A DNA stretch of 64,000 nt from Candidatus Bathyarchaeia archaeon. Lineage in GTDB: Archaea; Thermoproteota; Bathyarchaeia; Bathyarchaeales; DTEX01. This document shows, piece after piece, positions 1-64,000 of this stretch. The translations under genes were made by a program, and so were the position numbers. The stretch lies in contig JAWBXB010000003.1 in NCBI GenBank assembly GCA_038868075.1, forward strand, positions 47,156-111,155, read 5' to 3'. The notes beneath the pieces are model-generated. The model saw only the letters and a list, made by a program, of their open reading frames with translations, searched no databases and was not told the DNA's origin. Positions within the stretch are counted from its first letter, which is position 1, and each line of letters begins with the position of its first letter.

Positions 1-503
1 ACATCTATGCTTGAATTGATCAATCAACTCCCAAATATCAGGGAATTTAACCATAATTTATCCCTTCAAGATAAATCGACAAATTATCTATATAATTGAT
101 ATGCATTTTCTTTAAAAAATTGCTTAGATAAAAAATTAGATTTTTTTGTCGATAAAAATATATAAGAGCCTAATAAATTAAGAAAACAAAAAATAAAGTA
201 AAGTTTTTAAGCCAAAAATACGAATATTAAAATGCCTAATATTGAATTATTCCCAATCTGTGTAGAGGGGGGTTGAATATGCCAAAGAAGAAGAAGGCTG
301 AGGAAAAGAAGAAGTAGGGCATTTCAGCCTCCCTCCAGAAAAATAACTGAATTTTTTCCTATTTCTTTTTTACAGATAGAGGAAACATACCTTAAAGGTT
401 GAATTCTTTCTGATAACTTTAAAGTTATGCCTACACTGAATATTGTAGGCAAGTTTATTACCCACCTAATCCCAAAATATCTCTTTAAAGGAGGATAGGT
501 TGT

Positions 504-2285
504 ATTAGAATAGCTGTCATTGATCTTGACAAGTGTAAGTCTACTCGATGCGATAAAGCATGCTATCGGTTTTGTCCTCAAGTTAGGAGTAGGGTTGAGG
601 CTATAAGATTTGAGAATAATAAGCCAGTTATCTCAGAAGTTCTCTGCACTGGCTGTGGAATATGTGTTAAGAAATGCCCTTTTAAGGCGATATCCATTGT
701 TAATGTTCCGGAGGAACTTAAGGGCGAATGCGTCCATCGTTTTGGCCCTAATACGTTTAAATTATTCCGTCTTCCGGTTCCTTCTCCTGGAATTGTTCTA
801 GGACTTATCGGGGAGAATGGGATTGGAAAATCCACAGCTCTAAAGATTCTTTCTGGTGAAATTAAACCGAACCTCGAGAGATATGATAATCCGCCCAGCT
901 GGCATGAGATTATACAATACTTCAGGGGATCTACTCTCCAAACATATTTTCAGAAATTAAGTAATAAAGAGCTTAAGGTTGTTCACAAACCACAGTACGT
1001 TGACAAGATACCACGCGTCATTAAAGGTAAGGTTGGAGAAATATTAGAGCGTATTGATGAGAGGGGAAAAATAAACGAGATCTCTAAGAAGCTTAACCTT
1101 AAAGTTATTTGGGATAGAAGTCTAGATGTCTTAAGCGGTGGAGAATTACAGAGAGTCGCCATAGCAGCTGCGGTCTGCCGCGAGGCTGACGTATATCTAT
1201 TTGATGAACCATCAAGTTATCTGGATATTAAGCAGAGACTAGAGGCTGCTAGAGTCATTAGGAGCTTGAAAGAGGAGAATAAGATTATTATCGTTGCTGA
1301 ACATGACTTAGCCGTGCTCGATTATCTCTCAGACCAAGTATGCGTCTTTTACGGTAAACCAGGAGTTTATGGAATAGTCTCCCATGTTCATAGCGTTAGA
1401 ACTGGAATAAACATATACTTAGATGGATTCATTCCGGATGAGAATATGCGCTTCAGAAAGGAGCCAATAATATTTCATGTGAAGCCGCCATTAACAGGCT
1501 CCTCAACCAACGTGCCAATCCTAAATTGGAGTGAAATGACCAAAACATATGAGGGCTTCACACTTAGGATTGAGGCTGGTAACGCTAAGTCCGGCGAAGT
1601 TATAGGAATACTTGGTCCCAACGGAATCGGTAAAACAACTTTTATCAAGATATTAGCTGGGATAGAGAAGCCTGATGAGGGACCTCCACCAACTGAAAAT
1701 ATTCTTAGGGTTAGTTATAAGCCACAGTATATATCAACGGATTATGATGGAACAGTTGAGGATCTTTTAAGAGCCGCTGCCAAAGAACAGTTCACATCCA
1801 GCTGGTATCAGACAGAAATCATTAATCCACTCAACTTAAGCCCACTCTTCGATAGAGTTGTTAAAGAGTTGAGCGGCGGTGAACTCCAGAAGGTTGCTAT
1901 AGCAGCCTGTTTATCCCGTAAAGCGGATCTATATCTTCTGGATGAGCCGAGCGCATATCTGGATGTTGAGGAAAGATTAGCGATGGCTAAGACTATACGT
2001 AGGATTGTTGAGGATAAAAATGCAACAGCATTCGTTGTTGAACATGATATTGTTGCAATGGATTTTATCGCTGATAGACTGATTATATTTGCTGGCGAAC
2101 CGGGAGTTCATGGAATGGCGAAATCGCCGACAAACCTACTGGATGGAATGAATATGTTCCTAAAGGAAATAAACATAACATTTAGAAGGGACCCAGACAC
2201 TAAGAGACCCAGAGTTAATAAAGAGGGCTCTAGAGTTGATGAATACCAAAAAAGGACTGGACAATATTATTACGTGAAATCATGA
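504..2285 (+). CDS. abce1: ABCE1 / RNase L inhibitor-type ribosome-recycling ATPase (Fe-S N-domain plus twin ABC cassettes)
   Basis: The frame is open from 489. Translation gives RIAVIDLDKCKSTRCDKACYRFCP...CTGCGICVKKCP, Walker A GENGIGKST and GPNGIGKTT, and two LSGGELQ signatures. The track ORF 1266..2285 is only the C-terminal part. No ATG/GTG/TTG lies in frame between the stop at 486-488 and 1266, so the start is placed at ATT 504, 9 nt after GGAGG (490-494). Confidence 0.85.
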   Translation: MRIAVIDLDKCKSTRCDKACYRFCPQVRSRVEAIRFENNKPVISEVLCTGCGICVKKCPFKAISIVNVPEELKGECVHRFGPNTFKLFRLPVPSPGIVLGLIGENGIGKSTALKILSGEIKPNLERYDNPPSWHEIIQYFRGSTLQTYFQKLSNKELKVVHKPQYVDKIPRVIKGKVGEILERIDERGKINEISKKLNLKVIWDRSLDVLSGGELQRVAIAAAVCREADVYLFDEPSSYLDIKQRLEAARVIRSLKEENKIIIVAEHDLAVLDYLSDQVCVFYGKPGVYGIVSHVHSVRTGINIYLDGFIPDENMRFRKEPIIFHVKPPLTGSSTNVPILNWSEMTKTYEGFTLRIEAGNAKSGEVIGILGPNGIGKTTFIKILAGIEKPDEGPPPTENILRVSYKPQYISTDYDGTVEDLLRAAAKEQFTSSWYQTEIINPLNLSPLFDRVVKELSGGELQKVAIAACLSRKADLYLLDEPSAYLDVEERLAMAKTIRRIVEDKNATAFVVEHDIVAMDFIADRLIIFAGEPGVHGMAKSPTNLLDGMNMFLKEINITFRRDPDTKRPRVNKEGSRVDEYQKRTGQYYYVKS

Positions 2286-2333
2286 AATAGCCTACGCTCA
2301 TATTGAACCCTTAAATAATTTTGGACATGATGA

Positions 2334-3869
2334 ATGAGTCTCTATCTTTCACTAATAACTTATAATGGCCATTTCCTTTTTGGGCAACATATATATGATT
2401 TTGATATTTGTTTATGGTTGGTGGGAGTGTCAGTGGGGTTCAGGTTTATTGATGGTCGTGCTATTTTATCTGTAGTTATGGCTCTGGTTATTTTTGCTGG
2501 TAGTTTGCTTGTTGTTGTTCTGAGTCAGTCTGTTCAGGGTGTTTATTTGGGGTTTTTTGATGAGCTTGGTTCCCCCTTATCTGGTGTTAATTTTCTTGTT
2601 CAGGTTTGGGCTGTTGATCCTGAGAGTGTTCCATCAACTGTGGATGTTTATCGTGGTTGGGTTTATGGTAATGGATTATTTATAAGTGCTGATAATCCTG
2701 CTTTTAAGAAGGTTCTGGAAGCTTGGATTAGGCTTCATCCAGGAGACTATAATTATGAGACTTTTCTAGGGGTTTTTGCATGGGCTATTGTTGATGGTAA
2801 GGTTTTGACATATCCACTCATAATTGTGAATTATAATCCTCTAATGGCTTTGAGGGGGATAATCCGCAGGGATATAACATTAAATATCCGCTCATATACA
2901 GATGATGGTGTTAAGCCGAAGTGGATTAGCGAGATAAAGAGTATTAATCCAGCAAACGGATATGGAAGATTCTGGATGCGCGATGAAAATCTATCATGGG
3001 AAACTGGAAACTACATACAAGTACCAATACTAATAGTACACAACAATGGTTCAATAAGCGGAGTTCTCTCCGCATCTATAAACATTGATATTCAGTACAG
3101 ATTTGGTTGCAGATCTACAATTGGTTATGGAGTAGAGATTAGGAAAAAATTCTTTAATGGAACAGTAAATATTCCCCTGGAGCTCAGGATAGATAGCATC
3201 ACCATAATTGGACCCTATACCTTTAGCGCCTCGGCGTTGATTCTTCCTAATGAAAAACGATATATTTGGATTGGCGCTAAGGTTGCACACATTCATTGGA
3301 GGGAGTATGAGTATCGCCCTCCACCCGAGGAGCCGCCAACGGTTCCAACAGGTAATGAGATGTTGCAGAGCTATGTTTACGCTTTCCAAGCTAACGGAGT
3401 TTATATAGCAGGTGGTGTTGGTGAGGGGGCACCGCCATATGAGGACATAATATTTGTGGGGACAAATAAAACTCAGCTCGTTATACCGGATACTGTTTTA
3501 AGCGATGGAGACCTCGATGTAGGTGAAAATATAATGCTTCAGCAAATAATTAACTGGAGTGACATATATAATGTAGATCTTGAAGTGCCCATACCAGTCG
3601 GAGCAATCGCGGCAGCCGCTCTCTCAGTGAAGATTCCGGGAATCGCAGGACCGATAATTTCAACCCTTTCTGGTATAGGAGTAACAATAGGATATGTGGA
3701 TGTGGGAAATGCGAGAGTAACCGGTAATTTATTAAATGAGGGGAAAAGGGGTAATAATGGCTACAATGTTCCTGAAATTGTATACTATAGAATAAGCAAA
3801 TATTTATATAAAGCTGGTCCAGGACGTTTCTTCAGAGTCCCAGTCGGCATATATTTCATATGCGTATAA
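2334..3869 (+). CDS. hypothetical secreted/membrane-anchored protein
   Basis: Long ORF with an N-terminal hydrophobic segment (ILSVVMALVIFAGSLLVVVL). I recognise no family. The true start is probably one of the in-frame TTG/GTG codons near 2415-2430. Confidence 0.45.
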   Translation: MSLYLSLITYNGHFLFGQHIYDFDICLWLVGVSVGFRFIDGRAILSVVMALVIFAGSLLVVVLSQSVQGVYLGFFDELGSPLSGVNFLVQVWAVDPESVPSTVDVYRGWVYGNGLFISADNPAFKKVLEAWIRLHPGDYNYETFLGVFAWAIVDGKVLTYPLIIVNYNPLMALRGIIRRDITLNIRSYTDDGVKPKWISEIKSINPANGYGRFWMRDENLSWETGNYIQVPILIVHNNGSISGVLSASINIDIQYRFGCRSTIGYGVEIRKKFFNGTVNIPLELRIDSITIIGPYTFSASALILPNEKRYIWIGAKVAHIHWREYEYRPPPEEPPTVPTGNEMLQSYVYAFQANGVYIAGGVGEGAPPYEDIIFVGTNKTQLVIPDTVLSDGDLDVGENIMLQQIINWSDIYNVDLEVPIPVGAIAAAALSVKIPGIAGPIISTLSGIGVTIGYVDVGNARVTGNLLNEGKRGNNGYNVPEIVYYRISKYLYKAGPGRFFRVPVGIYFICV

Positions 3870-3916
3870 AAATACTTTATCCAAAATTATCGCGTAAATT
3901 TCCCCTTCCAAGGCAA

Positions 3917-4429
3917 TTAAGAAGCTTTTATCCGTCCTTTCAATATATCTCCTACCACCTTCTTCTTATTTAGGGCTTCTAGGAGTACGAAGCCAAGAAT
4001 GTTGATTGATATTAAAGAGCCAATAAATAATCCAAGTAAGCTTATTTCAATCGGTATCCCTAGTAGAAGCGATAGATAACCCCCCACAATAACCGTTATG
4101 GTAATAGTTTCCGTTAAGCAACCCAAAAATCTACGCTTAACGCTATCTCCACCAATAAACCATGCTAACATACATGCCGCAAAATTTGCGATTCCTCCAA
4201 TAACAGCATCAATAAATCCATAGGGACCAAAGAAATTTGCGATAAAACAGCCCAAGCCTAATCCTAATGCCGCTGGAAAACCAAAAATTATCGAAAGAGG
4301 AAGAAACGCATCCGCAACTCTTATCTGAAATCTAGGATCAAAGCTTATAGGCGCTAAAAACGTGACGCCAATAGCATATGTGGCTGCAAAGAACGCTATT
4401 AATGCCACCTCAGTACTACTAAATTTCAA
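3917..4429 (-). CDS. queT: QueT-like (ECF S-component type) queuosine/archaeosine-precursor transporter
   Basis: Polytopic membrane protein with the motifs RVADAFLPL, GLGLGCFIANFFGPYGFIDAVIGGIANFAA. The start is moved to TTG 4429, 6 nt after AGGAGGTGG. The track's N-terminal extension MSGSPPPPVPP reads through a GC-rich hairpin. Confidence 0.6.
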   Translation of the reverse strand: MKFSSTEVALIAFFAATYAIGVTFLAPISFDPRFQIRVADAFLPLSIIFGFPAALGLGLGCFIANFFGPYGFIDAVIGGIANFAACMLAWFIGGDSVKRRFLGCLTETITITVIVGGYLSLLLGIPIEISLLGLFIGSLISINILGFVLLEALNKKKVVGDILKGRIKAS

Positions 4430-4435
4430 TATTTT

Positions 4436-4499
4436 CCACCTCCTACACCGGGGTTTATATGGCGGAACGGGTGGAGGTGGGCTCCCACTCACCCGCCAT
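4436..4499 (-). promoter_or_regulatory. structured 5' leader of queT with an anti-SD segment (candidate translational switch)
   Basis: On the minus strand, ATGGCGG...CCGCCAT arms (4499-4493 / 4465-4459) enclose GGGTG..CACCC and GTGGG..CCCAC. CCACCTCC inside the hairpin (4480-4473) is the exact complement of the SD GGAGGTGG (4443-4436). Confidence 0.4.
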
Positions 4500-4615
4500 T
4501 AAATGCTCTAAGAAAATGTTTTCTCATTAATAAAGGTTTTGAAAAGGGAAAAATTATTTATTTGTTACTGGCTTTACACTATTTTATTAGGAGATTTAGG
4601 AGTGTGATGTTTTAA

Positions 4616-4855
4616 ATGGCTGTTGCTGAGGAGAGGAAGGAGCCCTACCGTTCACATAAAGTTGTTATTAGAGGTGTTGTTGAAGGATACGAGGTTGCAT
4701 CTCTTGAAGATCTAAAGAAAGTTGAGGGATTAATTGAGGGATTACAGAATGAGATAAATGCCCTTAAAAGTCAAATAATTGAACTACAAAGAGCGCTAAA
4801 CGCTACAAATATGAGATTAGAAAGATTAGAAAACTTCCTGAGATCATTCAAGTAA
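4616..4855 (+). CDS. small coiled-coil protein, function unknown
   Basis: 79-aa ORF with a heptad-like C-terminal half (LIEGLQNEINALKSQIIELQRALNATNMRLERLENFL). An SD-like aggagtgtgat lies upstream. Confidence 0.4.
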   Translation: MAVAEERKEPYRSHKVVIRGVVEGYEVASLEDLKKVEGLIEGLQNEINALKSQIIELQRALNATNMRLERLENFLRSFK

Positions 4856-4990
4856 TAGATCAAAATGAACCCATATTCTTGAAGATCAACTTTAAAGCTA
4901 AAATTAATTAGGCTGAATGCTGAAAATCTCTGCTATTACAATCAAGGTATCCAATATTGGCTAAGTGTCAGGATTAACTTTAGAGGGAGA

Positions 4991-6049
4991 ATGATGGATC
5001 TAAACATCAATAAATTATTTTTCGCTATAGCTTTAATAGCAGCTTTTACCGCCGGAGCCCTCTTATCATACATCTGGGTCGTAGGATACTATGTTTCATT
5101 AGAGCTTAAAGCCCCTAAAAAGCCAGCAATATCAATATATGATTTTACTGTATCGGTTGAAGACCCAACATTTTTCAATATTAGCATTCTTAATCCATCA
5201 TTCTCACCTAATAGGGTAGAAATTTTAGGAATACATGTTTTAACTGGAGATAATATCGTCCATAAAATTACATCAACGGATCCAAAGATATCTTCTGAGG
5301 GCTACACTTTAGATATCGGGGCTTCAGAAACATTTAGATGCTCCTGGAATTGGACAAAATATACTGGGCAATCGATCACCATAATAGTTTTAGTTAAGGA
5401 TGGAAGCGGCGGAGCCCTTAATATAAAACTTCCATTGATAGAGATAAAAATTACTAGCCTAGAATTTAACCCAGAAGAGGGAAGCCAATTTAATGTAACC
5501 ATAGAAAATTCCAATAGGTCAGATGATGGCATTGATTTAGTTAATATTAAAATTACTGATGATAACATATCTTATAACGTTGAGACTTATCCTTCATTAC
5601 CAATAAGACTTAACCCATCTAATTCAACCACTCTTACATGCAAATGGAACTGGTTTGACCATCAAAACAAGACTATAACTTTGACTGTAGAAACACTACA
5701 GGGCTTCATAGCCGAGAAAATCTACAAAATACCATTATATGCAATTTTAATTATAGAAAATGTTGAATTTAACCCAAGTGATACCTCTCATATTAATGTT
5801 ACAATAGTGAACCCCGAGAAGTCTCTTACACAACTAAATATCACAGACATAAGATTGATACTTGAAAATGGAACAACAATTATGCTTATGGAAACCGAAC
5901 CTAAACTCCCATATATAATTGGTGTGAATAGGAGAGTAACATTTACATGCGAATGGAATTGGTCAATTTATCGTGGTAAAGAAGTAACAATCACGGTGAA
6001 TACTAAACAGGGTTATAAAACAAAAATTATCTGCAAAGTGCCGCCATAA
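4991..6049 (+). CDS. membrane-anchored extracellular protein with three ~100-aa tandem beta-sandwich-like repeats
   Basis: N-terminal TM helix (FFAIALIAAFTAGALLSYIWVV). Three repeats each end in a CxWNW motif (FRCSWNWTKYTGQSITIIV, LTCKWNWFDHQNKTITLTV, FTCEWNWSIYRGKEVTITV). Many NxS/T sequons. Confidence 0.6.
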   Translation: MMDLNINKLFFAIALIAAFTAGALLSYIWVVGYYVSLELKAPKKPAISIYDFTVSVEDPTFFNISILNPSFSPNRVEILGIHVLTGDNIVHKITSTDPKISSEGYTLDIGASETFRCSWNWTKYTGQSITIIVLVKDGSGGALNIKLPLIEIKITSLEFNPEEGSQFNVTIENSNRSDDGIDLVNIKITDDNISYNVETYPSLPIRLNPSNSTTLTCKWNWFDHQNKTITLTVETLQGFIAEKIYKIPLYAILIIENVEFNPSDTSHINVTIVNPEKSLTQLNITDIRLILENGTTIMLMETEPKLPYIIGVNRRVTFTCEWNWSIYRGKEVTITVNTKQGYKTKIICKVPP

Positions 6050-6050
6050 G

Positions 6051-6779
6051 TTATGAGGATAATTTAGATTTCAGGGAGCGCTCAATATTTAATAGGGCTT
6101 CCTCAGGATCTTCGCTAACAGTTATGTATGAGCCGATGACAGCGGCTTTCGCGCCAGCCTTCCAAACCTCAATTATTGTTTTAGGATTTATGCCACCATC
6201 AACCTTTATGAGTTTCTCCGGAAATTTCGTGGAGAAATACTTGACCCTATATGTTGCACTCGCATGATATTTCTGTCTACCTGAACCCATTGGAACTGTC
6301 ATTAATAAGATTACATCCACAATGCTGGCGACTCTATTAGTCAGTCTATCTTCAGGCGTTGGAAGGTTCAAGCTGACCCCCACCTTATAACCATAACCCC
6401 TAATAATTTCAATAGCTTTTACAGCTTCCTCTTCGGAACTAAAAGATTCAACTTGAACTACAATCGTCATATTTGCCCTATCCTCGTTTCTTACAAATTT
6501 ATTGATTTCCCGAAGAACCTGCAGCGGATTATCAACCATCAAATGTATGGTAAAGGATGTTTTATCATGAAGCTTCTCATACAATCTTTCTATAAGGTTT
6601 ATTGAGAAAGTGCTTTTATCCGGTATCATCGGCGGTCTCATAACGTCTATATGAATGCCATGTATCTTCCCAGTTTCCAAAAGTCTCATTATACTTAAAA
6701 ATGCCTTTGAACTCTCCAATTTATCTATATTTCCAGATAGCTCTGACTCATATTCCAAGATCGACAGCGATATCAACAT
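6051..6779 (-). CDS. ribulose-phosphate 3-epimerase-like TIM-barrel protein (divergent)
   Basis: Motif series SLSIL, HIDVM, IHLMV, GYKVGVSLNLPTP, VDVILLMTVPMGSGRQKY, KVDGGI, GAKAAVIGS, collinear with Rpe. The loop DVMDGxFVPN is replaced by DVMRPPMIPD. Confidence 0.55.
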   Translation of the reverse strand: MLISLSILEYESELSGNIDKLESSKAFLSIMRLLETGKIHGIHIDVMRPPMIPDKSTFSINLIERLYEKLHDKTSFTIHLMVDNPLQVLREINKFVRNEDRANMTIVVQVESFSSEEEAVKAIEIIRGYGYKVGVSLNLPTPEDRLTNRVASIVDVILLMTVPMGSGRQKYHASATYRVKYFSTKFPEKLIKVDGGINPKTIIEVWKAGAKAAVIGSYITVSEDPEEALLNIERSLKSKLSS

Positions 6780-6862
6780 TTCATATTACCAAGTTAAAAA
6801 TATTAAAGAAAGAATTTTAAAATTTAACAATTTTTTTTATTTTTTTATATGGAGATGAGAAG

Positions 6863-8208
6863 ATGCGTGGAGAGTATTTTATCGGTATTGATAATGGCAC
6901 GCAGAGCACAAAACAATAATCGTAGATGGTGAGACAGGTAAGGTTTTGGGTAAAGCGACAAAGGAGCATATGTTTATAGAGGGGTTACCTCCAGGACATA
7001 AGGAGCAGGATCCTTCCGTTTGGGTTAACGCCCTCATCGACACTATCAGGTCGGCTATAAAAAGTTCCGGTGTTAACCCCAGAGATATTAGGGCTATAGG
7101 TGTTTCAGGACAGCAACATGGATTGGTGCCTTTAGATGAGTATGGACGGGTTATTAGGCCAGCTAAGCTCTGGAATGACACTAGTACTTTTAGGGAAAGC
7201 AAGTACCTAATTAGGAAGCTTGGTGGATTAATTAGGGTTATTAGCGTTAATGAACGTTAGGACGAGAACATGGTGCAGGGAAGTTTTAGAAGCTATTGAT
7301 CCAAACCTTGAGGAGAAGCTTCCACCCTTACAGAGCTCCGATAAACCAGCTGGCTTCATCAGAAGAGAGATCGCTGAAATGTTTGGTTTTAGGGATGATG
7401 TTCTTGTCAGCGCTGGTGGAGGAGACAATATGATGGGCGCTATTGGGACTGGAAATACACGTAAGGGAATTGTAACAGCAAGCTTTGGAACCTCCGGCAC
7501 CATATATGCTTATTCGGATGCCCCGATAATCGACTATAAGGGTGAGGTGGCGGCTTTTTGTGATTCAACGAGCGCCTGGCTACCATTAGTGTGCACCATG
7601 AATGTAACTGTTTCAACCGAATTCATTAGAGACCTATTTAATGTGGCGCATGATGAGTTAACAAATATTATTGAGGAAACACCGGTAGGTTCAGAGGGAC
7701 TCCTACTTCTACCATATTTTGAGGGGAGAGGACACCTAATGTTCCGAATGGGACAGGAGTCTTCTTTGGATTAAACAGTAGGACATTTAATAGAGGGCAC
7801 TTGGCTAGAGCCGCGATGGAGGGGGCTACATTAGGCATGAATTATGGGTTAAATAGGATGAGGGAGCTTGGAATCAACCCTAAGCAGATTAGGCTTACTG
7901 GTGGCGGATCAAAAAATAGGATTTGGCGGCAGATTGCAGCCGACATATTCAACACTAAAGTTGTCTGCCTGAAAATCGATGAGGGAGCAGCGTATGGTGC
8001 AGCATTACAGGCAATATGGACATATCGCAATTATATGGGTGAAAACGTTACAATACAAGAGATAACGGATCAATATGTTGAGATAGATGAGAATACCATT
8101 ACTCTGCCTAAACCAGAGAATGTCGGAATATACAGCGAATTACAGAAACTTCAGGATAACTTAAGTAAGGTTCTTCGAGAATATTTCACGCTCACAAAGA
8201 ATTTCTAG
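6863..8208 (+). pseudogene. xylB: FGGY-family xylulokinase-like gene, disrupted (2 frameshifts plus an internal deletion)
   Basis: Pieces in three frames: MRGEYFIGIDNGTQSTKQ* (6863-6919), IIVDGETGKV...GVSGQQHGLVPLD...LWND (to 7260), LMNVRTRTW...SAGGGDNMMGAIGTG...SFGTSG...LLPYFEG (to 7774), then RTPNVPNGTGVFFGL...GGGSKNRIWRQIAADIF...GAAYGAALQA (to 8208). About 55 aa between KLGG and LMNVRTRTW are missing relative to the family. Confidence 0.8.
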
Positions 8209-8342
8209 ATAAACATGTATCTTAAACGAAACTCCGATATTTATGGAGCATAAATATATTTCATGAGAAGAAGCGATAAAGAGAAATATAAGTTTTGTTC
8301 CTTTTTAGATAATCTAAGAGACTCTTATGGATAGGGATTAAT

Positions 8343-10697
8343 TTGTCCTTCAAAAAAGACATACATGTCAGGATTGGGGAAATAAAGAGTGATATAGGTT
8401 TTTTAAAGGATCTCGAGATTTCTATCGGCAAAATAATTGAGGAGGAATGGGCTGAGGAGGCCGGTCCAACACCCTTTCCCTCAATAGTCGACTTAAGGGA
8501 TTGGGATCTCAAGCTTCTACAACGTTATAAGCCCTTTTATATGCCCTTTTGCGATCTCTGCTGTCTCTGCACTTTTGGGAAATGTGACTTGACGGGTGAT
8601 AAGCGTGGTGCATGCGGGCTGAATATGGCTGGTCAGCAGTCACGCATAGTTCTTTTAGCATGTTGCATAGGTGCTGCGACGCATATATCTCATGCTAGAC
8701 ATTTAATTGATCATTTAATAAAAAAATTTGGACGTGACCATCCAATAGATGTTGGGGGCTTAAATGTTGAGGTTGAGGCTCCAGTAACCCGTCTAGTCTG
8801 CGGTATTAAGCCTAAAACCTTAGGCGACCTAGAGGATGTATTGGGCTATCTTGAGCGTGAATTAACTAGACTTCTTGCAGCTACACATACGGGTCAAGAA
8901 GAGAGCAACTTAGATTTTGAATCTAAGGTTTTTCATGCTGGCATGATAGACCATGTAGGCTTGGAGATAGCAGATATAGCGCAGATATCAGCCTTAGGAT
9001 TCCCGAGGGCTGAGCCGGAAGCCCCGCTTGCAGATATAGGTTTAGGCGTTGTGGATTACGCTAAGCCAGTTATATTGGTTATTGGGCATAATGTTCCCCC
9101 AGCCGCTGAGATAGTCGATTATCTCATGAAGAATGGGCTGTATGGCGGTGTTGAAGTTACTGGCTTATGCTGCACGGCACATGATGTTACACGATATAAT
9201 CCTAAAGCGAAGATTATTGGGCCGATATCATGGCAGCTCAGATTCATCAGAAGCGGTGTGGCCGATGTGGTAGTTGTGGATGAACAATGTATCAGAGCCG
9301 ACATGCTAATTGAGGCCCAAAAGATTAAGGCGCCGGTTATAGCGACAAGCGACGTAAACTGCATGGGTCTACCAAATAGAACAAGAGACGAAGCTGACAG
9401 AATAGTTGAGGACTTAGTCTCCGGTAGGCAGCAGGGTGCGTTAATCCTCAACCCAGCTAAGGCCGCTGAGGTTGCGGTTAAGACGGCTCTTCTCGTTGCG
9501 CCTAGGAGGATGAAGTTTAAAGCTCTACCGGATGTCAGCGATATAATTGAGGGCGCTAGAAACTGCCGCAAATGTGATGAGTGTAGAAGGGCTTGCCTAA
9601 ATGACCTACCGATAAGAGAGGCTTTGGCGAAAGCATTAGAGGGGAGCCTAGACGCCCTAGCCAGCCTATATGATGAGTGCGTTGGCTGCGCTAGGTGTGA
9701 GAGCGCATGCCCAATAAACCTGCCCCTCCATAGTTTTATAGTTAGGGCTGCCGAGAGGAGACTGAAGGAAGAGAAGTATAAGATTAGGGTTGGGAGGGGC
9801 GCCATACAGGACGTTGAGATTAGGAATGTTGGAAGCCCAATTGTTTTAGGCGAGATACCGGGCGTGGTCGCCTTCGTTGGATGCGCCAACTACCCGAGGG
9901 GCGGCGCCGAGGTTGCTGAGATGGCTGTTGAGTTCGCTAAAAGGCGCTATATTGTTGTAGCATCTGGATGTGCAGCCATGTCAATAGCCATGTATAAGGA
10001 TGAGGAGGGAAAAAGCCCCTATGAGATTTTTCCAGGCGTATTTGATGCAGGCGGCATAGTTAATGTGGGCTCATGCGTTGCGAACGCCCATATAGCTGGC
10101 GCAGCGATAAAGATAGCAAGCATATTTGCTAAGCGTAGGCTGCGTGGGAACTATGAGGAGATAGCTGACTACATACTTAATAGGGTCGGCGCCGTTGGGG
10201 TTGCCTGGGGAGCTATGTCGCAGAAAGCTGCTGCCATAGCCAGCGGATTCTGGAGGCTTGGTGTCCCAGTTATCGTTGGTCCTCATGGGTTGAAGTATAG
10301 GCGTATGCTGCTTGGCAGAAAGGATAAGCCCGAGGACTGGTATGTTTATGATGCCAGAACAGGCGAGAAAGTTTATATTGGACCAGCTCCTGAGCACCTA
10401 TTTTACGCCGCTGAAACGAAGGAGGAAGCCATGGTTATGATTGCGAAGCTTTGTATAAGACCAAACGACACAACTAAGGGCAGATCGATTAAGCTATCGC
10501 ATTACATAGATTTATATAAGCGCTTCTTTGGAAGCATGCCAGACGACATACACCTCTTTGTCCGAACATTAGCGGATATACCGATAACAATGCGCGATGA
10601 GGTGATAAAGGTGCTTGAGGAGAAAGGCTGGAAAGAAAATATTATACCAGACCCAACGCTTCTACCGAGACTTGTAAGGAGGAGGGCAGGTGAGTGA
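8343..10697 (+). CDS. cdhA: acetyl-CoA decarbonylase/synthase alpha subunit (CO dehydrogenase, C-cluster)
   Basis: 784 aa with N-terminal Cys clusters (CDLCCLCTFGKC..C), an internal 2x4Fe-4S insert (CRKCDECRRAC...CVGCARCESACP) and prismane-type motifs. First gene of the cdhABCDE order. Confidence 0.92.
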   Translation: MSFKKDIHVRIGEIKSDIGFLKDLEISIGKIIEEEWAEEAGPTPFPSIVDLRDWDLKLLQRYKPFYMPFCDLCCLCTFGKCDLTGDKRGACGLNMAGQQSRIVLLACCIGAATHISHARHLIDHLIKKFGRDHPIDVGGLNVEVEAPVTRLVCGIKPKTLGDLEDVLGYLERELTRLLAATHTGQEESNLDFESKVFHAGMIDHVGLEIADIAQISALGFPRAEPEAPLADIGLGVVDYAKPVILVIGHNVPPAAEIVDYLMKNGLYGGVEVTGLCCTAHDVTRYNPKAKIIGPISWQLRFIRSGVADVVVVDEQCIRADMLIEAQKIKAPVIATSDVNCMGLPNRTRDEADRIVEDLVSGRQQGALILNPAKAAEVAVKTALLVAPRRMKFKALPDVSDIIEGARNCRKCDECRRACLNDLPIREALAKALEGSLDALASLYDECVGCARCESACPINLPLHSFIVRAAERRLKEEKYKIRVGRGAIQDVEIRNVGSPIVLGEIPGVVAFVGCANYPRGGAEVAEMAVEFAKRRYIVVASGCAAMSIAMYKDEEGKSPYEIFPGVFDAGGIVNVGSCVANAHIAGAAIKIASIFAKRRLRGNYEEIADYILNRVGAVGVAWGAMSQKAAAIASGFWRLGVPVIVGPHGLKYRRMLLGRKDKPEDWYVYDARTGEKVYIGPAPEHLFYAAETKEEAMVMIAKLCIRPNDTTKGRSIKLSHYIDLYKRFFGSMPDDIHLFVRTLADIPITMRDEVIKVLEEKGWKENIIPDPTLLPRLVRRRAGE

Positions 10698-11229
10698 GAT
10701 GAGCGCGGCATGGCAGACAGCTGAGATACCTGGGCCGAAGAAGGCGCTTGCAATAACTAATCCACAGATCGTTTCAGCGTTGGTTAAGCGGTCAAAGAAT
10801 CCTATATTGATTGTTGGACATAGGGCGGCTGAGATAAAATTGGGTAACGGCACTCTTGTAGATTACGTTATACGCTTGGCTGAAGCCGCTGGGCTCCCAG
10901 TTGTTTCAGCGCCCAGTATAATGGGCGAATTTATTAAGAGAGGTTTCACGAGGGTTATTGGTATGCCATTAGTTGATATAGCGAATAGGCTTACTGACCC
11001 GGGCTGGATGGGTTTTGATGGTAAAGGAATATACGACCTAGCGTTATTTATTGGCTTTAAATATTACGTTGGCTGGCTCATTTTATCTGGCCTAAAACAT
11101 TTCTCACAGGATCTTAAGACAGTCTCGCTTGATATGTATTACCAGCCACATGCATCATGGTCATTTCCAAATATCTCCCAGGATGAATGGAAGAAGAATC
11201 TTGAGGCGATAATTGGTGGTTTAGGGTGA
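10690..11229 (+). CDS. cdhB: acetyl-CoA decarbonylase/synthase epsilon subunit
   Basis: 179-aa ORF overlapping the cdhA stop by 8 nt. Size, position and sequence are typical of CdhB. Confidence 0.85.
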   Translation: MSEMSAAWQTAEIPGPKKALAITNPQIVSALVKRSKNPILIVGHRAAEIKLGNGTLVDYVIRLAEAAGLPVVSAPSIMGEFIKRGFTRVIGMPLVDIANRLTDPGWMGFDGKGIYDLALFIGFKYYVGWLILSGLKHFSQDLKTVSLDMYYQPHASWSFPNISQDEWKKNLEAIIGGLG

Positions 11230-11237
11230 GGTAGAGT

Positions 11238-12623
11238 ATGTCAATGTTTGCGGATATACCGGTTGATGTGGGCGTAATATATGAGGGCGAGAGGATCAGA
11301 TGGCAGGATGCTCAGCTCGAATTCGGCGGACCTAGGGTTGAGCATAAGTTTGAGCTAGTTAGGGTTCGCAAGTTAGATGATGTTGAGGATGGGAAAATAG
11401 CGATAATTGGACCGGACATAAAGGACCTAGAGAAGAAGTCCTATCCACTCGGCATTTATATCGAGGTTGCTGGTAAGGAGCTCGATGAGGAGATTGAGGG
11501 CGTAATAGAGCGGCGAATACATGAGTATGTGAATTATATTGAGGGTGTAATGCACTTAAACCAGAGATATGATATCTGGATAAGGATTAGTAAGCGCTCA
11601 TTCGAGAAGGGCTTAAACTCACTGGTTTATATTGGAAAGGTTCTCCAGAGACTCTTTAAGAGTGAACTTCCAATAATCGAAAAGATACAGATAACATTCA
11701 TAACGGACCCGGATAAGGTTAAGGAGAAATTCAGGGAGGCTATGGAAACATATGAGAGGCGGGATGCTAGAGCCAGAGGACTAAAAGATGAAGAAGTTGA
11801 TGCATTTTACGGTTGCACATTATGCCAATCTTTTGCGCCAACACATGTATGCGTTATTACACCGCAAAGATACTCAAACTGTGGAGCAATAAGCTGGTTT
11901 GATGGCAGAGCTGCTGCCAGAGTAGACCCGAAGGGCCCGATATTCAGGATAGATAAGGGCGAGTGCATAGACCCATTAAGGGGCGAGTATGCTGGCGTCA
12001 ACCAGATTGTCAAGTTGAAGTCCGGCGGCGAGATACAGCGTGTCTGGTTATATTCAGCCTTCGGCTATCCACACACATCATGTGGATGCTTTGAGGCTGC
12101 AGCCTTCTATATACCGGAGGTTGATGGATTCGGCATAGTTCATAGGGGCTTCACTGAGAATACACCCATTGGACTATCATTCTCAACAATAGCAGACTCA
12201 ACAGCTGGTGGGAGACAGGTTGATGGATTCCACGGAATATCAATCGAGTATATGCGTTCTCCAAAGTTTCTGCAGGCTGAGGGAGGTTGGGAGAGGGTAG
12301 TGTGGGTTCCCTCAGCAATCTTGGAGAGGGTTAAGGACTTTATGCCAAAGGATTTGGTAGGTAAGGTTGCGACTGAGAAGGATGTTAAAACGGTTGAGGA
12401 ATTGAAGCGGTTTCTAATTGCCAGAGGGCATCCTGTAGTTAAGAGGTGGAAGGCTAAGGCTGCTGAGGAAGCTACCAAAGCAGCGATTGAGAAGGCTAAG
12501 CCTACACCAACAGCCGAACTGGCAGTTCCGGTCAGTGTTGGAGCTGGAGGTTTCAGGCTTGTTCTCAAGAATGTTAAGATTCATGCTAAAAAGGTTAAGA
12601 TAATTAGGGTTAAGGAGAAGTGA
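11238..12623 (+). CDS. cdhC: acetyl-CoA decarbonylase/synthase beta subunit (acetyl-CoA synthase, A-cluster)
   Basis: 461 aa carrying YGCTLCQSFAPTHVCVITP, CGAISW and HTSCGCFE, the A-cluster ligand region. An Ala/Lys-rich C-terminal tail is typical of archaeal CdhC. Confidence 0.92.
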   Translation: MSMFADIPVDVGVIYEGERIRWQDAQLEFGGPRVEHKFELVRVRKLDDVEDGKIAIIGPDIKDLEKKSYPLGIYIEVAGKELDEEIEGVIERRIHEYVNYIEGVMHLNQRYDIWIRISKRSFEKGLNSLVYIGKVLQRLFKSELPIIEKIQITFITDPDKVKEKFREAMETYERRDARARGLKDEEVDAFYGCTLCQSFAPTHVCVITPQRYSNCGAISWFDGRAAARVDPKGPIFRIDKGECIDPLRGEYAGVNQIVKLKSGGEIQRVWLYSAFGYPHTSCGCFEAAAFYIPEVDGFGIVHRGFTENTPIGLSFSTIADSTAGGRQVDGFHGISIEYMRSPKFLQAEGGWERVVWVPSAILERVKDFMPKDLVGKVATEKDVKTVEELKRFLIARGHPVVKRWKAKAAEEATKAAIEKAKPTPTAELAVPVSVGAGGFRLVLKNVKIHAKKVKIIRVKEK

Positions 12624-12627
12624 AATT

Positions 12628-13884
12628 ATGGGGGCTGAAGAAGGGAGAAAGCGGGATGAGAATGCTGGCGCAATAATTAGGCTCGGCCCAAAACTCCTCG
12701 AATTGCTGAGCAAGCTCGGCGAAATAGAGCTCGAAGATGTTGAAATAAACGCTGAGGAGCTTGAAATATGGATTCCAACAGTTATCCCGCAGGTTATACC
12801 GGCACAGCCAGCTGTCACGGTTCCACCAACACCAAAAGTGCTGCCCAAGAAGCCCACAGAGATATTGGCTGCTGAGTTTAAGCCACTAACCCAAACATAT
12901 CCGGGAAGAATAGTTGAGGTTAAGCTTGGTGCAACTAAGGCTGAGGGTGGCTCAAGGGGCAGGGTTGTAAGGATTGGTGGCGAGGCTGCACCATCATTCT
13001 ATTTGTGGGAGGAGTTTCCACCTAATCCACCAGCCATATCGGCCGACGTATTTGATATGGAGATTAGTCTACCAAGAGCCTTAAGGATGCACGTTCAGGA
13101 TGTTATAGGTGACCCGGCTGCATGGGCTAAGCTTGCTGTTGACAAGTTCGAAGCCGACATGATTACGGTTCACTTGGTTAGTACAGACCCGCTAATCAAG
13201 AATACTCCGCCGAATGAGGCTGCAAAAACGATTGAGGAGGTTCTCCAGGCCGTTGATGTTCCAGTTATTATTGGTGGATGCGGAGACCCGAGGAAGGATG
13301 CCGAAGTCTTCAAGAGGGTTGCTGAGGTTGCACATGGAGAGAGGGTTATGCTGAGCTCACTAACGCTTGATATGGCTGAAGCTGGCATTTTAGGTGATGT
13401 TGCAAGGGTTGCCAGGGAGCATGGGCATGTTGTTCTAGCTTTTACGGCTATGGAGTTGAATAGGGCTAAGGAACTGAATAGGAGGCTCTACGAGTATCTG
13501 CCAAGAGACAGCATAGTAATGGACTTGACGACGGCGGCGTTAGGCTACGGCCTAGAATACTCCTTCACAATACATGAGAGGGCTAGGCTTGCAGCGCTCG
13601 GAGGAGACGTGGAATTACAGCACCCAACATCATCCGGGTCAACGAATGCCTGGGCTGCTAGGGAGGCTTGGATGAAACTTGGACCGGAGTGGGAGCCTAG
13701 GGAGCTTAGGGGCCCATTATGGGAGACGATTACCGCGTTAACGCTGCTATTGGCTGGAGTAGATATGTTCATGATGATGCATCCGGCTGCAATACGCACC
13801 GTTAAAGAGGTTATTAAAAGCCTGCTCAACTGGGGGAAATCTAGGCCGGAGGATATAGCTGACTGGATAACTCTGAAGATTTAA
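12628..13884 (+). CDS. cdhD: acetyl-CoA decarbonylase/synthase delta subunit (corrinoid Fe-S protein small subunit)
   Basis: 418 aa in fourth position. A TIM-barrel CdhD-like core follows a Pro-rich linker. Confidence 0.88.
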   Translation: MGAEEGRKRDENAGAIIRLGPKLLELLSKLGEIELEDVEINAEELEIWIPTVIPQVIPAQPAVTVPPTPKVLPKKPTEILAAEFKPLTQTYPGRIVEVKLGATKAEGGSRGRVVRIGGEAAPSFYLWEEFPPNPPAISADVFDMEISLPRALRMHVQDVIGDPAAWAKLAVDKFEADMITVHLVSTDPLIKNTPPNEAAKTIEEVLQAVDVPVIIGGCGDPRKDAEVFKRVAEVAHGERVMLSSLTLDMAEAGILGDVARVAREHGHVVLAFTAMELNRAKELNRRLYEYLPRDSIVMDLTTAALGYGLEYSFTIHERARLAALGGDVELQHPTSSGSTNAWAAREAWMKLGPEWEPRELRGPLWETITALTLLLAGVDMFMMMHPAAIRTVKEVIKSLLNWGKSRPEDIADWITLKI

Positions 13885-13898
13885 GGGGGTGGGGGATT

Positions 13899-15332
13899 AT
13901 GGGGGAGGCAGTTAAGAAGGGGGTTAGGGAGCTTAGTCCACTAGACATATACATGCTTCTCCCAAGGACAAACTGCGGTAAATGTGGTGAGAAGAACTGT
14001 ATGGCATTCGCGACGAAGGTTGTTAATAGAGAGGTTCCAGTAGAACTCTGCACACCACTTAGTGAGGAGGAGAAGTATAGGGATGCATATGCTAGGCTTA
14101 GGGAGATTTTAGCCCCAGCCGTTAAGGAAATCGTTATCGGCGTTGGGGAGAAAGCCGTTAAGGTCGGCGGCAAGCTCATAATGTATAGGCATGAGTTCAC
14201 ATACTACAATCCTACACCAATAGCCATTGACGTAACGGATGAGATGTCGGAAAACGAACTAATAGAGCGTGTGAAGAGGATTGAGGGCTTCACATACAAT
14301 TATATCGGTAGGACATTAAGGCTGGATATGGTGGCGGTTAGGTCAACATCCAACGACCCACTAAAGTTTAGGTCTGCGATTGAGAAGGTTGCTAAGATAA
14401 CTAATCTGCCGCTGATATTATGCACCTTTAATCCAGATGTCATGAAATCGGCTCTGGAAGCCGTATATGAGCGGAGGCCACTGATATATGCTGCAAACAA
14501 GGATAATTGGAGGCAGATGGCTGATTTAGCGCTAATGTATAACTGTCCATTGGCAGTATTCAGCCAAGGAGACCTAAACCTTCTGAGCTCGCTTGTCAAA
14601 ACGCTCCTAGAATATGGTGTTGAAGACCTGCTCTTAGATCCAGGAACATTCCCTGAGGAGGGATTATCGGAAACTCTCATTAACTTCACGATGATTAGGA
14701 GAAATGCTTGTAAGGGCAATGATAGGCTTATGGGATTCCCATTAATCGGTGTGCCAATGACAGTCTGGCTCAGAGAGGATGCACCTAAAGAGGTTCTACA
14801 GTGGAGGGAAGCTTACTTAGCGGCTATGCTCATAGCCAGATATGCGGATCTGCTTATAATGCATAGTTTAGACGGCTGGGTTCTCCTACCAAACGTAATC
14901 TTAAGATTCAATATTTACACAGACCCTAGAAAGCCAGTTTCGGTGGAGCCAGGACTAAGAATATTCGGTAATCCAGATGAGAATTCCCCGGTAATGTTCA
15001 CAACCAATTATGCGCTAACATACTTCACTGTTGAATCAGATATTAAGTCCGCCAACATAGACTGCTACCTAATAGTTGTTGATACTGGTGGCTTAAGCGT
15101 TGAAAGCTCCGTTGCCGGAAGAATATTGACGGCGCAGACGGTTGCAGATGCCATAAAGAAATCTGGCATAGAAGAGAAGGTTAAGCATAGATACTTGATC
15201 ATTCCAGGCTTAGCCGCGAGATTAAGCGGTGAAATAGAGGAGCTAACTGGCTGGCGCGTTTTAGTTGGCCCAAGAGACTCCTCCGGAATACCAGCATTCT
15301 TAAAGGAGAAATGGCCGCCTAGGGGCGCATAA
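13899..15332 (+). CDS. cdhE: acetyl-CoA decarbonylase/synthase gamma subunit (corrinoid Fe-S protein large subunit)
   Basis: 477 aa with the N-terminal 4Fe-4S motif TNCGKCGEKNCMAFA. Fifth gene of the operon. Confidence 0.9.
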   Translation: MGEAVKKGVRELSPLDIYMLLPRTNCGKCGEKNCMAFATKVVNREVPVELCTPLSEEEKYRDAYARLREILAPAVKEIVIGVGEKAVKVGGKLIMYRHEFTYYNPTPIAIDVTDEMSENELIERVKRIEGFTYNYIGRTLRLDMVAVRSTSNDPLKFRSAIEKVAKITNLPLILCTFNPDVMKSALEAVYERRPLIYAANKDNWRQMADLALMYNCPLAVFSQGDLNLLSSLVKTLLEYGVEDLLLDPGTFPEEGLSETLINFTMIRRNACKGNDRLMGFPLIGVPMTVWLREDAPKEVLQWREAYLAAMLIARYADLLIMHSLDGWVLLPNVILRFNIYTDPRKPVSVEPGLRIFGNPDENSPVMFTTNYALTYFTVESDIKSANIDCYLIVVDTGGLSVESSVAGRILTAQTVADAIKKSGIEEKVKHRYLIIPGLAARLSGEIEELTGWRVLVGPRDSSGIPAFLKEKWPPRGA

Positions 15333-15338
15333 GGGGGA

Positions 15339-15854
15339 GTGATAATGAGCATAATAGAGAACCTTGATAAATATATGCCTGCAACTTACGCGGCTATGAG
15401 AGATAACGGTTTACTTTTAGGCTCAGTTGGCTCTGATGGAAGACCGAACCTCATGACGATAGGATGGGGCCTAATGGGGATAATCTGGAATAAACTAATC
15501 TTCCTAGTGGCCGTTAGAACAAGTAGATATACGCATAAGCTCCTAGAGGAGACGAGCGAGTTCACAGTTAATGTTCCCGCCGAGAATATGAATGATGCAT
15601 GTAGAATCTGTGGAACAATCTCCGGGAGGGATACTGATAAGTTTGAGAGGACTGGTCTAAGATGGAGGCGCGGCGAGTTCGTTAGGGCACCAGTTGTGGA
15701 GGGGTGCCCAATCGTCTACGAATGTAGAGTTTTATATAAGGATTCAGTTAGTCTTCAAGCGCTACAAGGAGATTTGGTCGAGATTATATATCCTAGAAGA
15801 GACTGGCACACCCTATACTATGGGGAAATCCTCAAGATACATGGAAAAATTTAA
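15339..15854 (+). CDS. flavin reductase-like FMN-binding split-barrel protein
   Basis: 171 aa with GSVGSDGRPNLMTIGWG...FTVNVP, characteristic of the flavin reductase-like domain. It starts 6 nt after cdhE behind the SD GGGGGAGTGAT. Confidence 0.7.
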   Translation: MIMSIIENLDKYMPATYAAMRDNGLLLGSVGSDGRPNLMTIGWGLMGIIWNKLIFLVAVRTSRYTHKLLEETSEFTVNVPAENMNDACRICGTISGRDTDKFERTGLRWRRGEFVRAPVVEGCPIVYECRVLYKDSVSLQALQGDLVEIIYPRRDWHTLYYGEILKIHGKI

Positions 15855-15896
15855 TTTAAGAATCATATTTTTTCCCTCTTTAGGAAGAGACCCGGC

Positions 15897-16658
15897 TTGA
15901 AGATTATAGTCTCAATGGGTAGGGGTGGAACGGGAAAGACAAGTTTTGTTGCGTTAATAACAAAGTATTTTATTGAGACTGGAAGAACACCAATCCTCCT
16001 AATTGACGCTGACCCAGACCAGAGCCTAGCCGATGTTTTAGGCGTAGATTTTGAGAGCAAGGGAAGAAAGACTATCTCAGAGCTTATTGTTGAGACTTTT
16101 CTTAAGGGTGGTGGAACGACTGTTGGCATACCACCCTCGGAGAGGATAGAGAGTAAGATTTGGGAGAGAGGACTATATGAGGGTGAGGGCTTCGATCTGA
16201 TATCTATAGGGCCGAAGTGGGTTGAGGGATGCTACTGCCTGCCGAACGAGGCATTGAAAGGAGCTCTGGGCAAAATCACAAAGAACTATAGGTATGTTGT
16301 TATTGATACGCCAGCTGGACTTGAGCATTTGAATAGGCGTATAACATCGATTGTGAATGACATATTTGACCTAATAGATCCATCAAAGAAGTCCTTTGAG
16401 CATGTTGCCAGAGCATATAGGATAGCAAGGGAGGTTAATATAAAATTTGATAATTTCTATGTTGTCGGCGGATATAGGTTTCCGGAAAAACTTTGTGGTG
16501 AGGTTGAAGGGAGACTTGGTCTTAAGTTTCTCGGCAAAATACAATTCGACGAAAATATTGAACACTTCATTTTATCTGGAAAATCCCTCCTAGAGATTCC
16601 AGACAACTCGCCAGCGTATCGCTCGGTTAAGGAGATAATGGCTAAGTCTGGATATTAG
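15897..16658 (+). CDS. cooC: CooC/AcsF-family Ni-insertion ATPase (paralog 1)
   Basis: MinD/ParA-type P-loop GRGGTGKT, CxC metal motif (VEGCYCLPN) and switch DTPAGLEH. TTG start. Confidence 0.85.
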   Translation: MKIIVSMGRGGTGKTSFVALITKYFIETGRTPILLIDADPDQSLADVLGVDFESKGRKTISELIVETFLKGGGTTVGIPPSERIESKIWERGLYEGEGFDLISIGPKWVEGCYCLPNEALKGALGKITKNYRYVVIDTPAGLEHLNRRITSIVNDIFDLIDPSKKSFEHVARAYRIAREVNIKFDNFYVVGGYRFPEKLCGEVEGRLGLKFLGKIQFDENIEHFILSGKSLLEIPDNSPAYRSVKEIMAKSGY

Positions 16659-16695
16659 TGGCGAATTTAAGCCTTAGAGGGGACAGTGTCCAGCG

Positions 16696-17100
16696 ATGGG
16701 CGTGGATATATTTCAAATGCTCTCTGAGGATGCCAAGAGAAGGAGAAGGCGGAGAGCGGAGCTTTTAAAGGCTCTTGGCGTGAAAGAGTATTTTAGTGAT
16801 GGAAGCATAAGAATCAATAATAAGATATGCCAAGGGATAGAGTGTAAGCTCTGCATTAAAGCTTGCCCAACAAACGCCCTTTACTGGAGTTATGGGCGAG
16901 TAAATATTGTTGAGGACATATGTATATATTGTGCAGCCTGCGTTCTAAGCTGCATTGTTGATGATTGTATTAAAATAACTAGGAGGAGACCGGATGGGAG
17001 AGTTGAAACCTTCAGTAAGCCGTCTGAAGTAGTTAAGCTCCTAAATTTAATAAGCTCTAGAAGGAGAATAGAGCTTATTGGACGCGTCTTCCAGCGCTAA
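16696..17100 (+). CDS. 2x[4Fe-4S] ferredoxin-domain protein
   Basis: CQGIECKLCIKACP and CIYCAACVLSC motifs, with an Arg-rich N-terminus. Confidence 0.7.
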   Translation: MGVDIFQMLSEDAKRRRRRRAELLKALGVKEYFSDGSIRINNKICQGIECKLCIKACPTNALYWSYGRVNIVEDICIYCAACVLSCIVDDCIKITRRRPDGRVETFSKPSEVVKLLNLISSRRRIELIGRVFQR

Positions 17101-17135
17101 TATCCAACATGAATGCGTTGGAATGGTGATGTAGC

Positions 17136-17945
17136 CTGAAGATCGCCGTTGCTGGAAAGGGTGGCGTCGGGAAAACATTAATCGCTGGGACGCTGGCTCG
17201 AATCTACGCCCGAAGGGGTTATCGAGTGTTAGCTGTTGATGCGGATCCGGCGATGAACCTGTCTTATGCTTTAGGGATTCCGCCTGAGGTCTCCTCAAAA
17301 GTCATCCCAATATCGGAGAACTCCTCCCTAATAGAGGAGAGAACGGGGGCTAAGCCTGGTTCAGCATTTGGAATATTCTTCAGTCTAACGCCAACGGTAG
17401 ATGATATCGCCGAAAAGTATGGCGTTATAGGTCCAGATGGTGTTAGGCTTCTAGTTATGGGGACTGTTAGGTCAGGCGGCTCCGGATGCACTTGCCCAGC
17501 TAACTCACTATTGAGCGCCTTAATCAGGCATTTAACACTTAGGAGGGGCGATATTGTAATTATGGATATGGAGGCGGGGTTAGAGCATTTAGGCAGAGCA
17601 ACAGCCAGGGGCTTTAATGCTCTACTCTGCGTCGTCGAGCCCAATGCGCCTTCAATAGAGACTGCCCTAAGAATAAGGCACTTGGCTAGTGAGATAGAGA
17701 TAAAAGATGTAATCTTCGTTGGGAATAAAATCTCCGCCAGCGATGAAGAAGACTATATTAGGAGGATGCTGGATGAGACTGGGCTAGCACTATTTCACGC
17801 CATACCATTCGACCAGAATATTATTAGGGCCGGCATAATGCGCATAGCGCCAATAGATTATTCACCATTATCACCAGCAATATTATCAATAGAAAAATTG
17901 GGAGAAAATCTTCTGGAAATGTTGATACCCAAATCTAACTCTTAA
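17136..17945 (+). CDS. cooC: CooC/AcsF-family Ni-insertion ATPase (paralog 2), non-canonical start or +1 frameshift
   Basis: The track ORF begins at GTG 17226, but the P-loop KIAVAGKGGVGKT is encoded in the same frame at 17139-17177, after the stop TGA 17127-17129. CTG 17136 lies 5 nt after GGTGAT. CxC motif GSGCTCPAN and switch DMEAGLEH are present. Confidence 0.75.
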   Translation: MKIAVAGKGGVGKTLIAGTLARIYARRGYRVLAVDADPAMNLSYALGIPPEVSSKVIPISENSSLIEERTGAKPGSAFGIFFSLTPTVDDIAEKYGVIGPDGVRLLVMGTVRSGGSGCTCPANSLLSALIRHLTLRRGDIVIMDMEAGLEHLGRATARGFNALLCVVEPNAPSIETALRIRHLASEIEIKDVIFVGNKISASDEEDYIRRMLDETGLALFHAIPFDQNIIRAGIMRIAPIDYSPLSPAILSIEKLGENLLEMLIPKSNS

Positions 17946-17998
17946 TACCTGTAAGCCTAAGTGATTTTTCCCCGCTCTCATGTGAAGACTAGGTGGAT

Positions 17999-18200
17999 TT
18001 AAGGTGGCTGCACATCCCTAAGTTTCTCACTGGCTAATTCTCCGCCTACTCCCCAACTATTTTTCGGGATCTCGTGAATTATTACCTCAACAGTCTCTGC
18101 TGGCACACCTAATTCTACGAAAACTTTCGTTGTGCCAGTATAACTTTCCTCCTCGTTTCGGTGAAAACCACTTCCAAACATATACATGGACAACTGGCAT
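17999..18200 (-). CDS. 4-oxalocrotonate tautomerase-family protein, frame-disrupted near the N-terminus
   Basis: ATG 18200 gives MPVVHVYVWKWF (the family's Met-Pro N-terminus). The body TKVFVELGVPAETVEVIIHEIPKNSWGVGGELAS is in the +1 frame. Removing one T from the T4 run (plus-strand A-run 18164-18167) joins them. Confidence 0.55.
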
Positions 18201-18269
18201 GATTAGAGCTTTTTCTAAGCGCGCTTAAAATACTTTCCGAGGAGATCCAGCAGATAATCAGAAGGCACT

Positions 18270-19466
18270 TTAGGGTCCGACATGCCCTAGAACTGTTTGA
18301 ACTATCACGAATTTTAAGCCTGCATCATTCAATATTCTCTTGACTTTTAGCATCTCATTATAGCTTGGTCTCTTAATACCTCTTCTTCTGAATGTTGGGA
18401 AATAATCTAGGACGCACACTTGAACTTCCGGGTCCATTGAGGCTATCTTATTCCCTATGGCAGCTAGCTCCTCATATCTCATGAAATCCGAGTTATATGG
18501 TATCCCTATGCCAATATACACCCTATCCCTATAGTTGTCTATCAAGTATTTTGCAGCATTCCAACTAGTATTTAGATATCGCTCAGCAAGGTTTCTGTCT
18601 CTTATCCCACTTATATCCATGAAAGTCTCTAGACGTAAACCCTTCGGTTCAACACCTATATTGTTAACTCCAGCCTCAACTAGTTCATCAATGTATGATG
18701 GTGTTAGTAGCGTGCCGTTACTATCAAGATGTAATCTAGCCTTACTATCCGGGTTAAGTCTCCTAAGTTCCCTAAAATATTCTATTAGCCAGCGCTTGTT
18801 TAATGTTGGCTCGCCACCACTTATTGCCATGCCGTTAACGCCATAAATCCTCCTATAATAAGTTACTCTTTTAGCAGCCTCCTTAGGCGTTAAGGGTTCA
18901 GAAGAATTATCATATGTTATATTATAATTTTGGCAGCTCCTACATCGGAGGTTGCATCCAGCAGCCCATATCGCAACCTCAATGTATCTAGTGCCTTTCT
19001 CCTCAGTCCAAGGCGTGGCTTTCCCACCGACTGTATGTGGTTCAGGACCATGAATTATTCTTAGTGGAGTTAAACTGGCGGATGTCTCAATCCTCATGCT
19101 TTCTTTCACCCCAGTTATACATGACCTTATCGGCTCGCCATCAGCCATAACAATACATGACCAGCATCCACCCAAGTTACAGGGGGCCTGAATGTTCCCT
19201 TCGTCGGGAAATATTCCAATACTATATCCGCTGAGCTTCAGCGCCTCTTTTACACTTATTCTCTCTGGAACAGAATATTGAATGCCATCAATAGACACTT
19301 TAATTTGTCTTCTCTCGCTTTCATCTTCAATAATACTTTTAGCTTCATAGGGACATGTATAATAGCAGGATAGGCAACCGATACACTTAGCGTTTAGGCA
19401 TACATTAATGGTGCTACAAAAACCGCAATTCCTACATGAGTTGCTCCTAATTACTCTGAAGCGCAT
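18270..19466 (-). CDS. radical SAM enzyme with N-terminal 4Fe-4S ferredoxin-like and 2Fe-2S ferredoxin-like domains
   Basis: CNLRCRSC (CxxxCxxC, aa 171-178) with a GGEPTL motif. N-terminal CRNCGFC..C and CIGCLSCYYTCP, then IKVSIDG...APCNLGGCWSCIV..SC, which resembles NuoG-type Fer2 N-domains. Confidence 0.8.
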   Translation of the reverse strand: MRFRVIRSNSCRNCGFCSTINVCLNAKCIGCLSCYYTCPYEAKSIIEDESERRQIKVSIDGIQYSVPERISVKEALKLSGYSIGIFPDEGNIQAPCNLGGCWSCIVMADGEPIRSCITGVKESMRIETSASLTPLRIIHGPEPHTVGGKATPWTEEKGTRYIEVAIWAAGCNLRCRSCQNYNITYDNSSEPLTPKEAAKRVTYYRRIYGVNGMAISGGEPTLNKRWLIEYFRELRRLNPDSKARLHLDSNGTLLTPSYIDELVEAGVNNIGVEPKGLRLETFMDISGIRDRNLAERYLNTSWNAAKYLIDNYRDRVYIGIGIPYNSDFMRYEELAAIGNKIASMDPEVQVCVLDYFPTFRRRGIKRPSYNEMLKVKRILNDAGLKFVIVQTVLGHVGP

Positions 19467-19616
19467 AGCACGCCAATTAAAAATTAAGTTAATAACACTA
19501 ATAAGTATGTATTGCCCTACTAACCTAAGCTTAAGTGATGGAAACGCTTATTATCATTTTCGCGCTAGATGATTTTGAGAATTAATCTAGGTTTTATAGA
19601 GGAGAGCATATAGGTA

Positions 19617-22292
19617 GTGGGCATAGAGGGCTTAGATAAAATTTTTAATCCTAAGAGAATAGCGGTTATAGGTGCAAGTAACAGAGAGGGGTCAGTAGGC
19701 TTTAAATTATTTAATAATTTGATTAATGCTGGCTTTAAGGGCTTTATTTATCCAGTGAACCCCTTTAGCCAGAGCATACAGGGTGTAACAGCATACCCAA
19801 GCGTTAAAAAGATTCCCTGGAAGATTGATCTAGCTATAATTGCAACTCCAGCACATATTGTTCCACAAATAGTTGAAGAGTGTGGGGAAGTGGGTATAAG
19901 AGGAATAATAATAGTATCATCAGGCTTTAGGGAGACAGGAGATTCAGGAAAAAACTTGGAAGAGGAGATCTTAAGGCTGAAGCCCAAGTATGGATTAAGG
20001 ATTATAGGTCCGAATTGTCTTGGAATTATGCGTCCAAGCATAAGATTGAATGCCACATTCGCAAATAGAATGGCTAAACCAGGCAACATAGCTTTCATAT
20101 CCCAAAGTGGAGCATTATGTGCATCAGTTTTAGATTGGGCTGCTAACGCGAATATCGGTTTCAGCTCTGTTGTATCACTTGGCGGAATGATAGACGTTGA
20201 CTTCGCCGACCTAATAGATTATTTCGGAACCGACCCGGAGACAAGAAGTATAGTATTGTTTATTGAATTCATAAATGATCCTAGAAAATTTTTAAGCGCA
20301 TCAAGAAGATTTGCTAGCACAAAACCGATTATAGTTATTAAGGCCGGTAAGTCGCCTGAGGGAATAAGGGCTGCAGCATCGCACACTGGCGCTATTGCCG
20401 GTGAGGACTCATTATATGATGCTTTATTCTTGAGAGCGGGTATAATTCGGGTTGAAGAAATATCTGACCTATTCAATTGTTCGGAAATATTGGCTACGCA
20501 ACCACTACCCAAGGGGGCTAATCTGGCAATAATAACAAATGCTGGCGGACCGGGAGTCATGGCAACCGACGCCTTAATCTCTAGAGGTGGGAAATTAGCT
20601 ATTTTAAGTGAGGAAACGATTAGAGCTTTAGATAAAGTTTTACCATTTTATTGGAGCAAATCCAACCCAATAGATATATGTGAGGATGCCTCGGTCGAAA
20701 GATTTAGGAGAGTTATTGAGATATGTAAAAATGATCCAAACATAGATGGTTTCCTGATTATTTATACACCTATAGGCGCAGCGGATTCCTCTGAAACAGC
20801 TAAAGTGATAGTTGAAGCTTTCAGAAGCTCAGATAAACCAGTCCTCACATCATGGCTTGGTGGAGAAGAAGTTGAGGAGGCGCGTGAAATATTTAGGAGG
20901 AATAAAATTCCAACTTATTTAACGCCTGAAGAGGCTGCTGCCACATTTATGTACATCTATCAATATGCGAGGAATCTGGAGCTGTTATATGAGATGCCCG
21001 AGGAGATCAATATAGGTCAAGAAGTGAACAAATTACATCTTCGGAGAATAATTGAGTCCGCTATGAAAGAGGGAAGATCCATTCTCACAGAGGTTGAGTC
21101 AAAAGAGTTCCTTAAGGCATATGGTATATCGGTGACTGAAACATATATTGCCAAAAGTCCAAAAGAGGCTGCTATATTAGCGTCAAAAATAGGTTTTCCA
21201 GTAGTCATGAAGATATTATCGCCAGATATTACGCATAAAACAGACTTCGGCGGGGTAATCCTAAATATTCATGGTGAGCAACAAGCTGAATGGAGCTTTC
21301 GAAAGATTGAGGAGAATATTAAGCAGAGGAGCCCGAACGCTAGGATCTATGGCGTAACTGTGCAACCGATGATCTCAGATGGTTATGAGTTGATGATTGG
21401 AGCTAAAAAGGACCCGCAGTTCGGAGCCTTCATAATTTTTGGAGTTGGCGGAATTAACACCGAGATTTTTAGGGATTTTAAAGTTGGATTCCCGCCTTTA
21501 AATCAGACCTTAGCCAGAAGAATGATTGAACAAACAAATATTTACAGGATTCTTCGGGAGGGATTTAGAGGGATGCCGCCAGCCAACATTAGATTGATTG
21601 AGGAGACTCTCGTCAAATTCTCGCAGATAATAGTGGATTTCCCGCAGATTAAGGAATTCGATGTTAACCCTCTTATTGTAACAGATAATAATGTTAAAGC
21701 TGTAGACGCTAGGATAATTATTGATCTGGAGTGGGATAAAAGTGCACTTGAACCATATGGACATCTGATAGTAAAGCCTTATCCAAGCAAATACATTCAT
21801 AGAGAAGTTATGAAGGACGGAAATGAAGTTCTGCTTAGACCCATTAAGCCTGAAGATGAGAGGTTGGTAATCGAATTGTTCAAGACCTTCTCCCCTGAAA
21901 CCATGAGATTCAGATTCTTCAAAATAATTAAGGAGATAAATCATCATACTGTTGTCAGATACTGCAATATTGACTATAATAAGGAGATAAATATTGTTGC
22001 TGAGATAAATGAGGGGATCGGAAAACGGCTGATCGGCATGGCAACCCTAATTATTCAACCAGATGGAGAAAGCGGAGAAATATCCGTAGTTGTCGGCGAC
22101 CCATGGCAGAATAGAGGTTTAGGTAAAATATTGATGGATCACATTATAAGAATAAGTAAGGATATAAGATTAAAGAGAATATTCGGAGAATTCCTAGCGG
22201 AAAACACTAAGATAGCGCATATATGCAGGGAAAAAGGTTTTGAAATAAAGCCTATTGATGAAGAAACATGTATCGCAATACTAAACCTCTAG
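19617..22292 (+). CDS. Pat/YfiQ-like protein: ADP-forming acyl-CoA synthetase (alpha+beta) module fused to a C-terminal GNAT acetyltransferase
   Basis: 891 aa. CoA-binding N-terminus (IAVIGASNREGSVG), SHTGAIAG His loop, ATP-grasp region, then GNAT (LLRPIKPEDE...VVGDPWQNRGLGKILMDHII), roughly nt 21819-22292. Confidence 0.8.
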   Translation: MGIEGLDKIFNPKRIAVIGASNREGSVGFKLFNNLINAGFKGFIYPVNPFSQSIQGVTAYPSVKKIPWKIDLAIIATPAHIVPQIVEECGEVGIRGIIIVSSGFRETGDSGKNLEEEILRLKPKYGLRIIGPNCLGIMRPSIRLNATFANRMAKPGNIAFISQSGALCASVLDWAANANIGFSSVVSLGGMIDVDFADLIDYFGTDPETRSIVLFIEFINDPRKFLSASRRFASTKPIIVIKAGKSPEGIRAAASHTGAIAGEDSLYDALFLRAGIIRVEEISDLFNCSEILATQPLPKGANLAIITNAGGPGVMATDALISRGGKLAILSEETIRALDKVLPFYWSKSNPIDICEDASVERFRRVIEICKNDPNIDGFLIIYTPIGAADSSETAKVIVEAFRSSDKPVLTSWLGGEEVEEAREIFRRNKIPTYLTPEEAAATFMYIYQYARNLELLYEMPEEINIGQEVNKLHLRRIIESAMKEGRSILTEVESKEFLKAYGISVTETYIAKSPKEAAILASKIGFPVVMKILSPDITHKTDFGGVILNIHGEQQAEWSFRKIEENIKQRSPNARIYGVTVQPMISDGYELMIGAKKDPQFGAFIIFGVGGINTEIFRDFKVGFPPLNQTLARRMIEQTNIYRILREGFRGMPPANIRLIEETLVKFSQIIVDFPQIKEFDVNPLIVTDNNVKAVDARIIIDLEWDKSALEPYGHLIVKPYPSKYIHREVMKDGNEVLLRPIKPEDERLVIELFKTFSPETMRFRFFKIIKEINHHTVVRYCNIDYNKEINIVAEINEGIGKRLIGMATLIIQPDGESGEISVVVGDPWQNRGLGKILMDHIIRISKDIRLKRIFGEFLAENTKIAHICREKGFEIKPIDEETCIAILNL

Positions 22293-23068
22293 AATGAATT
22301 GGGGTTCCCAAAATATTTCTCCACGAATTTTCTCAAATCGGATATTGCCAAGCTCGATTTTAAAGGGCTCCTCCTTAGACATGAAGTATATAGTTCTTTA
22401 TCGAACCTGATGATTCCATCAATTTCAAGACCCATTTTGGCAGCCTCCTCCATTATTAATCCAATTGTTTCTTCAGTAACTTTATTTGCTATCACCCAGA
22501 ATTTTTTACCTAAATTTTTAGCTATATTTTTAAGCATTAAAGATAATTCTAAGGATTCTATCGTTGGGTCAATAACCGATATTATTCCATCCGAGACTTC
22601 TTCAAGTCTTCTGCCAACATGCTCGACCCCAGCATCCGTATCAACTAAAACAATTTCATCCCCTTCAAGATATAGATTACCCAGCAGGATTCTCGTAAGA
22701 ATGTTGAATGGACATGCGCATCCTTCACCGTACTCTCTAACCTTACCTATAATTATGAGACCTATCCCCTCATTTGAAATAGATAAATACTCTGGGGGTA
22801 AAAGGTTAAGCCTAATGCCTTCCTTAACCCTAGATAGGATTCTAGCAATATCTGGACTAATCTTCTCAAGCACTTCCTCATCTTTTTTACCGCCAACATA
22901 TTCAATAAGGGGTTTGGGAGGATCAACTCCTAAAAATGCCGGTAGCAGAACATTAGATTCATCTGAATCGATTATATAGACTCTATACTTTTCTGAGAGT
23001 AACCTAGCCATTAAAACCGTTAAAACAGTTTTACCTGTTCCACCCTTACCGCATACCATTACCTTCAT
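22289..23068 (-). CDS. cooC: CooC/AcsF-family Ni-insertion ATPase (paralog 3)
   Basis: MKVMVCGKGGTGKT P-loop, GEGCACPFN CxC motif and DTDAGVEH switch. Confidence 0.8.
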   Translation of the reverse strand: MKVMVCGKGGTGKTVLTVLMARLLSEKYRVYIIDSDESNVLLPAFLGVDPPKPLIEYVGGKKDEEVLEKISPDIARILSRVKEGIRLNLLPPEYLSISNEGIGLIIIGKVREYGEGCACPFNILTRILLGNLYLEGDEIVLVDTDAGVEHVGRRLEEVSDGIISVIDPTIESLELSLMLKNIAKNLGKKFWVIANKVTEETIGLIMEEAAKMGLEIDGIIRFDKELYTSCLRRSPLKSSLAISDLRKFVEKYFGNPNSF

Positions 23069-23102
23069 AACTAAAACCGATAATTACTACTCGATATTTC
23101 AA

Positions 23103-23339
23103 TTAAATCTTACTATGCTGAGATCTGGGAAGATGCATTTTACGCATCTCTCTTAGAATAACTGTAGAATTTAGGGCATCAATTGATAGGAGAATCATCC
23201 CCGCCAATAATTTTTCACCCAAATTAACGTCTAAAAGTTTTATGCATTCTTTATCCATTGAGATGAGAGCTACATTCCCAGCAACAAGCGTCCTATCACC
23301 AGTTTCCTCATCCTCAACATAAACTTTCAGCAAACACAT
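23103..23339 (-). CDS. cooT: CooT-family nickel-binding CODH accessory protein
   Basis: From the internal ATG the protein starts MCLLKVYVEDEE..., giving the Met-Cys N-terminus (Cys2 is the Ni ligand in characterised CooT). Small beta-rich protein immediately upstream of cooC paralog 3. Confidence 0.6.
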   Translation of the reverse strand: MCLLKVYVEDEETGDRTLVAGNVALISMDKECIKLLDVNLGEKLLAGMILLSIDALNSTVILREMRKMHLPRSQHSKI

Positions 23340-23482
23340 AAACTGCACCTCACCTATTATCCTCTTCATTATACCTTCACATATTACACATTTATAATTA
23401 TCAGCTTGACCTAATATTCGATTGTAAAAACAAGAGTAAGTTTATGAGAGCACCTCATAAGGTTTAATTAGTTGAGCTAAAA

Positions 23483-25069
23483 ATGAACGATGCTACAATA
23501 CACAGAGAGATCATAGAGTACTTAATGAGTATACCATCCCCTTCACCGAGAGATGTTCACTTAGCTAAAATTATTGTTGCCGAAAAATATGGTTTAAGCA
23601 CTATACCATCAAACTCTGAAATCATTAAATATCTAAGACCAGAGGAGAAAGATAAGCTCCTGAAAGTATTAAAGAGAAAGATTGTTCGTACAATTTCGGG
23701 TGTAACAATAATTGCTGTTATGACTAAACCATGGGCTTGTCCCAAAGAGGAGCCATGTGTATATTGTCCCGGGGGACCATCATATGGTGTCCCGCAAAGC
23801 TATACTGGGCTTGAGCCAGCTACCATGCGTGGACTACAACATAATTTTGACCCTTATAGGCAGGTTAAGCATAGAATTGAGCAGCTTGAGGCTATAGGAC
23901 ACATCGTTGATAAGGTTGAGTTAATAGTTATGGGTGGAACATTCTTAGCAATGCCAGTAGATTATCAGGAATACTTTATTAAGGAATGCTTAGACGCCAT
24001 AACTGGTATTTGCTCAAGCTCACTTGAGGAGGCTAAGAGAAATGCTGAAACAAGCGTGAGAAGAAATGTCGGAATAACCATTGAAACCCGTCCAGATTGG
24101 TGTAAAGAACCACATGTCGATAGAATGCTCTCTTATGGTACAACGCGTGTTGAGATAGGTGTACAAAACATTTATGATGACATATACACTTTAGTGAATA
24201 GGGGTCATACAGTTAAAGATGTTATTGAGGCAACTAGAATACTTAAGGATTCAGGTTTGAAAGTTGTCTATCATATGATGCCTGGACTTCCAGGATCAGA
24301 CTTTGACAGAGACCTAGAGGCATTTAAGAGAGTTTTCTCCGAACCAGAATTTAAGCCTGATATGCTCAAAATTTATCCATGTTTAGTAATTAAGGGAACA
24401 AAACTCTATGATTGGTGGGTTAGGGGCTTATATAAGCCCTATACAACCGAGGAAGCTGCTAAATTAATTGCTGAGATAAAAAAGATTATCCCGGAATGGG
24501 TTAGAATAATGCGCATCCAAAGGGATGTCCCAGCATACCTTATTGAGGCTGGCGTAAAAAATAGCAATTTACGCGAGATTGTTTTAAACATGCTTAAGGC
24601 TGATGGGAAGATGTGCAGATGCATACGGTGCCGTGAAGTTGGACATAGAGGGCTTAAAGATCATGTTAAGCCAGATCCAAACAACATTAGAATTTTAGTT
24701 AGGCGTTATGAGGCTTCAATGGGCGAGGAATTCTTCATATCAGTTGAGGACCCAGTAAATGATGTGCTAATAGGCTACTTGAGGCTGAGAATTCCTTCCA
24801 GTCTAGCCCATAGACCTGAAATATCTGGGAAGGAAGCTTCAATAATTAGAGAGTTGCGTGTTCTAGGAACACTGGTTCCTGTTGGTAAGCGTTTCGATGA
24901 AGGCTACCAGCATAAAGGTTATGGCGAACTCTTACTTGAAAAAGCTGAGGAGGTAAGCGTGGAACAGGGCTGCAAAAAGATTCTTGTTACAAGCGCTTTA
25001 GGAACGAAAAGATATTATATACGCTTCGGCTACACTTACGATGGACCATATATGAGTAAAAACCTATAA
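23483..25069 (+). CDS. elp3: Elp3-type tRNA U34 modification radical SAM/GNAT enzyme
   Basis: 528 aa with a CPKEEPCVYCPGG radical SAM region and a C-terminal GNAT (YQHKGYGELLLEKAE). Collinear with archaeal Elp3. Confidence 0.9.
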   Translation: MNDATIHREIIEYLMSIPSPSPRDVHLAKIIVAEKYGLSTIPSNSEIIKYLRPEEKDKLLKVLKRKIVRTISGVTIIAVMTKPWACPKEEPCVYCPGGPSYGVPQSYTGLEPATMRGLQHNFDPYRQVKHRIEQLEAIGHIVDKVELIVMGGTFLAMPVDYQEYFIKECLDAITGICSSSLEEAKRNAETSVRRNVGITIETRPDWCKEPHVDRMLSYGTTRVEIGVQNIYDDIYTLVNRGHTVKDVIEATRILKDSGLKVVYHMMPGLPGSDFDRDLEAFKRVFSEPEFKPDMLKIYPCLVIKGTKLYDWWVRGLYKPYTTEEAAKLIAEIKKIIPEWVRIMRIQRDVPAYLIEAGVKNSNLREIVLNMLKADGKMCRCIRCREVGHRGLKDHVKPDPNNIRILVRRYEASMGEEFFISVEDPVNDVLIGYLRLRIPSSLAHRPEISGKEASIIRELRVLGTLVPVGKRFDEGYQHKGYGELLLEKAEEVSVEQGCKKILVTSALGTKRYYIRFGYTYDGPYMSKNL

Positions 25070-25154
25070 AGGGAAATAAACTCAATGATTTAAAGAAGAC
25101 CCCCAAAGATTTGTAAGAGCAAATGATTTGACAGAAGTATAGGTGAATATTATC

Positions 25155-26909
25155 ATGAAGGTTACTGATAAATTTGAGAAGATAAGCGAGATCGCCCGTA
25201 GAAGGGGATTCTTTTGGCCATCCTATGAGATCTATGGCGGTGTAAGTGGTTTCATAAACTGGGGACCATTAGGCTCGGTTATGAAGCGTAAAATAGAAGA
25301 TAAGTTTAGAGATATATTTCTTAGGCGCTTAAACTTTTATGAGATTGAATCTCCAATAATTGCCCCCGAGCGAGTCTTTAAGGCTTCTGGACACCTGGAT
25401 CATTTTAAGGAGCCAATGGTTGAATGTATGAGATGTAGAAGAAAATTTAGGGCAGACCATCTTCTCCAAGAAACCGCGGGATTAAGCTCGCAGGAAACTG
25501 ACCGAATGGGACTACAGGAAATTAATAATGAGATTAGACAACGAAATATTAATTGTCCGGAGTGCGGCGGACAACTCTCCGAGCCCAAATACTTTTTGAC
25601 AATGTTTCAAACGAATATTGGGCCCTACTCTGAAAATATTGGTTATGGGCGTCCGGAGGCTGCGCAAGGGATCTTTGTTGAGTTTAAGCGTCTCTATGAG
25701 CAGGTTAGGGAGCGATTACCAGTAGGCTTCGCCCAGATAGGACATGCTTTAAGAAATGAGATATCGCCTAGACAGGGACCTATAAGGCTTAGGGAGTTCA
25801 CAATAATTGACCTAGAATTTTTCTTTGATCCTGAGAAACCGCAATGTCCATTTCTAGATGAGGTTGCTAACGAAAAGCTCAGGCTTGTTTTGGCTGAGAA
25901 TAGACTTAAAGGTGATGAGCGGGCTATTGAGTTGTCTGTTAGAGATATTGTAGATAAAGGTTATGTTAAGATTGAATGGCATGCCTATTTTATGGCTTTA
26001 GCAAAACGCTTTGTTGCAAGCTTAGGAATACCGGAGGATAAACAGCGTTTCATTGAAAAGCATCCTTGGGAAAGAGCCCATTATTCAGCCCAAGGCTTTG
26101 ACCAAGAAGTTTACCTTGACAGATGGGGTTGGGTTGAGGTCGCAGGCTTCAATTATAGAACAGACTACGATTTAAGAGGGCATATTATGGAGAGCGGTGT
26201 TGATATGAGAGTTTACAAGCTGACCGATGAAGAAAGAGTGCGATTTGATATTAAGATTAAACCTTTAATTCAAAATATAAATCGGACATTTGGTGAAAAA
26301 GCGCCGGAAGTCATAAGCGCTTTAAAAAATATCAATCCGGAAATCCTATCATCAGTCCTTAAAACACAGGGATTCTATCAGATAGGCAACTTTAAAATAA
26401 CCTCTGAACATATCGAGGTAACTTATACCGAGGTTAAGGAGAGAGGTAAGCATTTTATTCCACATGTAATTGAACCAAGCTTTGGCTCTGACCGCTTAGC
26501 TTATGCAACCCTTGAATATGCATATACAGTCAAAGATAATAGAGTCATTCTTAAATTACCTAGAGACATTGCACCAGTCCAATTAGCTGTTTTACCTTTG
26601 GTGAGCAAAAATGGCCTTCCGGAAAAGGCTAAAGAAGTTTACAAACTCCTTATAGATGAGGGTTACACGGTTGAATATGATGAGACTGGTTATATTGGCA
26701 AGCGTTATGCACGCTTTGATGAGATAGGAGTCCCGCTATGTATAACAATAGACTATCAAACTCTAGAAGATAATACTGTAACTATACGTGACAGGGACAC
26801 GTGGAGACAGGTTAGAGCTAACATAAAGGAGCTTCCATCCCTTCTCCATAACTACTTCCGATTCAAAATAAACTTTGAAGAAATAGGTTCCCCCATCGAG
26901 AAGAAATGA
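25155..26909 (+). CDS. glyS: glycyl-tRNA synthetase (archaeal/eukaryotic type)
   Basis: ARRRGFFWPSYEIYGGVSGFINWGPLG, class II motifs, and a C-terminal anticodon-binding domain. ATG 25155 is preferred over GTG 25143 (SD aggtga). Confidence 0.92.
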   Translation: MKVTDKFEKISEIARRRGFFWPSYEIYGGVSGFINWGPLGSVMKRKIEDKFRDIFLRRLNFYEIESPIIAPERVFKASGHLDHFKEPMVECMRCRRKFRADHLLQETAGLSSQETDRMGLQEINNEIRQRNINCPECGGQLSEPKYFLTMFQTNIGPYSENIGYGRPEAAQGIFVEFKRLYEQVRERLPVGFAQIGHALRNEISPRQGPIRLREFTIIDLEFFFDPEKPQCPFLDEVANEKLRLVLAENRLKGDERAIELSVRDIVDKGYVKIEWHAYFMALAKRFVASLGIPEDKQRFIEKHPWERAHYSAQGFDQEVYLDRWGWVEVAGFNYRTDYDLRGHIMESGVDMRVYKLTDEERVRFDIKIKPLIQNINRTFGEKAPEVISALKNINPEILSSVLKTQGFYQIGNFKITSEHIEVTYTEVKERGKHFIPHVIEPSFGSDRLAYATLEYAYTVKDNRVILKLPRDIAPVQLAVLPLVSKNGLPEKAKEVYKLLIDEGYTVEYDETGYIGKRYARFDEIGVPLCITIDYQTLEDNTVTIRDRDTWRQVRANIKELPSLLHNYFRFKINFEEIGSPIEKK

Positions 26910-27011
26910 AGAAATAAAATATATTTTTACAGTAGGTAGATTTTTAAATCTTCTCACCTTCTTATTTCTTGAGTAGAAAGCTGAAAGATATTTGCGGTCG
27001 GAGGATGCAAC

Positions 27012-27671
27012 TTGGTCTTTCCAATCGAAGCTGAACCACGTGCCAAAAGGAGAGCACTAAGTCTCTGTCAGGATCATCTGAGAAAAGTTATAGAGGTGGT
27101 ACGGAAGACCACACAGATAGTTGATGCGTTTGTTGCTAACGACCTAAATGCTGCTACACGCCTATACGAGGAGGTACAAAAGATCAGTGATGAGATTGCT
27201 GACTCCAAAAGAACGATTACACATGAATTGATCGAGATAGGGGCTATACTTATTAATCGTGATGATTTTTTGAGGTTCACATACGTAATAAGTGAAATAG
27301 CTGAGTTATGTAAGGGCATATCTTTTCGGATACTGGCTATAATTGAGCGGAAATGGGATGTGCCGCCGGATATTAAGGAGGGCATATCTGAACTATCCGA
27401 GGCGGTCTTCAATACTATGATGAAGCTCAGAGAGGCTGTGTTCGCATTAAATTATGGTTCACCGCAAATAGCTAATAGAGCGAAAGATGTCGAGGTATCT
27501 GAGAGGGAAGTTGATAACCTCTATAGAAAACTTGAATTAATGATTTTAGAGAGGAAAATGGATGTATCAAAGATGCTTCTTACAAGGGATATAATTCAAA
27601 TGCTTGAGGACACAGCTGATAAGATTGAGGATGCATCAGATGCGGCTAGAATATTGGTTCTAGCATTATGA
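27012..27671 (+). CDS. DUF47 / PhoU-like helical protein
   Basis: 219-aa all-helical protein resembling the TIGR00153/DUF47 family, with the terminal motif DTADKIEDASD. Confidence 0.55.
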   Translation: MVFPIEAEPRAKRRALSLCQDHLRKVIEVVRKTTQIVDAFVANDLNAATRLYEEVQKISDEIADSKRTITHELIEIGAILINRDDFLRFTYVISEIAELCKGISFRILAIIERKWDVPPDIKEGISELSEAVFNTMMKLREAVFALNYGSPQIANRAKDVEVSEREVDNLYRKLELMILERKMDVSKMLLTRDIIQMLEDTADKIEDASDAARILVLAL

Positions 27672-27690
27672 TTAGGAAAAGTGAAGAATA

Positions 27691-28257
27691 ATGGTGAGGA
27701 ATAAAGCTAGAATTAAAGCGGAGCTCATAGAGGACTTTCTAATAGTATGGAATCCCAAGGATGGATCAGAACTCTATAAAATGGGTTTTTACGGTAAGCC
27801 TTTAGGAATCCCTAAGCCAAAAAGCCCAGACTTCAACGTCCCGCTGATACTAGACTTAATGGAGGGATTATATCTATTAGAGAAAGGAACAATTATGGTA
27901 TTTGAGGGGAAAGAGGAGAAAAAGGTTAGCTCTAAAACGCTTAGAAGTAGAGCTAGAGAAATTTACGATAACTTCGACTTAAAATATGCTGTATATAAAG
28001 ATTTAAGAGAGCGAGGTCTAGTAGTGACCCCGGGCATAAAATTTGGATGCGACTTTGCAGTATATAGGCAGGGACCTGGGCTAGAACATGCTCCATATAT
28101 GGTTTCAGTTAAGAGTCGAAGGGATGAAATAACAGCCACAGAGATAGTTAAAGCTGGAAGACTAGCGACAACAGTTAGGAAAAGGTTTATTATAGCGGTT
28201 CCGGATCTTGAAAAAGACAAAGTAGAATACTTAATTTTTAAGTGGTTTAAGGCTTAG
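27691..28257 (+). CDS. endA: tRNA-splicing endonuclease
   Basis: YLLEKG..., VYKDLRERGLVVTPGIKFGCDFAVY, and the catalytic-region pattern HAPYMVSV...K. Confidence 0.85.
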   Translation: MVRNKARIKAELIEDFLIVWNPKDGSELYKMGFYGKPLGIPKPKSPDFNVPLILDLMEGLYLLEKGTIMVFEGKEEKKVSSKTLRSRAREIYDNFDLKYAVYKDLRERGLVVTPGIKFGCDFAVYRQGPGLEHAPYMVSVKSRRDEITATEIVKAGRLATTVRKRFIIAVPDLEKDKVEYLIFKWFKA

Positions 28258-28280
28258 CTGAATCGTTAATAAAAATATGT

Positions 28281-28643
28281 TTAAGTTTTCTCAGGATTTT
28301 CTTCAATAATCTTTGCATTTACTTGTACAATATCCTCGGTTATCACATTTCCTCTAACAGTTTTTCTTTTTCTCTCACCCACGTTCTCCGGCTTAAAGCC
28401 AACGCCGCCACTTAAGAGAATACTAACCTTCACTCCGCCATGAACATCAGGTCTCATTGGGAAACCATCCTTGTCGCTTCCACCAGTTATTAACAGCTTC
28501 ACTCCGGGCATACCTACAAGTGATCCATCAATCGTATCTCCTATCTTCTTACCTATCAGTGGAATAGCTCTTGCACCCTCAATTTCAACAGATCCTGATT
28601 TTCCAGTTTTTGGATCCGAAATCACTATCTTAAACTTAGCCAT
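28281..28643 (-). CDS. rps6e: 30S ribosomal protein S6e
   Basis: MAKFKIVISDPKTGKS...ITGGSDKDGFPMRPDVHG..RKRKTVRGN. Confidence 0.92.
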   Translation of the reverse strand: MAKFKIVISDPKTGKSGSVEIEGARAIPLIGKKIGDTIDGSLVGMPGVKLLITGGSDKDGFPMRPDVHGGVKVSILLSGGVGFKPENVGERKRKTVRGNVITEDIVQVNAKIIEENPEKT

Positions 28644-28701
28644 TTATTCAGCACACTCTTTCTTGGGAATAAATTCTTGAAGATGAATCTTAGCATATAA
28701 A

Positions 28702-29868
28702 TTATTCGCATCTACTCCCTCTTTGCCTAATAAATGTTACTACTCGAGTGAACATATTTAGATCTGTGATTATAATAGGTTTCACTACTAAGGAGCCATC
28801 GGACGTCATCTCCTTCATCTCATCCTCCTCATAAATATAGAATTCATGTGCCTCTAAGAAACTCTTTAGCGACATCGTTTCAGCAACATAATCCGTCTTT
28901 ATAATATTAATATATTGGAATGTGTAATGCTTCACTATAGCAGAGGATACTATAGAGTTTAGGGGGTTTTCCTTCAGATTTCCCTCAACATATGTGAGGT
29001 CAACTGGAAGCCATCCCCATGGTGGAATATACACAATTGCCCATCCATGCCAGCCCACCCTGATCTGCCTAATCCATAAATGTCCACTCCAATATCTCTT
29101 AAAGACCTCATCACGCCTTTCAATGTAAATGCAACCTATTTGCAGGTAGGCGGGTATACCTATAGCCCTACAAAAGGTGATTAATAGGTTTGCCTGATCA
29201 TCACAATCGCCTAAACCTGTGAAAAGTGTCTCATTCGGATATCTTGGAAGCTCAGAAGTATCGTAGTTAATATTTTCTGCAATCCATTTAACGAGTTTTT
29301 TAATTATCATTAAAACCTTTGTCTCGTTGCCCGCTATCCTCCAAGCTGTTTCATTCAATACTGACATGTTTGACCGCCATAGGCTTGTTGGTCTACAGTA
29401 TTCTTCACACAAATGTTTTGGAATATCGTTTAGTGTGCCGGACTCCTCTTCAGATATTGATGGTAGACTCCGCTCTCTAAAAATCAATTCATAAGTAACA
29501 TTATAGCTTATTTTTTCACCTGGGAGTATGAATTCTTTTGTGATGTTCAATATTGCCACCATGTTTCCATCAGAATCAACATCAAATCTCTCAATGCGAT
29601 GAGAAGAGCTTACCAAGTAAACCGTCTGCCAGCTGTTATTCATGAATAAACTTATTATTCTATCATTCTCAGTTAAATTCCATATTCTTTCCCGATCCAT
29701 ATTCTCATAGGTTACTTTCATCGTTAGTCTAAAAGCCTTTCCAGTAGCAGGTTTATATGCGACTTGGGATGAGTTAGCAATTAGAAAAATAAGGATTAGA
29801 AGGATTATTAAGTAGTCACGAATCTTTCTTAAATGGCTAAAGCCCTCTTTCCCCTTTACACCATACAT
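28702..29868 (-). CDS. membrane-anchored transglutaminase-like cysteine protease-fold protein
   Basis: N-terminal TM helix. Transglutaminase core GLGDCDDQANLLITFCRAIGIPAYL, followed by downstream His/Asp. Confidence 0.7.
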   Translation of the reverse strand: MYGVKGKEGFSHLRKIRDYLIILLILIFLIANSSQVAYKPATGKAFRLTMKVTYENMDRERIWNLTENDRIISLFMNNSWQTVYLVSSSHRIERFDVDSDGNMVAILNITKEFILPGEKISYNVTYELIFRERSLPSISEEESGTLNDIPKHLCEEYCRPTSLWRSNMSVLNETAWRIAGNETKVLMIIKKLVKWIAENINYDTSELPRYPNETLFTGLGDCDDQANLLITFCRAIGIPAYLQIGCIYIERRDEVFKRYWSGHLWIRQIRVGWHGWAIVYIPPWGWLPVDLTYVEGNLKENPLNSIVSSAIVKHYTFQYINIIKTDYVAETMSLKSFLEAHEFYIYEEDEMKEMTSDGSLVVKPIIITDLNMFTRVVTFIRQRGSRCE

Positions 29869-29966
29869 TCTGATTAACCATCCGAATGCTTCGCATCATC
29901 TTCTAAAGAAAATTACTGTTAAAACTTAAATAATTAGTTTCATCAGCAGTATAAATAGTGAGTATT

Positions 29967-30506
29967 ATGCGGGTTCAGGTTAACGGTATAGTAATTGAAC
30001 TTATTAAAGGGGACATAACAGACCTTCAAGTTGACTGTATCGTTAATGCAGCTAATAGTATGCTTAAAATGGGCGGTGGCGTTGCTGGCGCGATAAGGAG
30101 GAAAGGTGGACAGAAGATACAGGATGAATGCGACGAGATAATTTCTAGAAGCGGACCTGTACCAGTTGGCGGAGCCGTTATAACAAGCGGCGGAAACCTT
30201 AAAGCAAAATACGTTATACATGCTGTCGGACCAGTTTACGGTGAAGGTGATGAGGAGAGAAAACTTAGGGATACAACAATAAATAGCTTGAGACTTGCCG
30301 ACCAACACGGTATTTTAAGCATAGCTTTTCCAGCAATTTCAACTGGAGCGTTCGGATTACCAAAGAAGATATGCGCTGAAACAATGATTCCGGCAGCAAT
30401 ATCATATGTTAAAAGCGGGACAAACATAAAGAGAATAATCTTCTGTCTTTACGATGAGGAGACATTTAATATATTTGAGGAGACACTCAAAAATTTCAGA
30501 ATTTAG
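29967..30506 (+). CDS. macro domain protein (O-acetyl-ADP-ribose deacetylase-like)
   Basis: GDITDLQVDCIVNAANSMLKMGGGVAGAI...VIHAVGP...SIAFPAISTGAFG. Confidence 0.88.
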   Translation: MRVQVNGIVIELIKGDITDLQVDCIVNAANSMLKMGGGVAGAIRRKGGQKIQDECDEIISRSGPVPVGGAVITSGGNLKAKYVIHAVGPVYGEGDEERKLRDTTINSLRLADQHGILSIAFPAISTGAFGLPKKICAETMIPAAISYVKSGTNIKRIIFCLYDEETFNIFEETLKNFRI

Positions 30507-30558
30507 TACAATTTTATTCTAAAAACAAAAAATTGTTCAGCATCTTTATGTTCTTAAG

Positions 30559-30927
30559 TTACTCTATTCCCCACTTTTTAGTTACTTTGACTATTAGGAA
30601 GATCACGAATGCGACTATTAGGAATGTTATAAGCGCTCCTAGAAAACTGCCTATACGGAAGGGTCCAAGAGTTATTTGTTCCCAAGGTATTCCAGGCGTC
30701 GCAAGTTCAATTATTGGCATTAATAAGTCATTCACAAGTGATTGAACTAATGCGCCTAAATAGATGCCCGTAATGAATGCTACAGCCATTCCCATAACCT
30801 TATATTTCGATAGGAAATCCTTGAATTCCGCAATCAAACCCTTAGGCGGCGGAGCTGGCTTAGGAGCCAGAAGGTCCCTAATCTCTTTAAGAACGTTTAA
30901 AATCTCGTCTCTGCTTACTCCAGACAT
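30559..30927 (-). CDS. mscL: large-conductance mechanosensitive channel
   Basis: FKDFLSKYKVMGMAVAFITGIYLGALVQSLVNDLLMPII, followed by a second TM helix. Start ATG 30927 lies 6 nt after GGTGAT. Confidence 0.8.
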   Translation of the reverse strand: MSGVSRDEILNVLKEIRDLLAPKPAPPPKGLIAEFKDFLSKYKVMGMAVAFITGIYLGALVQSLVNDLLMPIIELATPGIPWEQITLGPFRIGSFLGALITFLIVAFVIFLIVKVTKKWGIE

Positions 30928-31027
30928 ATTGTGATCACCACCCCTCACATTCATACATTGTTTCATCTGTTATATAAAGCTATTAACTATAAAAATAGAG
31001 AAATATTAATAATGCTGATTATAGGCG

Positions 31028-31258
31028 ATGATTAAAGAAGCCGAGGTGTTTAAATTGGAGAGGAAGCCATGTCCAAATATAAAAATCAACCTAGAAAAAT
31101 GCCCATGCACCTATCCATGTGATATTAAAGGAATTTGCTGTCAATGCCTACTTAATCATAGATTGCACGGAGAATTGCCAGCATGCTATTTCCCACCAGA
31201 AGCCGAGAGAACATACGACAGGTCAATAAGAAGATTTATAGCGCTCTATAGGAAATAA
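31028..31258 (+). CDS. small Cys-rich protein (CPCTYPC...CCQC motif), function unknown
   Basis: 76-aa ORF with 8 Cys arranged CPN..CPCTYPC..GICCQC..C. Confidence 0.5.
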   Translation: MIKEAEVFKLERKPCPNIKINLEKCPCTYPCDIKGICCQCLLNHRLHGELPACYFPPEAERTYDRSIRRFIALYRK

Positions 31259-31324
31259 TCCTATCAAGGGTTAATTTCAATTATTTATATCCATAAATAT
31301 TCTATTTTTGGGCGTTGTTTTATA

Positions 31325-31530
31325 TTAGACGCGGTTACATTAGGCGAAGTGACAGTGCAACTTAATCCAGTCACAACCGGTCCATTAAGGCATGTCACAT
31401 ATTTTGAGAAGCATGCCGCTGGTTCTGAGGCAAACTTTGCCATAAACTTGTTAGGTTAGGGTTTAAAGCTGGTTTTATAACGCGGGTTAGAAATGGTGAG
31501 TTTGGGGAAGTATATAATTTTAGTTCTGCG
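31325..31530 (+). pseudogene. relic of a PfkB-family sugar kinase (KdgK/ribokinase-like N-terminus only)
   Basis: DAVTLGEVTVQLNP...AAGSEANFAINL, then after a frameshift LVRLGFKAGFITRVRNGEFGE, then a stop. Only ~70 of ~300 expected residues remain. Confidence 0.6.
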
Positions 31531-31691
31531 CAGTGAACCGCTTGTCCAGAACATGTAATTGATTGGGTCAGTTGATCTTAGCAACAATATTAAATACGCC
31601 GCAGTTAATTAAAACACTCCATTTAATCTCTAAAGATAAAAATTTAGGTTAAAATCTTCCTAAATAATAGATTATCCAATAAGCGGAGGGG

Positions 31692-32363
31692 TTGATTTTG
31701 GGAAAGAAGACGCGTATATCTTCATATCTAGTTTTAGTGGTGCTTACTTTATCAAGTGGATTGTTTGTAGGGAACTATCTTGGTGAAATACGGTATAAGG
31801 GAGAAGTTGAGAGGTTAAATAGGCACATTAAGGAATTAAGTGAGCGTATTGATACTCTGCAAGTGTGGCTTGAAGGAAACATAACTGCCTACCAAGATTA
31901 CATATCCGAGTTAGAAAGGAAATTAAGAATAGAAATTTTAGGCGTTTACTTCTCTCCGAGAGGTGGATGCGAGAACGCTATTATTGAATGGATAAGCCGC
32001 GCCAATAGATCCATTCATATACTAATCTATAGTTTTACGCTGGACTCGATTAGTGATGCGATTATAGATGCTTATGAACGCGGGGTAGACGTTAAAATCG
32101 TCCTTGAGCAGGAGCAGATCACACAATATAGTGAATATTGGAAGCTTAAGGAGACTGGTGTACCAGTACGTAATGATACGAATCCATATTCAATGCACAA
32201 CAAGGTTATGATAGTTGATAAGGAGATAGTTATAACTGGGAGCTATAACTGGTCAAGCAGCGCTGAAAATAGAAATAATGAGAACATGATAGTAATAAGA
32301 AGCAGAGAAATCGCTGAAATGTATGAAAGAGAATTTGAGAGGATATGGGAAGAAAGCGTCTAA
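31692..32363 (+). CDS. membrane-anchored PLD-family (single HKD) Nuc-like nuclease
   Basis: N-terminal TM helix and coiled coil, then the PLD fold with the HKD motif MHNKVMIVD...GSYNWSSSAENRNNEN. Confidence 0.75.
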   Translation: MILGKKTRISSYLVLVVLTLSSGLFVGNYLGEIRYKGEVERLNRHIKELSERIDTLQVWLEGNITAYQDYISELERKLRIEILGVYFSPRGGCENAIIEWISRANRSIHILIYSFTLDSISDAIIDAYERGVDVKIVLEQEQITQYSEYWKLKETGVPVRNDTNPYSMHNKVMIVDKEIVITGSYNWSSSAENRNNENMIVIRSREIAEMYEREFERIWEESV

Positions 32364-32376
32364 TTAACTTCCAAAT

Positions 32377-34164
32377 TTAAACGTGAGAAGAAATAGCTTT
32401 CCTAGTTATTTTGACAATCTCATTTAATGTTTCCAGATCATCCGCATTTAGCCTATCCTTAAATTTCGTGTTTAATAATTTCGCATCATATTCTGGAACA
32501 TGAACGTAGAGTATGTCACCTTCATCAAAGTGTCTCCCGACGATGGGTTTATCTAATGATATCGCAACCTGCTGACCCTTCTCAGCAAAAGGAATCGGCA
32601 TGCCTTTATCCTGTATCTGCAGTATCTCACCTACCTCCCTTCCATCACTAGTCATCAGCCTTATTCTGGGTCTAATTCGTCCAGCCAAGACCTCAACACC
32701 AACTATTGCTGGCTTAGACCTACGGAACACGTAGCCCGGTAAAACCCTTATTTTAGCTGGCTTTATTAACCTATCAAATTCAATTTTTTCACGCGCTTCC
32801 TTTTCGCTTCTCATCCATTTAAGGTATTCATCAATCAAGTGATAGATGACGTTATGCCAGAAAATTGGCACATTATGTGCTTTAGCCTCTTCTTCAGCGT
32901 CTGGAAGTACTTTAACGTTAAATGCTAATACAGCTCCATATAGCGGCTCCTTTTCTTTAACAATTAATGCTTCAGTCACATCCCTCTTTGAAACGTCGCC
33001 CACATCCGCTAGCCTAATTGGGATGCCATTTCTAGAAAGACTCTCAGCTATTGCCTCCAAGGAGCCTAAAGTATCAGTTTTCAATATTACGCCATCAACA
33101 TCTGTGGATATTCGGATCCTCTCAACCTCTTCATAAACCTCCTCAATATATCCGTTGATCTTATCCTCTGAGGGAACCACGTAAATTGGTGCACCTGCAA
33201 GAGCATCCTCAAGGTTTGATGCAACAATTTTAACGCCCGCAGCTGCTGAAACCTCATCAACCGATGAGAATTTTTCCCTCGGATCCCTTATTTCGTCAAG
33301 AGGCTTCGGCATTAATATTGCTCTTACAGTCGTTATGATTGGCTTCTCCCTCCCACCTAACACAATTATGTCACCCTTTTTAAGGACACCATCATAAATT
33401 ATCGCGTTTACTGTTACTCCTAAACCAACTTCCTCTTTAACTTCCAGAACTGTACCCTTAGCTGGTCCACTAGTCGTCTGAAGTCTCTTCTGCAGATACT
33501 GCTGTGTTAAGCCCGCTAAAACCGCTATCAATTCAGGTATACCCTCACCTGTCTTTGCACTCGTTGGTATTAACGCAACAGTTCTGGTGAAATCTCTTAT
33601 TTTATCGAATCTATCAGCCCTAAAAGATAATTGAGAGAATTCTCCAATAATTCTATACAAGTGTTCATCAAGACTCTGTCTAACAGCTGGTTCCTGCATC
33701 TTATAGGACTCTAGAAAAGGAGCATTTGGATAAGACTTCCAGCCTGGAATCCTATCTATTTTATTTACCGCCACTAGGAATGGTGTTTTTCTAGACTTAA
33801 GAATTTCAATGACCTCATATGTCTGCGCTTCAAAACCCTTCAAAACATCTATAACTAGTATTGCTATGTCAGCTATTCCACCGCCTCTACGCCTAAGATT
33901 CGCAAAAGCCTCATGTCCAGGCGTGTCAATCACGAGGAGACCTGGTATACGTATTTCTCCACCGATCATCTTTAGGAATGGACCCGAAATCTCCTTTAGC
34001 GTCTCGATTGGGAAGAAACTTGCGCCTATATGCTGTGTCATTCCACCAACTTCACGGGCTTGGACGCTGGTTTTTCTAATTTGATCTAGAAGTAGAGTTT
34101 TACCAGTATCAACATGACCAAGGACACAAACTATTGGCTGTCTTATTCGAGTCTGCGTCTCCAA
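32377..34164 (-). CDS. infB: translation initiation factor aIF5B
   Basis: IRQPIVCVLGHVDTGKT, DTPGHEAF and NKID GTPase motifs, 595 aa. Start moved to TTG 34164, 6 nt after GAGGTGG. Confidence 0.92.
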   Translation of the reverse strand: METQTRIRQPIVCVLGHVDTGKTLLLDQIRKTSVQAREVGGMTQHIGASFFPIETLKEISGPFLKMIGGEIRIPGLLVIDTPGHEAFANLRRRGGGIADIAILVIDVLKGFEAQTYEVIEILKSRKTPFLVAVNKIDRIPGWKSYPNAPFLESYKMQEPAVRQSLDEHLYRIIGEFSQLSFRADRFDKIRDFTRTVALIPTSAKTGEGIPELIAVLAGLTQQYLQKRLQTTSGPAKGTVLEVKEEVGLGVTVNAIIYDGVLKKGDIIVLGGREKPIITTVRAILMPKPLDEIRDPREKFSSVDEVSAAAGVKIVASNLEDALAGAPIYVVPSEDKINGYIEEVYEEVERIRISTDVDGVILKTDTLGSLEAIAESLSRNGIPIRLADVGDVSKRDVTEALIVKEKEPLYGAVLAFNVKVLPDAEEEAKAHNVPIFWHNVIYHLIDEYLKWMRSEKEAREKIEFDRLIKPAKIRVLPGYVFRRSKPAIVGVEVLAGRIRPRIRLMTSDGREVGEILQIQDKGMPIPFAEKGQQVAISLDKPIVGRHFDEGDILYVHVPEYDAKLLNTKFKDRLNADDLETLNEIVKITRKAISSHV

Positions 34165-34281
34165 CTCAAACCACCTCAAAGTGGATGCGGAACCGCTTCA
34201 TCTCTACACTACGCTAACCATTGAATCATCTTGAGGAGACTATATATAAGCGAATCTATTCTATCCGGCGGTAGATTAAGA

Positions 34282-35352
34282 TTAGCCTAATATCTCCTTC
34301 CAATCTACATATTTCCTGACAAGGTTTACGGCAGCGCTCACCCTCCTTGGGTCTCCAGGCTTAATCTTACCAATGATCTTTTGAATATGTTGAAGCGTCG
34401 TGTATGTATCATATGGCACCGATATGAGTGGAACTTTAAGTTGATCTGCTTTAGGAAAGACTTTAACGCTTGGATAGAGATTTCCAGTTAAAATTATGGC
34501 TGAAACATCAGTTTCAAGGGCTGTCAAGATTATATCCGTTCTGTCACCGCCAGTGATGACAAGCTCATTTGCAACCTTACGGAAGTATTTAGCTGCGCTA
34601 TCCGGCGTCATCGCGCCAATAAGAACAGTCTCAATAGTCCTATCGAGACCATCTTTTCCGGCTAAAACTCTACCACCAATGAAATCGCATATCTCTCTAA
34701 CCGTTGGAGCACTTAGACTCTTGTCCTCTGGAACTAAACCTAAAACTCTGACCCCATGCTTCTCCATGAACGGTTTAATTATGCGTTTGACACGCTCTAC
34801 TCTCTCAAGAGGGATACGATTTAATATAACCCCAAACAGCTTGGTTCCCCATTTCATACAGCAGTCTTGGACTTGCAGCACATCGTCAACAACAGAGTCA
34901 TCACTAAATCTTTCGACAAGAAGTATATCTGCCCCTAAAGTTCCTGCGAGCCTCGGAACTGAACACTCTATAAAAGAACCTGTTGAGAAGTTATGTGGTC
35001 CCTCAATAAACATTATGTCTACACCTTCTGAAACCTTCTCATATGCTGTCTTTACGCCTATAATATATGATGAGATGTCAGCCTCCATGAAGTTTTCAAG
35101 AAACTCCTCTTTCTCAATCATAAGAGGGCATATCGTATTACTTTCATGTTTAAGCTTTAGAATTAACCTCATCATCTCAGCATCTTCATCTAGATGCTCC
35201 CTACCTGGACTAAACGATTCCTTAATACCTATCGGCTTAAAGTATCCGACTCTCTTCCCCATTTCCGTGGCTAGAGAGGCTAATGCAATTATAATCGCGC
35301 TTTTTCCGGAAGACTCTCTCGTTGATGTAACATATATCGTTCTCTTGACCAT
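34282..35352 (-). CDS. stand-alone Pta N-terminal-like protein (BioD/AAA-like plus DRTGG domains), no catalytic PTA domain
   Basis: IYVTSTRESSGKSAIIIALA...GYFKPIG N-domain and a C-terminal LVITGGDRTDIILTAL (DRTGG). It starts 18 nt downstream of acd on the same strand. Confidence 0.65.
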   Translation of the reverse strand: MVKRTIYVTSTRESSGKSAIIIALASLATEMGKRVGYFKPIGIKESFSPGREHLDEDAEMMRLILKLKHESNTICPLMIEKEEFLENFMEADISSYIIGVKTAYEKVSEGVDIMFIEGPHNFSTGSFIECSVPRLAGTLGADILLVERFSDDSVVDDVLQVQDCCMKWGTKLFGVILNRIPLERVERVKRIIKPFMEKHGVRVLGLVPEDKSLSAPTVREICDFIGGRVLAGKDGLDRTIETVLIGAMTPDSAAKYFRKVANELVITGGDRTDIILTALETDVSAIILTGNLYPSVKVFPKADQLKVPLISVPYDTYTTLQHIQKIIGKIKPGDPRRVSAAVNLVRKYVDWKEILG

Positions 35353-35370
35353 CTTGCTTCCGACCTCATA

Positions 35371-37473
35371 TTATAATCTGCTAATTGTTACTCTTATATC
35401 TACCCCAATGCACCCCTCACCGCTCTCATAAACAAATAGGGGGTTAATCTCTATCTCAGAAATATCCTTAAATCTGCTCATAATATATGAGATTTTAAGC
35501 ATAACATCTATTACAGAGTCTATGTCTGAGGGCGGTTCACCCCTAACACCCCTGAGAAGCACATACGCTTTAGTCTCCTCAATCATCCCAGCAGCTTCAG
35601 CCCTAGTTAATGGACATAGGCGGTATGATACATCCCTTAAGAAGTTAACGTAGATCCCGCCTAAACCAAACATTAATAATGGACCGAACTGTACATCTCT
35701 GACAGCGCCAACAATAATCTCCTTTCCAGGTGGAACCATACTCTGCACTAAAACGCCGTTTATTTTGGCCCCCGGCATGGTTAAACGCGCTCTTCTAACA
35801 AGGAGATCATAATTTTCTTCCACCTCAGCTCTACTCTTAATCCCCAATATTACTCCACCTATATCTGTTTTATGGAGTATGTCTGGTGAAACAATCTTCA
35901 TAGCTACCGGATAACCTATACTATCAGCTATGAAGCCAGCTTCCTCCCTGCTTTTAGCTAACGAAGCCTTTGGTACCGGTACACCAGCCGCCTCAGCAAT
36001 TCTTATACCTTCATCGATTGTTAAGCTTAGTCGATTCTCAATACGTGCCCTTTCAATAACTTCTCGGATCTTATTCTCATCAATCTCTACATGTGGAATT
36101 CGCTCTTCGATTGGAGCGCCCGCTATAAGCCCATACTCATACATTGATTTTAGGACATAAACTGCTGATTCTGGGAAGTAGTAGTTAGGAACCCGATTTT
36201 TCTTGAGGATTTTGATTGCAAGTGAATTATCTTCAAGTCCCATAAAAGATGCGATTATGGGTTTATTTGATGTATTACTTAAGCTAGCAATTGTCTCAGC
36301 GATTTTATCATAGGGCGTCACAGCCTGCGGCGTCAAAATAACAATTATTCCGTCAATATTATTGCTCTTTAATCCAGCCTCTAGGGCTATTTTATACCGG
36401 CTCTCATCAGCATCACCCAAAACATCTAGCGGATTACCTAAACTTGCATGTGGAGGCATAACCTTCCGAAGATCCTCAATGATCTCATATTCCAGAAAAG
36501 GCAACTCTAAACCCAGCTTTTCACATGCGTCTGCAGCTAATATACCCGGACCGCCTCCATTTGTCACTATTAGAGTTCTTTTTCCCTTTGGGATTGGCTG
36601 CGAACCAAATGCCAAAACTAGATTGAAGAGTTCTTCTAAGGTGTTAACTCTTATTATTCCAGCCTTCCTGAAGGCTGCTGAAAATGCTACATCTGAGCCA
36701 GCTAAGGAGCCAGTGTGGGATGAAACTGCCTTTACACCAGCATCCGTTGTTCCAGCTTTTATGGCTATTATGGGCTTTTTCCGCGTCACATTTCTAGCGA
36801 TCTCTATGAAGCGCGTACCCTCCTTAACGCCCTCAATATAGAGCCCAATTACTTTTGTCTCTTCGTCTTCGCCTAAAGCCTCTATGAAGTCGGCAGCATT
36901 TAGGTCGGCTTCATTCCCTAAGCTTATAAATTTCGTGAAGCCAATCTCATTCCTAACCGCCCAATTCAATATTGTGCTTCCAATGGCACCGCTCTGTGAG
37001 ACAAAAGCTATATTTCCAGGGATAGGCATAGCTGGTGCGAAAGAGGCATTCACACGGCTCTGGACGCTTATTATACCTAGACAGTTCGGTCCCTGCAACC
37101 GTATACCATATCTCCTACATATGTTAAGTATTTCACGTTCTAATTGCGCCCCCTCCCTACCAGTCTCCCCAAAGCCAGCTGATATAACGATGACACCCTT
37201 CACGCCTTTCGCGCCACAGTCTTCAATAACCGATGGGACAATCCTTGCCGGAACAACTATGACCGCTAAGTCAACATCGCCCGGAACATCCTTAACACTC
37301 TTGTAGCACTTAAAGCCCAATATTTCATCAGCGTTCGGGTTTATTGGGTATAATCTTCCACTAAACCCGGATTCAACAAGGTTTTTAAATAATCTATGTC
37401 CAACTTTCCATGGTTCTCTACTGACACCTATAACAGATATAGACTTCGGATTAAAGAAAGCTTCTAGTTTCAT
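35371..37473 (-). CDS. acd: ADP-forming acetyl-CoA synthetase (fused alpha-beta ACD)
   Basis: 700 aa. ISVIGVSREP CoA-binding N-terminus, SSHTGSLAG phosphohistidine loop, and a C-terminal ATP-grasp (GYPVAMKIVSPDILHKTDIGGV). Confidence 0.88.
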   Translation of the reverse strand: MKLEAFFNPKSISVIGVSREPWKVGHRLFKNLVESGFSGRLYPINPNADEILGFKCYKSVKDVPGDVDLAVIVVPARIVPSVIEDCGAKGVKGVIVISAGFGETGREGAQLEREILNICRRYGIRLQGPNCLGIISVQSRVNASFAPAMPIPGNIAFVSQSGAIGSTILNWAVRNEIGFTKFISLGNEADLNAADFIEALGEDEETKVIGLYIEGVKEGTRFIEIARNVTRKKPIIAIKAGTTDAGVKAVSSHTGSLAGSDVAFSAAFRKAGIIRVNTLEELFNLVLAFGSQPIPKGKRTLIVTNGGGPGILAADACEKLGLELPFLEYEIIEDLRKVMPPHASLGNPLDVLGDADESRYKIALEAGLKSNNIDGIIVILTPQAVTPYDKIAETIASLSNTSNKPIIASFMGLEDNSLAIKILKKNRVPNYYFPESAVYVLKSMYEYGLIAGAPIEERIPHVEIDENKIREVIERARIENRLSLTIDEGIRIAEAAGVPVPKASLAKSREEAGFIADSIGYPVAMKIVSPDILHKTDIGGVILGIKSRAEVEENYDLLVRRARLTMPGAKINGVLVQSMVPPGKEIIVGAVRDVQFGPLLMFGLGGIYVNFLRDVSYRLCPLTRAEAAGMIEETKAYVLLRGVRGEPPSDIDSVIDVMLKISYIMSRFKDISEIEINPLFVYESGEGCIGVDIRVTISRL

Positions 37474-37586
37474 GAACCGCCCTCGTAAAGCCCATATGTA
37501 ACATTGGCTTTAACTAAGATTGAACGGCGAATATATACCTAGCGCCCTCAATATTTACTGGTTAGAGTAATAGAAGTGGGACCGGG

Positions 37587-39452
37587 ATGATTGAGAGGGA
37601 GCAGCTACGCAATAGGTCATATGACGATAAGAGGATGAGCTTAACTGAGGCGCTAAGTTATATAAAGACTGGAGACCATATCTTCATAGGCTCAGCGTGC
37701 GGCGAGCCTCAATATCTTGTCAGAGGTTTAGTTGAGAAAGCTGACCACCTAGCGGATAATGAGATTCTTCATGTGCATACACTTGGTGTTGCCCCATATG
37801 CTAAGCCAATGTATTCAAATAGGTTCCGTATGAATGCGTTCTTCGTTGGGATTAATACTCGCAAAGCGGTAGCTGAGGGTAGAGCAGATTATACACCAAC
37901 ATTCCTCTTTGATCTACCATACTTAATAAAGAGGGGCATAGTTCAAATCGATGTAGCGCTAATACAGGTTACACCTCCTGATGAGCACGGATTCTGCAGT
38001 CTAGGCGTGTCAGTTGATGTTACGAAAGCTGCTGCTGAAAGAGCTAAGCTTGTTATAGCGCAGGTTAATAGAAGGATGCCCAGGGTTTTAGGAGACAGCT
38101 TCATACATATAAAGGATATTGATATTATTGTTGAGCATGACGAGCCCGTCCTCGAAGCTCCCCGCCCAGAACCAGACATAGTATCAGAGCGCATAGCAAG
38201 ATACGTCTCAGAGCTTATTGAGGATGAATCAACCCTTCAAATAGGGATAGGCAGCATACCTGATGCAATACTAGATTCCTTAGTGGACAAGAAAGATTTA
38301 GGAATACATACGGAGCTGCTGACAGAGGGAGTTGTAGACTTAGTTGAGGAGGGTGTAATAACATGCGCGAAGAAGACGATTAATCGAGGCAAAATAGTAG
38401 CGTCATTCGCTATGGGGACGCGGAAACTCTACGACTTCATAGATAATAACCCAATGGTTGAGTTTCATCCCTCTGATTACGTAAATAACCCATTTATAAT
38501 AAGCCAGCACGACAAGATGATTGCGATAAATCAGGCGCTTGAAGTAGACTTAACTGGACAGGTTTGCTCGGACTCGCTTGGTTACAGGTTCTATAGTGGA
38601 TTGGGCGGGCAGGCAGATTTCATGAGGGGTGCTAGGTTATCTAGAGGCGGAAAGGCTATAACGGTTATACCATCAACCGCTAAGGATGGAAAAATATCGC
38701 GCATAAAAGATTTTCTGACAAAGGGAGCTGGTGTTGTTTTAACTAGGGGTGATGTAGACTACGTGGTTACCGAGTATGGTGTAGCCCATCTTAGGGGTAA
38801 AACTATAAAGGAGAGAGCCTTAGCGCTAATAAGTATTGCAAACCCGAAGTTCAGGAATAAACTGCTTGAGCGGGCTAAAAAGTATCATTATGTTCCCGAG
38901 GAGATTATGCCCTTCCCAGAGATAGAATACCCTGAGGAGCTTCAGCGGCATATTATATTAAAGGATGGCACGAAAGTTCTGCTTAGGCCAATAAAGCCTC
39001 CTGATGCAACCATGAAGCAGCACTTCTTCTATGCACTTTCGAGAGAGAGCATTAAAAGAAGATATTTGAGCTCATTGAATCTCATGCCACTAAGGCGCAT
39101 ATGGCCATATGTAATTGTGGACTATTATAATGAAATGAGTATTGTCGGAACTATAATTGAGGATGGAAATGAGGTTATAGTGGCCATGGGGAGCTACTCA
39201 CGCATACCAAACACTGATATAGCTGAGGTGGCGTTAGTTGTTAGGGATGATTGGCAGAATAAGGGGCTTGGAACAGCACTATTCAATTATCTTGCTGAAA
39301 TTGCCAAAAATCGCGGGATAAAGAAGCTTGCAGCATGGGTTTTACTTGAAAATACAAAAATGATGCATATATTTAGAAAATCTGGCTACCCGCTGAGATA
39401 TAGGGTTGAAGGAAACCTATATTATGTTGAAATAGATTTAAAGAGACCTTAA
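37587..39452 (+). CDS. acetyl-CoA hydrolase/CoA-transferase (4-hydroxybutyrate CoA-transferase-like) fused to a C-terminal Pat-type GNAT domain
   Basis: aa 1-~450 match the CoA-transferase family I fold (GSACGEPQ..., HTELLTEG, GGQADF). aa ~455-621 are GNAT (LLRPIKPPDA...VVRDDWQNKGLGTALFNYLA), paralogous to the GNAT of 19617..22292. Confidence 0.75.
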   Translation: MIEREQLRNRSYDDKRMSLTEALSYIKTGDHIFIGSACGEPQYLVRGLVEKADHLADNEILHVHTLGVAPYAKPMYSNRFRMNAFFVGINTRKAVAEGRADYTPTFLFDLPYLIKRGIVQIDVALIQVTPPDEHGFCSLGVSVDVTKAAAERAKLVIAQVNRRMPRVLGDSFIHIKDIDIIVEHDEPVLEAPRPEPDIVSERIARYVSELIEDESTLQIGIGSIPDAILDSLVDKKDLGIHTELLTEGVVDLVEEGVITCAKKTINRGKIVASFAMGTRKLYDFIDNNPMVEFHPSDYVNNPFIISQHDKMIAINQALEVDLTGQVCSDSLGYRFYSGLGGQADFMRGARLSRGGKAITVIPSTAKDGKISRIKDFLTKGAGVVLTRGDVDYVVTEYGVAHLRGKTIKERALALISIANPKFRNKLLERAKKYHYVPEEIMPFPEIEYPEELQRHIILKDGTKVLLRPIKPPDATMKQHFFYALSRESIKRRYLSSLNLMPLRRIWPYVIVDYYNEMSIVGTIIEDGNEVIVAMGSYSRIPNTDIAEVALVVRDDWQNKGLGTALFNYLAEIAKNRGIKKLAAWVLLENTKMMHIFRKSGYPLRYRVEGNLYYVEIDLKRP

Positions 39453-39461
39453 ATTAGCGAA

Positions 39462-40088
39462 CTATATATTTGTTTTACCTATTTTTTCTTGGGTTTTGAA
39501 TTCCGCCAATATTTTCTCTCTAATCATATCAAAGTGTTCGGGAAGTTTCTGAGGCGGCAAGTTTCTAGCTAAATACTCTGAGAAGAACCTTGAATATTTC
39601 TCATAATCTTCTGATTCCAACATCTCAGCATATTTAGCTATGTGCTCACCGCGTATTCTGGATTCATCAGGCAATATGCTTTCATCATGCGGAACCTCTA
39701 CACCAGCATCCACAAAACCCTTCATAGCAGCGAATACTCCGGCACCCTTAGACGGCGTATGCAATCCTATATCCAGTATAGCCTTTTTAACACCCTTAGC
39801 AGCAGCTCTTAAGCCGCATAATAGTCCAGTTAAATATGCTGCTGAGAGATTGTTTAGACTTCCAAGCCAGCCATATATTTTCCTTAGCTCACAAGAGTGG
39901 GCTGATGTTATCACAATATCGCCTATAACAGTTGCCCTAACAAGCTGTGTAATAATATTTCTTCCAGTCTTTCTAACAACAAGTCTAGGCATTTTTGAAA
40001 TAATAAGTTTCTTTCTAAGCCTATAGTCTGTTTTGCCCTCCCTACGTCTCCTAAATGGGACGCTATATGACGGCCCCTTAGCCATCAT
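39462..40088 (-). CDS. rpl18: 50S ribosomal protein L18 (uL18)
   Basis: MAKGPSYSVPFRRRREGKTDYRLR. Confidence 0.92.
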   Translation of the reverse strand: MMAKGPSYSVPFRRRREGKTDYRLRKKLIISKMPRLVVRKTGRNIITQLVRATVIGDIVITSAHSCELRKIYGWLGSLNNLSAAYLTGLLCGLRAAAKGVKKAILDIGLHTPSKGAGVFAAMKGFVDAGVEVPHDESILPDESRIRGEHIAKYAEMLESEDYEKYSRFFSEYLARNLPPQKLPEHFDMIREKILAEFKTQEKIGKTNI

Positions 40089-40537
40089 CGTCTCCTCCTT
40101 AATCCATGAACCTCAATATAGCGGTGTAAGTCTGAAATAGACTTAAAGACTCCAGCCTTAGCCTTAAGATAAAGCTGCCTATAAACCTTTGTCGTTATAA
40201 TCCGCTTCTCTTTTAGCTCGCGGAGCCTTCTTCTCAGAGCCTTAATCTTCTCAACCCAAACCCTATCCGAATCCATTCTAGCATTCACGGAGCCGCTTCT
40301 ACTACCCACACCTCTACGCCTACCTCTCTTCTTTTTCTCATGGATTATTCTTGCACGAGCCCGGCTAACACCCTTCTCTTTAACCTTCCTTATTACACCT
40401 TCATGTATCAGTCTCTTAATATCCTCCCTAGTTATTGCAGTTTCAACATCCTCAATTCTCTCAGGGTCTATCCAAACTCTTTCTTCGCCAACGCCAAGGA
40501 TTTCAGCAGCCATTCTACGCTGGCTTCTTAAACTCAA
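40085..40537 (-). CDS. rpl19e: 50S ribosomal protein L19e
   Basis: LRSQRRMAAEILGVGEERVWIDP. Confidence 0.92.
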   Translation of the reverse strand: MSLRSQRRMAAEILGVGEERVWIDPERIEDVETAITREDIKRLIHEGVIRKVKEKGVSRARARIIHEKKKRGRRRGVGSRSGSVNARMDSDRVWVEKIKALRRRLRELKEKRIITTKVYRQLYLKAKAGVFKSISDLHRYIEVHGLRRRR

Positions 40538-40552
40538 AATTAAGCACCTCCT

Positions 40553-40993
40553 TTATTGACTAGATTTCTTAGACTTACTGAGCTCAGCTTTTGCAGCCAG
40601 ACCTGGATTTAAAACACGTATACCAAGCTCTCTAGCCTTATTAAGTATCTCAGCCTTCTTCTTTGCTCCAACCCTATGCGCTATTCTTATAGCCTCAGTC
40701 TTAGGATCCACTCCACTTAAATCATCAACATTATAGACTATAACCTCCCTATAAGCCGATGGATGGAGACCTCTAGCGGTTTTAGGCCCCCTATATCCAA
40801 CCTTAACTCTAGCCGGCCATCCCTTAACCTCCTTGCGCATCTTACTATCTATGCCCCTAGGTTTCCTCCAGCCCTCATCAACGCGCACGTAGCGCCAGCT
40901 CTCCTGCCTAACAAAGTCCGGTTTCTTGCTTTTTACCTTCTCCCTTAGCTCAACCATTTTCTCCAGCATTGATCTTTCCTCGCCTGTGCTCAA
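40553..40993 (-). CDS. rpl32e: 50S ribosomal protein L32e
   Basis: KKPDFVRQESWRYVRV..WRKPRGIDSKMR. Confidence 0.9.
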   Translation of the reverse strand: MSTGEERSMLEKMVELREKVKSKKPDFVRQESWRYVRVDEGWRKPRGIDSKMRKEVKGWPARVKVGYRGPKTARGLHPSAYREVIVYNVDDLSGVDPKTEAIRIAHRVGAKKKAEILNKARELGIRVLNPGLAAKAELSKSKKSSQ

Positions 40994-41535
40994 CTAACCA
41001 ATCCCTCCATCTTTTCATAGACATATATGCCATCTAGGAACCTACGTGGATCTCTATCTTTTATCCTTGTCGTCTGCTCTATGTTAGCGGCTGTTTGGCT
41101 AACTTCCTCAATATCTATTCCCTGCACTATTATATCGTCACCCTTAACAATAACCTTTGTGTCGCCAACTATCTTCGCAATCCTTGGAGCCCTTTCACCC
41201 ATGAAATTCTCTATTAAAACTTTGTCTCCGCTGACTTTAACTGATATTGGGAAGTGCGCAAATACGATCTTAAGCTTATACGTGAAGCCCTTAGTAACAC
41301 CCCTAATCATATTCCTAATATGAGCTGCAACTGTTCCAACACAAGCCTTCTCCTTCTTTCTAGGCCATAAAGCTGAGATCTCAATCTCATTATTTGAAGC
41401 CTGTATTGTTACCGGATGCTTAGAGAAATCCCTAATTAAACGACCCTTTTCCCCTATAACTTCTACGATCTTCCCATTTATGTTAACTTTAACACCCTCG
41501 GGAATCTTGATTTTTCTGATCTCAATCTCCTGCAT
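40990..41535 (-). CDS. rpl6: 50S ribosomal protein L6 (uL6)
   Basis: Two-domain L6 pattern, in the operon position between S8 and L32e. Confidence 0.9.
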   Translation of the reverse strand: MQEIEIRKIKIPEGVKVNINGKIVEVIGEKGRLIRDFSKHPVTIQASNNEIEISALWPRKKEKACVGTVAAHIRNMIRGVTKGFTYKLKIVFAHFPISVKVSGDKVLIENFMGERAPRIAKIVGDTKVIVKGDDIIVQGIDIEEVSQTAANIEQTTRIKDRDPRRFLDGIYVYEKMEGLVS

Positions 41536-41560
41536 TACACTTATCTCTCCATCAATTATT

Positions 41561-41950
41561 TCAATAAACGTACGCTAGCAGCTTCCCTCCAATATTTCTC
41601 TTCTTAGCTTCCAAATGAGACATAACGCCCTGAGATGTTGTAACAATAAGTATACCCATATCCTTAGCTGGAAGATAAGTTTTCTCCCAATTTTCAAGAT
41701 CTTTAGCCTTGAAAGAGTATCTCGGTCTTATGGCTCCACACCTATTTATTCTACCTAAAAGCTGAACCCTGAATTTACCAGTTCTACCGTCGTCAATAAA
41801 TTCGATCTCGCCAATATATCCACTCATCTGCATAACCCTAAGCACATTACCCAAAAGCTTTGAGGCTGGGGTTATATAACATTCCTTCTTCCGCCTCATT
41901 TCATTATTAAAAATTGTTGTTAAACCATTTGCTATGGTGTCCAAATTCAT
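41561..41950 (-). CDS. rps8: 30S ribosomal protein S8 (uS8)
   Basis: [21 protein letters not shown]...[13 protein letters not shown]. Confidence 0.92.
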
Positions 41951-41964
41951 CTTATCACCTCAAC

Positions 41965-42132
41965 TCAATTATATTTTTTGAAACCTAGCTTCTCGGCTAC
42001 TTCCCTGAAGCAGTGGCGGCAGAGGTTTAACCCATATTTCCTTATTATCGGTCCATAGGAACCGCATCTCCGACATGGTCTACTACCTTTACCGAACTTC
42101 CTCACTTTTTTCTGTTGTTTTTCAGAGTTCAC
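41965..42132 (-). CDS. rps14: 30S ribosomal protein S14 type Z (uS14), 55 aa; not in the ORF track (<60 aa)
   Basis: My translation: [55 protein letters not shown], with CxxC...CxxC zinc motifs. The GTG start overlaps the rpl5 stop (GTGA). Confidence 0.88.
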
Positions 42133-42722
42133 TTTTTTCTCCCCCTTCTAGGTTTCTTCTCCCTCTTCTCTTCAGTTATTTCGACACCAAACTCATCAAT
42201 CATAAATGCCATAGCCTCTCCAGCAGTTAACCTATGCTTTAAGCCAATTTTAGATCTTGCCCTACGCCTATATTTAATTCTGTAACCGGGCCTACATAAG
42301 GATACACAGATATCCATACCTATTATGCCTAAGTCAGGCGAATACCTTGCGCCTGGAATATCTATATGCTCACTTATGCCGAAGGAGAAGTTTCCAAACT
42401 TATCGAATGAGGCTGCTGGAATCCTATTATTGATAGCTTCTAGGGTTCTCTTCAAAAATTCCACAGCTTTTTTACCCCTAAGCGTCACTAAGCATGCTAT
42501 AGGTTCTTTTCGTCTTATCCCAAAATCCCTAATTGTCTTTTTAGCCTTTCTAAAGCATGGTTTCTGCCCCGTTAACTCCTCAAGTATCTTCATTGCCTTC
42601 TCTAATGGTTCACCGGATTTTCCAACGGAGACATTGACAACTACCTTTTCAATTCTAGGTTTAAGCATTGGGTTTTCCTGCCACTTAGCTCTAAAGTCTT
42701 CGATTGATTTAGCTGACAGCAT
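42129..42722 (-). CDS. rpl5: 50S ribosomal protein L5 (uL5)
   Basis: [22 protein letters not shown]. Start taken at the internal ATG (MLSAKS), overlapping the rps4e end by 14 nt. Confidence 0.9.
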
Positions 42723-43491
42723 AGGCTTCCTCCAAACTGTGCAAGGATATTCTTGGGCTGCTATCACCTATAACAAATATGTAATCCAGTATAGTCTGGT
42801 ATATTGCTCCGCTTTTATCCTCTATCGATACTAAGCTCCTACGTCTCTTCTGCCCTTCTCGGATCTCAATGGATTTAATTATCCCGTATTTTCCAATATT
42901 CTCCCCATCAGCGATTATAGCCATCATACCATTATCTAATTTTAGATGTTCAAGAATCTCTTGGTTTGGTAAGCCTATCTTCAATGTGTCAAGTGTCCGA
43001 TAAATGTTCCCAGCGGGATTACTTGGATCTTCACTGCGAATCAAAATGTTTCTACCATCATGAAGATTAAGCTGAATATGACCACCATCAACAACAGTCT
43101 TATTTTCAATTCTACAGATTTTATATTTCGCTTCTTCCTCACCTATTTTAAATAGGGTCAGACCCTTCTCACATGGAAGAACCCTATAATTTGCGTTAAT
43201 CTCCGGTATTGAGACAACATCCATTAACCCGATTGGAAAATGTTCATCACGTCTAATTCTTCCATCAACAAGGATCTTGCCTTGAGAAATTATCTTCTTA
43301 GCTTCCCTCATAGTTTTAGCAAAACCTAAAAGGTCACGTACAACAATACCTAGGGGCATGCAACGCTCAATTGGATGGGAACCTGGACTAGGCTTTAAAG
43401 CCCAAACAAACTTCTTTCTGTGTATAGGCCAGAATACAGGTGTTACTTCACGCTTAAGGTGTCTGCTACCACCCATCTTACCCATTCTCAT
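42709..43491 (-). CDS. rps4e: 30S ribosomal protein S4e
   Basis: [21 protein letters not shown]. Confidence 0.92.
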
Positions 43492-43937
43492 ACACCTTCA
43501 ATATTAGTTGATGTTTGAACCATAGGCTCAGCCTCTTTTTCCAAGACCCCTTTAACTTCTTTTGCCTCCTCAATAAGGCCTCTTCTCTCTAATATCTTTT
43601 TCCTAAACTTATCATCTAGATTTAAGCGTATTATTTCAACTTTAGATGAATGAATGGGGATAAACACGGTCGACCCATCCGCCTTCTCGCGGGTTATGCC
43701 TTCAATAAATATCCGGAATTTCTTTCTATCAACCCTTATAACTTTCCCCTCAACACCTTTATAGTCTCCTCTAAGAACCCTAACTGTATCGCCCCTCCTA
43801 ATAGGGATGGATCTTGTCCTATATAATTTCCGCAATTCAGATGATAGGTGCGCCGAAAGAATCTTGCCTCGTATATGATATGGTGCTTGAAAAAGCCTTT
43901 TCCTCTGTTTACTTGGCTTAATAGTTTTGCTCTTCAT
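43488..43937 (-). CDS. rpl24: 50S ribosomal protein L24 (uL24)
   Basis: [24 protein letters not shown] motif. Confidence 0.9.
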
Positions 43938-43949
43938 ATACCAGTCCCC

Positions 43950-44399
43950 TCATATTATTATACTAGCAGCGCTAGCTATTCTAGGCCACCTCTCAGCAGC
44001 CTCTCTGGCAACCGGACCATGAATCTCTGAACCGCGCATCTCACCATCGGGTGTTATTATGACGGCAGCATTATCCTCAAATTGAACCCATATACCCTCT
44101 GGGCGCCTGTAGGGTTTCCTCTGCCTAACTATAACTGCGTGGAAAAGTTTCTTTCGCATATCAGGCGTCCCCTTTCTAACAGAGACTATAACTATGTCGC
44201 CCACTGATGCCGCCGGAACCCTTCTATGCCTACCCTTATATCCTACAACTTGAACTAACCTAAGCACTTTAGCTCCAGAGTTATCAGTGCACTTAATTAG
44301 TGATCCTACATTTACTCCTCTGCTAATCCTCATCTTTGGCTTTCCAACACCCTTAGCCTGTAAACCCCTAGTCTTCGCCTTGGCAGCCATTAAAATCAC
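43950..44399 (-). CDS. rpl14: 50S ribosomal protein L14 (uL14)
   Basis: LIKCTDNSGAKVLRLVQV...GDIVIVSVRKG. Confidence 0.92.
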   Translation of the reverse strand: MILMAAKAKTRGLQAKGVGKPKMRISRGVNVGSLIKCTDNSGAKVLRLVQVVGYKGRHRRVPAASVGDIVIVSVRKGTPDMRKKLFHAVIVRQRKPYRRPEGIWVQFEDNAAVIITPDGEMRGSEIHGPVAREAAERWPRIASAASIII

Positions 44400-44719
44400 T
44401 TCTCCACCTTCTCTATTACTACAAATGAGACAGTTTTACTTATAGGTCTGCATTCAGCTATCTTGACAAAATCATTTTCAGCCGCTTTAATGCATGGTGG
44501 ATTATGGGCTGGTATTCGGCTATGTCTCCGCTCATAACGCTTATACTTAGGCACATATTTAACATAATCACGTCTAACGATGACTGTTTTATCCATTTTA
44601 GCACTAACAACTATACCCTCAAGTATTCTACCCCTAATTTTTAGGGAACCATGGAAGGGGCAATTCGGGTCATCACATGTTTTCTCAGGCTTTTTAACGG
44701 ATTCGAGCGACATTACCAA
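44396..44719 (-). CDS. rps17: 30S ribosomal protein S17 (uS17)
   Basis: CDDPNCPFHGSLKIRGRILEGIVVSAKMDKTVIV. Confidence 0.92.
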   Translation of the reverse strand: MVMSLESVKKPEKTCDDPNCPFHGSLKIRGRILEGIVVSAKMDKTVIVRRDYVKYVPKYKRYERRHSRIPAHNPPCIKAAENDFVKIAECRPISKTVSFVVIEKVEK

Positions 44720-45012
44720 CGTCTCCTAGTTATTTTCTTAACCCTATCTTCAGGTCGACCAATTAAAACTTTACCATCAATTTCAATAACAGTTTTATTC
44801 GGCAGAGTAAAATGAAAAACACAATCCCCCTTAATTAATGTTTTCTCTTCACCATTCTCACATAGAATTTTAAATGTATTCCTAGTTTCATCAATAACTC
44901 TACCGGATAAACCAATACAACTTGGGTTTTTACATTTGATAACCTTAAGTTTTAATCCAATAAATTCATCCTGTATAATGTAGGACATGTTCTTCATCTT
45001 ATTTAGCCCCAC
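44713..45012 (-). CDS. rnp1: RNase P protein component 1 (Rpp29/Pop4)
   Basis: Sm-like fold motif GLSGRVIDETRNTF, in the canonical position between L29 and S17. Confidence 0.85.
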   Translation of the reverse strand: MGLNKMKNMSYIIQDEFIGLKLKVIKCKNPSCIGLSGRVIDETRNTFKILCENGEEKTLIKGDCVFHFTLPNKTVIEIDGKVLIGRPEDRVKKITRRRW

Positions 45013-45208
45013 TCATCTCCTCATTATTAACTGTTAGGATGCGCGCTATTGTCCGCCTAATCTCTCGAATTCTAGCTGGCTTCTCAATGGTGCCGCCCGC
45101 TTTAACCATAGTTCTTAACCTAGCAAGCTCAACGCGTAATTCATTAAGTCTCTTCTCCCGCTCCTCACGGGACATATTTCTAATCTCTTTTATCCTAAGA
45201 ATCGCCAA
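44999..45208 (-). CDS. rpl29: 50S ribosomal protein L29 (uL29)
   Basis: LRIKEIRNMSREEREKRLNELRVELARLR. Confidence 0.9.
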   Translation of the reverse strand: MAILRIKEIRNMSREEREKRLNELRVELARLRTMVKAGGTIEKPARIREIRRTIARILTVNNEEMSGAK

Positions 45209-45226
45209 TTTACAGCGCCTCCCAAA

Positions 45227-45838
45227 CTAGGATTGATCCTTAGCTTCCTCAACGAATTTTACCTGATCTGGGAAACTAGATTCCGGCGAAACTATAAGGA
45301 CTTTAACGCCAAATATTCCGGGCTTCAGCTGAACATGTGTAACCGCCTTCTTAACATATTTCATAGCTGGCTCCCCGCTTTTAGGTATATATCCATCCCG
45401 GAATTTCTCAGCTCTAGCCCGCTCAGTTCTAAGTTTACCACTTATAATTATCTCAGCTCCAAGCGCGCCAGCGCTCATTATCTGATTTAAAGCCCAGAAG
45501 CCAACCCTTCTAAAATGAACACCACGTCTAAGAGCAGCCGCTATTCTAGATGCCATAACATATGGGTTTAATTCTGGAACCTCTATTTCCGCGACGGATA
45601 TTTGTGGATTTGGAAGATTAAATTTCTCCTCTAAGACCTTAGCAAGATTCTTTATTGTTTCCCCGCCTCGCCCTATTACAAAACCTGGGCGCATAGCATA
45701 TATGACTATGTTTGTTCCCAAGGGAGTCTTAGTTATAGTGACACCGCCATAACCAGCCTTCTCAAACTCTTTCCAAAGAAACTCATCTATTTCAGCTTTC
45801 CTAATGGATTCGCTCATGAAATGCTTAATGTAGGACAT
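45227..45838 (-). CDS. rps3: 30S ribosomal protein S3 (uS3)
   Basis: KH domain GFVIGRGGETIKNL. Confidence 0.92.
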   Translation of the reverse strand: MSYIKHFMSESIRKAEIDEFLWKEFEKAGYGGVTITKTPLGTNIVIYAMRPGFVIGRGGETIKNLAKVLEEKFNLPNPQISVAEIEVPELNPYVMASRIAAALRRGVHFRRVGFWALNQIMSAGALGAEIIISGKLRTERARAEKFRDGYIPKSGEPAMKYVKKAVTHVQLKPGIFGVKVLIVSPESSFPDQVKFVEEAKDQS

Positions 45839-45841
45839 AAC

Positions 45842-46312
45842 TTATTCCCCCTTCATCTCTTCGAGGACTATTTCGACGTGACATAATGTCTCAAACTTAG
45901 GCGTTGCCCTACTAAAAGCTCTAGGAATATACCTCCTTATTTTGGCGCCTGGATATGCAGCTGCATGAATTATTCTTAGCTTTTCAACATTAAGCCCCTT
46001 GTACTCAGCATTCGCTTCAGCACTCTCAAGAACCTCAAGTATCCTTGAAGCCGCCTTAACGGGATACCTACCAGCCATAGCATTCTGTAATCCTCTTCTA
46101 TGTGGAAGCTTCTTCTTATAACGTTTGAATGGAACCGCCTTCCTCTTCAAAATTACTTGCCTCAGATATTCCTTCGCCTCATCCAGCATCATACCTTTTA
46201 TAGCGGCGCAAATTTCTCTAGCAGCTTTAGGCGATATTCTAAGCTCCCTACCACTTGCTTTAGCGGTGGTAGCAGGATCCAGATCAGTTATTGAATATCC
46301 CCATTCAGGCAA
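45842..46312 (-). CDS. rpl22: 50S ribosomal protein L22 (uL22)
   Basis: PEWGYSITD...ISPKAAREI...GRYPVKAA...NAEYKGL. Start moved to TTG 46312, 6 nt after GGTGAG. The track's 30-aa N-terminal extension has no family counterpart. Confidence 0.88.
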   Translation of the reverse strand: MPEWGYSITDLDPATTAKASGRELRISPKAAREICAAIKGMMLDEAKEYLRQVILKRKAVPFKRYKKKLPHRRGLQNAMAGRYPVKAASRILEVLESAEANAEYKGLNVEKLRIIHAAAYPGAKIRRYIPRAFSRATPKFETLCHVEIVLEEMKGE

Positions 46313-46416
46313 AGACCGCTCACCATTTGGTGAAAAACAAAATGCATAGTAATTTATAAGAGTTTTCCCAGAGCATACATAAAACAAGAGTTGAGTAAAC
46401 ATTGTTTTAAGCAGTT

Positions 46417-46701
46417 TTATCCTCCACCAATAACGGTCATGAGGGCTAAGGTATCACCGTCCTTAAGTTTAATATTATTCCCAGATGCTAAGTTTACTGC
46501 CAATCCATTTAGGGTCACTATTAATGTTGGATCAATAGGGCTCTCACCGAGACTGCTAACCATATCTTTAAGCGCACCATGCTCTCCAATAATTTTGAGG
46601 ATGAGGTCTCTAAGGAAAGCATTATCCTCTAGTTCAAACTCTTCCTCACTTCGTCCAACTTTATGTCTTACAACACCTAAATAAATGACCTTAACTCTCA
46701 T
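46417..46701 (-). CDS. MoaD/ThiS-family ubiquitin-like beta-grasp protein ending in Gly-Gly (SAMP-like)
   Basis: 94 aa. The C-terminus ...KDGDTLALMTVIGGG-stop is typical of MoaD/ThiS/SAMP. Confidence 0.65.
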   Translation of the reverse strand: MRVKVIYLGVVRHKVGRSEEEFELEDNAFLRDLILKIIGEHGALKDMVSSLGESPIDPTLIVTLNGLAVNLASGNNIKLKDGDTLALMTVIGGG

Positions 46702-47009
46702 GAAACCTCAAAAAGACTTAACTGAAAAATTGATTTAAACTTTACTTATCTTTTCTTTTTTAAATTATTAGTTGCAGCTGATGAAACTATACAGGATATC
46801 TGGTAAATCGCAATATTTACTCATATTTAACCCTAAAAGGTTCTTGGGAATTTTCATTTTAAGTGGAAACCAATATTCCTACATATGTTATTTTAAATTT
46901 TTCTATCAGAAAATATCTTTACTCCCGATGAAAAATCAAGAAAAATGTATATCACCTTTTTATACCCCGCATATAATATTTTGTCTTAGACAGTTAAGAG
47001 GTTCGGGTA

Positions 47010-47561
47010 TTGTCTCAGGAGAATAATATTTCATCAAATATTGAGTATTCAGATTTCATGTTTGAGAATAGTTTTGTTACAGTTATTGCCACAAAGAGTT
47101 CGCCTAAAATTGATCTGGCCGGTTTTTCAATAGGTCCTTTTGAGGAGGGACATGAGTATGAGGTTAGATTCTGGGTTGCCCGTGAACTTGAAAAGGATGG
47201 AATAGTTAAGATTAAGGAGGGTGCTTTAGATGCTGCTAAACTTTATAAGATCCAATGGACCGAACGCATACAAGCCGTTGGGCAGCTATCTTCTTTACCA
47301 GAAGACTTTTATCCTAGACTTAGACGCTTAATTAATGAATTAAAGGCGGTTTCTAGAGTAAGTCCTGAAAAGATGAGAGAATACGAGTATGTCCAAAACC
47401 TCGCGCAAGATATAGTCAACTGTAGACTTAGGAAAATAATAACGTTGGCTTCACTTTCAGCTCCAGAAAGCCATATTTTAAAGAGTCTCACACCCGAGGA
47501 GCGTGATTTATACGAGCGGATACGTCAAATCATAATAGAGTGGAGGGCTAAGATAGTTTAG
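47010..47561 (+). CDS. GINS complex subunit (Gins23-like domain order)
   Basis: N-terminal beta-rich domain (GPFEEGHEYEVRFWVARELEKDGIVKI), then a helical domain. Immediately upstream of mcm. Confidence 0.7.
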   Translation: MSQENNISSNIEYSDFMFENSFVTVIATKSSPKIDLAGFSIGPFEEGHEYEVRFWVARELEKDGIVKIKEGALDAAKLYKIQWTERIQAVGQLSSLPEDFYPRLRRLINELKAVSRVSPEKMREYEYVQNLAQDIVNCRLRKIITLASLSAPESHILKSLTPEERDLYERIRQIIIEWRAKIV

Positions 47562-47567
47562 CCATTA

Positions 47568-49625
47568 TTGGAGGTGCCTGTTACGACAGAACTTATCGTT
47601 GAAAGACCCCTAGAAAAATTTAGTTCAATATTTAAGTCTCCTAAGTATCGTCAGAGAATAGCCCAAATGGTTTTAAACTCATTAACATCTTTAATACTCG
47701 ATTTTGAGGATCTTCTCATTGTTGATCCACGTTTAGCTGATGAATTACTTGAGAAGCCAAGCGAGTACTTATCCTACGCTAACAGCGCAGCCCTTGAACA
47801 ATTGCAGATAGAGGACCCTGAATATGCTGAGAAGATTAAGGAGATAGGTGTAACAGTTAGGGTACGTGGCATACCAAGAGTTACACCACTACGTAAGCTT
47901 GGCTCAGAGCATATTGGTAAACTTGTTATGGTTGAGGGCATAATAATGCGTGCAACAACTGTTAGACCAATAGTTACTGTTGCAGCGTTTAAGTGTAAAA
48001 GGTGTGATGCTAAAATGGAGGTTCCACAGAGCGGTGCATTCTTAACTCTCCCATTTAAATGCGCAAATCCACGTTGTAGCAAGAGTGGACCTTTCGAGTT
48101 TATTCAAGAAGAGTCTAAATTTATTGATTATCAGGAGCTCAGGATTCAGGAGTATCCCGAAGATATTCCGCCAGGTCAAACCCCACGCTCGCTTGACATT
48201 AGATTGTTTGGAAAGGATATTGTTGATACCGCTAGGCCTGGTGATAGGGTTTATGTTGTCGGCATAGTTGGCGCTGAGGCAACATCGTATCCTAGAACTG
48301 GCAAGACTAGGGCTTTCACACTTTATATAGATGCAAACTTTATTGATGCCGCTGGAAAGGAGTCTGAGTCTCTGCTTATAACGCCTGAAGAGGAGGAGCA
48401 GATTCTCCGATTAGCCAAAGACCCCTTCATACACCAGAAGATTATTCAGTCTATTGCTCCATCAATCTATGGTTATGAGCATATTAAGGAGGCAATAATG
48501 TATCTCCTATTTGGCGGCGTTCAGAAGAACCTACCAGACATAAATATTAGGGGTGAGATAAATATACTCCTCGTTGGAGACCCTGGAACCGCTAAATCCC
48601 AGATTCTACGCTACGTTCAGAGGATAGCGCCCAGAGGCTTATATACAAGCGGCAGGGGCACAACCGCGGCTGGCTTAACTGCCGCTGTTCTACCATCGCC
48701 AACTGGCGGAATGACTCTTGAGGCCGGAGCGCTTGTCTTGGCGGATAAAGGTATAGCATGCATAGATGAGATTGATAAGATGAGACCTGAAGACAGGGTT
48801 GCAATACATGAGGCTATGGAGCAACATACGATATCTGTTGCTAAGGGCGGAATCGTTGCCACATTAAATGCTAGAACAGCTATTTTAGCAGCCGCCAACC
48901 CGGCTCTTGGCAGATACGACCCGTATAGAACTGTTGCTGAGAACATTTCATTACCTGTAACGATATTATCCAGATTCGATTTAATCTTCGTCTTAAGAGA
49001 TGTTCCGGAAAAGGATTCTGATTCAAGGATGAGTGAACACCTGCTTAAACTACATATGAAGGAGGTTCCTCCAGTTGAGCCTCCGATCCCGCCAGATCTA
49101 CTCAGAAAGTATATTGCCTATGCCAGAAATAATGTTAAACCTGTTCTAACACAAGAAGCTATGGATCGCCTGAAAGAGTTCTATTTGACTATGCGCTCAG
49201 CCAGTGAGGGGGAGGGCTCACCTATAGCCATAACAGCCCGTCAACTTGAGGCTTTAGTTAGGCTTGCTGAAGCCAGAGCTCGTGCAGCGCTTAGAAACGT
49301 TGTCCTACCTGAGGATGCTGAGGCAGCTATAGCCATAATGAGGAGGTCCCTTGAGGAGGTTGGCATAGATGTATCTTCAAAGAAGTTTGATATCGACATT
49401 ATCATGGTCGGTAAGCCCAGAAGTGTACAGGATAAGTTACGCGTCATATTAAACACTATAGTTGAGATGGAAAAGGAGAGCGGTATGGTTAGTAGGGCTG
49501 ATTTACTCGAGAAGCTTAGTAGCGAATATGATATACCTAGAACTGAGGCTGAGAAGTTAATAGCCCAAATGATACGCGAAGGCACATTATATGAGCCTAG
49601 AAATGGATATTTAAAGAAGACTTAA
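47568..49625 (+). CDS. mcm: MCM replicative helicase
   Basis: Zn motif CKRCDAKM..CANPRC, Walker A GDPGTAKSQ, Walker B CIDEIDKM, arginine finger SRFDL. No intein. Confidence 0.93.
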   Translation: MEVPVTTELIVERPLEKFSSIFKSPKYRQRIAQMVLNSLTSLILDFEDLLIVDPRLADELLEKPSEYLSYANSAALEQLQIEDPEYAEKIKEIGVTVRVRGIPRVTPLRKLGSEHIGKLVMVEGIIMRATTVRPIVTVAAFKCKRCDAKMEVPQSGAFLTLPFKCANPRCSKSGPFEFIQEESKFIDYQELRIQEYPEDIPPGQTPRSLDIRLFGKDIVDTARPGDRVYVVGIVGAEATSYPRTGKTRAFTLYIDANFIDAAGKESESLLITPEEEEQILRLAKDPFIHQKIIQSIAPSIYGYEHIKEAIMYLLFGGVQKNLPDINIRGEINILLVGDPGTAKSQILRYVQRIAPRGLYTSGRGTTAAGLTAAVLPSPTGGMTLEAGALVLADKGIACIDEIDKMRPEDRVAIHEAMEQHTISVAKGGIVATLNARTAILAAANPALGRYDPYRTVAENISLPVTILSRFDLIFVLRDVPEKDSDSRMSEHLLKLHMKEVPPVEPPIPPDLLRKYIAYARNNVKPVLTQEAMDRLKEFYLTMRSASEGEGSPIAITARQLEALVRLAEARARAALRNVVLPEDAEAAIAIMRRSLEEVGIDVSSKKFDIDIIMVGKPRSVQDKLRVILNTIVEMEKESGMVSRADLLEKLSSEYDIPRTEAEKLIAQMIREGTLYEPRNGYLKKT

Positions 49626-49643
49626 TGGTGTAGGGTTCAGGTC

Positions 49644-51887
49644 TTGCTCATCGAAGAACTCAACATAAATCCGGAAGTAAAGAAGATTTTAATTGAAGAA
49701 GGTGTAAGGGCTTTATTCCCGCCACAAGCGGAGGCCATAAAATTTGGGGCACTTGAGGGACAAAATCTACTATTAGCTAGTCCAACGGCTTCTGGCAAGA
49801 CTTTAGTTGCAGAATTATGTGCTCTGAAACACATTCTTGAAAATGATGGTAAAGTTCTTTATTTAACTCCTCTGAAGGCTTTAGCCAATGAGAAGTATGA
49901 GGAGTTCAAGAAGTACACTGTTATACGTAAACCTAATGGTAGACCAATTAGCGTGGGTATAAGTACTGGTGATTATGATAGTAGTGATACTTGGCTTGGA
50001 AAATTCGATATTATAGTGACAACTAATGAGAAGTGCGATTCACTTCTAAGACATAGGGCACCATGGATAAATGAGATATCACTAGTGGTTGCAGATGAGG
50101 TTCATTTATTGAACGATATTGAGAGAGGACCAACTTTAGAGGTTGTTTTAGCGCGGCTCATGCAAATAAACCCGAAAATTCAGATACTGGCTCTGAGCGC
50201 AACAGTTAGAAATTCTGATGAGATTGCCGAGTGGCTCAATGCCTCAGCCATAACGACCGAGTGGAGACCAGTTAAGCTCAAAGAGGGAATACTGTTAAAC
50301 GATGAAATCCAATTTAAGGATGGAGACTCGGCCAAAATAAATAGGATTGTTAAAGACCCTGCAATAAACTTAGCATTGCACAGCGTTAAACAGGGTGGGC
50401 AAGCACTTATATTCGCGTCTTCAAGAAAGAACGCTGTTAGCCTGGCTAAGAAGGCAGCTCCTGAGATAAGTGAGCTATTATCTAAATCCCTTAAGCGCTC
50501 CCTCGAGAACCTAGCCGATGAAATCCAAGCATCGGGTGAGAGAACTAGGTTAAGTGATCTGTTAGCCGAGCTGGTTAAGTGTGGTGTTGCATTCCACCAT
50601 GCAGGGTTATCGGGCACTCATAGGAAGATTATCGAGGATTCATTTAGAAATGGCAAGATTAAGGTTTTAACAGCCACACCAACATTAGCTTTCGGAGTTA
50701 ATCTTCCAGCCAGAATGGTTATTATAAGCGATTATAGGCGATACGAACCGGGCTACGGCTATTATCCAATAACGGTTTTAGAGTATAAGCAGATGGTTGG
50801 AAGAGCTGGCCGCCCAAAATATGATGATGTTGGCGAATCCATTTTAATCGCTAGAACTGATGAAGAGCGTAACTATCTTATAACAAATTTTGTTCTGGCT
50901 AAGCCTGAGCGCATATGGTCTAAGCTCGGTGTTGAACGCGTCTTAAGAAGCCATGTTCTGGCAACTATAGCCTCAGAATTCGCCTATTCGGAGCAGGGTG
51001 TATATGATTTCTTCGCTAAAACACTATATGCCTATCAATATGATATCGGGGCGATTAAAGGAACAATAGCAAGAATACTAAAGTTCCTTTATGATGAGGG
51101 AATGATAAAATATGAGGGTAATTTCATTAGGGCTACAGAGTTCGGTGCAAGAGTATCTCAGCTATATATTGACCCAGTCTCAGCCATAATGATTCGTGAT
51201 GCATTCAAAAGAAGGGCTCCAAGAATAACAAACATTAGTTTTCTCCATATGATAGCGCGCACCCCAGATATGGCGCCTAAGGTTAGACCCACGTCAAGCG
51301 AGATTGACGGAATAACGCTTTTTGTTGACGAGCATAGGGATGAATTCCTATTTGATGTCCCAGACGAGTGGACTGATAGAATAGATTTTGAAGAGTTTCT
51401 AAGCGAGGTTAAAACAGCCTTAGTCCTAAACGCTTGGATAGAAGAATTTTCTGAGGATGATATAATCGAGCATTTTGGGGTTGAACCTGGAGATCTATAT
51501 CATTTAACTGAGACAGCTAGGTGGCTTATATATTCATCATACGAGTTGGCGAAACTCCTTGGGCATAAAGATTTACTTGCAAAATTATTTGAGCTAATGG
51601 AGAGAGTTGAGAAGGGAGTTAAAGCCGAGCTAATACCATTGGCTAGGCTTGAGGGAATAGGACGAGTAAGAGCGCGCATACTGTATAATGCCGGATTAAG
51701 AACTCTAGAAGACTTAAGAAGGGTTCTAGTGGACAAACTCATGGAGCTGCCATTAATAGGTCCAAAGATAGCGAAAAGGATAAAGGAACAGGTTGGGGGA
51801 ACTCTCAGCCAAGAAGAATGGAAGAAACTGACTGAGGCAACAGGGGAGCAGGAGCAACAACCATTAACAGAATATTATAAATCGTAA
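49644..51887 (+). CDS. hel308: Hel308/Hjm Ski2-like DNA helicase
   Basis: PTASGKT, DEVH, SAT and the HHAGL...VNLPA motifs, with a C-terminal HhH domain. Confidence 0.9.
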   Translation: MLIEELNINPEVKKILIEEGVRALFPPQAEAIKFGALEGQNLLLASPTASGKTLVAELCALKHILENDGKVLYLTPLKALANEKYEEFKKYTVIRKPNGRPISVGISTGDYDSSDTWLGKFDIIVTTNEKCDSLLRHRAPWINEISLVVADEVHLLNDIERGPTLEVVLARLMQINPKIQILALSATVRNSDEIAEWLNASAITTEWRPVKLKEGILLNDEIQFKDGDSAKINRIVKDPAINLALHSVKQGGQALIFASSRKNAVSLAKKAAPEISELLSKSLKRSLENLADEIQASGERTRLSDLLAELVKCGVAFHHAGLSGTHRKIIEDSFRNGKIKVLTATPTLAFGVNLPARMVIISDYRRYEPGYGYYPITVLEYKQMVGRAGRPKYDDVGESILIARTDEERNYLITNFVLAKPERIWSKLGVERVLRSHVLATIASEFAYSEQGVYDFFAKTLYAYQYDIGAIKGTIARILKFLYDEGMIKYEGNFIRATEFGARVSQLYIDPVSAIMIRDAFKRRAPRITNISFLHMIARTPDMAPKVRPTSSEIDGITLFVDEHRDEFLFDVPDEWTDRIDFEEFLSEVKTALVLNAWIEEFSEDDIIEHFGVEPGDLYHLTETARWLIYSSYELAKLLGHKDLLAKLFELMERVEKGVKAELIPLARLEGIGRVRARILYNAGLRTLEDLRRVLVDKLMELPLIGPKIAKRIKEQVGGTLSQEEWKKLTEATGEQEQQPLTEYYKS

Positions 51888-52004
51888 TGATGCTGAAAAG
51901 CATAATTGGGATCACTATAAAAATTTACCTTTTTCCCCTAAAAGTTATCTTTCTAGGTAATGTACTTTTTTAATTTAGTGAAGATTTGGGTGAAGTGATG
52001 TGTT

Positions 52005-53001
52005 TTGGAGACTCTTCTTTTAAGCGATGACGAAATTAAAGAACTTATTTCAATTAGCAATATCAGGGACGTTGTTGAATTAGCTTTCAGGGAGAAGGGT
52101 CTTGGTAGAGTTCAGATGCCACCTAAAAATTACCTATTTCTTTAGCAAGTATAATGGTGATTTAAGGGCAATGCCCTCTTATCTCGAGGAGATGGATGTA
52201 GCAGCAGTTAAGGTTGTAAACGTTCACCCGGATAATAAAGAGAAATATGGTCTACCAACAGTTATGGCCGTGATAATTCTCTAGACCCCAAAAGCGGCTT
52301 TCCAATAGCAATTATGAGTGGGACAACAATAACTAACATGCGTACTGGCGCAGCTGGCGGCATAGCTGCAAAGTACCTCGCGAGAAAGAACTCAAGAGTT
52401 GTTGGGTTAGTTGGCGCCGGGGCTCAGGCAAGAACTCAATTAATGGCGCTTCTAGAAGTATTTGGTTCTTTCGAAGATGTTAGGGTTTGGAGTAGAAGTG
52501 AGAAAACAAGAATAGAATTTAGGGGATGAGATTATGGCGAAATATAGGCATTTATGCAAGATAACACTTGTTGAGAGAATTGATGATGCTGTGAGGGGAG
52601 CTGACATAGTTGTAACCACAACGCCATCTAAGGTTCCACTTGTCATGGATGAGTGGATTCAGCCCGGAACACACATCAATTGTATAGGTGCTGATGCTCC
52701 TGGAAAGGAGGAGCTTGATCCCATGATACTTAAGAGGGCTAAGATTGTTGCTGATGATTGGGAGCAGGCATCACATGGTGGGGAAATAAACGTGCCCTTG
52801 AGCAAATGGATAATTTCCAAGGATAATATTTGGGCTGAGATGGGCGAAATAGTTGCTGGAATAAAGCCTGGAAGAATTAGCAGTGATGAAATAACAGTTT
52901 TTGTTTCAACGGGGCTGGCAATACAGGATGCTGTCACAGCTAACCTGGCATATCGAATGGCTTTAGAGAGAGGAGTTGGCAAAAGAATTAGAATAGTGTA
53001 A
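52005..53001 (+). pseudogene. ornithine cyclodeaminase/mu-crystallin-family (archaeal alanine dehydrogenase-like) gene with three frameshifts
   Basis: Four collinear pieces in different frames: ETLLLSDDEIKELIS...[10 protein letters not shown], then [32 protein letters not shown], then [44 protein letters not shown], then AKY...VVTTTPS..INCIGADAPGKEELD... Confidence 0.8.
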
Positions 53002-53213
53002 AATGAAGGAAACACTTTTAAGGACATGAGGAGATTCGGCAATTTAGATCTAAATAACTTCGAAAGATTATTTTAGACTATTCCGAAAGACTTTCAGAAT
53101 CTTTTAAGTTAAAAGCTCTTCCATTTATTTGCTGGAAAAAATTAAAGGATAAATATCTGTTTTTGGATCTTTAATAATTCTGAACTTACAAAGCATAGGC
53201 GGAGGGTTAATGT

Positions 53214-53486
53214 GTGTCCTTCGATCTTAAAGGTGTCATAGTCAATTATAGACTAGGACCTAGAACACAAAAATCTAAAGAGTGCCTAATACAGTTTCCG
53301 AATGTGAAGTCTAGGAGCGAGGCGGGGCAGCTTATTGGGCGTAAGGTTGCATGGTCTGATGGAAAAAATAATACAATAGTTGGGGTTATAATTGCGCCTC
53401 ATGGAAAGAAGGGTGTAGTTAGGGCAAGATTTAGGAGAGGGTTACCTGGGCAGGCTTTGGGAACAGAAGTGAGAATTATTGGCTAA
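53214..53486 (+). CDS. rpl35ae: 50S ribosomal protein L35Ae (eL33)
   Basis: GVIVNYRLGPRTQKSKECLIQF...GKKGVVRARFRRGLPGQALG. Confidence 0.9.
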   Translation: MSFDLKGVIVNYRLGPRTQKSKECLIQFPNVKSRSEAGQLIGRKVAWSDGKNNTIVGVIIAPHGKKGVVRARFRRGLPGQALGTEVRIIG

Positions 53487-53521
53487 ATATGCTAAAATTT
53501 TCAGCCATGAGTAATTTTGAT

Positions 53522-54130
53522 CTAGGTTAAGTTGGTGCAGAGTGTTCTTATTATTCCTCTCGCCAATAATCTCGCTATTCTGAGCGGTTCAGGCACTGCG
53601 CCATGTAATGTGAATTTATTGAGTATCCCCTTCGCTTCCTCTAGGCTCATACCGTAAAATCTAATGTATACTTTATGCCCTGTATGAAGATTCACAGTAG
53701 TTCTCGGACCATTTTTATGATAGATTTCTATGCGCTTTTCACAATCCTCTGGAAATAATTCTAGGAAATATTTATCTAAACCCTCAGATTCCTCGTATGT
53801 CACGCATATAAGCGGCAGATTTGTCTCCTCATACACTCTCTGGAGGTCAACTACATTATACCAGCTTATAACGCAGCCATTAAGCATTAAAACATTTATA
53901 TCGTCTCTCTTTAGGTCTTTGTACATATCTATAATTTTCTCGGTTGCATCCATACCGCCAACGGATACTCTGGAAAATATGAAGCCATCTAGTATGCCGT
54001 CGCTCCTTAAGACCACACCGGCTAAAACTGATTTTCCACTTAAACCCTTAATGAAACTCTCAGATATCCCTAATGCTCGGAAAGCCTTTTTGTGAACATG
54101 CAGACGCAAATCATGCACCCATACTAGCAA
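53522..54130 (-). CDS. DUF99/UPF0215 family protein (endonuclease V-like fold)
   Basis: RALGISESF...LAGVVLRSDGILDGF...VGGMDATEKI, typical of archaeal DUF99. Exact start uncertain (TTG 54130, GTG 54118 or TTG 54109). Confidence 0.6.
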   Translation of the reverse strand: MLVWVHDLRLHVHKKAFRALGISESFIKGLSGKSVLAGVVLRSDGILDGFIFSRVSVGGMDATEKIIDMYKDLKRDDINVLMLNGCVISWYNVVDLQRVYEETNLPLICVTYEESEGLDKYFLELFPEDCEKRIEIYHKNGPRTTVNLHTGHKVYIRFYGMSLEEAKGILNKFTLHGAVPEPLRIARLLARGIIRTLCTNLT

Positions 54131-54146
54131 GTTTATCTAGTCCGGG

Positions 54147-54863
54147 TTATTCAAGCGTAAAGTAAACGCGCTTATTTAATTTACCTTTACTCTCAAGCTT
54201 CAGCAACCTTATTTGACCAACCTCTCTAAGGTTTCTGACATGTGTTCCACCATCAGCCTGCTTATCAACGCCAACAATTTCAACAATGCGCAGTGATGGG
54301 ATATTTGGTGGAAAAGCCTCAGCCATCTTAACTATGCCCGGAATCTTTAAGGCTTCTTCCCTTGGAAGCTCATACCATATTACAGGAATATCCTTCTTGA
54401 AGAGCTCATTGGCTTTCTCCACATACTTCATTATTAAATCCCTATCTAGACGTTCCAGGCTAAAGTCAAATCGAATTTTATCCTCTTCAATCTGATTTCC
54501 AGTCACAAGGGCTCCGGTTTCGCTGCATATTAATGATGCGAATACATGTGCCGCTGTATGACTACGCATAAATTTATAGCGCCTTTCCCAGTCAATGATA
54601 CAATGAACTCTATCGCCAACCTTCAAACCTTCCCTATCAACTTCATGTGATATATCTTCACCGAACTTACCGACATAAATAACGTTAAAGACTTCGTCTC
54701 CACGTATTATCTTTCCAGTATCCCAGGGTTGCCCTCCACTTTTAGGGTAGAAAACTGTTTGATCCAAGACTACATATCTGCCATCAGTAACTTTAATAAC
54801 GGTCGCATCACACTCCCTAAGATAACTATCCTCCAGATATAGAGCTCTCGTCAAAACCGCCAC
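54147..54863 (-). CDS. alaX: alanyl-tRNA editing protein AlaX
   Basis: HTAAHVFAS (HxxxH) and the DGGTHV zinc/editing motifs, 238 aa. Confidence 0.85.
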   Translation of the reverse strand: MAVLTRALYLEDSYLRECDATVIKVTDGRYVVLDQTVFYPKSGGQPWDTGKIIRGDEVFNVIYVGKFGEDISHEVDREGLKVGDRVHCIIDWERRYKFMRSHTAAHVFASLICSETGALVTGNQIEEDKIRFDFSLERLDRDLIMKYVEKANELFKKDIPVIWYELPREEALKIPGIVKMAEAFPPNIPSLRIVEIVGVDKQADGGTHVRNLREVGQIRLLKLESKGKLNKRVYFTLE

Positions 54864-55058
54864 CCCGAAAAAATATGATCTTTAAACATGGATTTATGCC
54901 TTTTTAATCAATAATCTAGTATCCTAATCTTATAGCAATGTATTATATTTAAGAGGGAAGATTATAGAAGCACGGTTTTAGCGTAAATAGGCCGAAAATT
55001 TTATAGTATCTAAGCTCCAACTATTTTATAGTTTTATAGTTTGTTGGGGTGAGATTCT

Positions 55059-58000
55059 GTGAAATTTAGGCTAAAAAATGTCAAGCGTCCATTTATCTCC
55101 TTTTTAATGCTTTTAATAATTTTTCCTCTTACGCAAAATGCTCCTCTTCCAACCATAAGTGAGACTACGAGTTTAATTGAGAACACCCCCCACTCCTCAG
55201 GTGCTTTATGTGGGAACTAGCAATCCAGCCACGGTATATAAATATACACGTGAAACAGGATGGGAGGCTATGATTCCAGCAATAAGATCAGGAAATATAA
55301 GTCTTGAGAGCCCGCATCCGTATCCAAATAATTATGATAATATATGGGAAATATATTACCCAAATGCGGCCATGATACGAGTACACTTCGCATATATTCG
55401 CACAGAGAGCTCATATGATTACGTTTATGTGAGAAGTAGTGATGGAACCATTGTTAATATATACTCCGGGCAGTATGAAAATGTTTGGAGTAATTGGATA
55501 TCGGGAAACATCATTTTCATACAATTAATATCAGATTATAGCATAACCTACGAGGGATTTTCAATAGATAAGCTAGAATGGACTTCTTCAAGTTTAAGTA
55601 TTACACAAGAGTTTGCCGTTCTCTCTTTAGTCGAGTACAATGGCCACCTATATGCAGGCACCATGTCAAGCTCTAACCCCGGAGAGGGAAAAGGGCGCGT
55701 ATATAGATATGATGGTGTTAACGTCAAGGGCGAACATGTGTGGACTATAGTTGGCGACAACATGGATAACCAAGTTTCTTCGCTGGTAGTGTTTAAGGGC
55801 AAACTGTACGCTGGAACAGCATGGGGTTCGGGAAAACTCTATCGATATGATGGAGAAAATAATTGGACGGTTGTAATCGATTATCCCGATTGGGATGGCA
55901 TAAGAAGCGCGTATATGTGGAATGATTTTCTATATCTTGGGGATATCGCCTACGATAAAATCGGCCGTTATGACGGAATAACATTTGAACCTCTCGTCCA
56001 TTTAGGAGGAAGCTGCATTTATGACTTTGAGATCTATAGGGATAACTTATATGCCGCAGCTTATAGGGGTAGACTTTATAGGTCAGCAGATGGAAACTTG
56101 TGGAGTCTAGTAGTCGGTCCTCAAGACTTCCATATGTGGGAGATTGAGACTTTTCAGGGTTACTTATATATGGGTATGGATTCAGGGCAGATTCAGAGAT
56201 TTAACGGGGATGTAAATGAGGTTATTTGGACGGCGCCAGATAGTGTCATATCAATGGTTGTTTATGAAAATCTGTTATATTTTGGAACCGGGGGGAAGCT
56301 GGCTACCTTGGAAGAACAACTGGTGAGGGGAGGGTTTATCAGTATGATGGAACCTATGTTCAAGCAATTTCTGATATTTTAGGCCAAGGAATTCAAGTTT
56401 TATATGTACCTAGAACATACACTCTTCATGTTCAAAGTTACCCCGTTACTGGAATTGGGATCTCTTATTCTGGAGACTATTCTGGATCTGAAAACACAAA
56501 CTTTGATATTGCAAAAGATTCTCCCTTCACAATAACGCTGACGGCTCCATTAACCTACCAAGACTATATATTTGACCACTGGGAACTCGACGGCACCCCA
56601 GTCGATGGTGACAATTCATTATTTGTTGAGGTTAGCCCTAATAAGCAGAATAGAGTTGCAATTGCATTTTATGTGAGAGGTTCATCAAATATAAATGTTT
56701 ATTCGGAATATTCTGGCTATTTCTTTACTGGCTTTAGCGTTAATAACACTTTCTACGTTGACACCTTTTACGAGGATTCTATTCCCATAAGCGTTACTGG
56801 AACATTAGCTGGTGAGACGCTAGTTTTCAATTATAATAATACAGTTGGAATGTGGACGGCATCTTACGATATGGGCCAATTAAAATCTGGCAAAAATATT
56901 TTAATGGTTACAACCCTTTACCAAAATGGAGAGATCTTCGCTAAAAGCTACAGTATAAATGTTCTTCAAGCACCTAAGATTTTATTAGAAATTATTCGTT
57001 CAGGGGGTATTAATGTTGATGTATCTCTTGGCTCAGCCAGCGTCTTAATAACATTTATTGCAGAAAGAACTGGATATTGGAATAATAGCTATCTACTAAT
57101 AATAGATTTAGATGTATCAATAAATTTGGTTCGTGCACAAGTAGATGTACCCTATATTAAAGGAGAGTACGCATCGCCTCCCTTAGAGTTTAACCTTGAA
57201 TTTACTTTATCATCTTCAGGCAAGTTTTCTGTTAGTGGAGAATTAAGTGTGGAGAAGGAGGCTACGTTAGTCTCCGTGCCCATTTTTATCCAAATGTCAG
57301 CTAATGCTCAAGGAACATTTAACGTTGATTTTTATGAGTATACCATTGAACTTGAAAATATAGCGGTCTCTATATCTCTTTCAGCTACCGGATCATATAC
57401 TTTACCAACTCCTTTAGGAATATCCATTCAGATCGGACCTTACAATATAAACATAGGCGTCACCGTGGAGTTTGTAGCATCAGTAAGTGGTAAAGTGAAC
57501 ATCGTTTTTGTATCTACAGATGATAGGTCAAAATACTTCCTTAGAGTGTTACCAGTAGCTCCCGAGGAATTAGAAGGTTTTGTTGGATTGCCATTTATTC
57601 TAACCGGGCAGATTGGTGGGGGTGCTCAGCATGGTGGACGTGTGGGTGTCTGGGGATGGTTACAAGGAGCATGTGGTTTCGGCACCTTCCTACAGTTAAG
57701 TTCCCATCCCTTAAAGGGATACGCGTTAGCTGGAGCAGTAAGGGCAGGCATAACAGTAAACCTTGTCGCTAAGAGGTGGAGCAGTGTTATAAATCTATGG
57801 AGTGGAAGTCATATTAATGGCGACGTATCAGGCGAAGACCTTGAAAACTTAAAAGGCAGTATAAACGATGTCGCTACACTCTACGATTATCCACCGCTCG
57901 GTTTCGATTGGATTAATGATTCATGGACTGGCATAGTTGGTGAGAATTTACCTAACGGATATAGTTATACGTCCATAGAGTATGAAAACAAAACATACAT

Positions 58001-59288
58001 TTATTACACTTATGAGCGGCTAGATGGATCGGCATGGATAGACGGTCTCATCTTTAGCAAGTTAAATGCGTCTCCAGCACCGCTTCCAAAATTTAGTGGA
58101 GCAGGGGTTGCTTCACCATTTTTGTTTAAACTGACAAATGGGACACCAATAATGTTTTGGGCAACAGCCCCTACCCTAGGAGATCTAAGCAACTTAACAA
58201 TTATACTTCAGTCGTCACAAATGCAAAATGGTGTTTGGACCAATCCAGTTAATGTGACAAATGAGGGAATAGTATGGGCATATACTAGTGACGGAAAACA
58301 CATATATGTTATCTGGTCTCCCAATCTTGCCAGCAATCTATATAGTAACACGATTTTAAAAGTTTTTGGAATAAACGGAAGTCTTCTGTGGGAAAAAGCG
58401 CTGCCTAATGCTACAGCGCTTAAAGGTGCTGTAAATGGCAAGGTTATTGTTGGCTTCCTCAATGGTACATACTCTATAGTAAGTGCAGAGGAAGCAATAA
58501 ATATAGGACCAGTTACTGAAGCAGGAATAATCCCGGAAACAGACCTGATGTATATTTACGCTGAGGGAATCCTCAGAATTTTCAATCAGACAAAAAGTAT
58601 CGAGATAAAACTTGATAAAACATATGCGTGGCCTATAGTTGCCTACAAAAAGGTTGCCATAGTTACTTATACCCCGGAAAAATTAGAATTATATATTTGG
58701 AACGATTCAACCAGTATTAAATTAAGGGAGTATAGAATATCCAATGTAACTGCTATTAGCGCATCCTCTGCAAAGGGAGTCCTATATTTATACCCATATT
58801 CATTCAAAGATGAGAGTATGGGAACAATGTGGTGTTTGATAGTCCCACTCGTTGCGCCGAAGCCCCTAGTGTATATTGACGTCCATGAAGATAAGGCGAC
58901 AATAAGATGGGAGATTAGAGATCCAGAGCAATATAATATCACTAGTATCGAGCTCGCAGTCTACCATGATATTGACTTAATATCAACGAAGGAAGTTGGC
59001 TCCATGGGTACAGAAGTAATAAATCTGAACCAAACAGGAACATACACCTTCAAGGTTAGAGTTAAAACCTTACTAGGCGAAGAGATAGTGCAGAAAACAA
59101 TTGAAATAAGCCAAAATTGGCTAATGCTTCATTTACTAATCATTTGCATCGTCATATCTATAGTAACAGTATTAGCAATAATTTTTTATCAAAAACATAA
59201 GGTACCAAAGCTTCCATCTCTACCCCCACCTCCACCCCCTCAGCTCATAATTACATACATACTCTCTTCGTCGCATCTCTACACTTAG
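55059..59288 (+). CDS. giant (~1400 aa) C-terminally anchored surface protein: signal peptide, CUB-like domain, 6-bladed propeller-like repeats, Ig-like region, TM anchor; read through two homopolymer frameshifts
   Basis: GTG 55059 encodes VKFRLKNVKRPFISFLMLLIIFPL (frame 0) up to the C6 run 55186-55191. Frame 1 carries ESPHPYPNNYDNIWEI... (CUB-like) and repeats LYAGT..G(K/R)(V/L)YRYDG. At the G6 run 56290-56295 the reading returns to frame 0 (GEGRVYQYDGTYV..., open from 56244 through the track ORF 56673..59288). The C-terminus has WLMLHLLIICIVISIVTVLAIIF plus a poly-Pro tail. Confidence 0.65.
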
Positions 59289-59407
59289 TGTAGAGAAAGA
59301 GTACGTTAGATGTTAGATTCCGTCTCTTCCAATTGTTTTTCACGAGAAATATGTAGTCTTGGCGAAAGTTAATATTGCCCAAGGGTTAAACGTGGATTTA
59401 TGTTTTA

Positions 59408-61158
59408 TTAATCAATAAATAAGCTTACAACCTCTAGTTTCTCAGCATCAATAAGCCCGAAATCAGTAATTTTAAGTTTTGGAATAACTGGAAGCGAAAG
59501 GAATGAAAGTACAATAAATGGATTTTTAATCCCGCAGCCAAGCTGCGCAGCTGCAGTCTCAAAAGAATTAGTTTTCTCAGATATTTCGTCAGCCTCTAAA
59601 GCCGCCATTAGCCCAGCGATTGGTAAAGGAAGCTCTTCAATAATTTTTCCGCCATTAACTATCACAAAGCCTCCATTAATCTCTCTAAGTCTTAATATTG
59701 CCCTGTAGATATCATGATCATTTACACCTACAGCAATAATATTATGTGAGTCGTGGGCAACTGTTGAGGCTATCGCGCCACTCTTGAAGCCGAAACCCTT
59801 CACGAAACCCTTTCCAATCCTACCCGACGCTTTATGTCTCTCAATAACGCATATCTTAAGTATGTCCCTATCTGGATCGGGATTAACTTCACCATTAATA
59901 ACATTCATTTCGCATCGAATCTCTTCAGTAATTATTTGACCCCTAATTAAGCCAATGACTCTAACAGTAACCTTACCATCACTTATGCTTGGATGTTTTA
60001 TACGTAGATCCTTGAGACATAATGGTCCAAAATTAACTGATCCAAGAGCTGTTTTCATGAAATTGCCAGCGTCTGCACCCAGATATTTGCCATCCTTAGC
60101 TACAATCTTACCATCTATTAAGACAACCCTGGCCCTAAAACTTCTTAAATCATCTACAATAACCATATCCGCTGATTTCCCGGGCGATAAGCCCCCTAAA
60201 TTTGGGAGTCTAAAGTATTCCGCAGGCTTAATCGTAACCATTTTGATAGCGTCTATTGGATCTAAGCCCCCTCAACAGCCCTCCTCAAGCAGTAGTCTAT
60301 ATGTCCCTCACTTATAATATCACCAGCATGTCTATCATCAGTCACTAGCATAACTCTTTCAGGACAACCTTTAGAAACAATTTTTATGAGGGATGAGATC
60401 GCTTTAGTCGTTGACCCCTCACGTATCATAATCCACATTCCAAAGGTTATCTTCTCCTTAGCTTCCTCTAGACTTATTGTCTCATGGTCTGAGTTTATCC
60501 CAGCTAAAATGTATGCGCATAGATCATCGCCTCTTAAGCCAGGGGCATGCCCATCAATAATCATTCCCGTGCAAGCCCTTATCTTATCTAAAACTAACTT
60601 ATCCTTGTTTATCACACCCTTATAGTTCATGACTTCGCCTAGACCAAGAATATTTTTGAAGCCCTTAAGCATCTCTATCTCTCTTAAGCCTATCTCAGCT
60701 CCAGAGGTCTCAAGATTTGTTGATGGGACACATGAGGGAATCATGAAGTAAAACTTCAGCGGGGTTCTCTCAGCATCTTCAATCATAAATTTTATTCCAT
60801 TTAAGCCTAAAACATTTGCAATCTCATGTGGATCAGCTATAACACAGCATGTTCCATGCGGAATAACAGCTTTAGCAAAGAAGCTTGGCGTCATCAGTGA
60901 GCTCTCGATATGAATATGTCCATCAATATACGCTGGCAAAACATATCTGGAGGATGAATCTAAAAATTTCCTAGATACTTTAGGCTTAACGCCGACATAT
61001 GTTATTAAACCGTCTTTAACGCCTACATAACCATCAAAAATACTGCCACTATAAACATCAACTATCTTACCTGAAATCAGTAACTCTAGAGGCGTTAAAC
61101 CCAAGCATGAATCTATAAGAGACTCCATCCTAACACCAAAACTAAATTCTGAAAACAT
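59408..61158 (-). CDS. ade: adenine deaminase, split by a 1-nt frameshift at a C5/G5 run
   Basis: N-terminal part (60262..61158) has PAYIDGHIHIESS...ADPHEIANV...DGHAP..SDHE..TDDRH. The C-terminal part continues in another frame as GLDPIDAIKMVTIKPAEYF... Reading RRAVEGG-LDPIDAIKM requires one extra G at 60267-60271. Confidence 0.75.
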
Positions 61159-61205
61159 TCAATTAAAATGTAATTCCAAGTCTAGACTAATAGGATTTTG
61201 CATTA

Positions 61206-61251
61206 TTTCACATTTATGGTGTATAAAATTTCACATTTATGGTGTATAAAA
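61206..61251. repeat. perfect 23-bp direct tandem duplication (tttcacatttatggtgtataaaa x2)
   Basis: Copy 1 at 61206-61228 and copy 2 at 61229-61251 are identical. They lie in the intergenic region upstream of ade. The minus-strand reading contains TTTTATAC TATA-like boxes. Confidence 0.9.
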
Positions 61252-61358
61252 ACATTAGTATAAGATCAAGTTCTATAACAAAAATCCAATAGAGCTAAGC
61301 ATATAACCAAAAAGCACGAACGCTTTAGCTTATCTAATTGTTTACTCATCTCACCCTA

Positions 61359-61595
61359 TTAAGAAGATTTAGATTTAGTAAGAAACTTTTGTTTCTGGTG
61401 TTCAAATTTGAACTCCCTTTCAATTTCACGTAAGATATCATCTAATGTCGGTGGAACGTGTAGTCCAGGAGATATTTCCAATCTATCCTCACTAAGCATT
61501 TTTATGAGAGCCTTCTTTTCATCTAATCCAGACTGCATATATCTTTCTAAGTGGTCATTAATAGATGTAATGTAGTCTGGGTTAATGCGTGCCAA
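61359..61595 (-). CDS. hypothetical small acidic/helical protein
   Basis: 78-aa ORF with a TTG start and no recognisable family. It may instead be the tail of the decayed gene upstream. Confidence 0.3.
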   Translation of the reverse strand: MARINPDYITSINDHLERYMQSGLDEKKALIKMLSEDRLEISPGLHVPPTLDDILREIEREFKFEHQKQKFLTKSKSS

Positions 61596-61596
61596 A

Positions 61597-62201
61597 CTAC
61601 ACTTCAGAAGCTTCCGGTAGATTTCGTCGGCTGTTAATGTCTTTCAAACTCTCTATTTTATTATTTAATTTTAGACTTACCTCCCTAAACTTGCGGAGAG
61701 AGGGAGCCATCTTATACCTTTCATCAATAGACTTGCCTATCCAATGTGCTAGAGCGATGAATAGTAGCAAAAGAGCCGGTATTATGTCGAGAAGTCATCT
61801 GCCATATTGCCAAGAGAGAGCGTACAGAATTATGGATGAAAATATGAAAAGCCAAATAGTGCTAATTATAAGCGCACCTTTCTCCCCCATCCTTGGTTCC
61901 ATCCCTACATTTAGCGCAAAGGAAAATTCTATCAATTATCACAGTTTTCCCCTCCATCCTTATACTCATTACTAGGAACAAACAGTCACCACAGAAGCTT
62001 CCATAACATTTGCTACAGAGCCCTATGGTCAGCGATTCCGGGTGGTTCAGGCATCGTTGGATTGGTCCCCAAATTTTGGCGGAACCAAGATTGTTGATCC
62101 ACAATAGTGGCATTTAACTTGAACTGCTCCAGGCGGAATAAACTCTCTATATAGGGTGCGCTGCAGAATGGGCAGAGAAGATGCTCAGAGCTTTCTAACA
62201 T
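61597..62201 (-). pseudogene. decayed gene for a zinc-ribbon plus B-box-like Cys-rich membrane protein (3 frameshifts and an in-frame TGA)
   Basis: MLESSEHLLCPFCSAPY (frame X), IPPGAVQVKCHYCGSTILVPPKFG (frame Y), PIQRCLNHPESLTIGLCSKCYGSFCGDC...CAKC (frame A), EKGALIISTIWLFIFSSIILYAL..GR-TGA-LLDIIPALLLLFIALAHW... (frame C). The zinc-ribbon halves are split across frames. Confidence 0.55.
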
Positions 62202-62283
62202 GGAAGTCTCTCCTATTGATATAATAAAATTTAGACTTAATATTTTCATTCTCTTAGCGATTTGCCTAGAGACAATTTTTCTT

Positions 62284-63159
62284 CTAATATTGTCCCAATG
62301 AACCGTCTCTTCTAGCGGCATCGTAACCAATCTTAAATATGTAGAGGGCTATTGGTGTTGCAATAATTATGAAAATTATTAGGCTTATAATGTTAGAGAT
62401 TATTGCTGGATGTGTTAAATCCTTACCTGACTGAAGGCATAGTCTTATGCCGTCCAGAGAGTATGTTAATGGAAAAGCTCTTCCAACCCACTCAAGATAC
62501 CACGGTAGCAATTTAAGTGGATAAAAAACTCCTGAAACAAGTTGGCTAAGCCATGAAAATGCCCACGTTACTGGACTACCCTGCTTAACCTTCATTATTA
62601 CACCAGCGCTTAATATACCAATATCCATGTGGCTTGCAATTAGAAGAATGGTCAATATTATAGCTGTGAGAATTGATGAGGGTGTCGTATAGAATTCTGC
62701 GCCTAAAGCTATCCCTACAAGCAGCGACATTAGGAGCAGGGCTGATGAGACAATAAATGAGAAGCAGACTTCGCCTAAAAGAAATATTTTAAAATCTGTT
62801 GCTGTTGAAAGAATGGTTTCCATAGTTCCATTCCACTGTTCCTCACGTATACTCTCATTTATGCTTTGGACAGCGAAGTGGATGTATTGCTGGAATGCTA
62901 TGCCTATCAAAGCAAATGTGAAGTAACCGCCAACCATATAACCAGCTTCCTGAATTTGCTGAGATGTCGTGATTAATGAGAAAAGATAATATGTTATAAC
63001 AAATAGTATTATTCCGGAAATATCTAGCATGAGCCAAAATTTATATGTCCACCAAATCTTAAAGTCCCTAATAACGAATGACAGAACAATTTGATAGATG
63101 GGTGTTTTCCTACGCGGCACATCCTCAGACATTATTCTAGTAATATTCTCAACATCCAT
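62284..63159 (-). CDS. ABC-2 type transporter permease
   Basis: 291 aa with ~6 TM helices and an ABC-2 membrane-domain pattern. Confidence 0.7.
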   Translation of the reverse strand: MDVENITRIMSEDVPRRKTPIYQIVLSFVIRDFKIWWTYKFWLMLDISGIILFVITYYLFSLITTSQQIQEAGYMVGGYFTFALIGIAFQQYIHFAVQSINESIREEQWNGTMETILSTATDFKIFLLGEVCFSFIVSSALLLMSLLVGIALGAEFYTTPSSILTAIILTILLIASHMDIGILSAGVIMKVKQGSPVTWAFSWLSQLVSGVFYPLKLLPWYLEWVGRAFPLTYSLDGIRLCLQSGKDLTHPAIISNIISLIIFIIIATPIALYIFKIGYDAARRDGSLGQY

Positions 63160-63177
63160 GTAAAACCCGTCCCATCT

Positions 63178-64000
63178 CTAATATGTTGCAACAGTTCCCT
63201 CATATCTTATGCGGTTGATACCCCACCTAAAAACCCTTAATCCTATGGGTATAAAAATTACCGTGTAAGCGATTAACACAGCAACATCCATCAGAACTAA
63301 TGGTGAGAGTATCGTTGCGCCATTAAGTAGGATTCTGCGCGCAGCATCTAAAGCATACGTGTATGGCATGAACCAAGCAAGAAAATATAATGCTGGAAAA
63401 CTCTCAAGATATTTTAGTGGAAAAAGAACTCCCCCCAGAAATTCTGTTACACTAGCGAATAGAAAAGTAAGCGGATCACCCTTTTTATATACGAGGATTA
63501 GTCCAGCAGCCATTATGCCTATTCCAGCATAGCTTAAAACCATCAGCAGTACCACTATTATAAACGATAGGGTTGTCTCTAGGTTAATTATTAGCGGGAC
63601 CTTCAAAACCCAAACTCCTACAAGAAGCACACCTAACATAAAGTAGCCGCTGACGAGAAAACCTCTAATCGATTGTCCAATAATATATGACCTCATGTTT
63701 ACTGGTGATGTGATTATTGGCTCCAAAGTTCCTTCACGAATCTCATGCTGTAAGGAATGACTTAATCTGCTGATGCACATCCAGAGATAATTTGCTGTGG
63801 CAACTCCAACTAGGGCGAATGATAACCAGTCAACTTCACCGTAACCAGCCAAAGCGACTCTTCTCGCATCAACCTGCAAACCCATAAATGAGTACATGGC
63901 AACCGAGGCAATTGTGCTTATAGTCTCCATTATAACCCAAGTCCTATAAGACAGGAATATCTTGAAGTTAGCCCAGAAAATGGCCCAAACATGTTTTATC
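63178..64000 (-). CDS. ABC-2 type transporter permease (5' end beyond the window)
   Basis: The frame stays open upstream of the track's ATG 63930 to the window edge (..KHVWAIFWANFKIFLSYRTWVIMET..). Polytopic and paralogous to 62284..63159. Confidence 0.65.
   Translation of the reverse strand, partial: IKHVWAIFWANFKIFLSYRTWVIMETISTIASVAMYSFMGLQVDARRVALAGYGEVDWLSFALVGVATANYLWMCISRLSHSLQHEIREGTLEPIITSPVNMRSYIIGQSIRGFLVSGYFMLGVLLVGVWVLKVPLIINLETTLSFIIVVLLMVLSYAGIGIMAAGLILVYKKGDPLTFLFASVTEFLGGVLFPLKYLESFPALYFLAWFMPYTYALDAARRILLNGATILSPLVLMDVAVLIAYTVIFIPIGLRVFRWGINRIRYEGTVATY

Follow-up and report, generated by a model that had tools for sequence, protein, structure and literature searches.

The window analysed here, a stretch of 64,000 nucleotides (64 kb) from a Candidatus Bathyarchaeia archaeon, carries on its minus strand a queT gene whose product (170 aa) is 100% identical to a QueT entry in public data (P0001). 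A GC-rich leader lies directly upstream of the gene. Its features are listed in the table below. An earlier note on this DNA had read the leader as a candidate archaeal riboswitch or translational switch, and its account of the letters is correct. The minus strand from 4499 to 4427 is exactly the sequence that was quoted. The arms ATGGCGG (4499-4493) and CCGCCAT (4465-4459) complement each other, as do, without mismatch, CCACCTCC (4480-4473) and the Shine-Dalgarno sequence (SD), GGAGGTGG (4443-4436). The 191-aa open reading frame that runs from 4492 ('MSGSPPPPVPPYKPRCRRWKIL') is a read-through of the leader, and the N-terminal extension that the note had called spurious is so. By itself, the window is statistically unremarkable and the weight of what follows rests on the comparison across loci. 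The fold of the window leader has a z-score of -1.16 relative to shuffled sequences, which is not significant and indicates no extra stability in the single sequence. The segment CCACCTCC occurs three times in the window for 0.9 expected, and two of these three sites are accounted for by the anti-SD and by the SD read on the opposite strand. A scan with our covariance model of the motif (R1) finds a sole match in the 64 kb, i.e. no second copy of the motif, and 50 other loci scanned with the same model gave one strong match per motif-bearing locus.

Features of the queT leader and of its surroundings in the window.
Feature	Position	Strand	Remarks
queT coding sequence, regulated gene	3917..4429	minus	TTG start at 4429-4427; Pfam QueT PF06177, E=2e-25
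Whole conserved leader RNA motif	4433..4499	minus	covariance model R1, 79.9 bits, E=5e-22
Shine-Dalgarno GGAGGUGG	4436..4443	minus	complementary to the anti-SD; GAGG-to-start spacing
Linker L3, AUAUAAACCCCGGUGUA	4444..4460	minus	invariant AAACCCC(GG) at 4448-4456
P1 outer helix, 3' strand CCGCC	4461..4465	minus	pair counts; helix predicted independently by RNAalifold
3' strand and internal-loop segment ACCCGUU, one bulged U	4466..4472	minus	invariant
Anti-SD CCACCUCC, hairpin apex, family core CCUCC(C)	4473..4480	minus	pairs with the SD
5' strand of middle and upper hairpin (G6 U7 G8 A9 G10 U11 G12 G13 G14)	4484..4492	minus	partner in state A at 4466-4475
P1 outer helix, 5' strand GGCGG (N1-G5)	4493..4497	minus	pairs with 4461-4465
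Likely BRE/TATA promoter of queT, AAAACCTTTATTAATG	4525..4540	minus	predicted transcription start at ~4500-4505

The same element stands 5' of queT in more than 100 other archaeal contigs. About 130 members of the leader family were collected, from independent contigs in metagenome-assembled genomes (MAGs) and metagenomes of Bathyarchaeia and their archaeal relatives, and 110 of the sequences are unique. By record name, the hosts are Bathyarchaeia, Nitrososphaerota and Nitrososphaerales MAGs, and the contigs come from many metagenome projects (many distinct accession series). In each instance a TATA-like box lies just 5' of the element, and queT or another target gene just 3'. The leader RNA is almost unchanged whereas the downstream QueT proteins have diverged to a median identity of 41% (minimum 16%), which indicates that purifying selection acts on the leader RNA itself. 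Conservation of the element upstream of queT orthologs, which the earlier note had set as a test, was thus found in spite of the divergence of the proteins. The metagenome search pattern fixed CCGTTCCGC, AAACCCC and GAGG, and the conservation of these bases must be read from the ~12 protein-found loci and 20 read-through translations only. The 110 unique relatives were aligned twice (A1 and A2), A2 being hand-curated with the structure in mind. Three GC-rich matches to the DNA pattern (L097, L099 and L140) were excluded as chance, and a locus without the 5' half of the motif (L091), with an R1 score of only 31.7 bits, was left out of the alignment. The motif was found in archaeal contexts only. 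R1 had no match at the bacterial queT loci (L007-L019) and two scans of viral contigs gave no motif matches. It is also absent at several archaeal queT genes (L005, L006, L032, L157 and L162). A different leader is carried by L157-L159, and this one looks preQ1-I-like by eye, without Rfam support.

The promoter region is conserved as well. The loci L001-L004 have the same box as the window, AAAA-CTTTATTA, 28-33 nt 5' of GGCGGG. Among 118 unique upstream regions, the AT content peaks at 80-92% between -35 and -27 from the first paired base, and an A-rich stretch precedes this peak. Given archaeal promoter geometry, transcription probably starts a few nucleotides (3-7) 5' of the motif. A start downstream of 4459 had been named as evidence against a leader switch, and with the box fixed at -35 to -27 the start predicted from this geometry is not 3' of that position. 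At the other end of the leader, the modal spacing between GAGG and the start codon of QueT loci is 7 nt (9 nt in the window), which implies a working SD and a leadered mRNA.

In the first of two alternative folds, state A, the leader is a long hairpin. The positions of its outer helix (P1) are paired in 105-110 of the 110 sequences, a level reached by 0 of 10000 shuffles, and the closing pair N1:N' is G-C in 88 sequences, U-A in 6, A-U in 5, G.U in 5 and C-G in 1. The outer arms had been described as 7 bp long. Five of these pairs, GGCGG/CCGCC (4497-4493/4465-4461), are conserved, but the next two pair in only 60 and 29 of the 110 sequences, and the extension of P1 by these two extra A-U pairs was dropped because the positions are not conserved. 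Similarly, the nested GC stems described for the window are present as GUGG-GAGC-CCAC, but they represent a lineage-specific 7-nt insertion found only in the window, L001-L004 and L059. In the middle and upper hairpin, G6.U and U7.G are invariant, G8-C is found in 99 of the 110 sequences, G10-C or G10.U in all of them (G10.U in 5), and U11-A in 105, with one swap to G-C. Both A9 and the opposite C are deleted in what we call type-2 sequences, a coordinated deletion, and a G-C pair is likewise gained as a coordinated insertion. The segment CCGUUCCGC was preset by the metagenome search pattern; among the protein-found loci (L001-L004, L020-L031, L160 and L161) it does not vary either, and it shows as 'PFR' in read-through translations. 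Overall, 96.8-97.4% of cells are paired in state A versus 45-61% when the partners are slid, and none of 500 shuffles matches the observed values. RNAalifold and minimum free energy (MFE) folds recover state A unconstrained, and it is the MFE fold of the common variants. The MFE fold of the window variant differs from it by a shifted register (GCGGGUG/CACCCGU) and a mini-hairpin. This register was rejected as the family structure, since N1:N' covaries in the other register and type-2 sequences, one C short, break it. A K-turn in the internal loop was dismissed on inspection, the 3' strand having no G.A/A.G tandem.

In the second fold, state B, the apex of the hairpin pairs with the SD. The anti-SD core CCUCC(C) is present in 110 of 110 sequences although it lies outside the search pattern. 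The helix that it forms with the SD (P2) is paired in 95% of cells, and four of its eight pairs have changed on both sides. Where the anti-SD has an additional C, the SD has an additional G, the base before GGAGG, in 44 of 45 sequences versus 5 of 65 otherwise, and an extra U is matched by an A at that place (U:A in 3 of 3; Fisher p=7e-24 for the covariation). On a QueT tree, which is a rough NJ tree, the extra anti-SD base and the extra SD base need 19 and 23 changes when taken apart and 25 when taken jointly, so that the two characters changed together repeatedly. One locus (L020) has CCUCUC/GAGAGG. An extension of P2 to c6:t1 was rejected for lack of covariation (8258 of 10000 shuffles were as good). 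Indels are coordinated on all three strands, i.e. G12-G14 on the 5' side, the anti-SD and the SD. The G12-G14 strand and the SD guanines compete for the same anti-SD cytosines, and this is the sort of mutually exclusive platform that is sought in riboswitches. The two exclusive folds, one with the SD free and one with it paired, had been proposed from the window alone; across the family both pairings keep their complementarity through two-sided changes. Over the helices of both states, 4-6 pairs have changes on both sides and most pairs never vary, so the covariation that supports a conserved structured 5' leader RNA, another mark of riboswitches, rests on few columns.

The linker between the hairpin and the SD (L3) contains AAACCCC, which is invariant in all protein-found loci and which 20 read-through translations show as 'NPG'. 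The flanking parts of the linker (AUAU on the 5' side and UGUA on the 3' side) differ among loci in both sequence and length. L3 is a candidate pocket or tertiary-contact segment. The SD can also pair weakly with the invariant CCCC, and the true switching scheme may therefore be more complex than two states.

The genes behind the leader point to a single pathway. It precedes queT in at least 115 loci and queT followed by queC in at least 10, and it also precedes a QueT-QueC fusion, queE (2 loci) and queE-queC. The sole other downstream context is an uncharacterised membrane protein, and with this one set apart the leader is tied to the genes of one pathway, as expected of riboswitches. Judging from gene context, the link with 7-deazaguanine is much stronger than the earlier note could know, because the same leader stands 5' of queE, of queT-queC operons and of the QueT-QueC fusion.

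The family is undescribed so far, i.e. we found no account of it in the literature searched and no match in Rfam 15. At gathering thresholds the leader has no relevant match, and at E<=10 with permissive filters the window and five variant loci matched no preQ1 or other riboswitch family. The covariance models of preQ1-I, preQ1-II and preQ1-III (RF00522, RF01054 and RF02680), which the earlier note had suggested running, are all unmatched, and the leader is not a known preQ1 class; the bacterial queT loci L007-L019, meant as a positive control, gave no preQ1 riboswitch at gathering thresholds, which leaves the sensitivity of Rfam on queT leaders unconfirmed. There are nevertheless likenesses. 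The preQ1-II class, the COG4708/queT motif of Streptococcaceae and Lactobacillales, also lies in the 5' UTR of queT and controls translation only (PMC11625349). Its SD is one strand of a pseudoknot helix, as in P2 here (95%), a likeness of function only. Its fold can take up a variable hairpin, as can that of the leader, and an OFF switch responding to 7-deazaguanine would be expected in both (PMC11625349). Unlike preQ1-II, an HLout pseudoknot with P1-P4 found in Bacillota, the leader is H-type with a long interrupted P1 and an apical loop that is the anti-SD, its hosts are archaea, and its likely ligand would be preQ0, given the archaeal use of preQ0 over preQ1. The H-type pseudoknot, the A-rich 3' linker after P1 and the overlap of the P2 3' strand with the SD are shared with preQ1-I, a regulator of queT, yhhQ and queCDEF (PMC11625349). 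However, the motif is ~65 nt long rather than ~34 nt, its P1 has 11-13 bp with a conserved G.U/U.G/bulged-U loop where preQ1-I has 5 bp, and the conserved nucleotides differ. Finally, preQ1-III was also discovered 5' of queT, mostly in metagenomes, and has an anti-SD/SD helix as expression platform (PMC11625349), but its aptamer is separate from the SD helix. In our leader, which has archaeal hosts, the main hairpin has the anti-SD at its apex.

We put at about 65% the probability that the 5' leader of the queT mRNA is an undescribed cis-regulatory RNA family and most likely a 7-deazaguanine riboswitch, with preQ0 as the best guess. Conservation, two-sided pair changes and gene association all support it as a candidate riboswitch or translational switch. 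The RNA motif would begin a few nucleotides 3' of the transcription start and would have two folds that exclude each other. State A would be a long imperfect hairpin with a GGCGG/CCGCC base, an internal loop of G.U, U.G and a bulged U, and a GUGG(G)/(C)CCAC top, in which the loop and the upper stem bury CCUCC(C), leaving the SD free and queT translated. In state B the top two to three pairs would open and CCUCC(C) would pair with the SD, (G)GGAGG, ~30 nt downstream, giving an H-type pseudoknot where ribosome binding is blocked. The ligand would bind the invariant unpaired nucleotides (the GU/GUU loop and the AAACCCC linker) and stabilise state B, and abundant 7-deazaguanine would then repress translation and shut off the transporter and the biosynthesis genes. 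We infer ligand binding, the identity of the ligand and the ligand-bound state, as we do the exact transcription start. There is precedent in bacteria, where preQ1 riboswitches with the SD sequestered in a pseudoknot control queT and queCDEF (PMC11625349), and archaeosine is made in archaea by insertion of preQ0 into tRNA (PMC5372724).

One might speculate that the leader is instead a protein-dependent translational operator, where a 7-deazaguanine-responsive RNA-binding protein or an ArcTGT-like enzyme shifts the balance between hairpin and pseudoknot and the RNA itself does not bind the metabolite. The extreme conservation of the unpaired bases suits a protein-recognition site as well as a ligand pocket, and we take the 'AGUGG' of A9-G13 to resemble the tRNA D-loop around G15, the target of ArcTGT. 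Action of this enzyme on non-tRNA RNAs has been speculated (PMC4770233). Yet A9 is missing from type-2 variants, the gene tables of the loci examined have no regulator gene consistently linked to the motif, and the characterised leaders of this kind 5' of bacterial queT are all direct metabolite sensors (PMC11625349), and we regard such an operator as unlikely. Another reading is a constitutively structured 5' end or an RNA thermometer, which would stabilise the mRNA or tune translation with temperature and sense no metabolite. A thermometer would not need the invariant single-stranded segments. A 5' GC-rich hairpin with SD:anti-SD complementarity is the layout of many thermometers and some hosts are of hot-spring origin, but the most stable predicted fold has the SD free, the opposite of a closed ground state. 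The motif is also bound to a single pathway (queT, queC and queE), occurs only once in the 64-kb window and comes from many different metagenome projects, as judged from accession series. We consider this reading quite improbable. We give still less credit to a diverged member of preQ1 class I, II or III, for which there is a low chance of a few per cent at best. It would account for the gene context (queT), for the logic of a pseudoknot burying the SD and for the A-rich linker followed by C's, as in preQ1-I, but there was no model match even at E<=10 in the window and five variant loci, and the leader differs in helix lengths, in conserved sequences and in having a P1 of 11-13 bp interrupted by an internal loop. 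Moreover, the known preQ1 classes are reported from bacteria only (PMC11625349).

The element might also act as DNA, either as a palindromic operator for a transcription factor or as the real promoter (ATATAAA, 4460-4454) of a leaderless queT mRNA, and the window does contain an inverted repeat and this TATA-like sequence ~25 nt 5' of the SD region. However, an internal TATA box in L3 was rejected because the sequence varies (AAAC, ACGAC, CUCUAG and others stand before AAACCCC), and a better, positionally fixed TATA/BRE lies 5' of the element. Tolerance of G.U (G6.U and U7.G invariant, N1.N' in 5, G10.U in 5) keeps the pairing of an RNA and not the symmetry of a DNA site, the arms are strongly asymmetric and bulged, and the conserved SD, spaced 7 nt from the start, implies that the mRNA has a leader. 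This too is highly unlikely, if marginally less so than kinship with a known preQ1 class. Finally, the GC-rich stretch might be coding, as an N-terminal extension of QueT or a conserved uORF. Gene callers ran QueT through it in many public entries and 56 of 110 leaders have TTG, ATG or GTG at -2..N1. But the other 54 have no start codon there, the extensions use two reading frames broken by loop indels, and where a start is present, what follows is a fusion or a short ORF whose length varies, and no peptide is conserved. It is the nucleotides that are conserved, third codon positions included, and a coding role is effectively refuted.

The riboswitch classes known in archaea, TPP and fluoride/crcB, are cis-acting sensors of metabolites or ions in leaders. 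Archaeal riboswitches are rare, and to our knowledge all the classes reported so far are borrowed from bacteria. Unlike these two classes, which are shared with bacteria and far commoner there, the queT leader was found in archaeal contexts only. We see slightly better than even odds that it is the first archaea-only riboswitch class, with a fourth 7-deazaguanine aptamer that is unrelated in structure to the others and tuned to preQ0, the archaeosine precursor, instead of preQ1. It would use an anti-SD hairpin/pseudoknot switch on translation initiation to control a regulon for preQ0 salvage and synthesis (queT, queC, queE and an unknown membrane protein) in Bathyarchaeia. The leader also exposes an annotation error, since the N-terminal extensions of many public QueT entries are false and result from translating the leader RNA. 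The motif gives a handle on the salvage of archaeosine precursors, with queT, the queT-queC operons and the unannotated membrane protein as one regulon. If the riboswitch is confirmed, this would be a fourth independent solution to the recognition of 7-deazaguanines, useful for the study of convergent RNA-ligand recognition, and possibly the first natural aptamer selective for preQ0. It would also mean that archaea evolved metabolite-sensing RNAs of their own and use SD sequestration for translational control, the host of the proposed archaea-only class, Bathyarchaeia, being one of the most abundant uncultured lineages.

The earlier note had described a hairpin on the minus strand ahead of queT, able to sequester the Shine-Dalgarno sequence (SD). 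Its sequence observation was confirmed at every position: the outer arms, ATGGCGG and CCGCCAT, are exactly complementary, and so are the anti-SD tract CCACCTCC and the SD GGAGGTGG. The TTG that follows starts a 170-aa ORF for a QueT transporter (Pfam PF06177, E=2e-25) identical to the public protein P0001, and the 191-aa ORF starting 'MSGSPPPPVPPYKPRC' is leader read-through, as the note had it. By itself the window sequence is not remarkable: the folding energy of the leader lies inside the shuffle distribution (z=-1.16), and the anti-SD octamer occurs three times in the window against 0.9 expected, a modest excess. A divergent 79-aa coiled-coil ORF with weak, sub-threshold Pfam hits is syntenic with queT in four related loci (L001-L004) and has its own conserved box between both genes.

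Coordinates of the features (window positions unless a locus is named)
Feature	Position	Strand	Sequence or remark
queT leader	4499-4427	minus	reads ATGGCGGGTGAGTGGGAGCCCACCTCCACCCGTTCCGCCATATAAACCCCGGTGTAGGAGGTGGAAAATATTG
Outer arms	4499-4493 with 4465-4459	minus
Anti-SD with SD	4480-4473 with 4443-4436	minus
queT start codon	4429-4427	minus
False extension of the 191-aa ORF	4430-4492	minus
Covariance-model (R1) match	4433-4499	minus	79.9 bits, E=5e-22
AGUGG segment	4485-4489	minus	A9 G10 U11 G12 G13
AAACCCC pairing with SD	4450-4453 with 4439-4443	minus	columns 56-57 with 71-72 of alignment A1
TATA-like box	4540-4525	minus	AAAACCTTTATTAATG
Predicted transcription start	~4500-4505	minus
Box of the coiled-coil ORF	4556-4570		AAATAAATAATTTTT
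Coiled-coil ORF	4616-4855	plus
QueT-QueC fusion	L084, 4139-5344
Membrane protein ORF	L056, 213-950	minus	also in L112; follows the motif at 790-853
Different queT leader	L157, 1453-1503		also in L158, L159

The window comes from a hot-spring lineage of Bathyarchaeia, and the nearest QueT genes are in Bathyarchaeia MAGs. In four of these relatives (QueT identity 66-79%) the leader is nearly identical base for base and the flanking intergenic DNA is different. Many public archaeal QueT entries carry N-terminal extensions that are the leader RNA translated in two frames ('...HLHPFRHINPGVGG...' and '...PPPVPPYKPRCRR...'). Hence, QueT genes with identities as low as about 46% still have the motif ahead of them, and the contigs of six read-through proteins hold diverged copies of it. 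This translation of the leader is a systematic annotation error in public entries; the false extensions, some 15-40 residues long, occur in P0004, P0007-P0009, P0012, P0019, P0020, P0023, P0026-P0029, P0031, P0034, P0037, P0038, P0059, P0075, P0087 and P0101, and in the 191-aa ORF of the window.

Scanning metagenomes with the pattern CCGTTCCGC-N5-6-AAACCCC-N5-10-GAGG, which fixes 20 bases, we retrieved at least 119 stretches. The complete 5' half, (N)GCGGGU(G/A)(A/G)GUGG...CCUCC, lies outside the pattern and is present in all but four of the matches listed. L097, L099 and L140, which lack it, were discarded as GC-rich chance hits; L091 lacks it too and scores 31.7 bits with R1, a covariance model of the motif that we built on the collected sequences, and L120 and L122 are truncated at a contig end. 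There are at least about 130 instances, 110 of them unique. R1 found a single copy in the window and one strong match in each motif-bearing locus, and also matched MAGs named Nitrososphaerota/Nitrososphaerales (L161, 84.6 bits; L160, 56.5 bits). The R1 search found no motif in the bacterial queT loci L007-L019. The motif was also absent from a Methanomethylicia queT (L032), from L162, from two Bathyarchaeia queT genes of 43% identity (L005, L006) and from the leaders of the widespread QueT P0055 (L157-L159), and a scan of viral contigs gave no hit. The motif thus appears so far confined to archaea.

Numbered by its commonest form, the motif reads N1 G2 C3 G4 G5 G6 U7 G8 A9 G10 U11 G12 G13 (G14) [N C C U] C C (C) A C C C G U U C C G C N', continued 3' of N' by an A-rich linker, AAACCCCGG, 3-7 nt and (G)GGAGG(U). 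In state A it forms a long imperfect hairpin (helix P1), made up from its base of N1-N', G2-C, C3-G, G4-C, G5-C, G6.U, a bulged U, U7.G, G8-C, an A9xC mismatch, G10-C, U11-A, G12-C, G13-C, (G14-C) and a tetraloop NCCU. The plain MAFFT alignment (A1) has 96.8% of its cells paired, against 45-58% with partners slid by 1-3 columns, and none of 500 shuffles matched the observed pairing, double-change cells or covariation score. The closing pair N1:N' is G-C in 88 sequences, U-A in 6, A-U in 5, G.U in 5, C-G in 1 and unpaired in 5, which 0/10000 shuffles reached. In type-2 leaders (L020, L021, L102, L104, L116, L160) A9 and its opposite C are both lost, so that the mismatch is gone and the helix register kept. 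An extra C in the tract (CCUCCC for CCUCC) goes with an additional nucleotide in the 5' strand: U11 and CCU are 4 nt apart in 35 of the 51 sequences with the extra base and 3 nt apart in 42 of the 59 without it. In L107, U11-A is swapped for G-C. Unguided RNAalifold predicts both the outer and the upper helix, and the unconstrained minimum free energy (MFE) fold of the common variants L024 and L028 is state A at 37 and 70 C. With a 7-nt insertion, the window, L001-L004 and L059 can either form the mini-hairpin GUGG-GAGC-CCAC or extend the stem by G12-G14/UCC around a loop of 8 nt. The window's own MFE fold takes a shifted register (GCGGGUG/CACCCGU). We rejected that register for the family, since N1, which covaries, has no partner in it and type-2 sequences disrupt it.

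In state B the SD guanines engage the very cytosines that are bound to G12-G14 in state A, and the two states are therefore mutually exclusive. State B is an H-type pseudoknot whose helix P2 is formed by the apical NCCUCC(C) and (G)GGAGG(U). On an alignment curated by hand with the structure in mind (A2; 72 columns, N for gaps), 96.9% of the cells of lower P1 and P2 together are paired, compared with 45-54% after sliding; for P2 by itself the figure is 95%, with changes on both sides in four of its eight pairs. The decisive column is the optional base beside the A that pairs with U11. Where it is C (45 sequences), the base before GGAGG is G in 44; where it is U (3 sequences), A in all 3; where it is absent (59 sequences), A in 49 and G in 4 (Fisher p=7e-24, relatedness ignored). 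As a control for relatedness, we mapped the characters on a rough NJ tree of 93 associated QueT proteins, on which the anti-SD state takes 19 changes, the SD state 23 and the pair only 25, so that the two must have changed together many times. Complementarity is kept in variants such as CCUCUC/GAGAGG (L020), CCUUCC/GGGAGG (L057), UCACCUC/GAGGUGA (L073) and ACCUCCCA/UGGGAGGU (L021), and in the window (CCACCUCC/GGAGGUGG). This covariation rests on few variable columns, with relatedness roughly controlled.

In 118 unique upstream regions aligned on N1, AT content reaches 80-92% at -35 to -27, after an A-rich stretch at -41 to -36. L001-L004 have the same TATA-like box as the window, 28-33 nt before GGCGGG. 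The centre of an archaeal TATA box usually lies about 26 nt from the start, which would place transcription initiation 3-7 nt before N1 and make the whole element the predicted 5' end of the queT mRNA. We also considered the ATATAAA inside the element as a promoter and rejected it, since this segment varies freely (AAAC, CACGAC, CUCUAG, others). Across the family the commonest distance between SD and start codon is 7 nt, and the window has 9 nt; starts are TTG (40), ATG (33) and GTG (23).

We think that the leader is a candidate translational OFF riboswitch for a 7-deazaguanine, with a probability of roughly 65%. The free RNA would adopt state A and leave the SD open, the 7-deazaguanine would bind among invariant loop and linker nucleotides, and the bound ligand would stabilise state B and hide the SD. 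Rough energies agree with state A being favoured without ligand: the MFE of type-1 leaders, such as L024, is -23 kcal/mol, and lower P1 (about -7, computed for the window) plus a P2 duplex of 6 bp (about -9, a bimolecular estimate) add up to a less favourable sum. In that case any factor stabilising the knot would switch translation off. G6/U7 with GUU, and AAACCCC(GG), are unpaired and invariant, also in some 12 loci found via the protein, independently of the DNA pattern, and in 20 read-through translations ('PFR', 'NPG'). A binding pocket would most naturally be sought there. In the RNAalifold prediction and the MFE folds, two C's of AAACCCC are also paired to two SD guanines, which would give the SD a third possible partner; as neither segment varies, this pairing is beyond the reach of covariation. 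AGUGG resembles the tRNA D-loop A14-G15-U16-G18-G19, and ArcTGT exchanges G15 of tRNA for preQ0. The lack of A9 in type-2 variants argues against tRNA mimicry.

Other readings deserve less credit. It is unlikely that the leader is an operator dependent on a protein. A constitutive leader or thermometer is less probable still, being at odds with a motif tied to a single pathway and with a ground state whose SD is open. Conserved G.U pairs, asymmetric arms and a variable internal 'TATA' below a fixed upstream TATA box leave very little room for an operator or internal promoter acting on DNA. That the element is coding sequence or a uORF is scarcely credible, since a start codon at -2..N1 is present in just 56 of the 110 leaders, and frames and lengths differ.

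Descent from a known preQ1 class is very improbable. As in preQ1-II and preQ1-I, the element stands upstream of queT and the SD is one pseudoknot strand; it nonetheless failed every test of membership in these families that was run. The Rfam preQ1 models, a check suggested in the earlier note, gave no match: Rfam 15 has none, even at E<=10, for the window and five variant loci. The intended positive control failed, as no Rfam preQ1 riboswitch at gathering thresholds lay within 1.5 kb of any of the 13 bacterial queT loci L007-L019 (Clostridia, Acholeplasmatales, WOR-3, others). According to a 2024 review, in whose text 'archaea' is nowhere to be found, the preQ1 family comprises three classes with five motifs, bacterial throughout, class II only in Bacillota and class III mostly metagenomic or in Ruminococcaceae (PMC11625349). 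Our full-text literature search found no paper on an archaeal preQ0/preQ1 riboswitch or an archaeal queT leader motif. The leader is a candidate for a structurally new class of an already known kind of regulator. P0055, which of the Bathyarchaeia QueT proteins was seen most widely (in 87 blocks of the collection), has a different leader: GGUAG-uuuccguauauaac-CUACC, then UUAAAAAACCCGGGUUGAAUGAAAUG. Its small hairpin, 'AC' before the 3' strand and A-rich tail recall preQ1-I by eye; it has no Rfam hit, scores only 10.5 bits with R1, and may be a second, separate archaeal queT leader motif.

The proposal of a riboswitch or translational switch stands as a candidate, supported by conservation, both pairings and the association with 7-deazaguanine genes. 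In at least 115 of 136 pattern matches the next ORF is QueT by phmmer, and most of the others stand before QueT genes whose starts are unusual or whose spacers are longer. A same-strand queC comes directly after queT in at least 10 loci (L039, L050, L063, L069, L072, L074, L090, L103, L145, L148), with QueC 52-62% identical to that of L084, where both are fused in a single ORF; L111 is a weaker case. QueT of these loci might possibly import the QueC substrate (CDG) rather than preQ0. In L056 and L112 the gene behind the motif encodes a multi-pass membrane protein ('...SILAALYAAASFLPISVYIGGEGLITANV...') for which neither Pfam nor NCBIfam gives a hit and BLASTP shows no similarity to QueT; it may be a new 7-deazapurine transporter. 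In L107 and L113 the gene behind the motif encodes a radical-SAM protein, and QueE models take all of its five best NCBIfam places (E=1e-27 to 1e-15, under equivalog cut-offs); in L113 queC comes next. QueE and QueC make preQ0. In archaea preQ0 is inserted at tRNA position 15, giving archaeosine (PMC5372724; PMC4770233). Judged by this regulon, the signal would be preQ0 or one of its immediate relatives.

Follow-up and report, generated by a model that had tools for sequence, protein, structure and literature searches.

Genes whose reading frame is broken by single-base gains or losses have been described in both bacteria and archaea. Poly-G/C contingency loci of bacterial surface protein genes have been reviewed (PMC3711429, PMC2831843), and the homopolymer minimum for a phase-variation repeat is 7 nt (PMC3711429). 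For Saccharolobus solfataricus, frameshift pseudogenes or "interrupted genes" are described (van Passel 2007 and Cobucci-Ponzano 2010, both as cited in PMC8211752), and the fucA1 alpha-L-fucosidase of this organism is expressed by programmed −1 frameshifting from a gene that carries an A-AAA-AAT heptamer, flanking rare codons, and a putative stem-loop (PMC1616953). The window analyzed in this study, a 64,000-nt stretch of a Bathyarchaeia contig, contains a surface protein gene that can be compared with each of these systems. As in bacterial phase-variable surface genes, G/C mononucleotide runs lie within the ORF at the exact positions of the frame changes; in contrast to the bacterial contingency loci, the runs are only 6 nt long, show no length polymorphism, are not conserved in orthologs, and form two tracts that are both out of frame, and the host is an uncultured archaeon. 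To our knowledge, slipped-strand phase variation has not been demonstrated in archaea. Archaeal interrupted genes are likewise conserved ORFs split by ±1 indels, with pieces annotated separately and several cases per genome, whereas the present gene has two hits and a neighbor has three, and their state, known here from sequence, is recorded in many metagenome assemblies of one clonal population. fucA1 likewise occupies two frames in an archaeal genome and, once these are joined, encodes a conserved protein of full length; in contrast, the sites of the surface protein gene lack the heptamer and downstream structure, and two shifts of opposite sign are needed.

Translation and ortholog alignment revealed that the ORFs at 55059-55220, 55177-56382, and 56673-59288 of the forward strand are parts of a single gene. 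Removal of one C at a C6 tract and addition of one G at a G6 tract gave a continuous ORF of 1,409 aa, which is colinear with the intact 1,392-aa ortholog P0001 across both junctions (69% identity, 96% coverage), so that the proposal of the initial annotation, in which two listed ORFs and an unlisted N-terminus form one gene of about 1400 aa, was borne out. The encoded protein is of the secreted, membrane-anchored type, and its coding sequence is interrupted twice, by a +1 event at C6 and a −1 event at G6. Segment 1 (55059-55185, frame 0) begins with a GTG at 55059 (MKFRLKNVKRPFISFLMLLIIFPLTQNA...) and encodes a Sec-type signal peptide (residues 1-28) and a linker to the C tract. A Shine-Dalgarno-like GGTGA at 55048-55052 (+), read from the sequence 6 nt 5' of the GTG, presumably serves this start; no comparable motif precedes TTG 55177 or GTG 55210. 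Segment 1 was aligned to the N-terminus of P0001 through ...SE..L.ENT, in agreement with the signal-peptide-like N-terminus previously placed in frame 0 up to C6. At the C6 tract (55186-55191, +), which has one base more than the frame of the ortholog requires, the match to P0001 runs in frame 0 as far as ENT and resumes in frame 1 from P.VLY.GTSNPA. If this shift is left uncorrected, a TAG at 55218-55220 (+) closes frame 0 after 53 codons.

Segment 2 (55192-56289, +) lies within the open stretch of frame 1 (55174-56382) and encodes the first propeller strands (55204-55269), a CUB domain (55300-55566), and five more blades together with the start of a sixth, as judged from Pfam, AlphaFold2, Foldseek, and homologs. 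It ends at the G6 tract (56290-56295, +), which is one base short in comparison with homolog DNA; without correction, a TAG at 56380-56382 (+) closes frame 1. Segment 3 (56296-59288, +), in the frame-0 stretch that is open from 56263 to 59288, contains the end of the last propeller blades (to 56408), both Ig-like domains with the long-stranded beta region and the second beta-propeller between them, a transmembrane (TM) helix (59118-59189), and a tail of 32 residues, as assigned by alignment to P0001 and P0002, AlphaFold2, Foldseek, and hydropathy. The return of coding to frame 0 at G6, recognized in the initial annotation from a blade motif, is confirmed not only by the colinearity with P0001 but also by approximately 69 homologs that align over residues 185-450 and thus span the G junction at residue 411, and by strands of the last blades on both sides of this junction in the AlphaFold2 model. 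The motif LY[FI]GTGGEAGYLGRT.G.G.VY.YDG is repeated among these propeller homologs. The corrected-frame junction sequences of the joined protein are IENTPTPQVLYVGTSNPATVYK and DSVISMVVYENLLYFGTGGEAGYLGR. The 390-aa ORF was rejected as an independently functional protein, since it lacks the signal peptide and the propeller end, as was the 871-aa ORF, which begins inside a domain and has a TM anchor without a signal peptide. A third frameshift in the C-terminal tail was also rejected because no alternative frame gives an ortholog-like ending. G/C homopolymers are uncommon here, as had been remarked: the C6 and G6 tracts are two of the five G/C runs of at least 6 nt in 64 kb, and the occurrence of two such runs in frame-overlap windows of 44 and 117 nt, against approximately 0.013 runs expected, is far beyond chance.

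From N- to C-terminus, the reconstructed protein consists of a signal peptide, a beta-propeller whose first strands are followed by an inserted CUB domain, an Ig-like domain, a long-stranded beta region without a Pfam match, a second propeller, a second Ig-like domain, and a C-terminal membrane anchor. The CUB-like domain noted earlier in frame 1 scored above the Pfam cut-off (PF00431, residues 81-169, E 1.2e-7, 32.5 bits against a gathering cut-off of 21.4), and the blades next to it were recovered as a propeller by both structure-based methods. In the AlphaFold2 model of residues 1-470 (mean pLDDT 85; 88-97 across residues 50-410), four-strand runs over residues 186-449 and N-terminal strands at residues 49-70 make up a beta-propeller, in which the N-terminal strands probably close the ring, and Foldseek matched the first half to 7- and 8-bladed beta-propellers with probability 1.0. 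The model of the 871-aa ORF had a pLDDT of 78, and one of the Foldseek matches of segment 3 is 1l0q, a surface-layer protein from an archaeon in which YVTN beta-propeller and PKD domains stand in tandem. For both halves of the protein, the best Foldseek matches include 1l0q and the propeller sensor domains of Bacteroides BT4663/BT4673, in which an Ig-like domain likewise comes after an extracellular beta-propeller; the likeness is one of fold only (8-18% identity). In contrast to these proteins, the surface protein has in addition a CUB domain in its first propeller, the long-stranded beta region, and the C-terminal TM anchor, which had already been assigned to frame 0 and corresponds to a helix at residues 1354-1377 in the hydropathy profile. 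The signal peptide, the TM helix, the extracellular-type domains, and an excess of N-glycosylation sequons (19 versus 12 ± 3 expected) predict a surface-exposed product.

On the evidence of sequence alignment, intact orthologs of the gene exist. The C site reads AAT ACA ACC CGT CCA in ortholog DNA, without a C tract (ACAACCCGTCCA in locus L001). The G site reads ACC GGG GGG AAG CTG GCT in the window, ACG GGG GGA GAG GCT in L001, ACT GGG GGT GAA GCT in L006, and ACA GGC GGA GAG GCC in L008. In L001 the G run is in frame, and in L006, L008, and L010 it is interrupted. The base missing from the window may have been the A of GGA or one G of a G7 run. In the ortholog cluster, the G6 is in frame and both sites are read through in all five full-length copies. 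A search of genome and metagenome contigs with the joined protein returned no close ortholog and one distant partial match (L005). The sister species shows approximately 80% nucleotide identity, and the next AlaX has 93% protein and approximately 80% nucleotide identity. Because the collections searched contain no relative between 100% and approximately 80% nucleotide identity, the age of the lesions is not bracketed.

The two frameshifts recur across assemblies. Seven assemblies (L019-L025; ENA ERZ27245617 and ERZ27245628, NCBI GCA_038864545.1, Logan SRR5468568 and SRR21619492, and JGI 3300022544 and 3300007999, the last of which we take to be a hot-spring sample) match the window with 99.99-100% identity and zero gaps over 4.7-17 kb, and the C6 and G6 tracts are identical in all of them. 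A comparison of tract lengths among related strains or MAGs had been suggested; among these assembly consensus sequences it gave no variation. Two of the seven carry one private SNP each, at 48149 and 61227, and no indel differences were found; the consensuses are therefore independent. For IMG 3300007999, B. Hedlund is listed as the data owner (PMC9599585). Each of the two fragments, of 390 and 871 aa, has been deposited in four NCBI MAGs, where public assemblies call the former "CUB domain-containing protein" and the latter "hypothetical protein". In a collection of 15 billion proteins, the fragments of the OFF state occur on 8-12 contig records, and the predicted ON products (C5 with G7, C5 only, or G7 only) are absent.

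Two neighboring genes are broken in a similar manner. An alanine dehydrogenase of the OCD/mu-crystallin family (52005-53001, +), identified by homology, is divided among four frame pieces by shifts near 52137-52143, 52281-52284, and 52522-52528, at short runs or none, and with the contexts CTATTTCTTTAG, CTCTAG, and AGGGGATGA, which have no common motif. After three 1-nt fixes it yields a protein of 331 aa, the same length as most Bathyarchaeia homologs among the matches listed, of which residues 1-329 align with PDB 1omo (E 2.7e-96). An adenine deaminase (59408-61158, −) is split into ORFs of 298 and 277 aa by a 1-nt loss at 60267-60271, where the sister species, in which the gene is intact (573 aa), reads GAG GAG GGG ATA and the window GAG G-G GGC TTA; the corrected protein gives a continuous alignment with PDB 3nqb. 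Alanine dehydrogenase is identically broken, and adenine deaminase also split, in L019-L025. All six homology-confirmed frameshifts thus fall in three genes between 52.0 and 60.3 kb (within 8.3 kb), and these genes are dispensable, accessory ones. A coding-potential scan of all ORFs in the window found no further frame break, including in the CODH/ACS, ribosomal-protein, GINS, MCM, and Hel308 genes. Apart from these genes, the scan flagged only ABCE1, for which no canonical start lies in frame at 489-535; in a gene expected to be essential, this oddity is a faint hint that the organism could decode in unusual ways.

Frame-breaking indels relative to intact orthologs are thus present in the DNA itself, as they recur in independent assemblies, and the surface protein gene is probably a two-hit pseudogene, one of several dead accessory genes in a nearly clonal population in which genuine ±1 mutations have become fixed. 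The probable course of events is that the lineage acquired two genuine single-base mutations of the replication-slippage type, in which one base would have been gained in the C run directly after the signal peptide and one dropped from the codons for Gly-Gly-Glu in a late propeller blade, and that both changes became fixed. With both shifts fixed, translation from the real start would stop after 53 codons, and the gene is presumably not expressed. It would be one of at least three accessory genes killed by ±1 indels in a 9-kb neighborhood, together with alanine dehydrogenase (three hits) and adenine deaminase (one hit). The loss is likely to be recent. The propeller has one conservative change at 42 otherwise invariant columns, the corrected alanine dehydrogenase has none at 70 invariant columns and one at 113 columns that are at least 97% conserved, and no in-frame stop occurs in approximately 2,300 codons of the three broken genes. 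Since substitutional decay is absent from these genes, the lesions are either very recent or tolerated. The pooled indel density of approximately 0.9 per kb gives this decay test little power: only about one to two changes would be expected at conserved columns, so that a recent pseudogene and a functional gene could both yield its clean outcome. Three hits in a 1-kb alanine dehydrogenase without other damage would be unusual under a standard indel-poor spectrum; by analogy, losses through indels alone would fit the indel-rich spontaneous spectrum described for a thermophilic archaeon.

The initial annotation had likened the locus to slipped-strand phase-variable adhesins and had named homopolymer miscalls as the alternative. 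That the true genome has C5 and G7 and an intact gene is very improbable: the same indels occur in MEGAHIT-style (k141_), Logan, JGI, and NCBI assemblies from at least four to five sample accessions, which differ by zero or one SNP and by no indel, and random consensus errors would not spare the essential genes. We also know of no case in which short-read consensus produces systematic indels at T3, CTC, or G4 contexts, a point that counts further against miscalls. Six indels within 8.3 kb in the absence of substitution damage do look like error, BLAST-validated singleton frameshifts are usually errors (PMC3711429), and overlapping read sets may underlie several of the public assemblies; nevertheless, an assembly error was rejected on the basis of the seven gap-free assemblies and of the 871-aa ORF, which was itself found by an exhaustive protein search. 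It is also quite unlikely that the C and G tracts act as slipped-strand switches of the surface protein gene and that the sampled populations are in the OFF/OFF state. A predicted surface-exposed product with a signal peptide, a TM anchor, and a sequon excess would suit such a switch, as would the location of the shifts at two of just five long G/C runs in 64 kb, and in near-clonal populations low-rate switching is compatible with a stable majority state. However, the 6-nt tracts fall short of the homopolymer criterion of at least 7 nt (PMC3711429), their lengths are equal in at least seven assemblies, and ON or half-ON alleles are absent from the record. The ortholog has no C tract and its in-frame G run is a by-product of the Gly-Gly-Glu codons, and all five ortholog copies are ON with G6, such that the repeat is not maintained in orthologs. 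Furthermore, a single slip cannot turn the gene on, since neither tract is in frame: an allele with only C5 still runs into the stop at 56382, one with only G7 is left with no start or signal peptide, and two independent slips would be required. Similar lesions in the neighboring non-surface genes, at short runs or none, also argue against a switch.

Correction of real frameshifts during expression, with some full-length protein being made, is likewise unlikely, and translational or transcriptional correction is unsupported. In this case, tRNA-Pro could slip by +1 in the P site on CCC-C at the C site and tRNA-Gly by −1 in the P site on G-GGG at the G site, or RNA polymerase could slip on the runs. 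Apart from the indels, none of the three broken genes shows damage in its coding sequence; at the C site (CCC-CAC), where a +1 slip would call for a P-site codon that can re-pair and a slow A-site codon or stop, CCC is of the re-pairable kind and CAC is the less frequent His codon (CAC 3.4 versus CAT 12.0 per 1,000); G runs at which tRNA-Gly is able to re-pair occur at both −1 sites (56290 and 60267); the start of ABCE1 is readable as TTG-TAT followed by a +1 shift at TAG; and archaeal −1 frameshifting is documented for fucA1 (PMC1616953, PMC8211752). On the other hand, neither −1 site contains an X XXY YYZ heptamer, ACC GGG GGG AAG allows a P-site slip only, and downstream RNA stimulators, which would be expected 5-9 nt beyond the slip site, were rejected since no stable structure follows either tract (fold z-scores of +0.95 at the G site and −0.20 at the C site). 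The shifts are not conserved in the ortholog cluster (five full-length copies), in propeller homologs, or in the sister species, the alanine dehydrogenase sites differ in context and share no motif, and the combined yield would be negligible where a gene needed two or three events of low efficiency. A link of the frameshifts to stop codons, as in Euplotes or prfB (e.g., CTT TAG C in alanine dehydrogenase), was also rejected: four of the six shifts lie within two codons of a stop against 0.25-0.32 expected per site, which is not significant (p ~0.06 by simulation), and stop read-through in alanine dehydrogenase would put Leu in place of an invariant Phe. Taken more broadly, it is doubtful that the shifts are maintained at all, either because interrupted genes are expressed via slippage at short G/C runs, a form that would cover the surface protein, alanine dehydrogenase, adenine deaminase, and perhaps ABCE1, or because C6 and G6 form a two-lock slipped-strand switch. 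Either recoding or an archaeal contingency switch would, if real, be of note, and a two-lock switch would make this the first uncultured archaeon with a described contingency locus of this kind.

Loss of the gene by two fixed indels would mean that a near-clonal hot-spring Bathyarchaeia population has been deprived of a large surface protein and two nitrogen-related enzymes through ±1 indels alone. From a methodological viewpoint, a homopolymer frameshift in a surface protein gene mimics phase variation and a cluster of frameshifts mimics sequencing error, and the two were separated only by cross-assembly comparison. In annotation, the three ORFs are fragments of one, probably dead, surface protein gene in four NCBI MAGs, in which the 53-aa ORF is not called and the 390-aa and 871-aa pieces are deposited as separate proteins, and two neighboring "proteins" are the halves of adenine deaminase.

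The surface-protein gene (55059-59288 (+)) begins in frame 0, continues in frame 1 and returns to frame 0, as the initial annotation had described. The first frame-0 ORF starts at a GTG codon (55059 (+)) that GGTGA precedes by 6 nt, codes for a Sec signal peptide of the usual kind (MKFRLKNVKRPFISFLMLLIIFPLTQNA) and ends at the stop codon 55218-55220. Frame 1 is open at 55174-56382 (+), and frame 0 is open again at 56263-59288 (+). Each of the two short frame-overlap windows contains one tract, C6 (55186-55191) or G6 (56290-56295), and since the whole 64 kb (G+C 40.9%) holds only five G or C runs of at least 6 nt, this placement is not due to chance. Removal of one C and addition of one G gives a single 1,409-aa ORF; the 4.2-kb gene has the same G+C content (39.4%) as its surroundings. 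The claim of one gene with two frameshifts was borne out by P0001, an intact 1,392-aa ortholog retrieved by word-indexed search, which shows 69% identity over 96% of the joined sequence and is colinear at the first junction (...SETTSLIENT|PTPQVLYVGTSNPA in the window, SEAIGLAENT|TRPVVLYAGTSNPA in P0001) and the second (LLYFGTGG|EAGYLGRTTGEGRVYQYDG and LLYIGTGG|EAGYSERTTGDARVYQYDG, respectively). About 69 further proteins, many sharing the GTGGEAGY motif, align over residues ~185-450 across the G junction (residue 411), which also supports a single gene.

The joined product is predicted to be a modular, membrane-anchored surface protein because of its domain make-up, its TM helix and a module that is recombined with other heads. 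The CUB-like domain of the initial annotation corresponds to a Pfam CUB domain at residues 81-169, and the proposed propeller-like blades were recovered in an AlphaFold2 model of residues 1-470 built with 18 sequences (pLDDT 85, pTM 0.78; confidence high through residue 411), in which strands 49-70 are followed by the CUB domain and four-strand runs at 186-449. Foldseek matched this model to 7- and 8-bladed propellers and to the Bacteroides BT4663/BT4673 sensor propellers, a likeness of fold. In a CUB-less homolog, N-terminal LYAGGSN..VYKY strands lead directly into the propeller, and the CUB domain is therefore an insert within the first propeller. The model of the 871-aa C-terminal ORF (pLDDT 78) comprises an Ig-like domain, very long beta strands, a second propeller, an Ig-like domain and the TM helix that had been claimed as the anchor, and its Foldseek fold matches include 1l0q, a Methanosarcina surface-layer protein. 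The joined protein has 19 N-glycosylation sequons (12 ± 3 expected). The ~800-aa C-terminal module (56673-59288 (+); homologs P0341-P0386) has no Pfam match and is rare, with 47 matches among 1.84 billion cluster representatives; its N-terminal heads vary from CUB plus propeller in the window to a NosD beta-helix in the homolog P0341 and an NHL propeller in P0345. For the first propeller (55204-56408 (+); homologs P0003-P0094; GTGGEAGY...VY.YDG), Pfam gave only a weak sub-threshold DUF6242 match; it is found at 40-60% identity in ~70 multidomain extracellular proteins, which also contain dockerin, PKD, peptidase or caspase domains and whose named sources include Promethearchaeota/Lokiarchaeota, WOR-3, Zixibacteria and Planctomycetes. 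The family is modular and little known. Past the TM helix, the cytoplasmic tail (59190-59288 (+)) has 32 residues and is proline-rich (QKHKVPKLPSLPPPPPPQLIITYILSSSHLYT); orthologs stop 7-8 basic residues beyond the helix (KRKKRP, KRKRRT). As the other frames of 59190-59288 contain no ortholog-like stop, the tail looks like a stop-loss extension.

Miscalled homopolymers, with the surface gene intact in the true genome, had been named as an alternative, and six indels within 8.3 kb of otherwise clean coding sequence did resemble a poorly polished stretch; by published experience, singleton frameshifts validated by BLAST mostly turn out to be errors (PMC3711429). This early reading was given up on finding a 100%-identical 871-aa protein on record by exhaustive HMMER search and seven gapless loci. 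Four NCBI MAGs contain the 871-, 390-, 277-, 298- and 155-aa fragments, as exact look-ups showed (MEM2341161.1 and MEM2341162.1, from Candidatus Bathyarchaeia archaeon, are examples), and so do JGI, ENA and Logan assemblies. The seven loci (ENA ERZ27245617 and ERZ27245628; NCBI GCA_038864545.1; Logan SRR5468568 and SRR21619492; JGI 3300022544 and 3300007999, the last of which we take to be a hot-spring sample) show 99.99-100% identity to the window with zero gaps over 4.7-17 kb, and two of them each have a single private SNP, at 48149 (in MCM) in one and at 61227 in the other, which indicates separate consensuses rather than copies. The k141_ contig names follow the standard scheme of MEGAHIT, an assembler for short reads. 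Gapless recurrence of the indels over separate ENA, NCBI, Logan and JGI consensuses, with C6 and G6 unchanged, implies that all six frameshifts are real features of the DNA of a near-clonal, repeatedly sampled population, and makes consensus error highly improbable. Across 46673-64000, identity to these loci (L019-L025) is 99.99-100% over 17 kb in at least 4-5 separate sample accessions (JGI, ENA, Logan, NCBI), and with only two SNPs the population is remarkably clonal. The names of matching records place the lineage in Bathyarchaeia. The data owner of IMG 3300007999 is B. Hedlund (PMC9599585).

Phase variation, in which C6 and G6 would act as slipped-strand switches, is improbable. At the consensus level, tract lengths are invariant among all related assemblies compared; the populations, nearly clonal, are seen through their consensus sequences, with which low-rate switching would still be compatible. 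A 15-billion-protein collection contains none of the products predicted for C5+G7 (the frame-restored allele), C5 alone or G7 alone, while the broken fragments occur on 8-12 contig records. Both tracts are out of frame, so a single slip cannot bring back expression, and 6 nt is below the 7-nt minimum repeat for calling phase variation (PMC3711429). Nor are the tracts kept in orthologs: P0001 reads AAT ACA ACC CGT CCA at the C-site, without a C tract, and ACG GGG GGA GAG, an in-frame G6, at the G-site, and 5/5 full-length members of its 90% cluster read through both sites. The G-site variants of other homologs (GGG GGT GAA, GGC GGA GAG, GGT GGA GAA) show that the G run is a by-product of Gly-Gly-Glu codons, and the window G6 could have arisen through loss of A from GGA. 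Recoding, by which the frameshifts would be corrected during expression, is a minority view and unlikely. CCC-CAC is able to re-pair (CAC being the rarer His codon), P-site slips are possible at G-run sites, the coding sequences are undamaged and the start of ABCE1, a gene expected to be essential, is unusual; however, the X XXY YYZ heptamer is absent at both -1 sites, shuffled sequence folds as well as the 90 nt downstream of each tract (z +0.95 at the G-site, -0.20 at the C-site) and orthologs do not share the shifts. Stops adjoin several shifts (CTT TAG C, CTC TAG A, GGA TGA G, GCT TAG A), but stop-linked frameshifting was rejected given that 4/6 shifts within 2 codons of a stop (p ~0.06) compare with very frequent off-frame stops here; in alanine dehydrogenase, a shift placed at the stop would also lose an invariant Phe.

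The surface gene is instead probably a frameshift pseudogene, a further case of a known type of feature, in a little-known modular family: genuine ±1 mutations, of the kind that replication slippage produces, would have hit dispensable genes and, once fixed in the clonal lineage, inactivated them. A one-base loss at 60267-60271 divides adenine deaminase (59408-61158 (-)) into ORFs of 298 aa and 277 aa, annotated as two separate proteins in NCBI MAGs; the corrected protein aligns continuously with PDB 3nqb. Sister species, unbroken here, read GAG GAG GGG, and the lost base may be the A, whose loss would have created the G5 run. Alanine dehydrogenase (OCD/mu-crystallin family; 52005-53001 (+)) lies in four frame pieces with three ±1 shifts, near 52137-52143, 52281-52284 and 52522-52528 (contexts CTATTTCTTTAG, CTCTAG and AGGGGATGA), none at a long homopolymer and all identical in the other assemblies; after three fixes the protein is as long as most listed homologs (331 aa), and its residues 1-329 align with PDB 1omo (E 2.7e-96). 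The indel pattern fits selection, as a coding-potential scan of window ORFs, among them CODH/ACS, ribosomal-protein, GINS, MCM and Hel308 genes, gave no further frame break, the sole other flag being ABCE1 without a canonical start. No substitution damage at conserved columns is visible in alanine dehydrogenase (changes at 0/70 invariant and 1/113 highly conserved columns) or the propeller (of 42 columns that are otherwise invariant, 1 has a conservative change). Since the pooled indel density of ~0.9 per kb of dead gene predicts only 1-2 such changes, this absence of decay fits a recent loss and need not mean that the genes are functional. An indel-rich spontaneous spectrum is documented in the thermophile Sulfolobus acidocaldarius (PMC4471258) and may, by analogy, carry over to Bathyarchaeia.

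In sister species (AlaX 92-93% aa, ~80% nt identity), an intact 573-aa adenine deaminase, AlaX and Endo-dU are adjacent and co-oriented beside the ribosomal-protein cluster, whereas in the window lineage this block is inverted beyond L35Ae (53522-61158 compared with the sister loci L011-L018), having moved across the ribosomal-protein, GINS, MCM and Hel308 genes to their other side. Between adenine deaminase and AlaX, which 48 nt separate in relatives, the window lineage has the inserted surface-protein gene; ABC-2 transporter genes likewise lie between HAD and adenine deaminase (gene order in the near-identical loci L019/L024 compared with L011).

ABCE1/Rli1 (489-2285 (+); start region 498-515) aligns with PDB 3j15 from RIAVID at 507, and no in-frame ATG, GTG or TTG occurs between the upstream stop (489-491) and 1266, and none before RIAVIDLDKC. 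Initiation at TTG-TAT followed by +1 at TAG would give MYRIAVID, or ATT or ATA may serve as the start. An out-of-frame TTG lies 5 nt past a GGAGG motif in the start region, and upstream (267-317 (+)) a G6 run in GAGGGGGG precedes a lysine-rich ORF of 12 codons (MPKKKKAEEKKK, 279-317).
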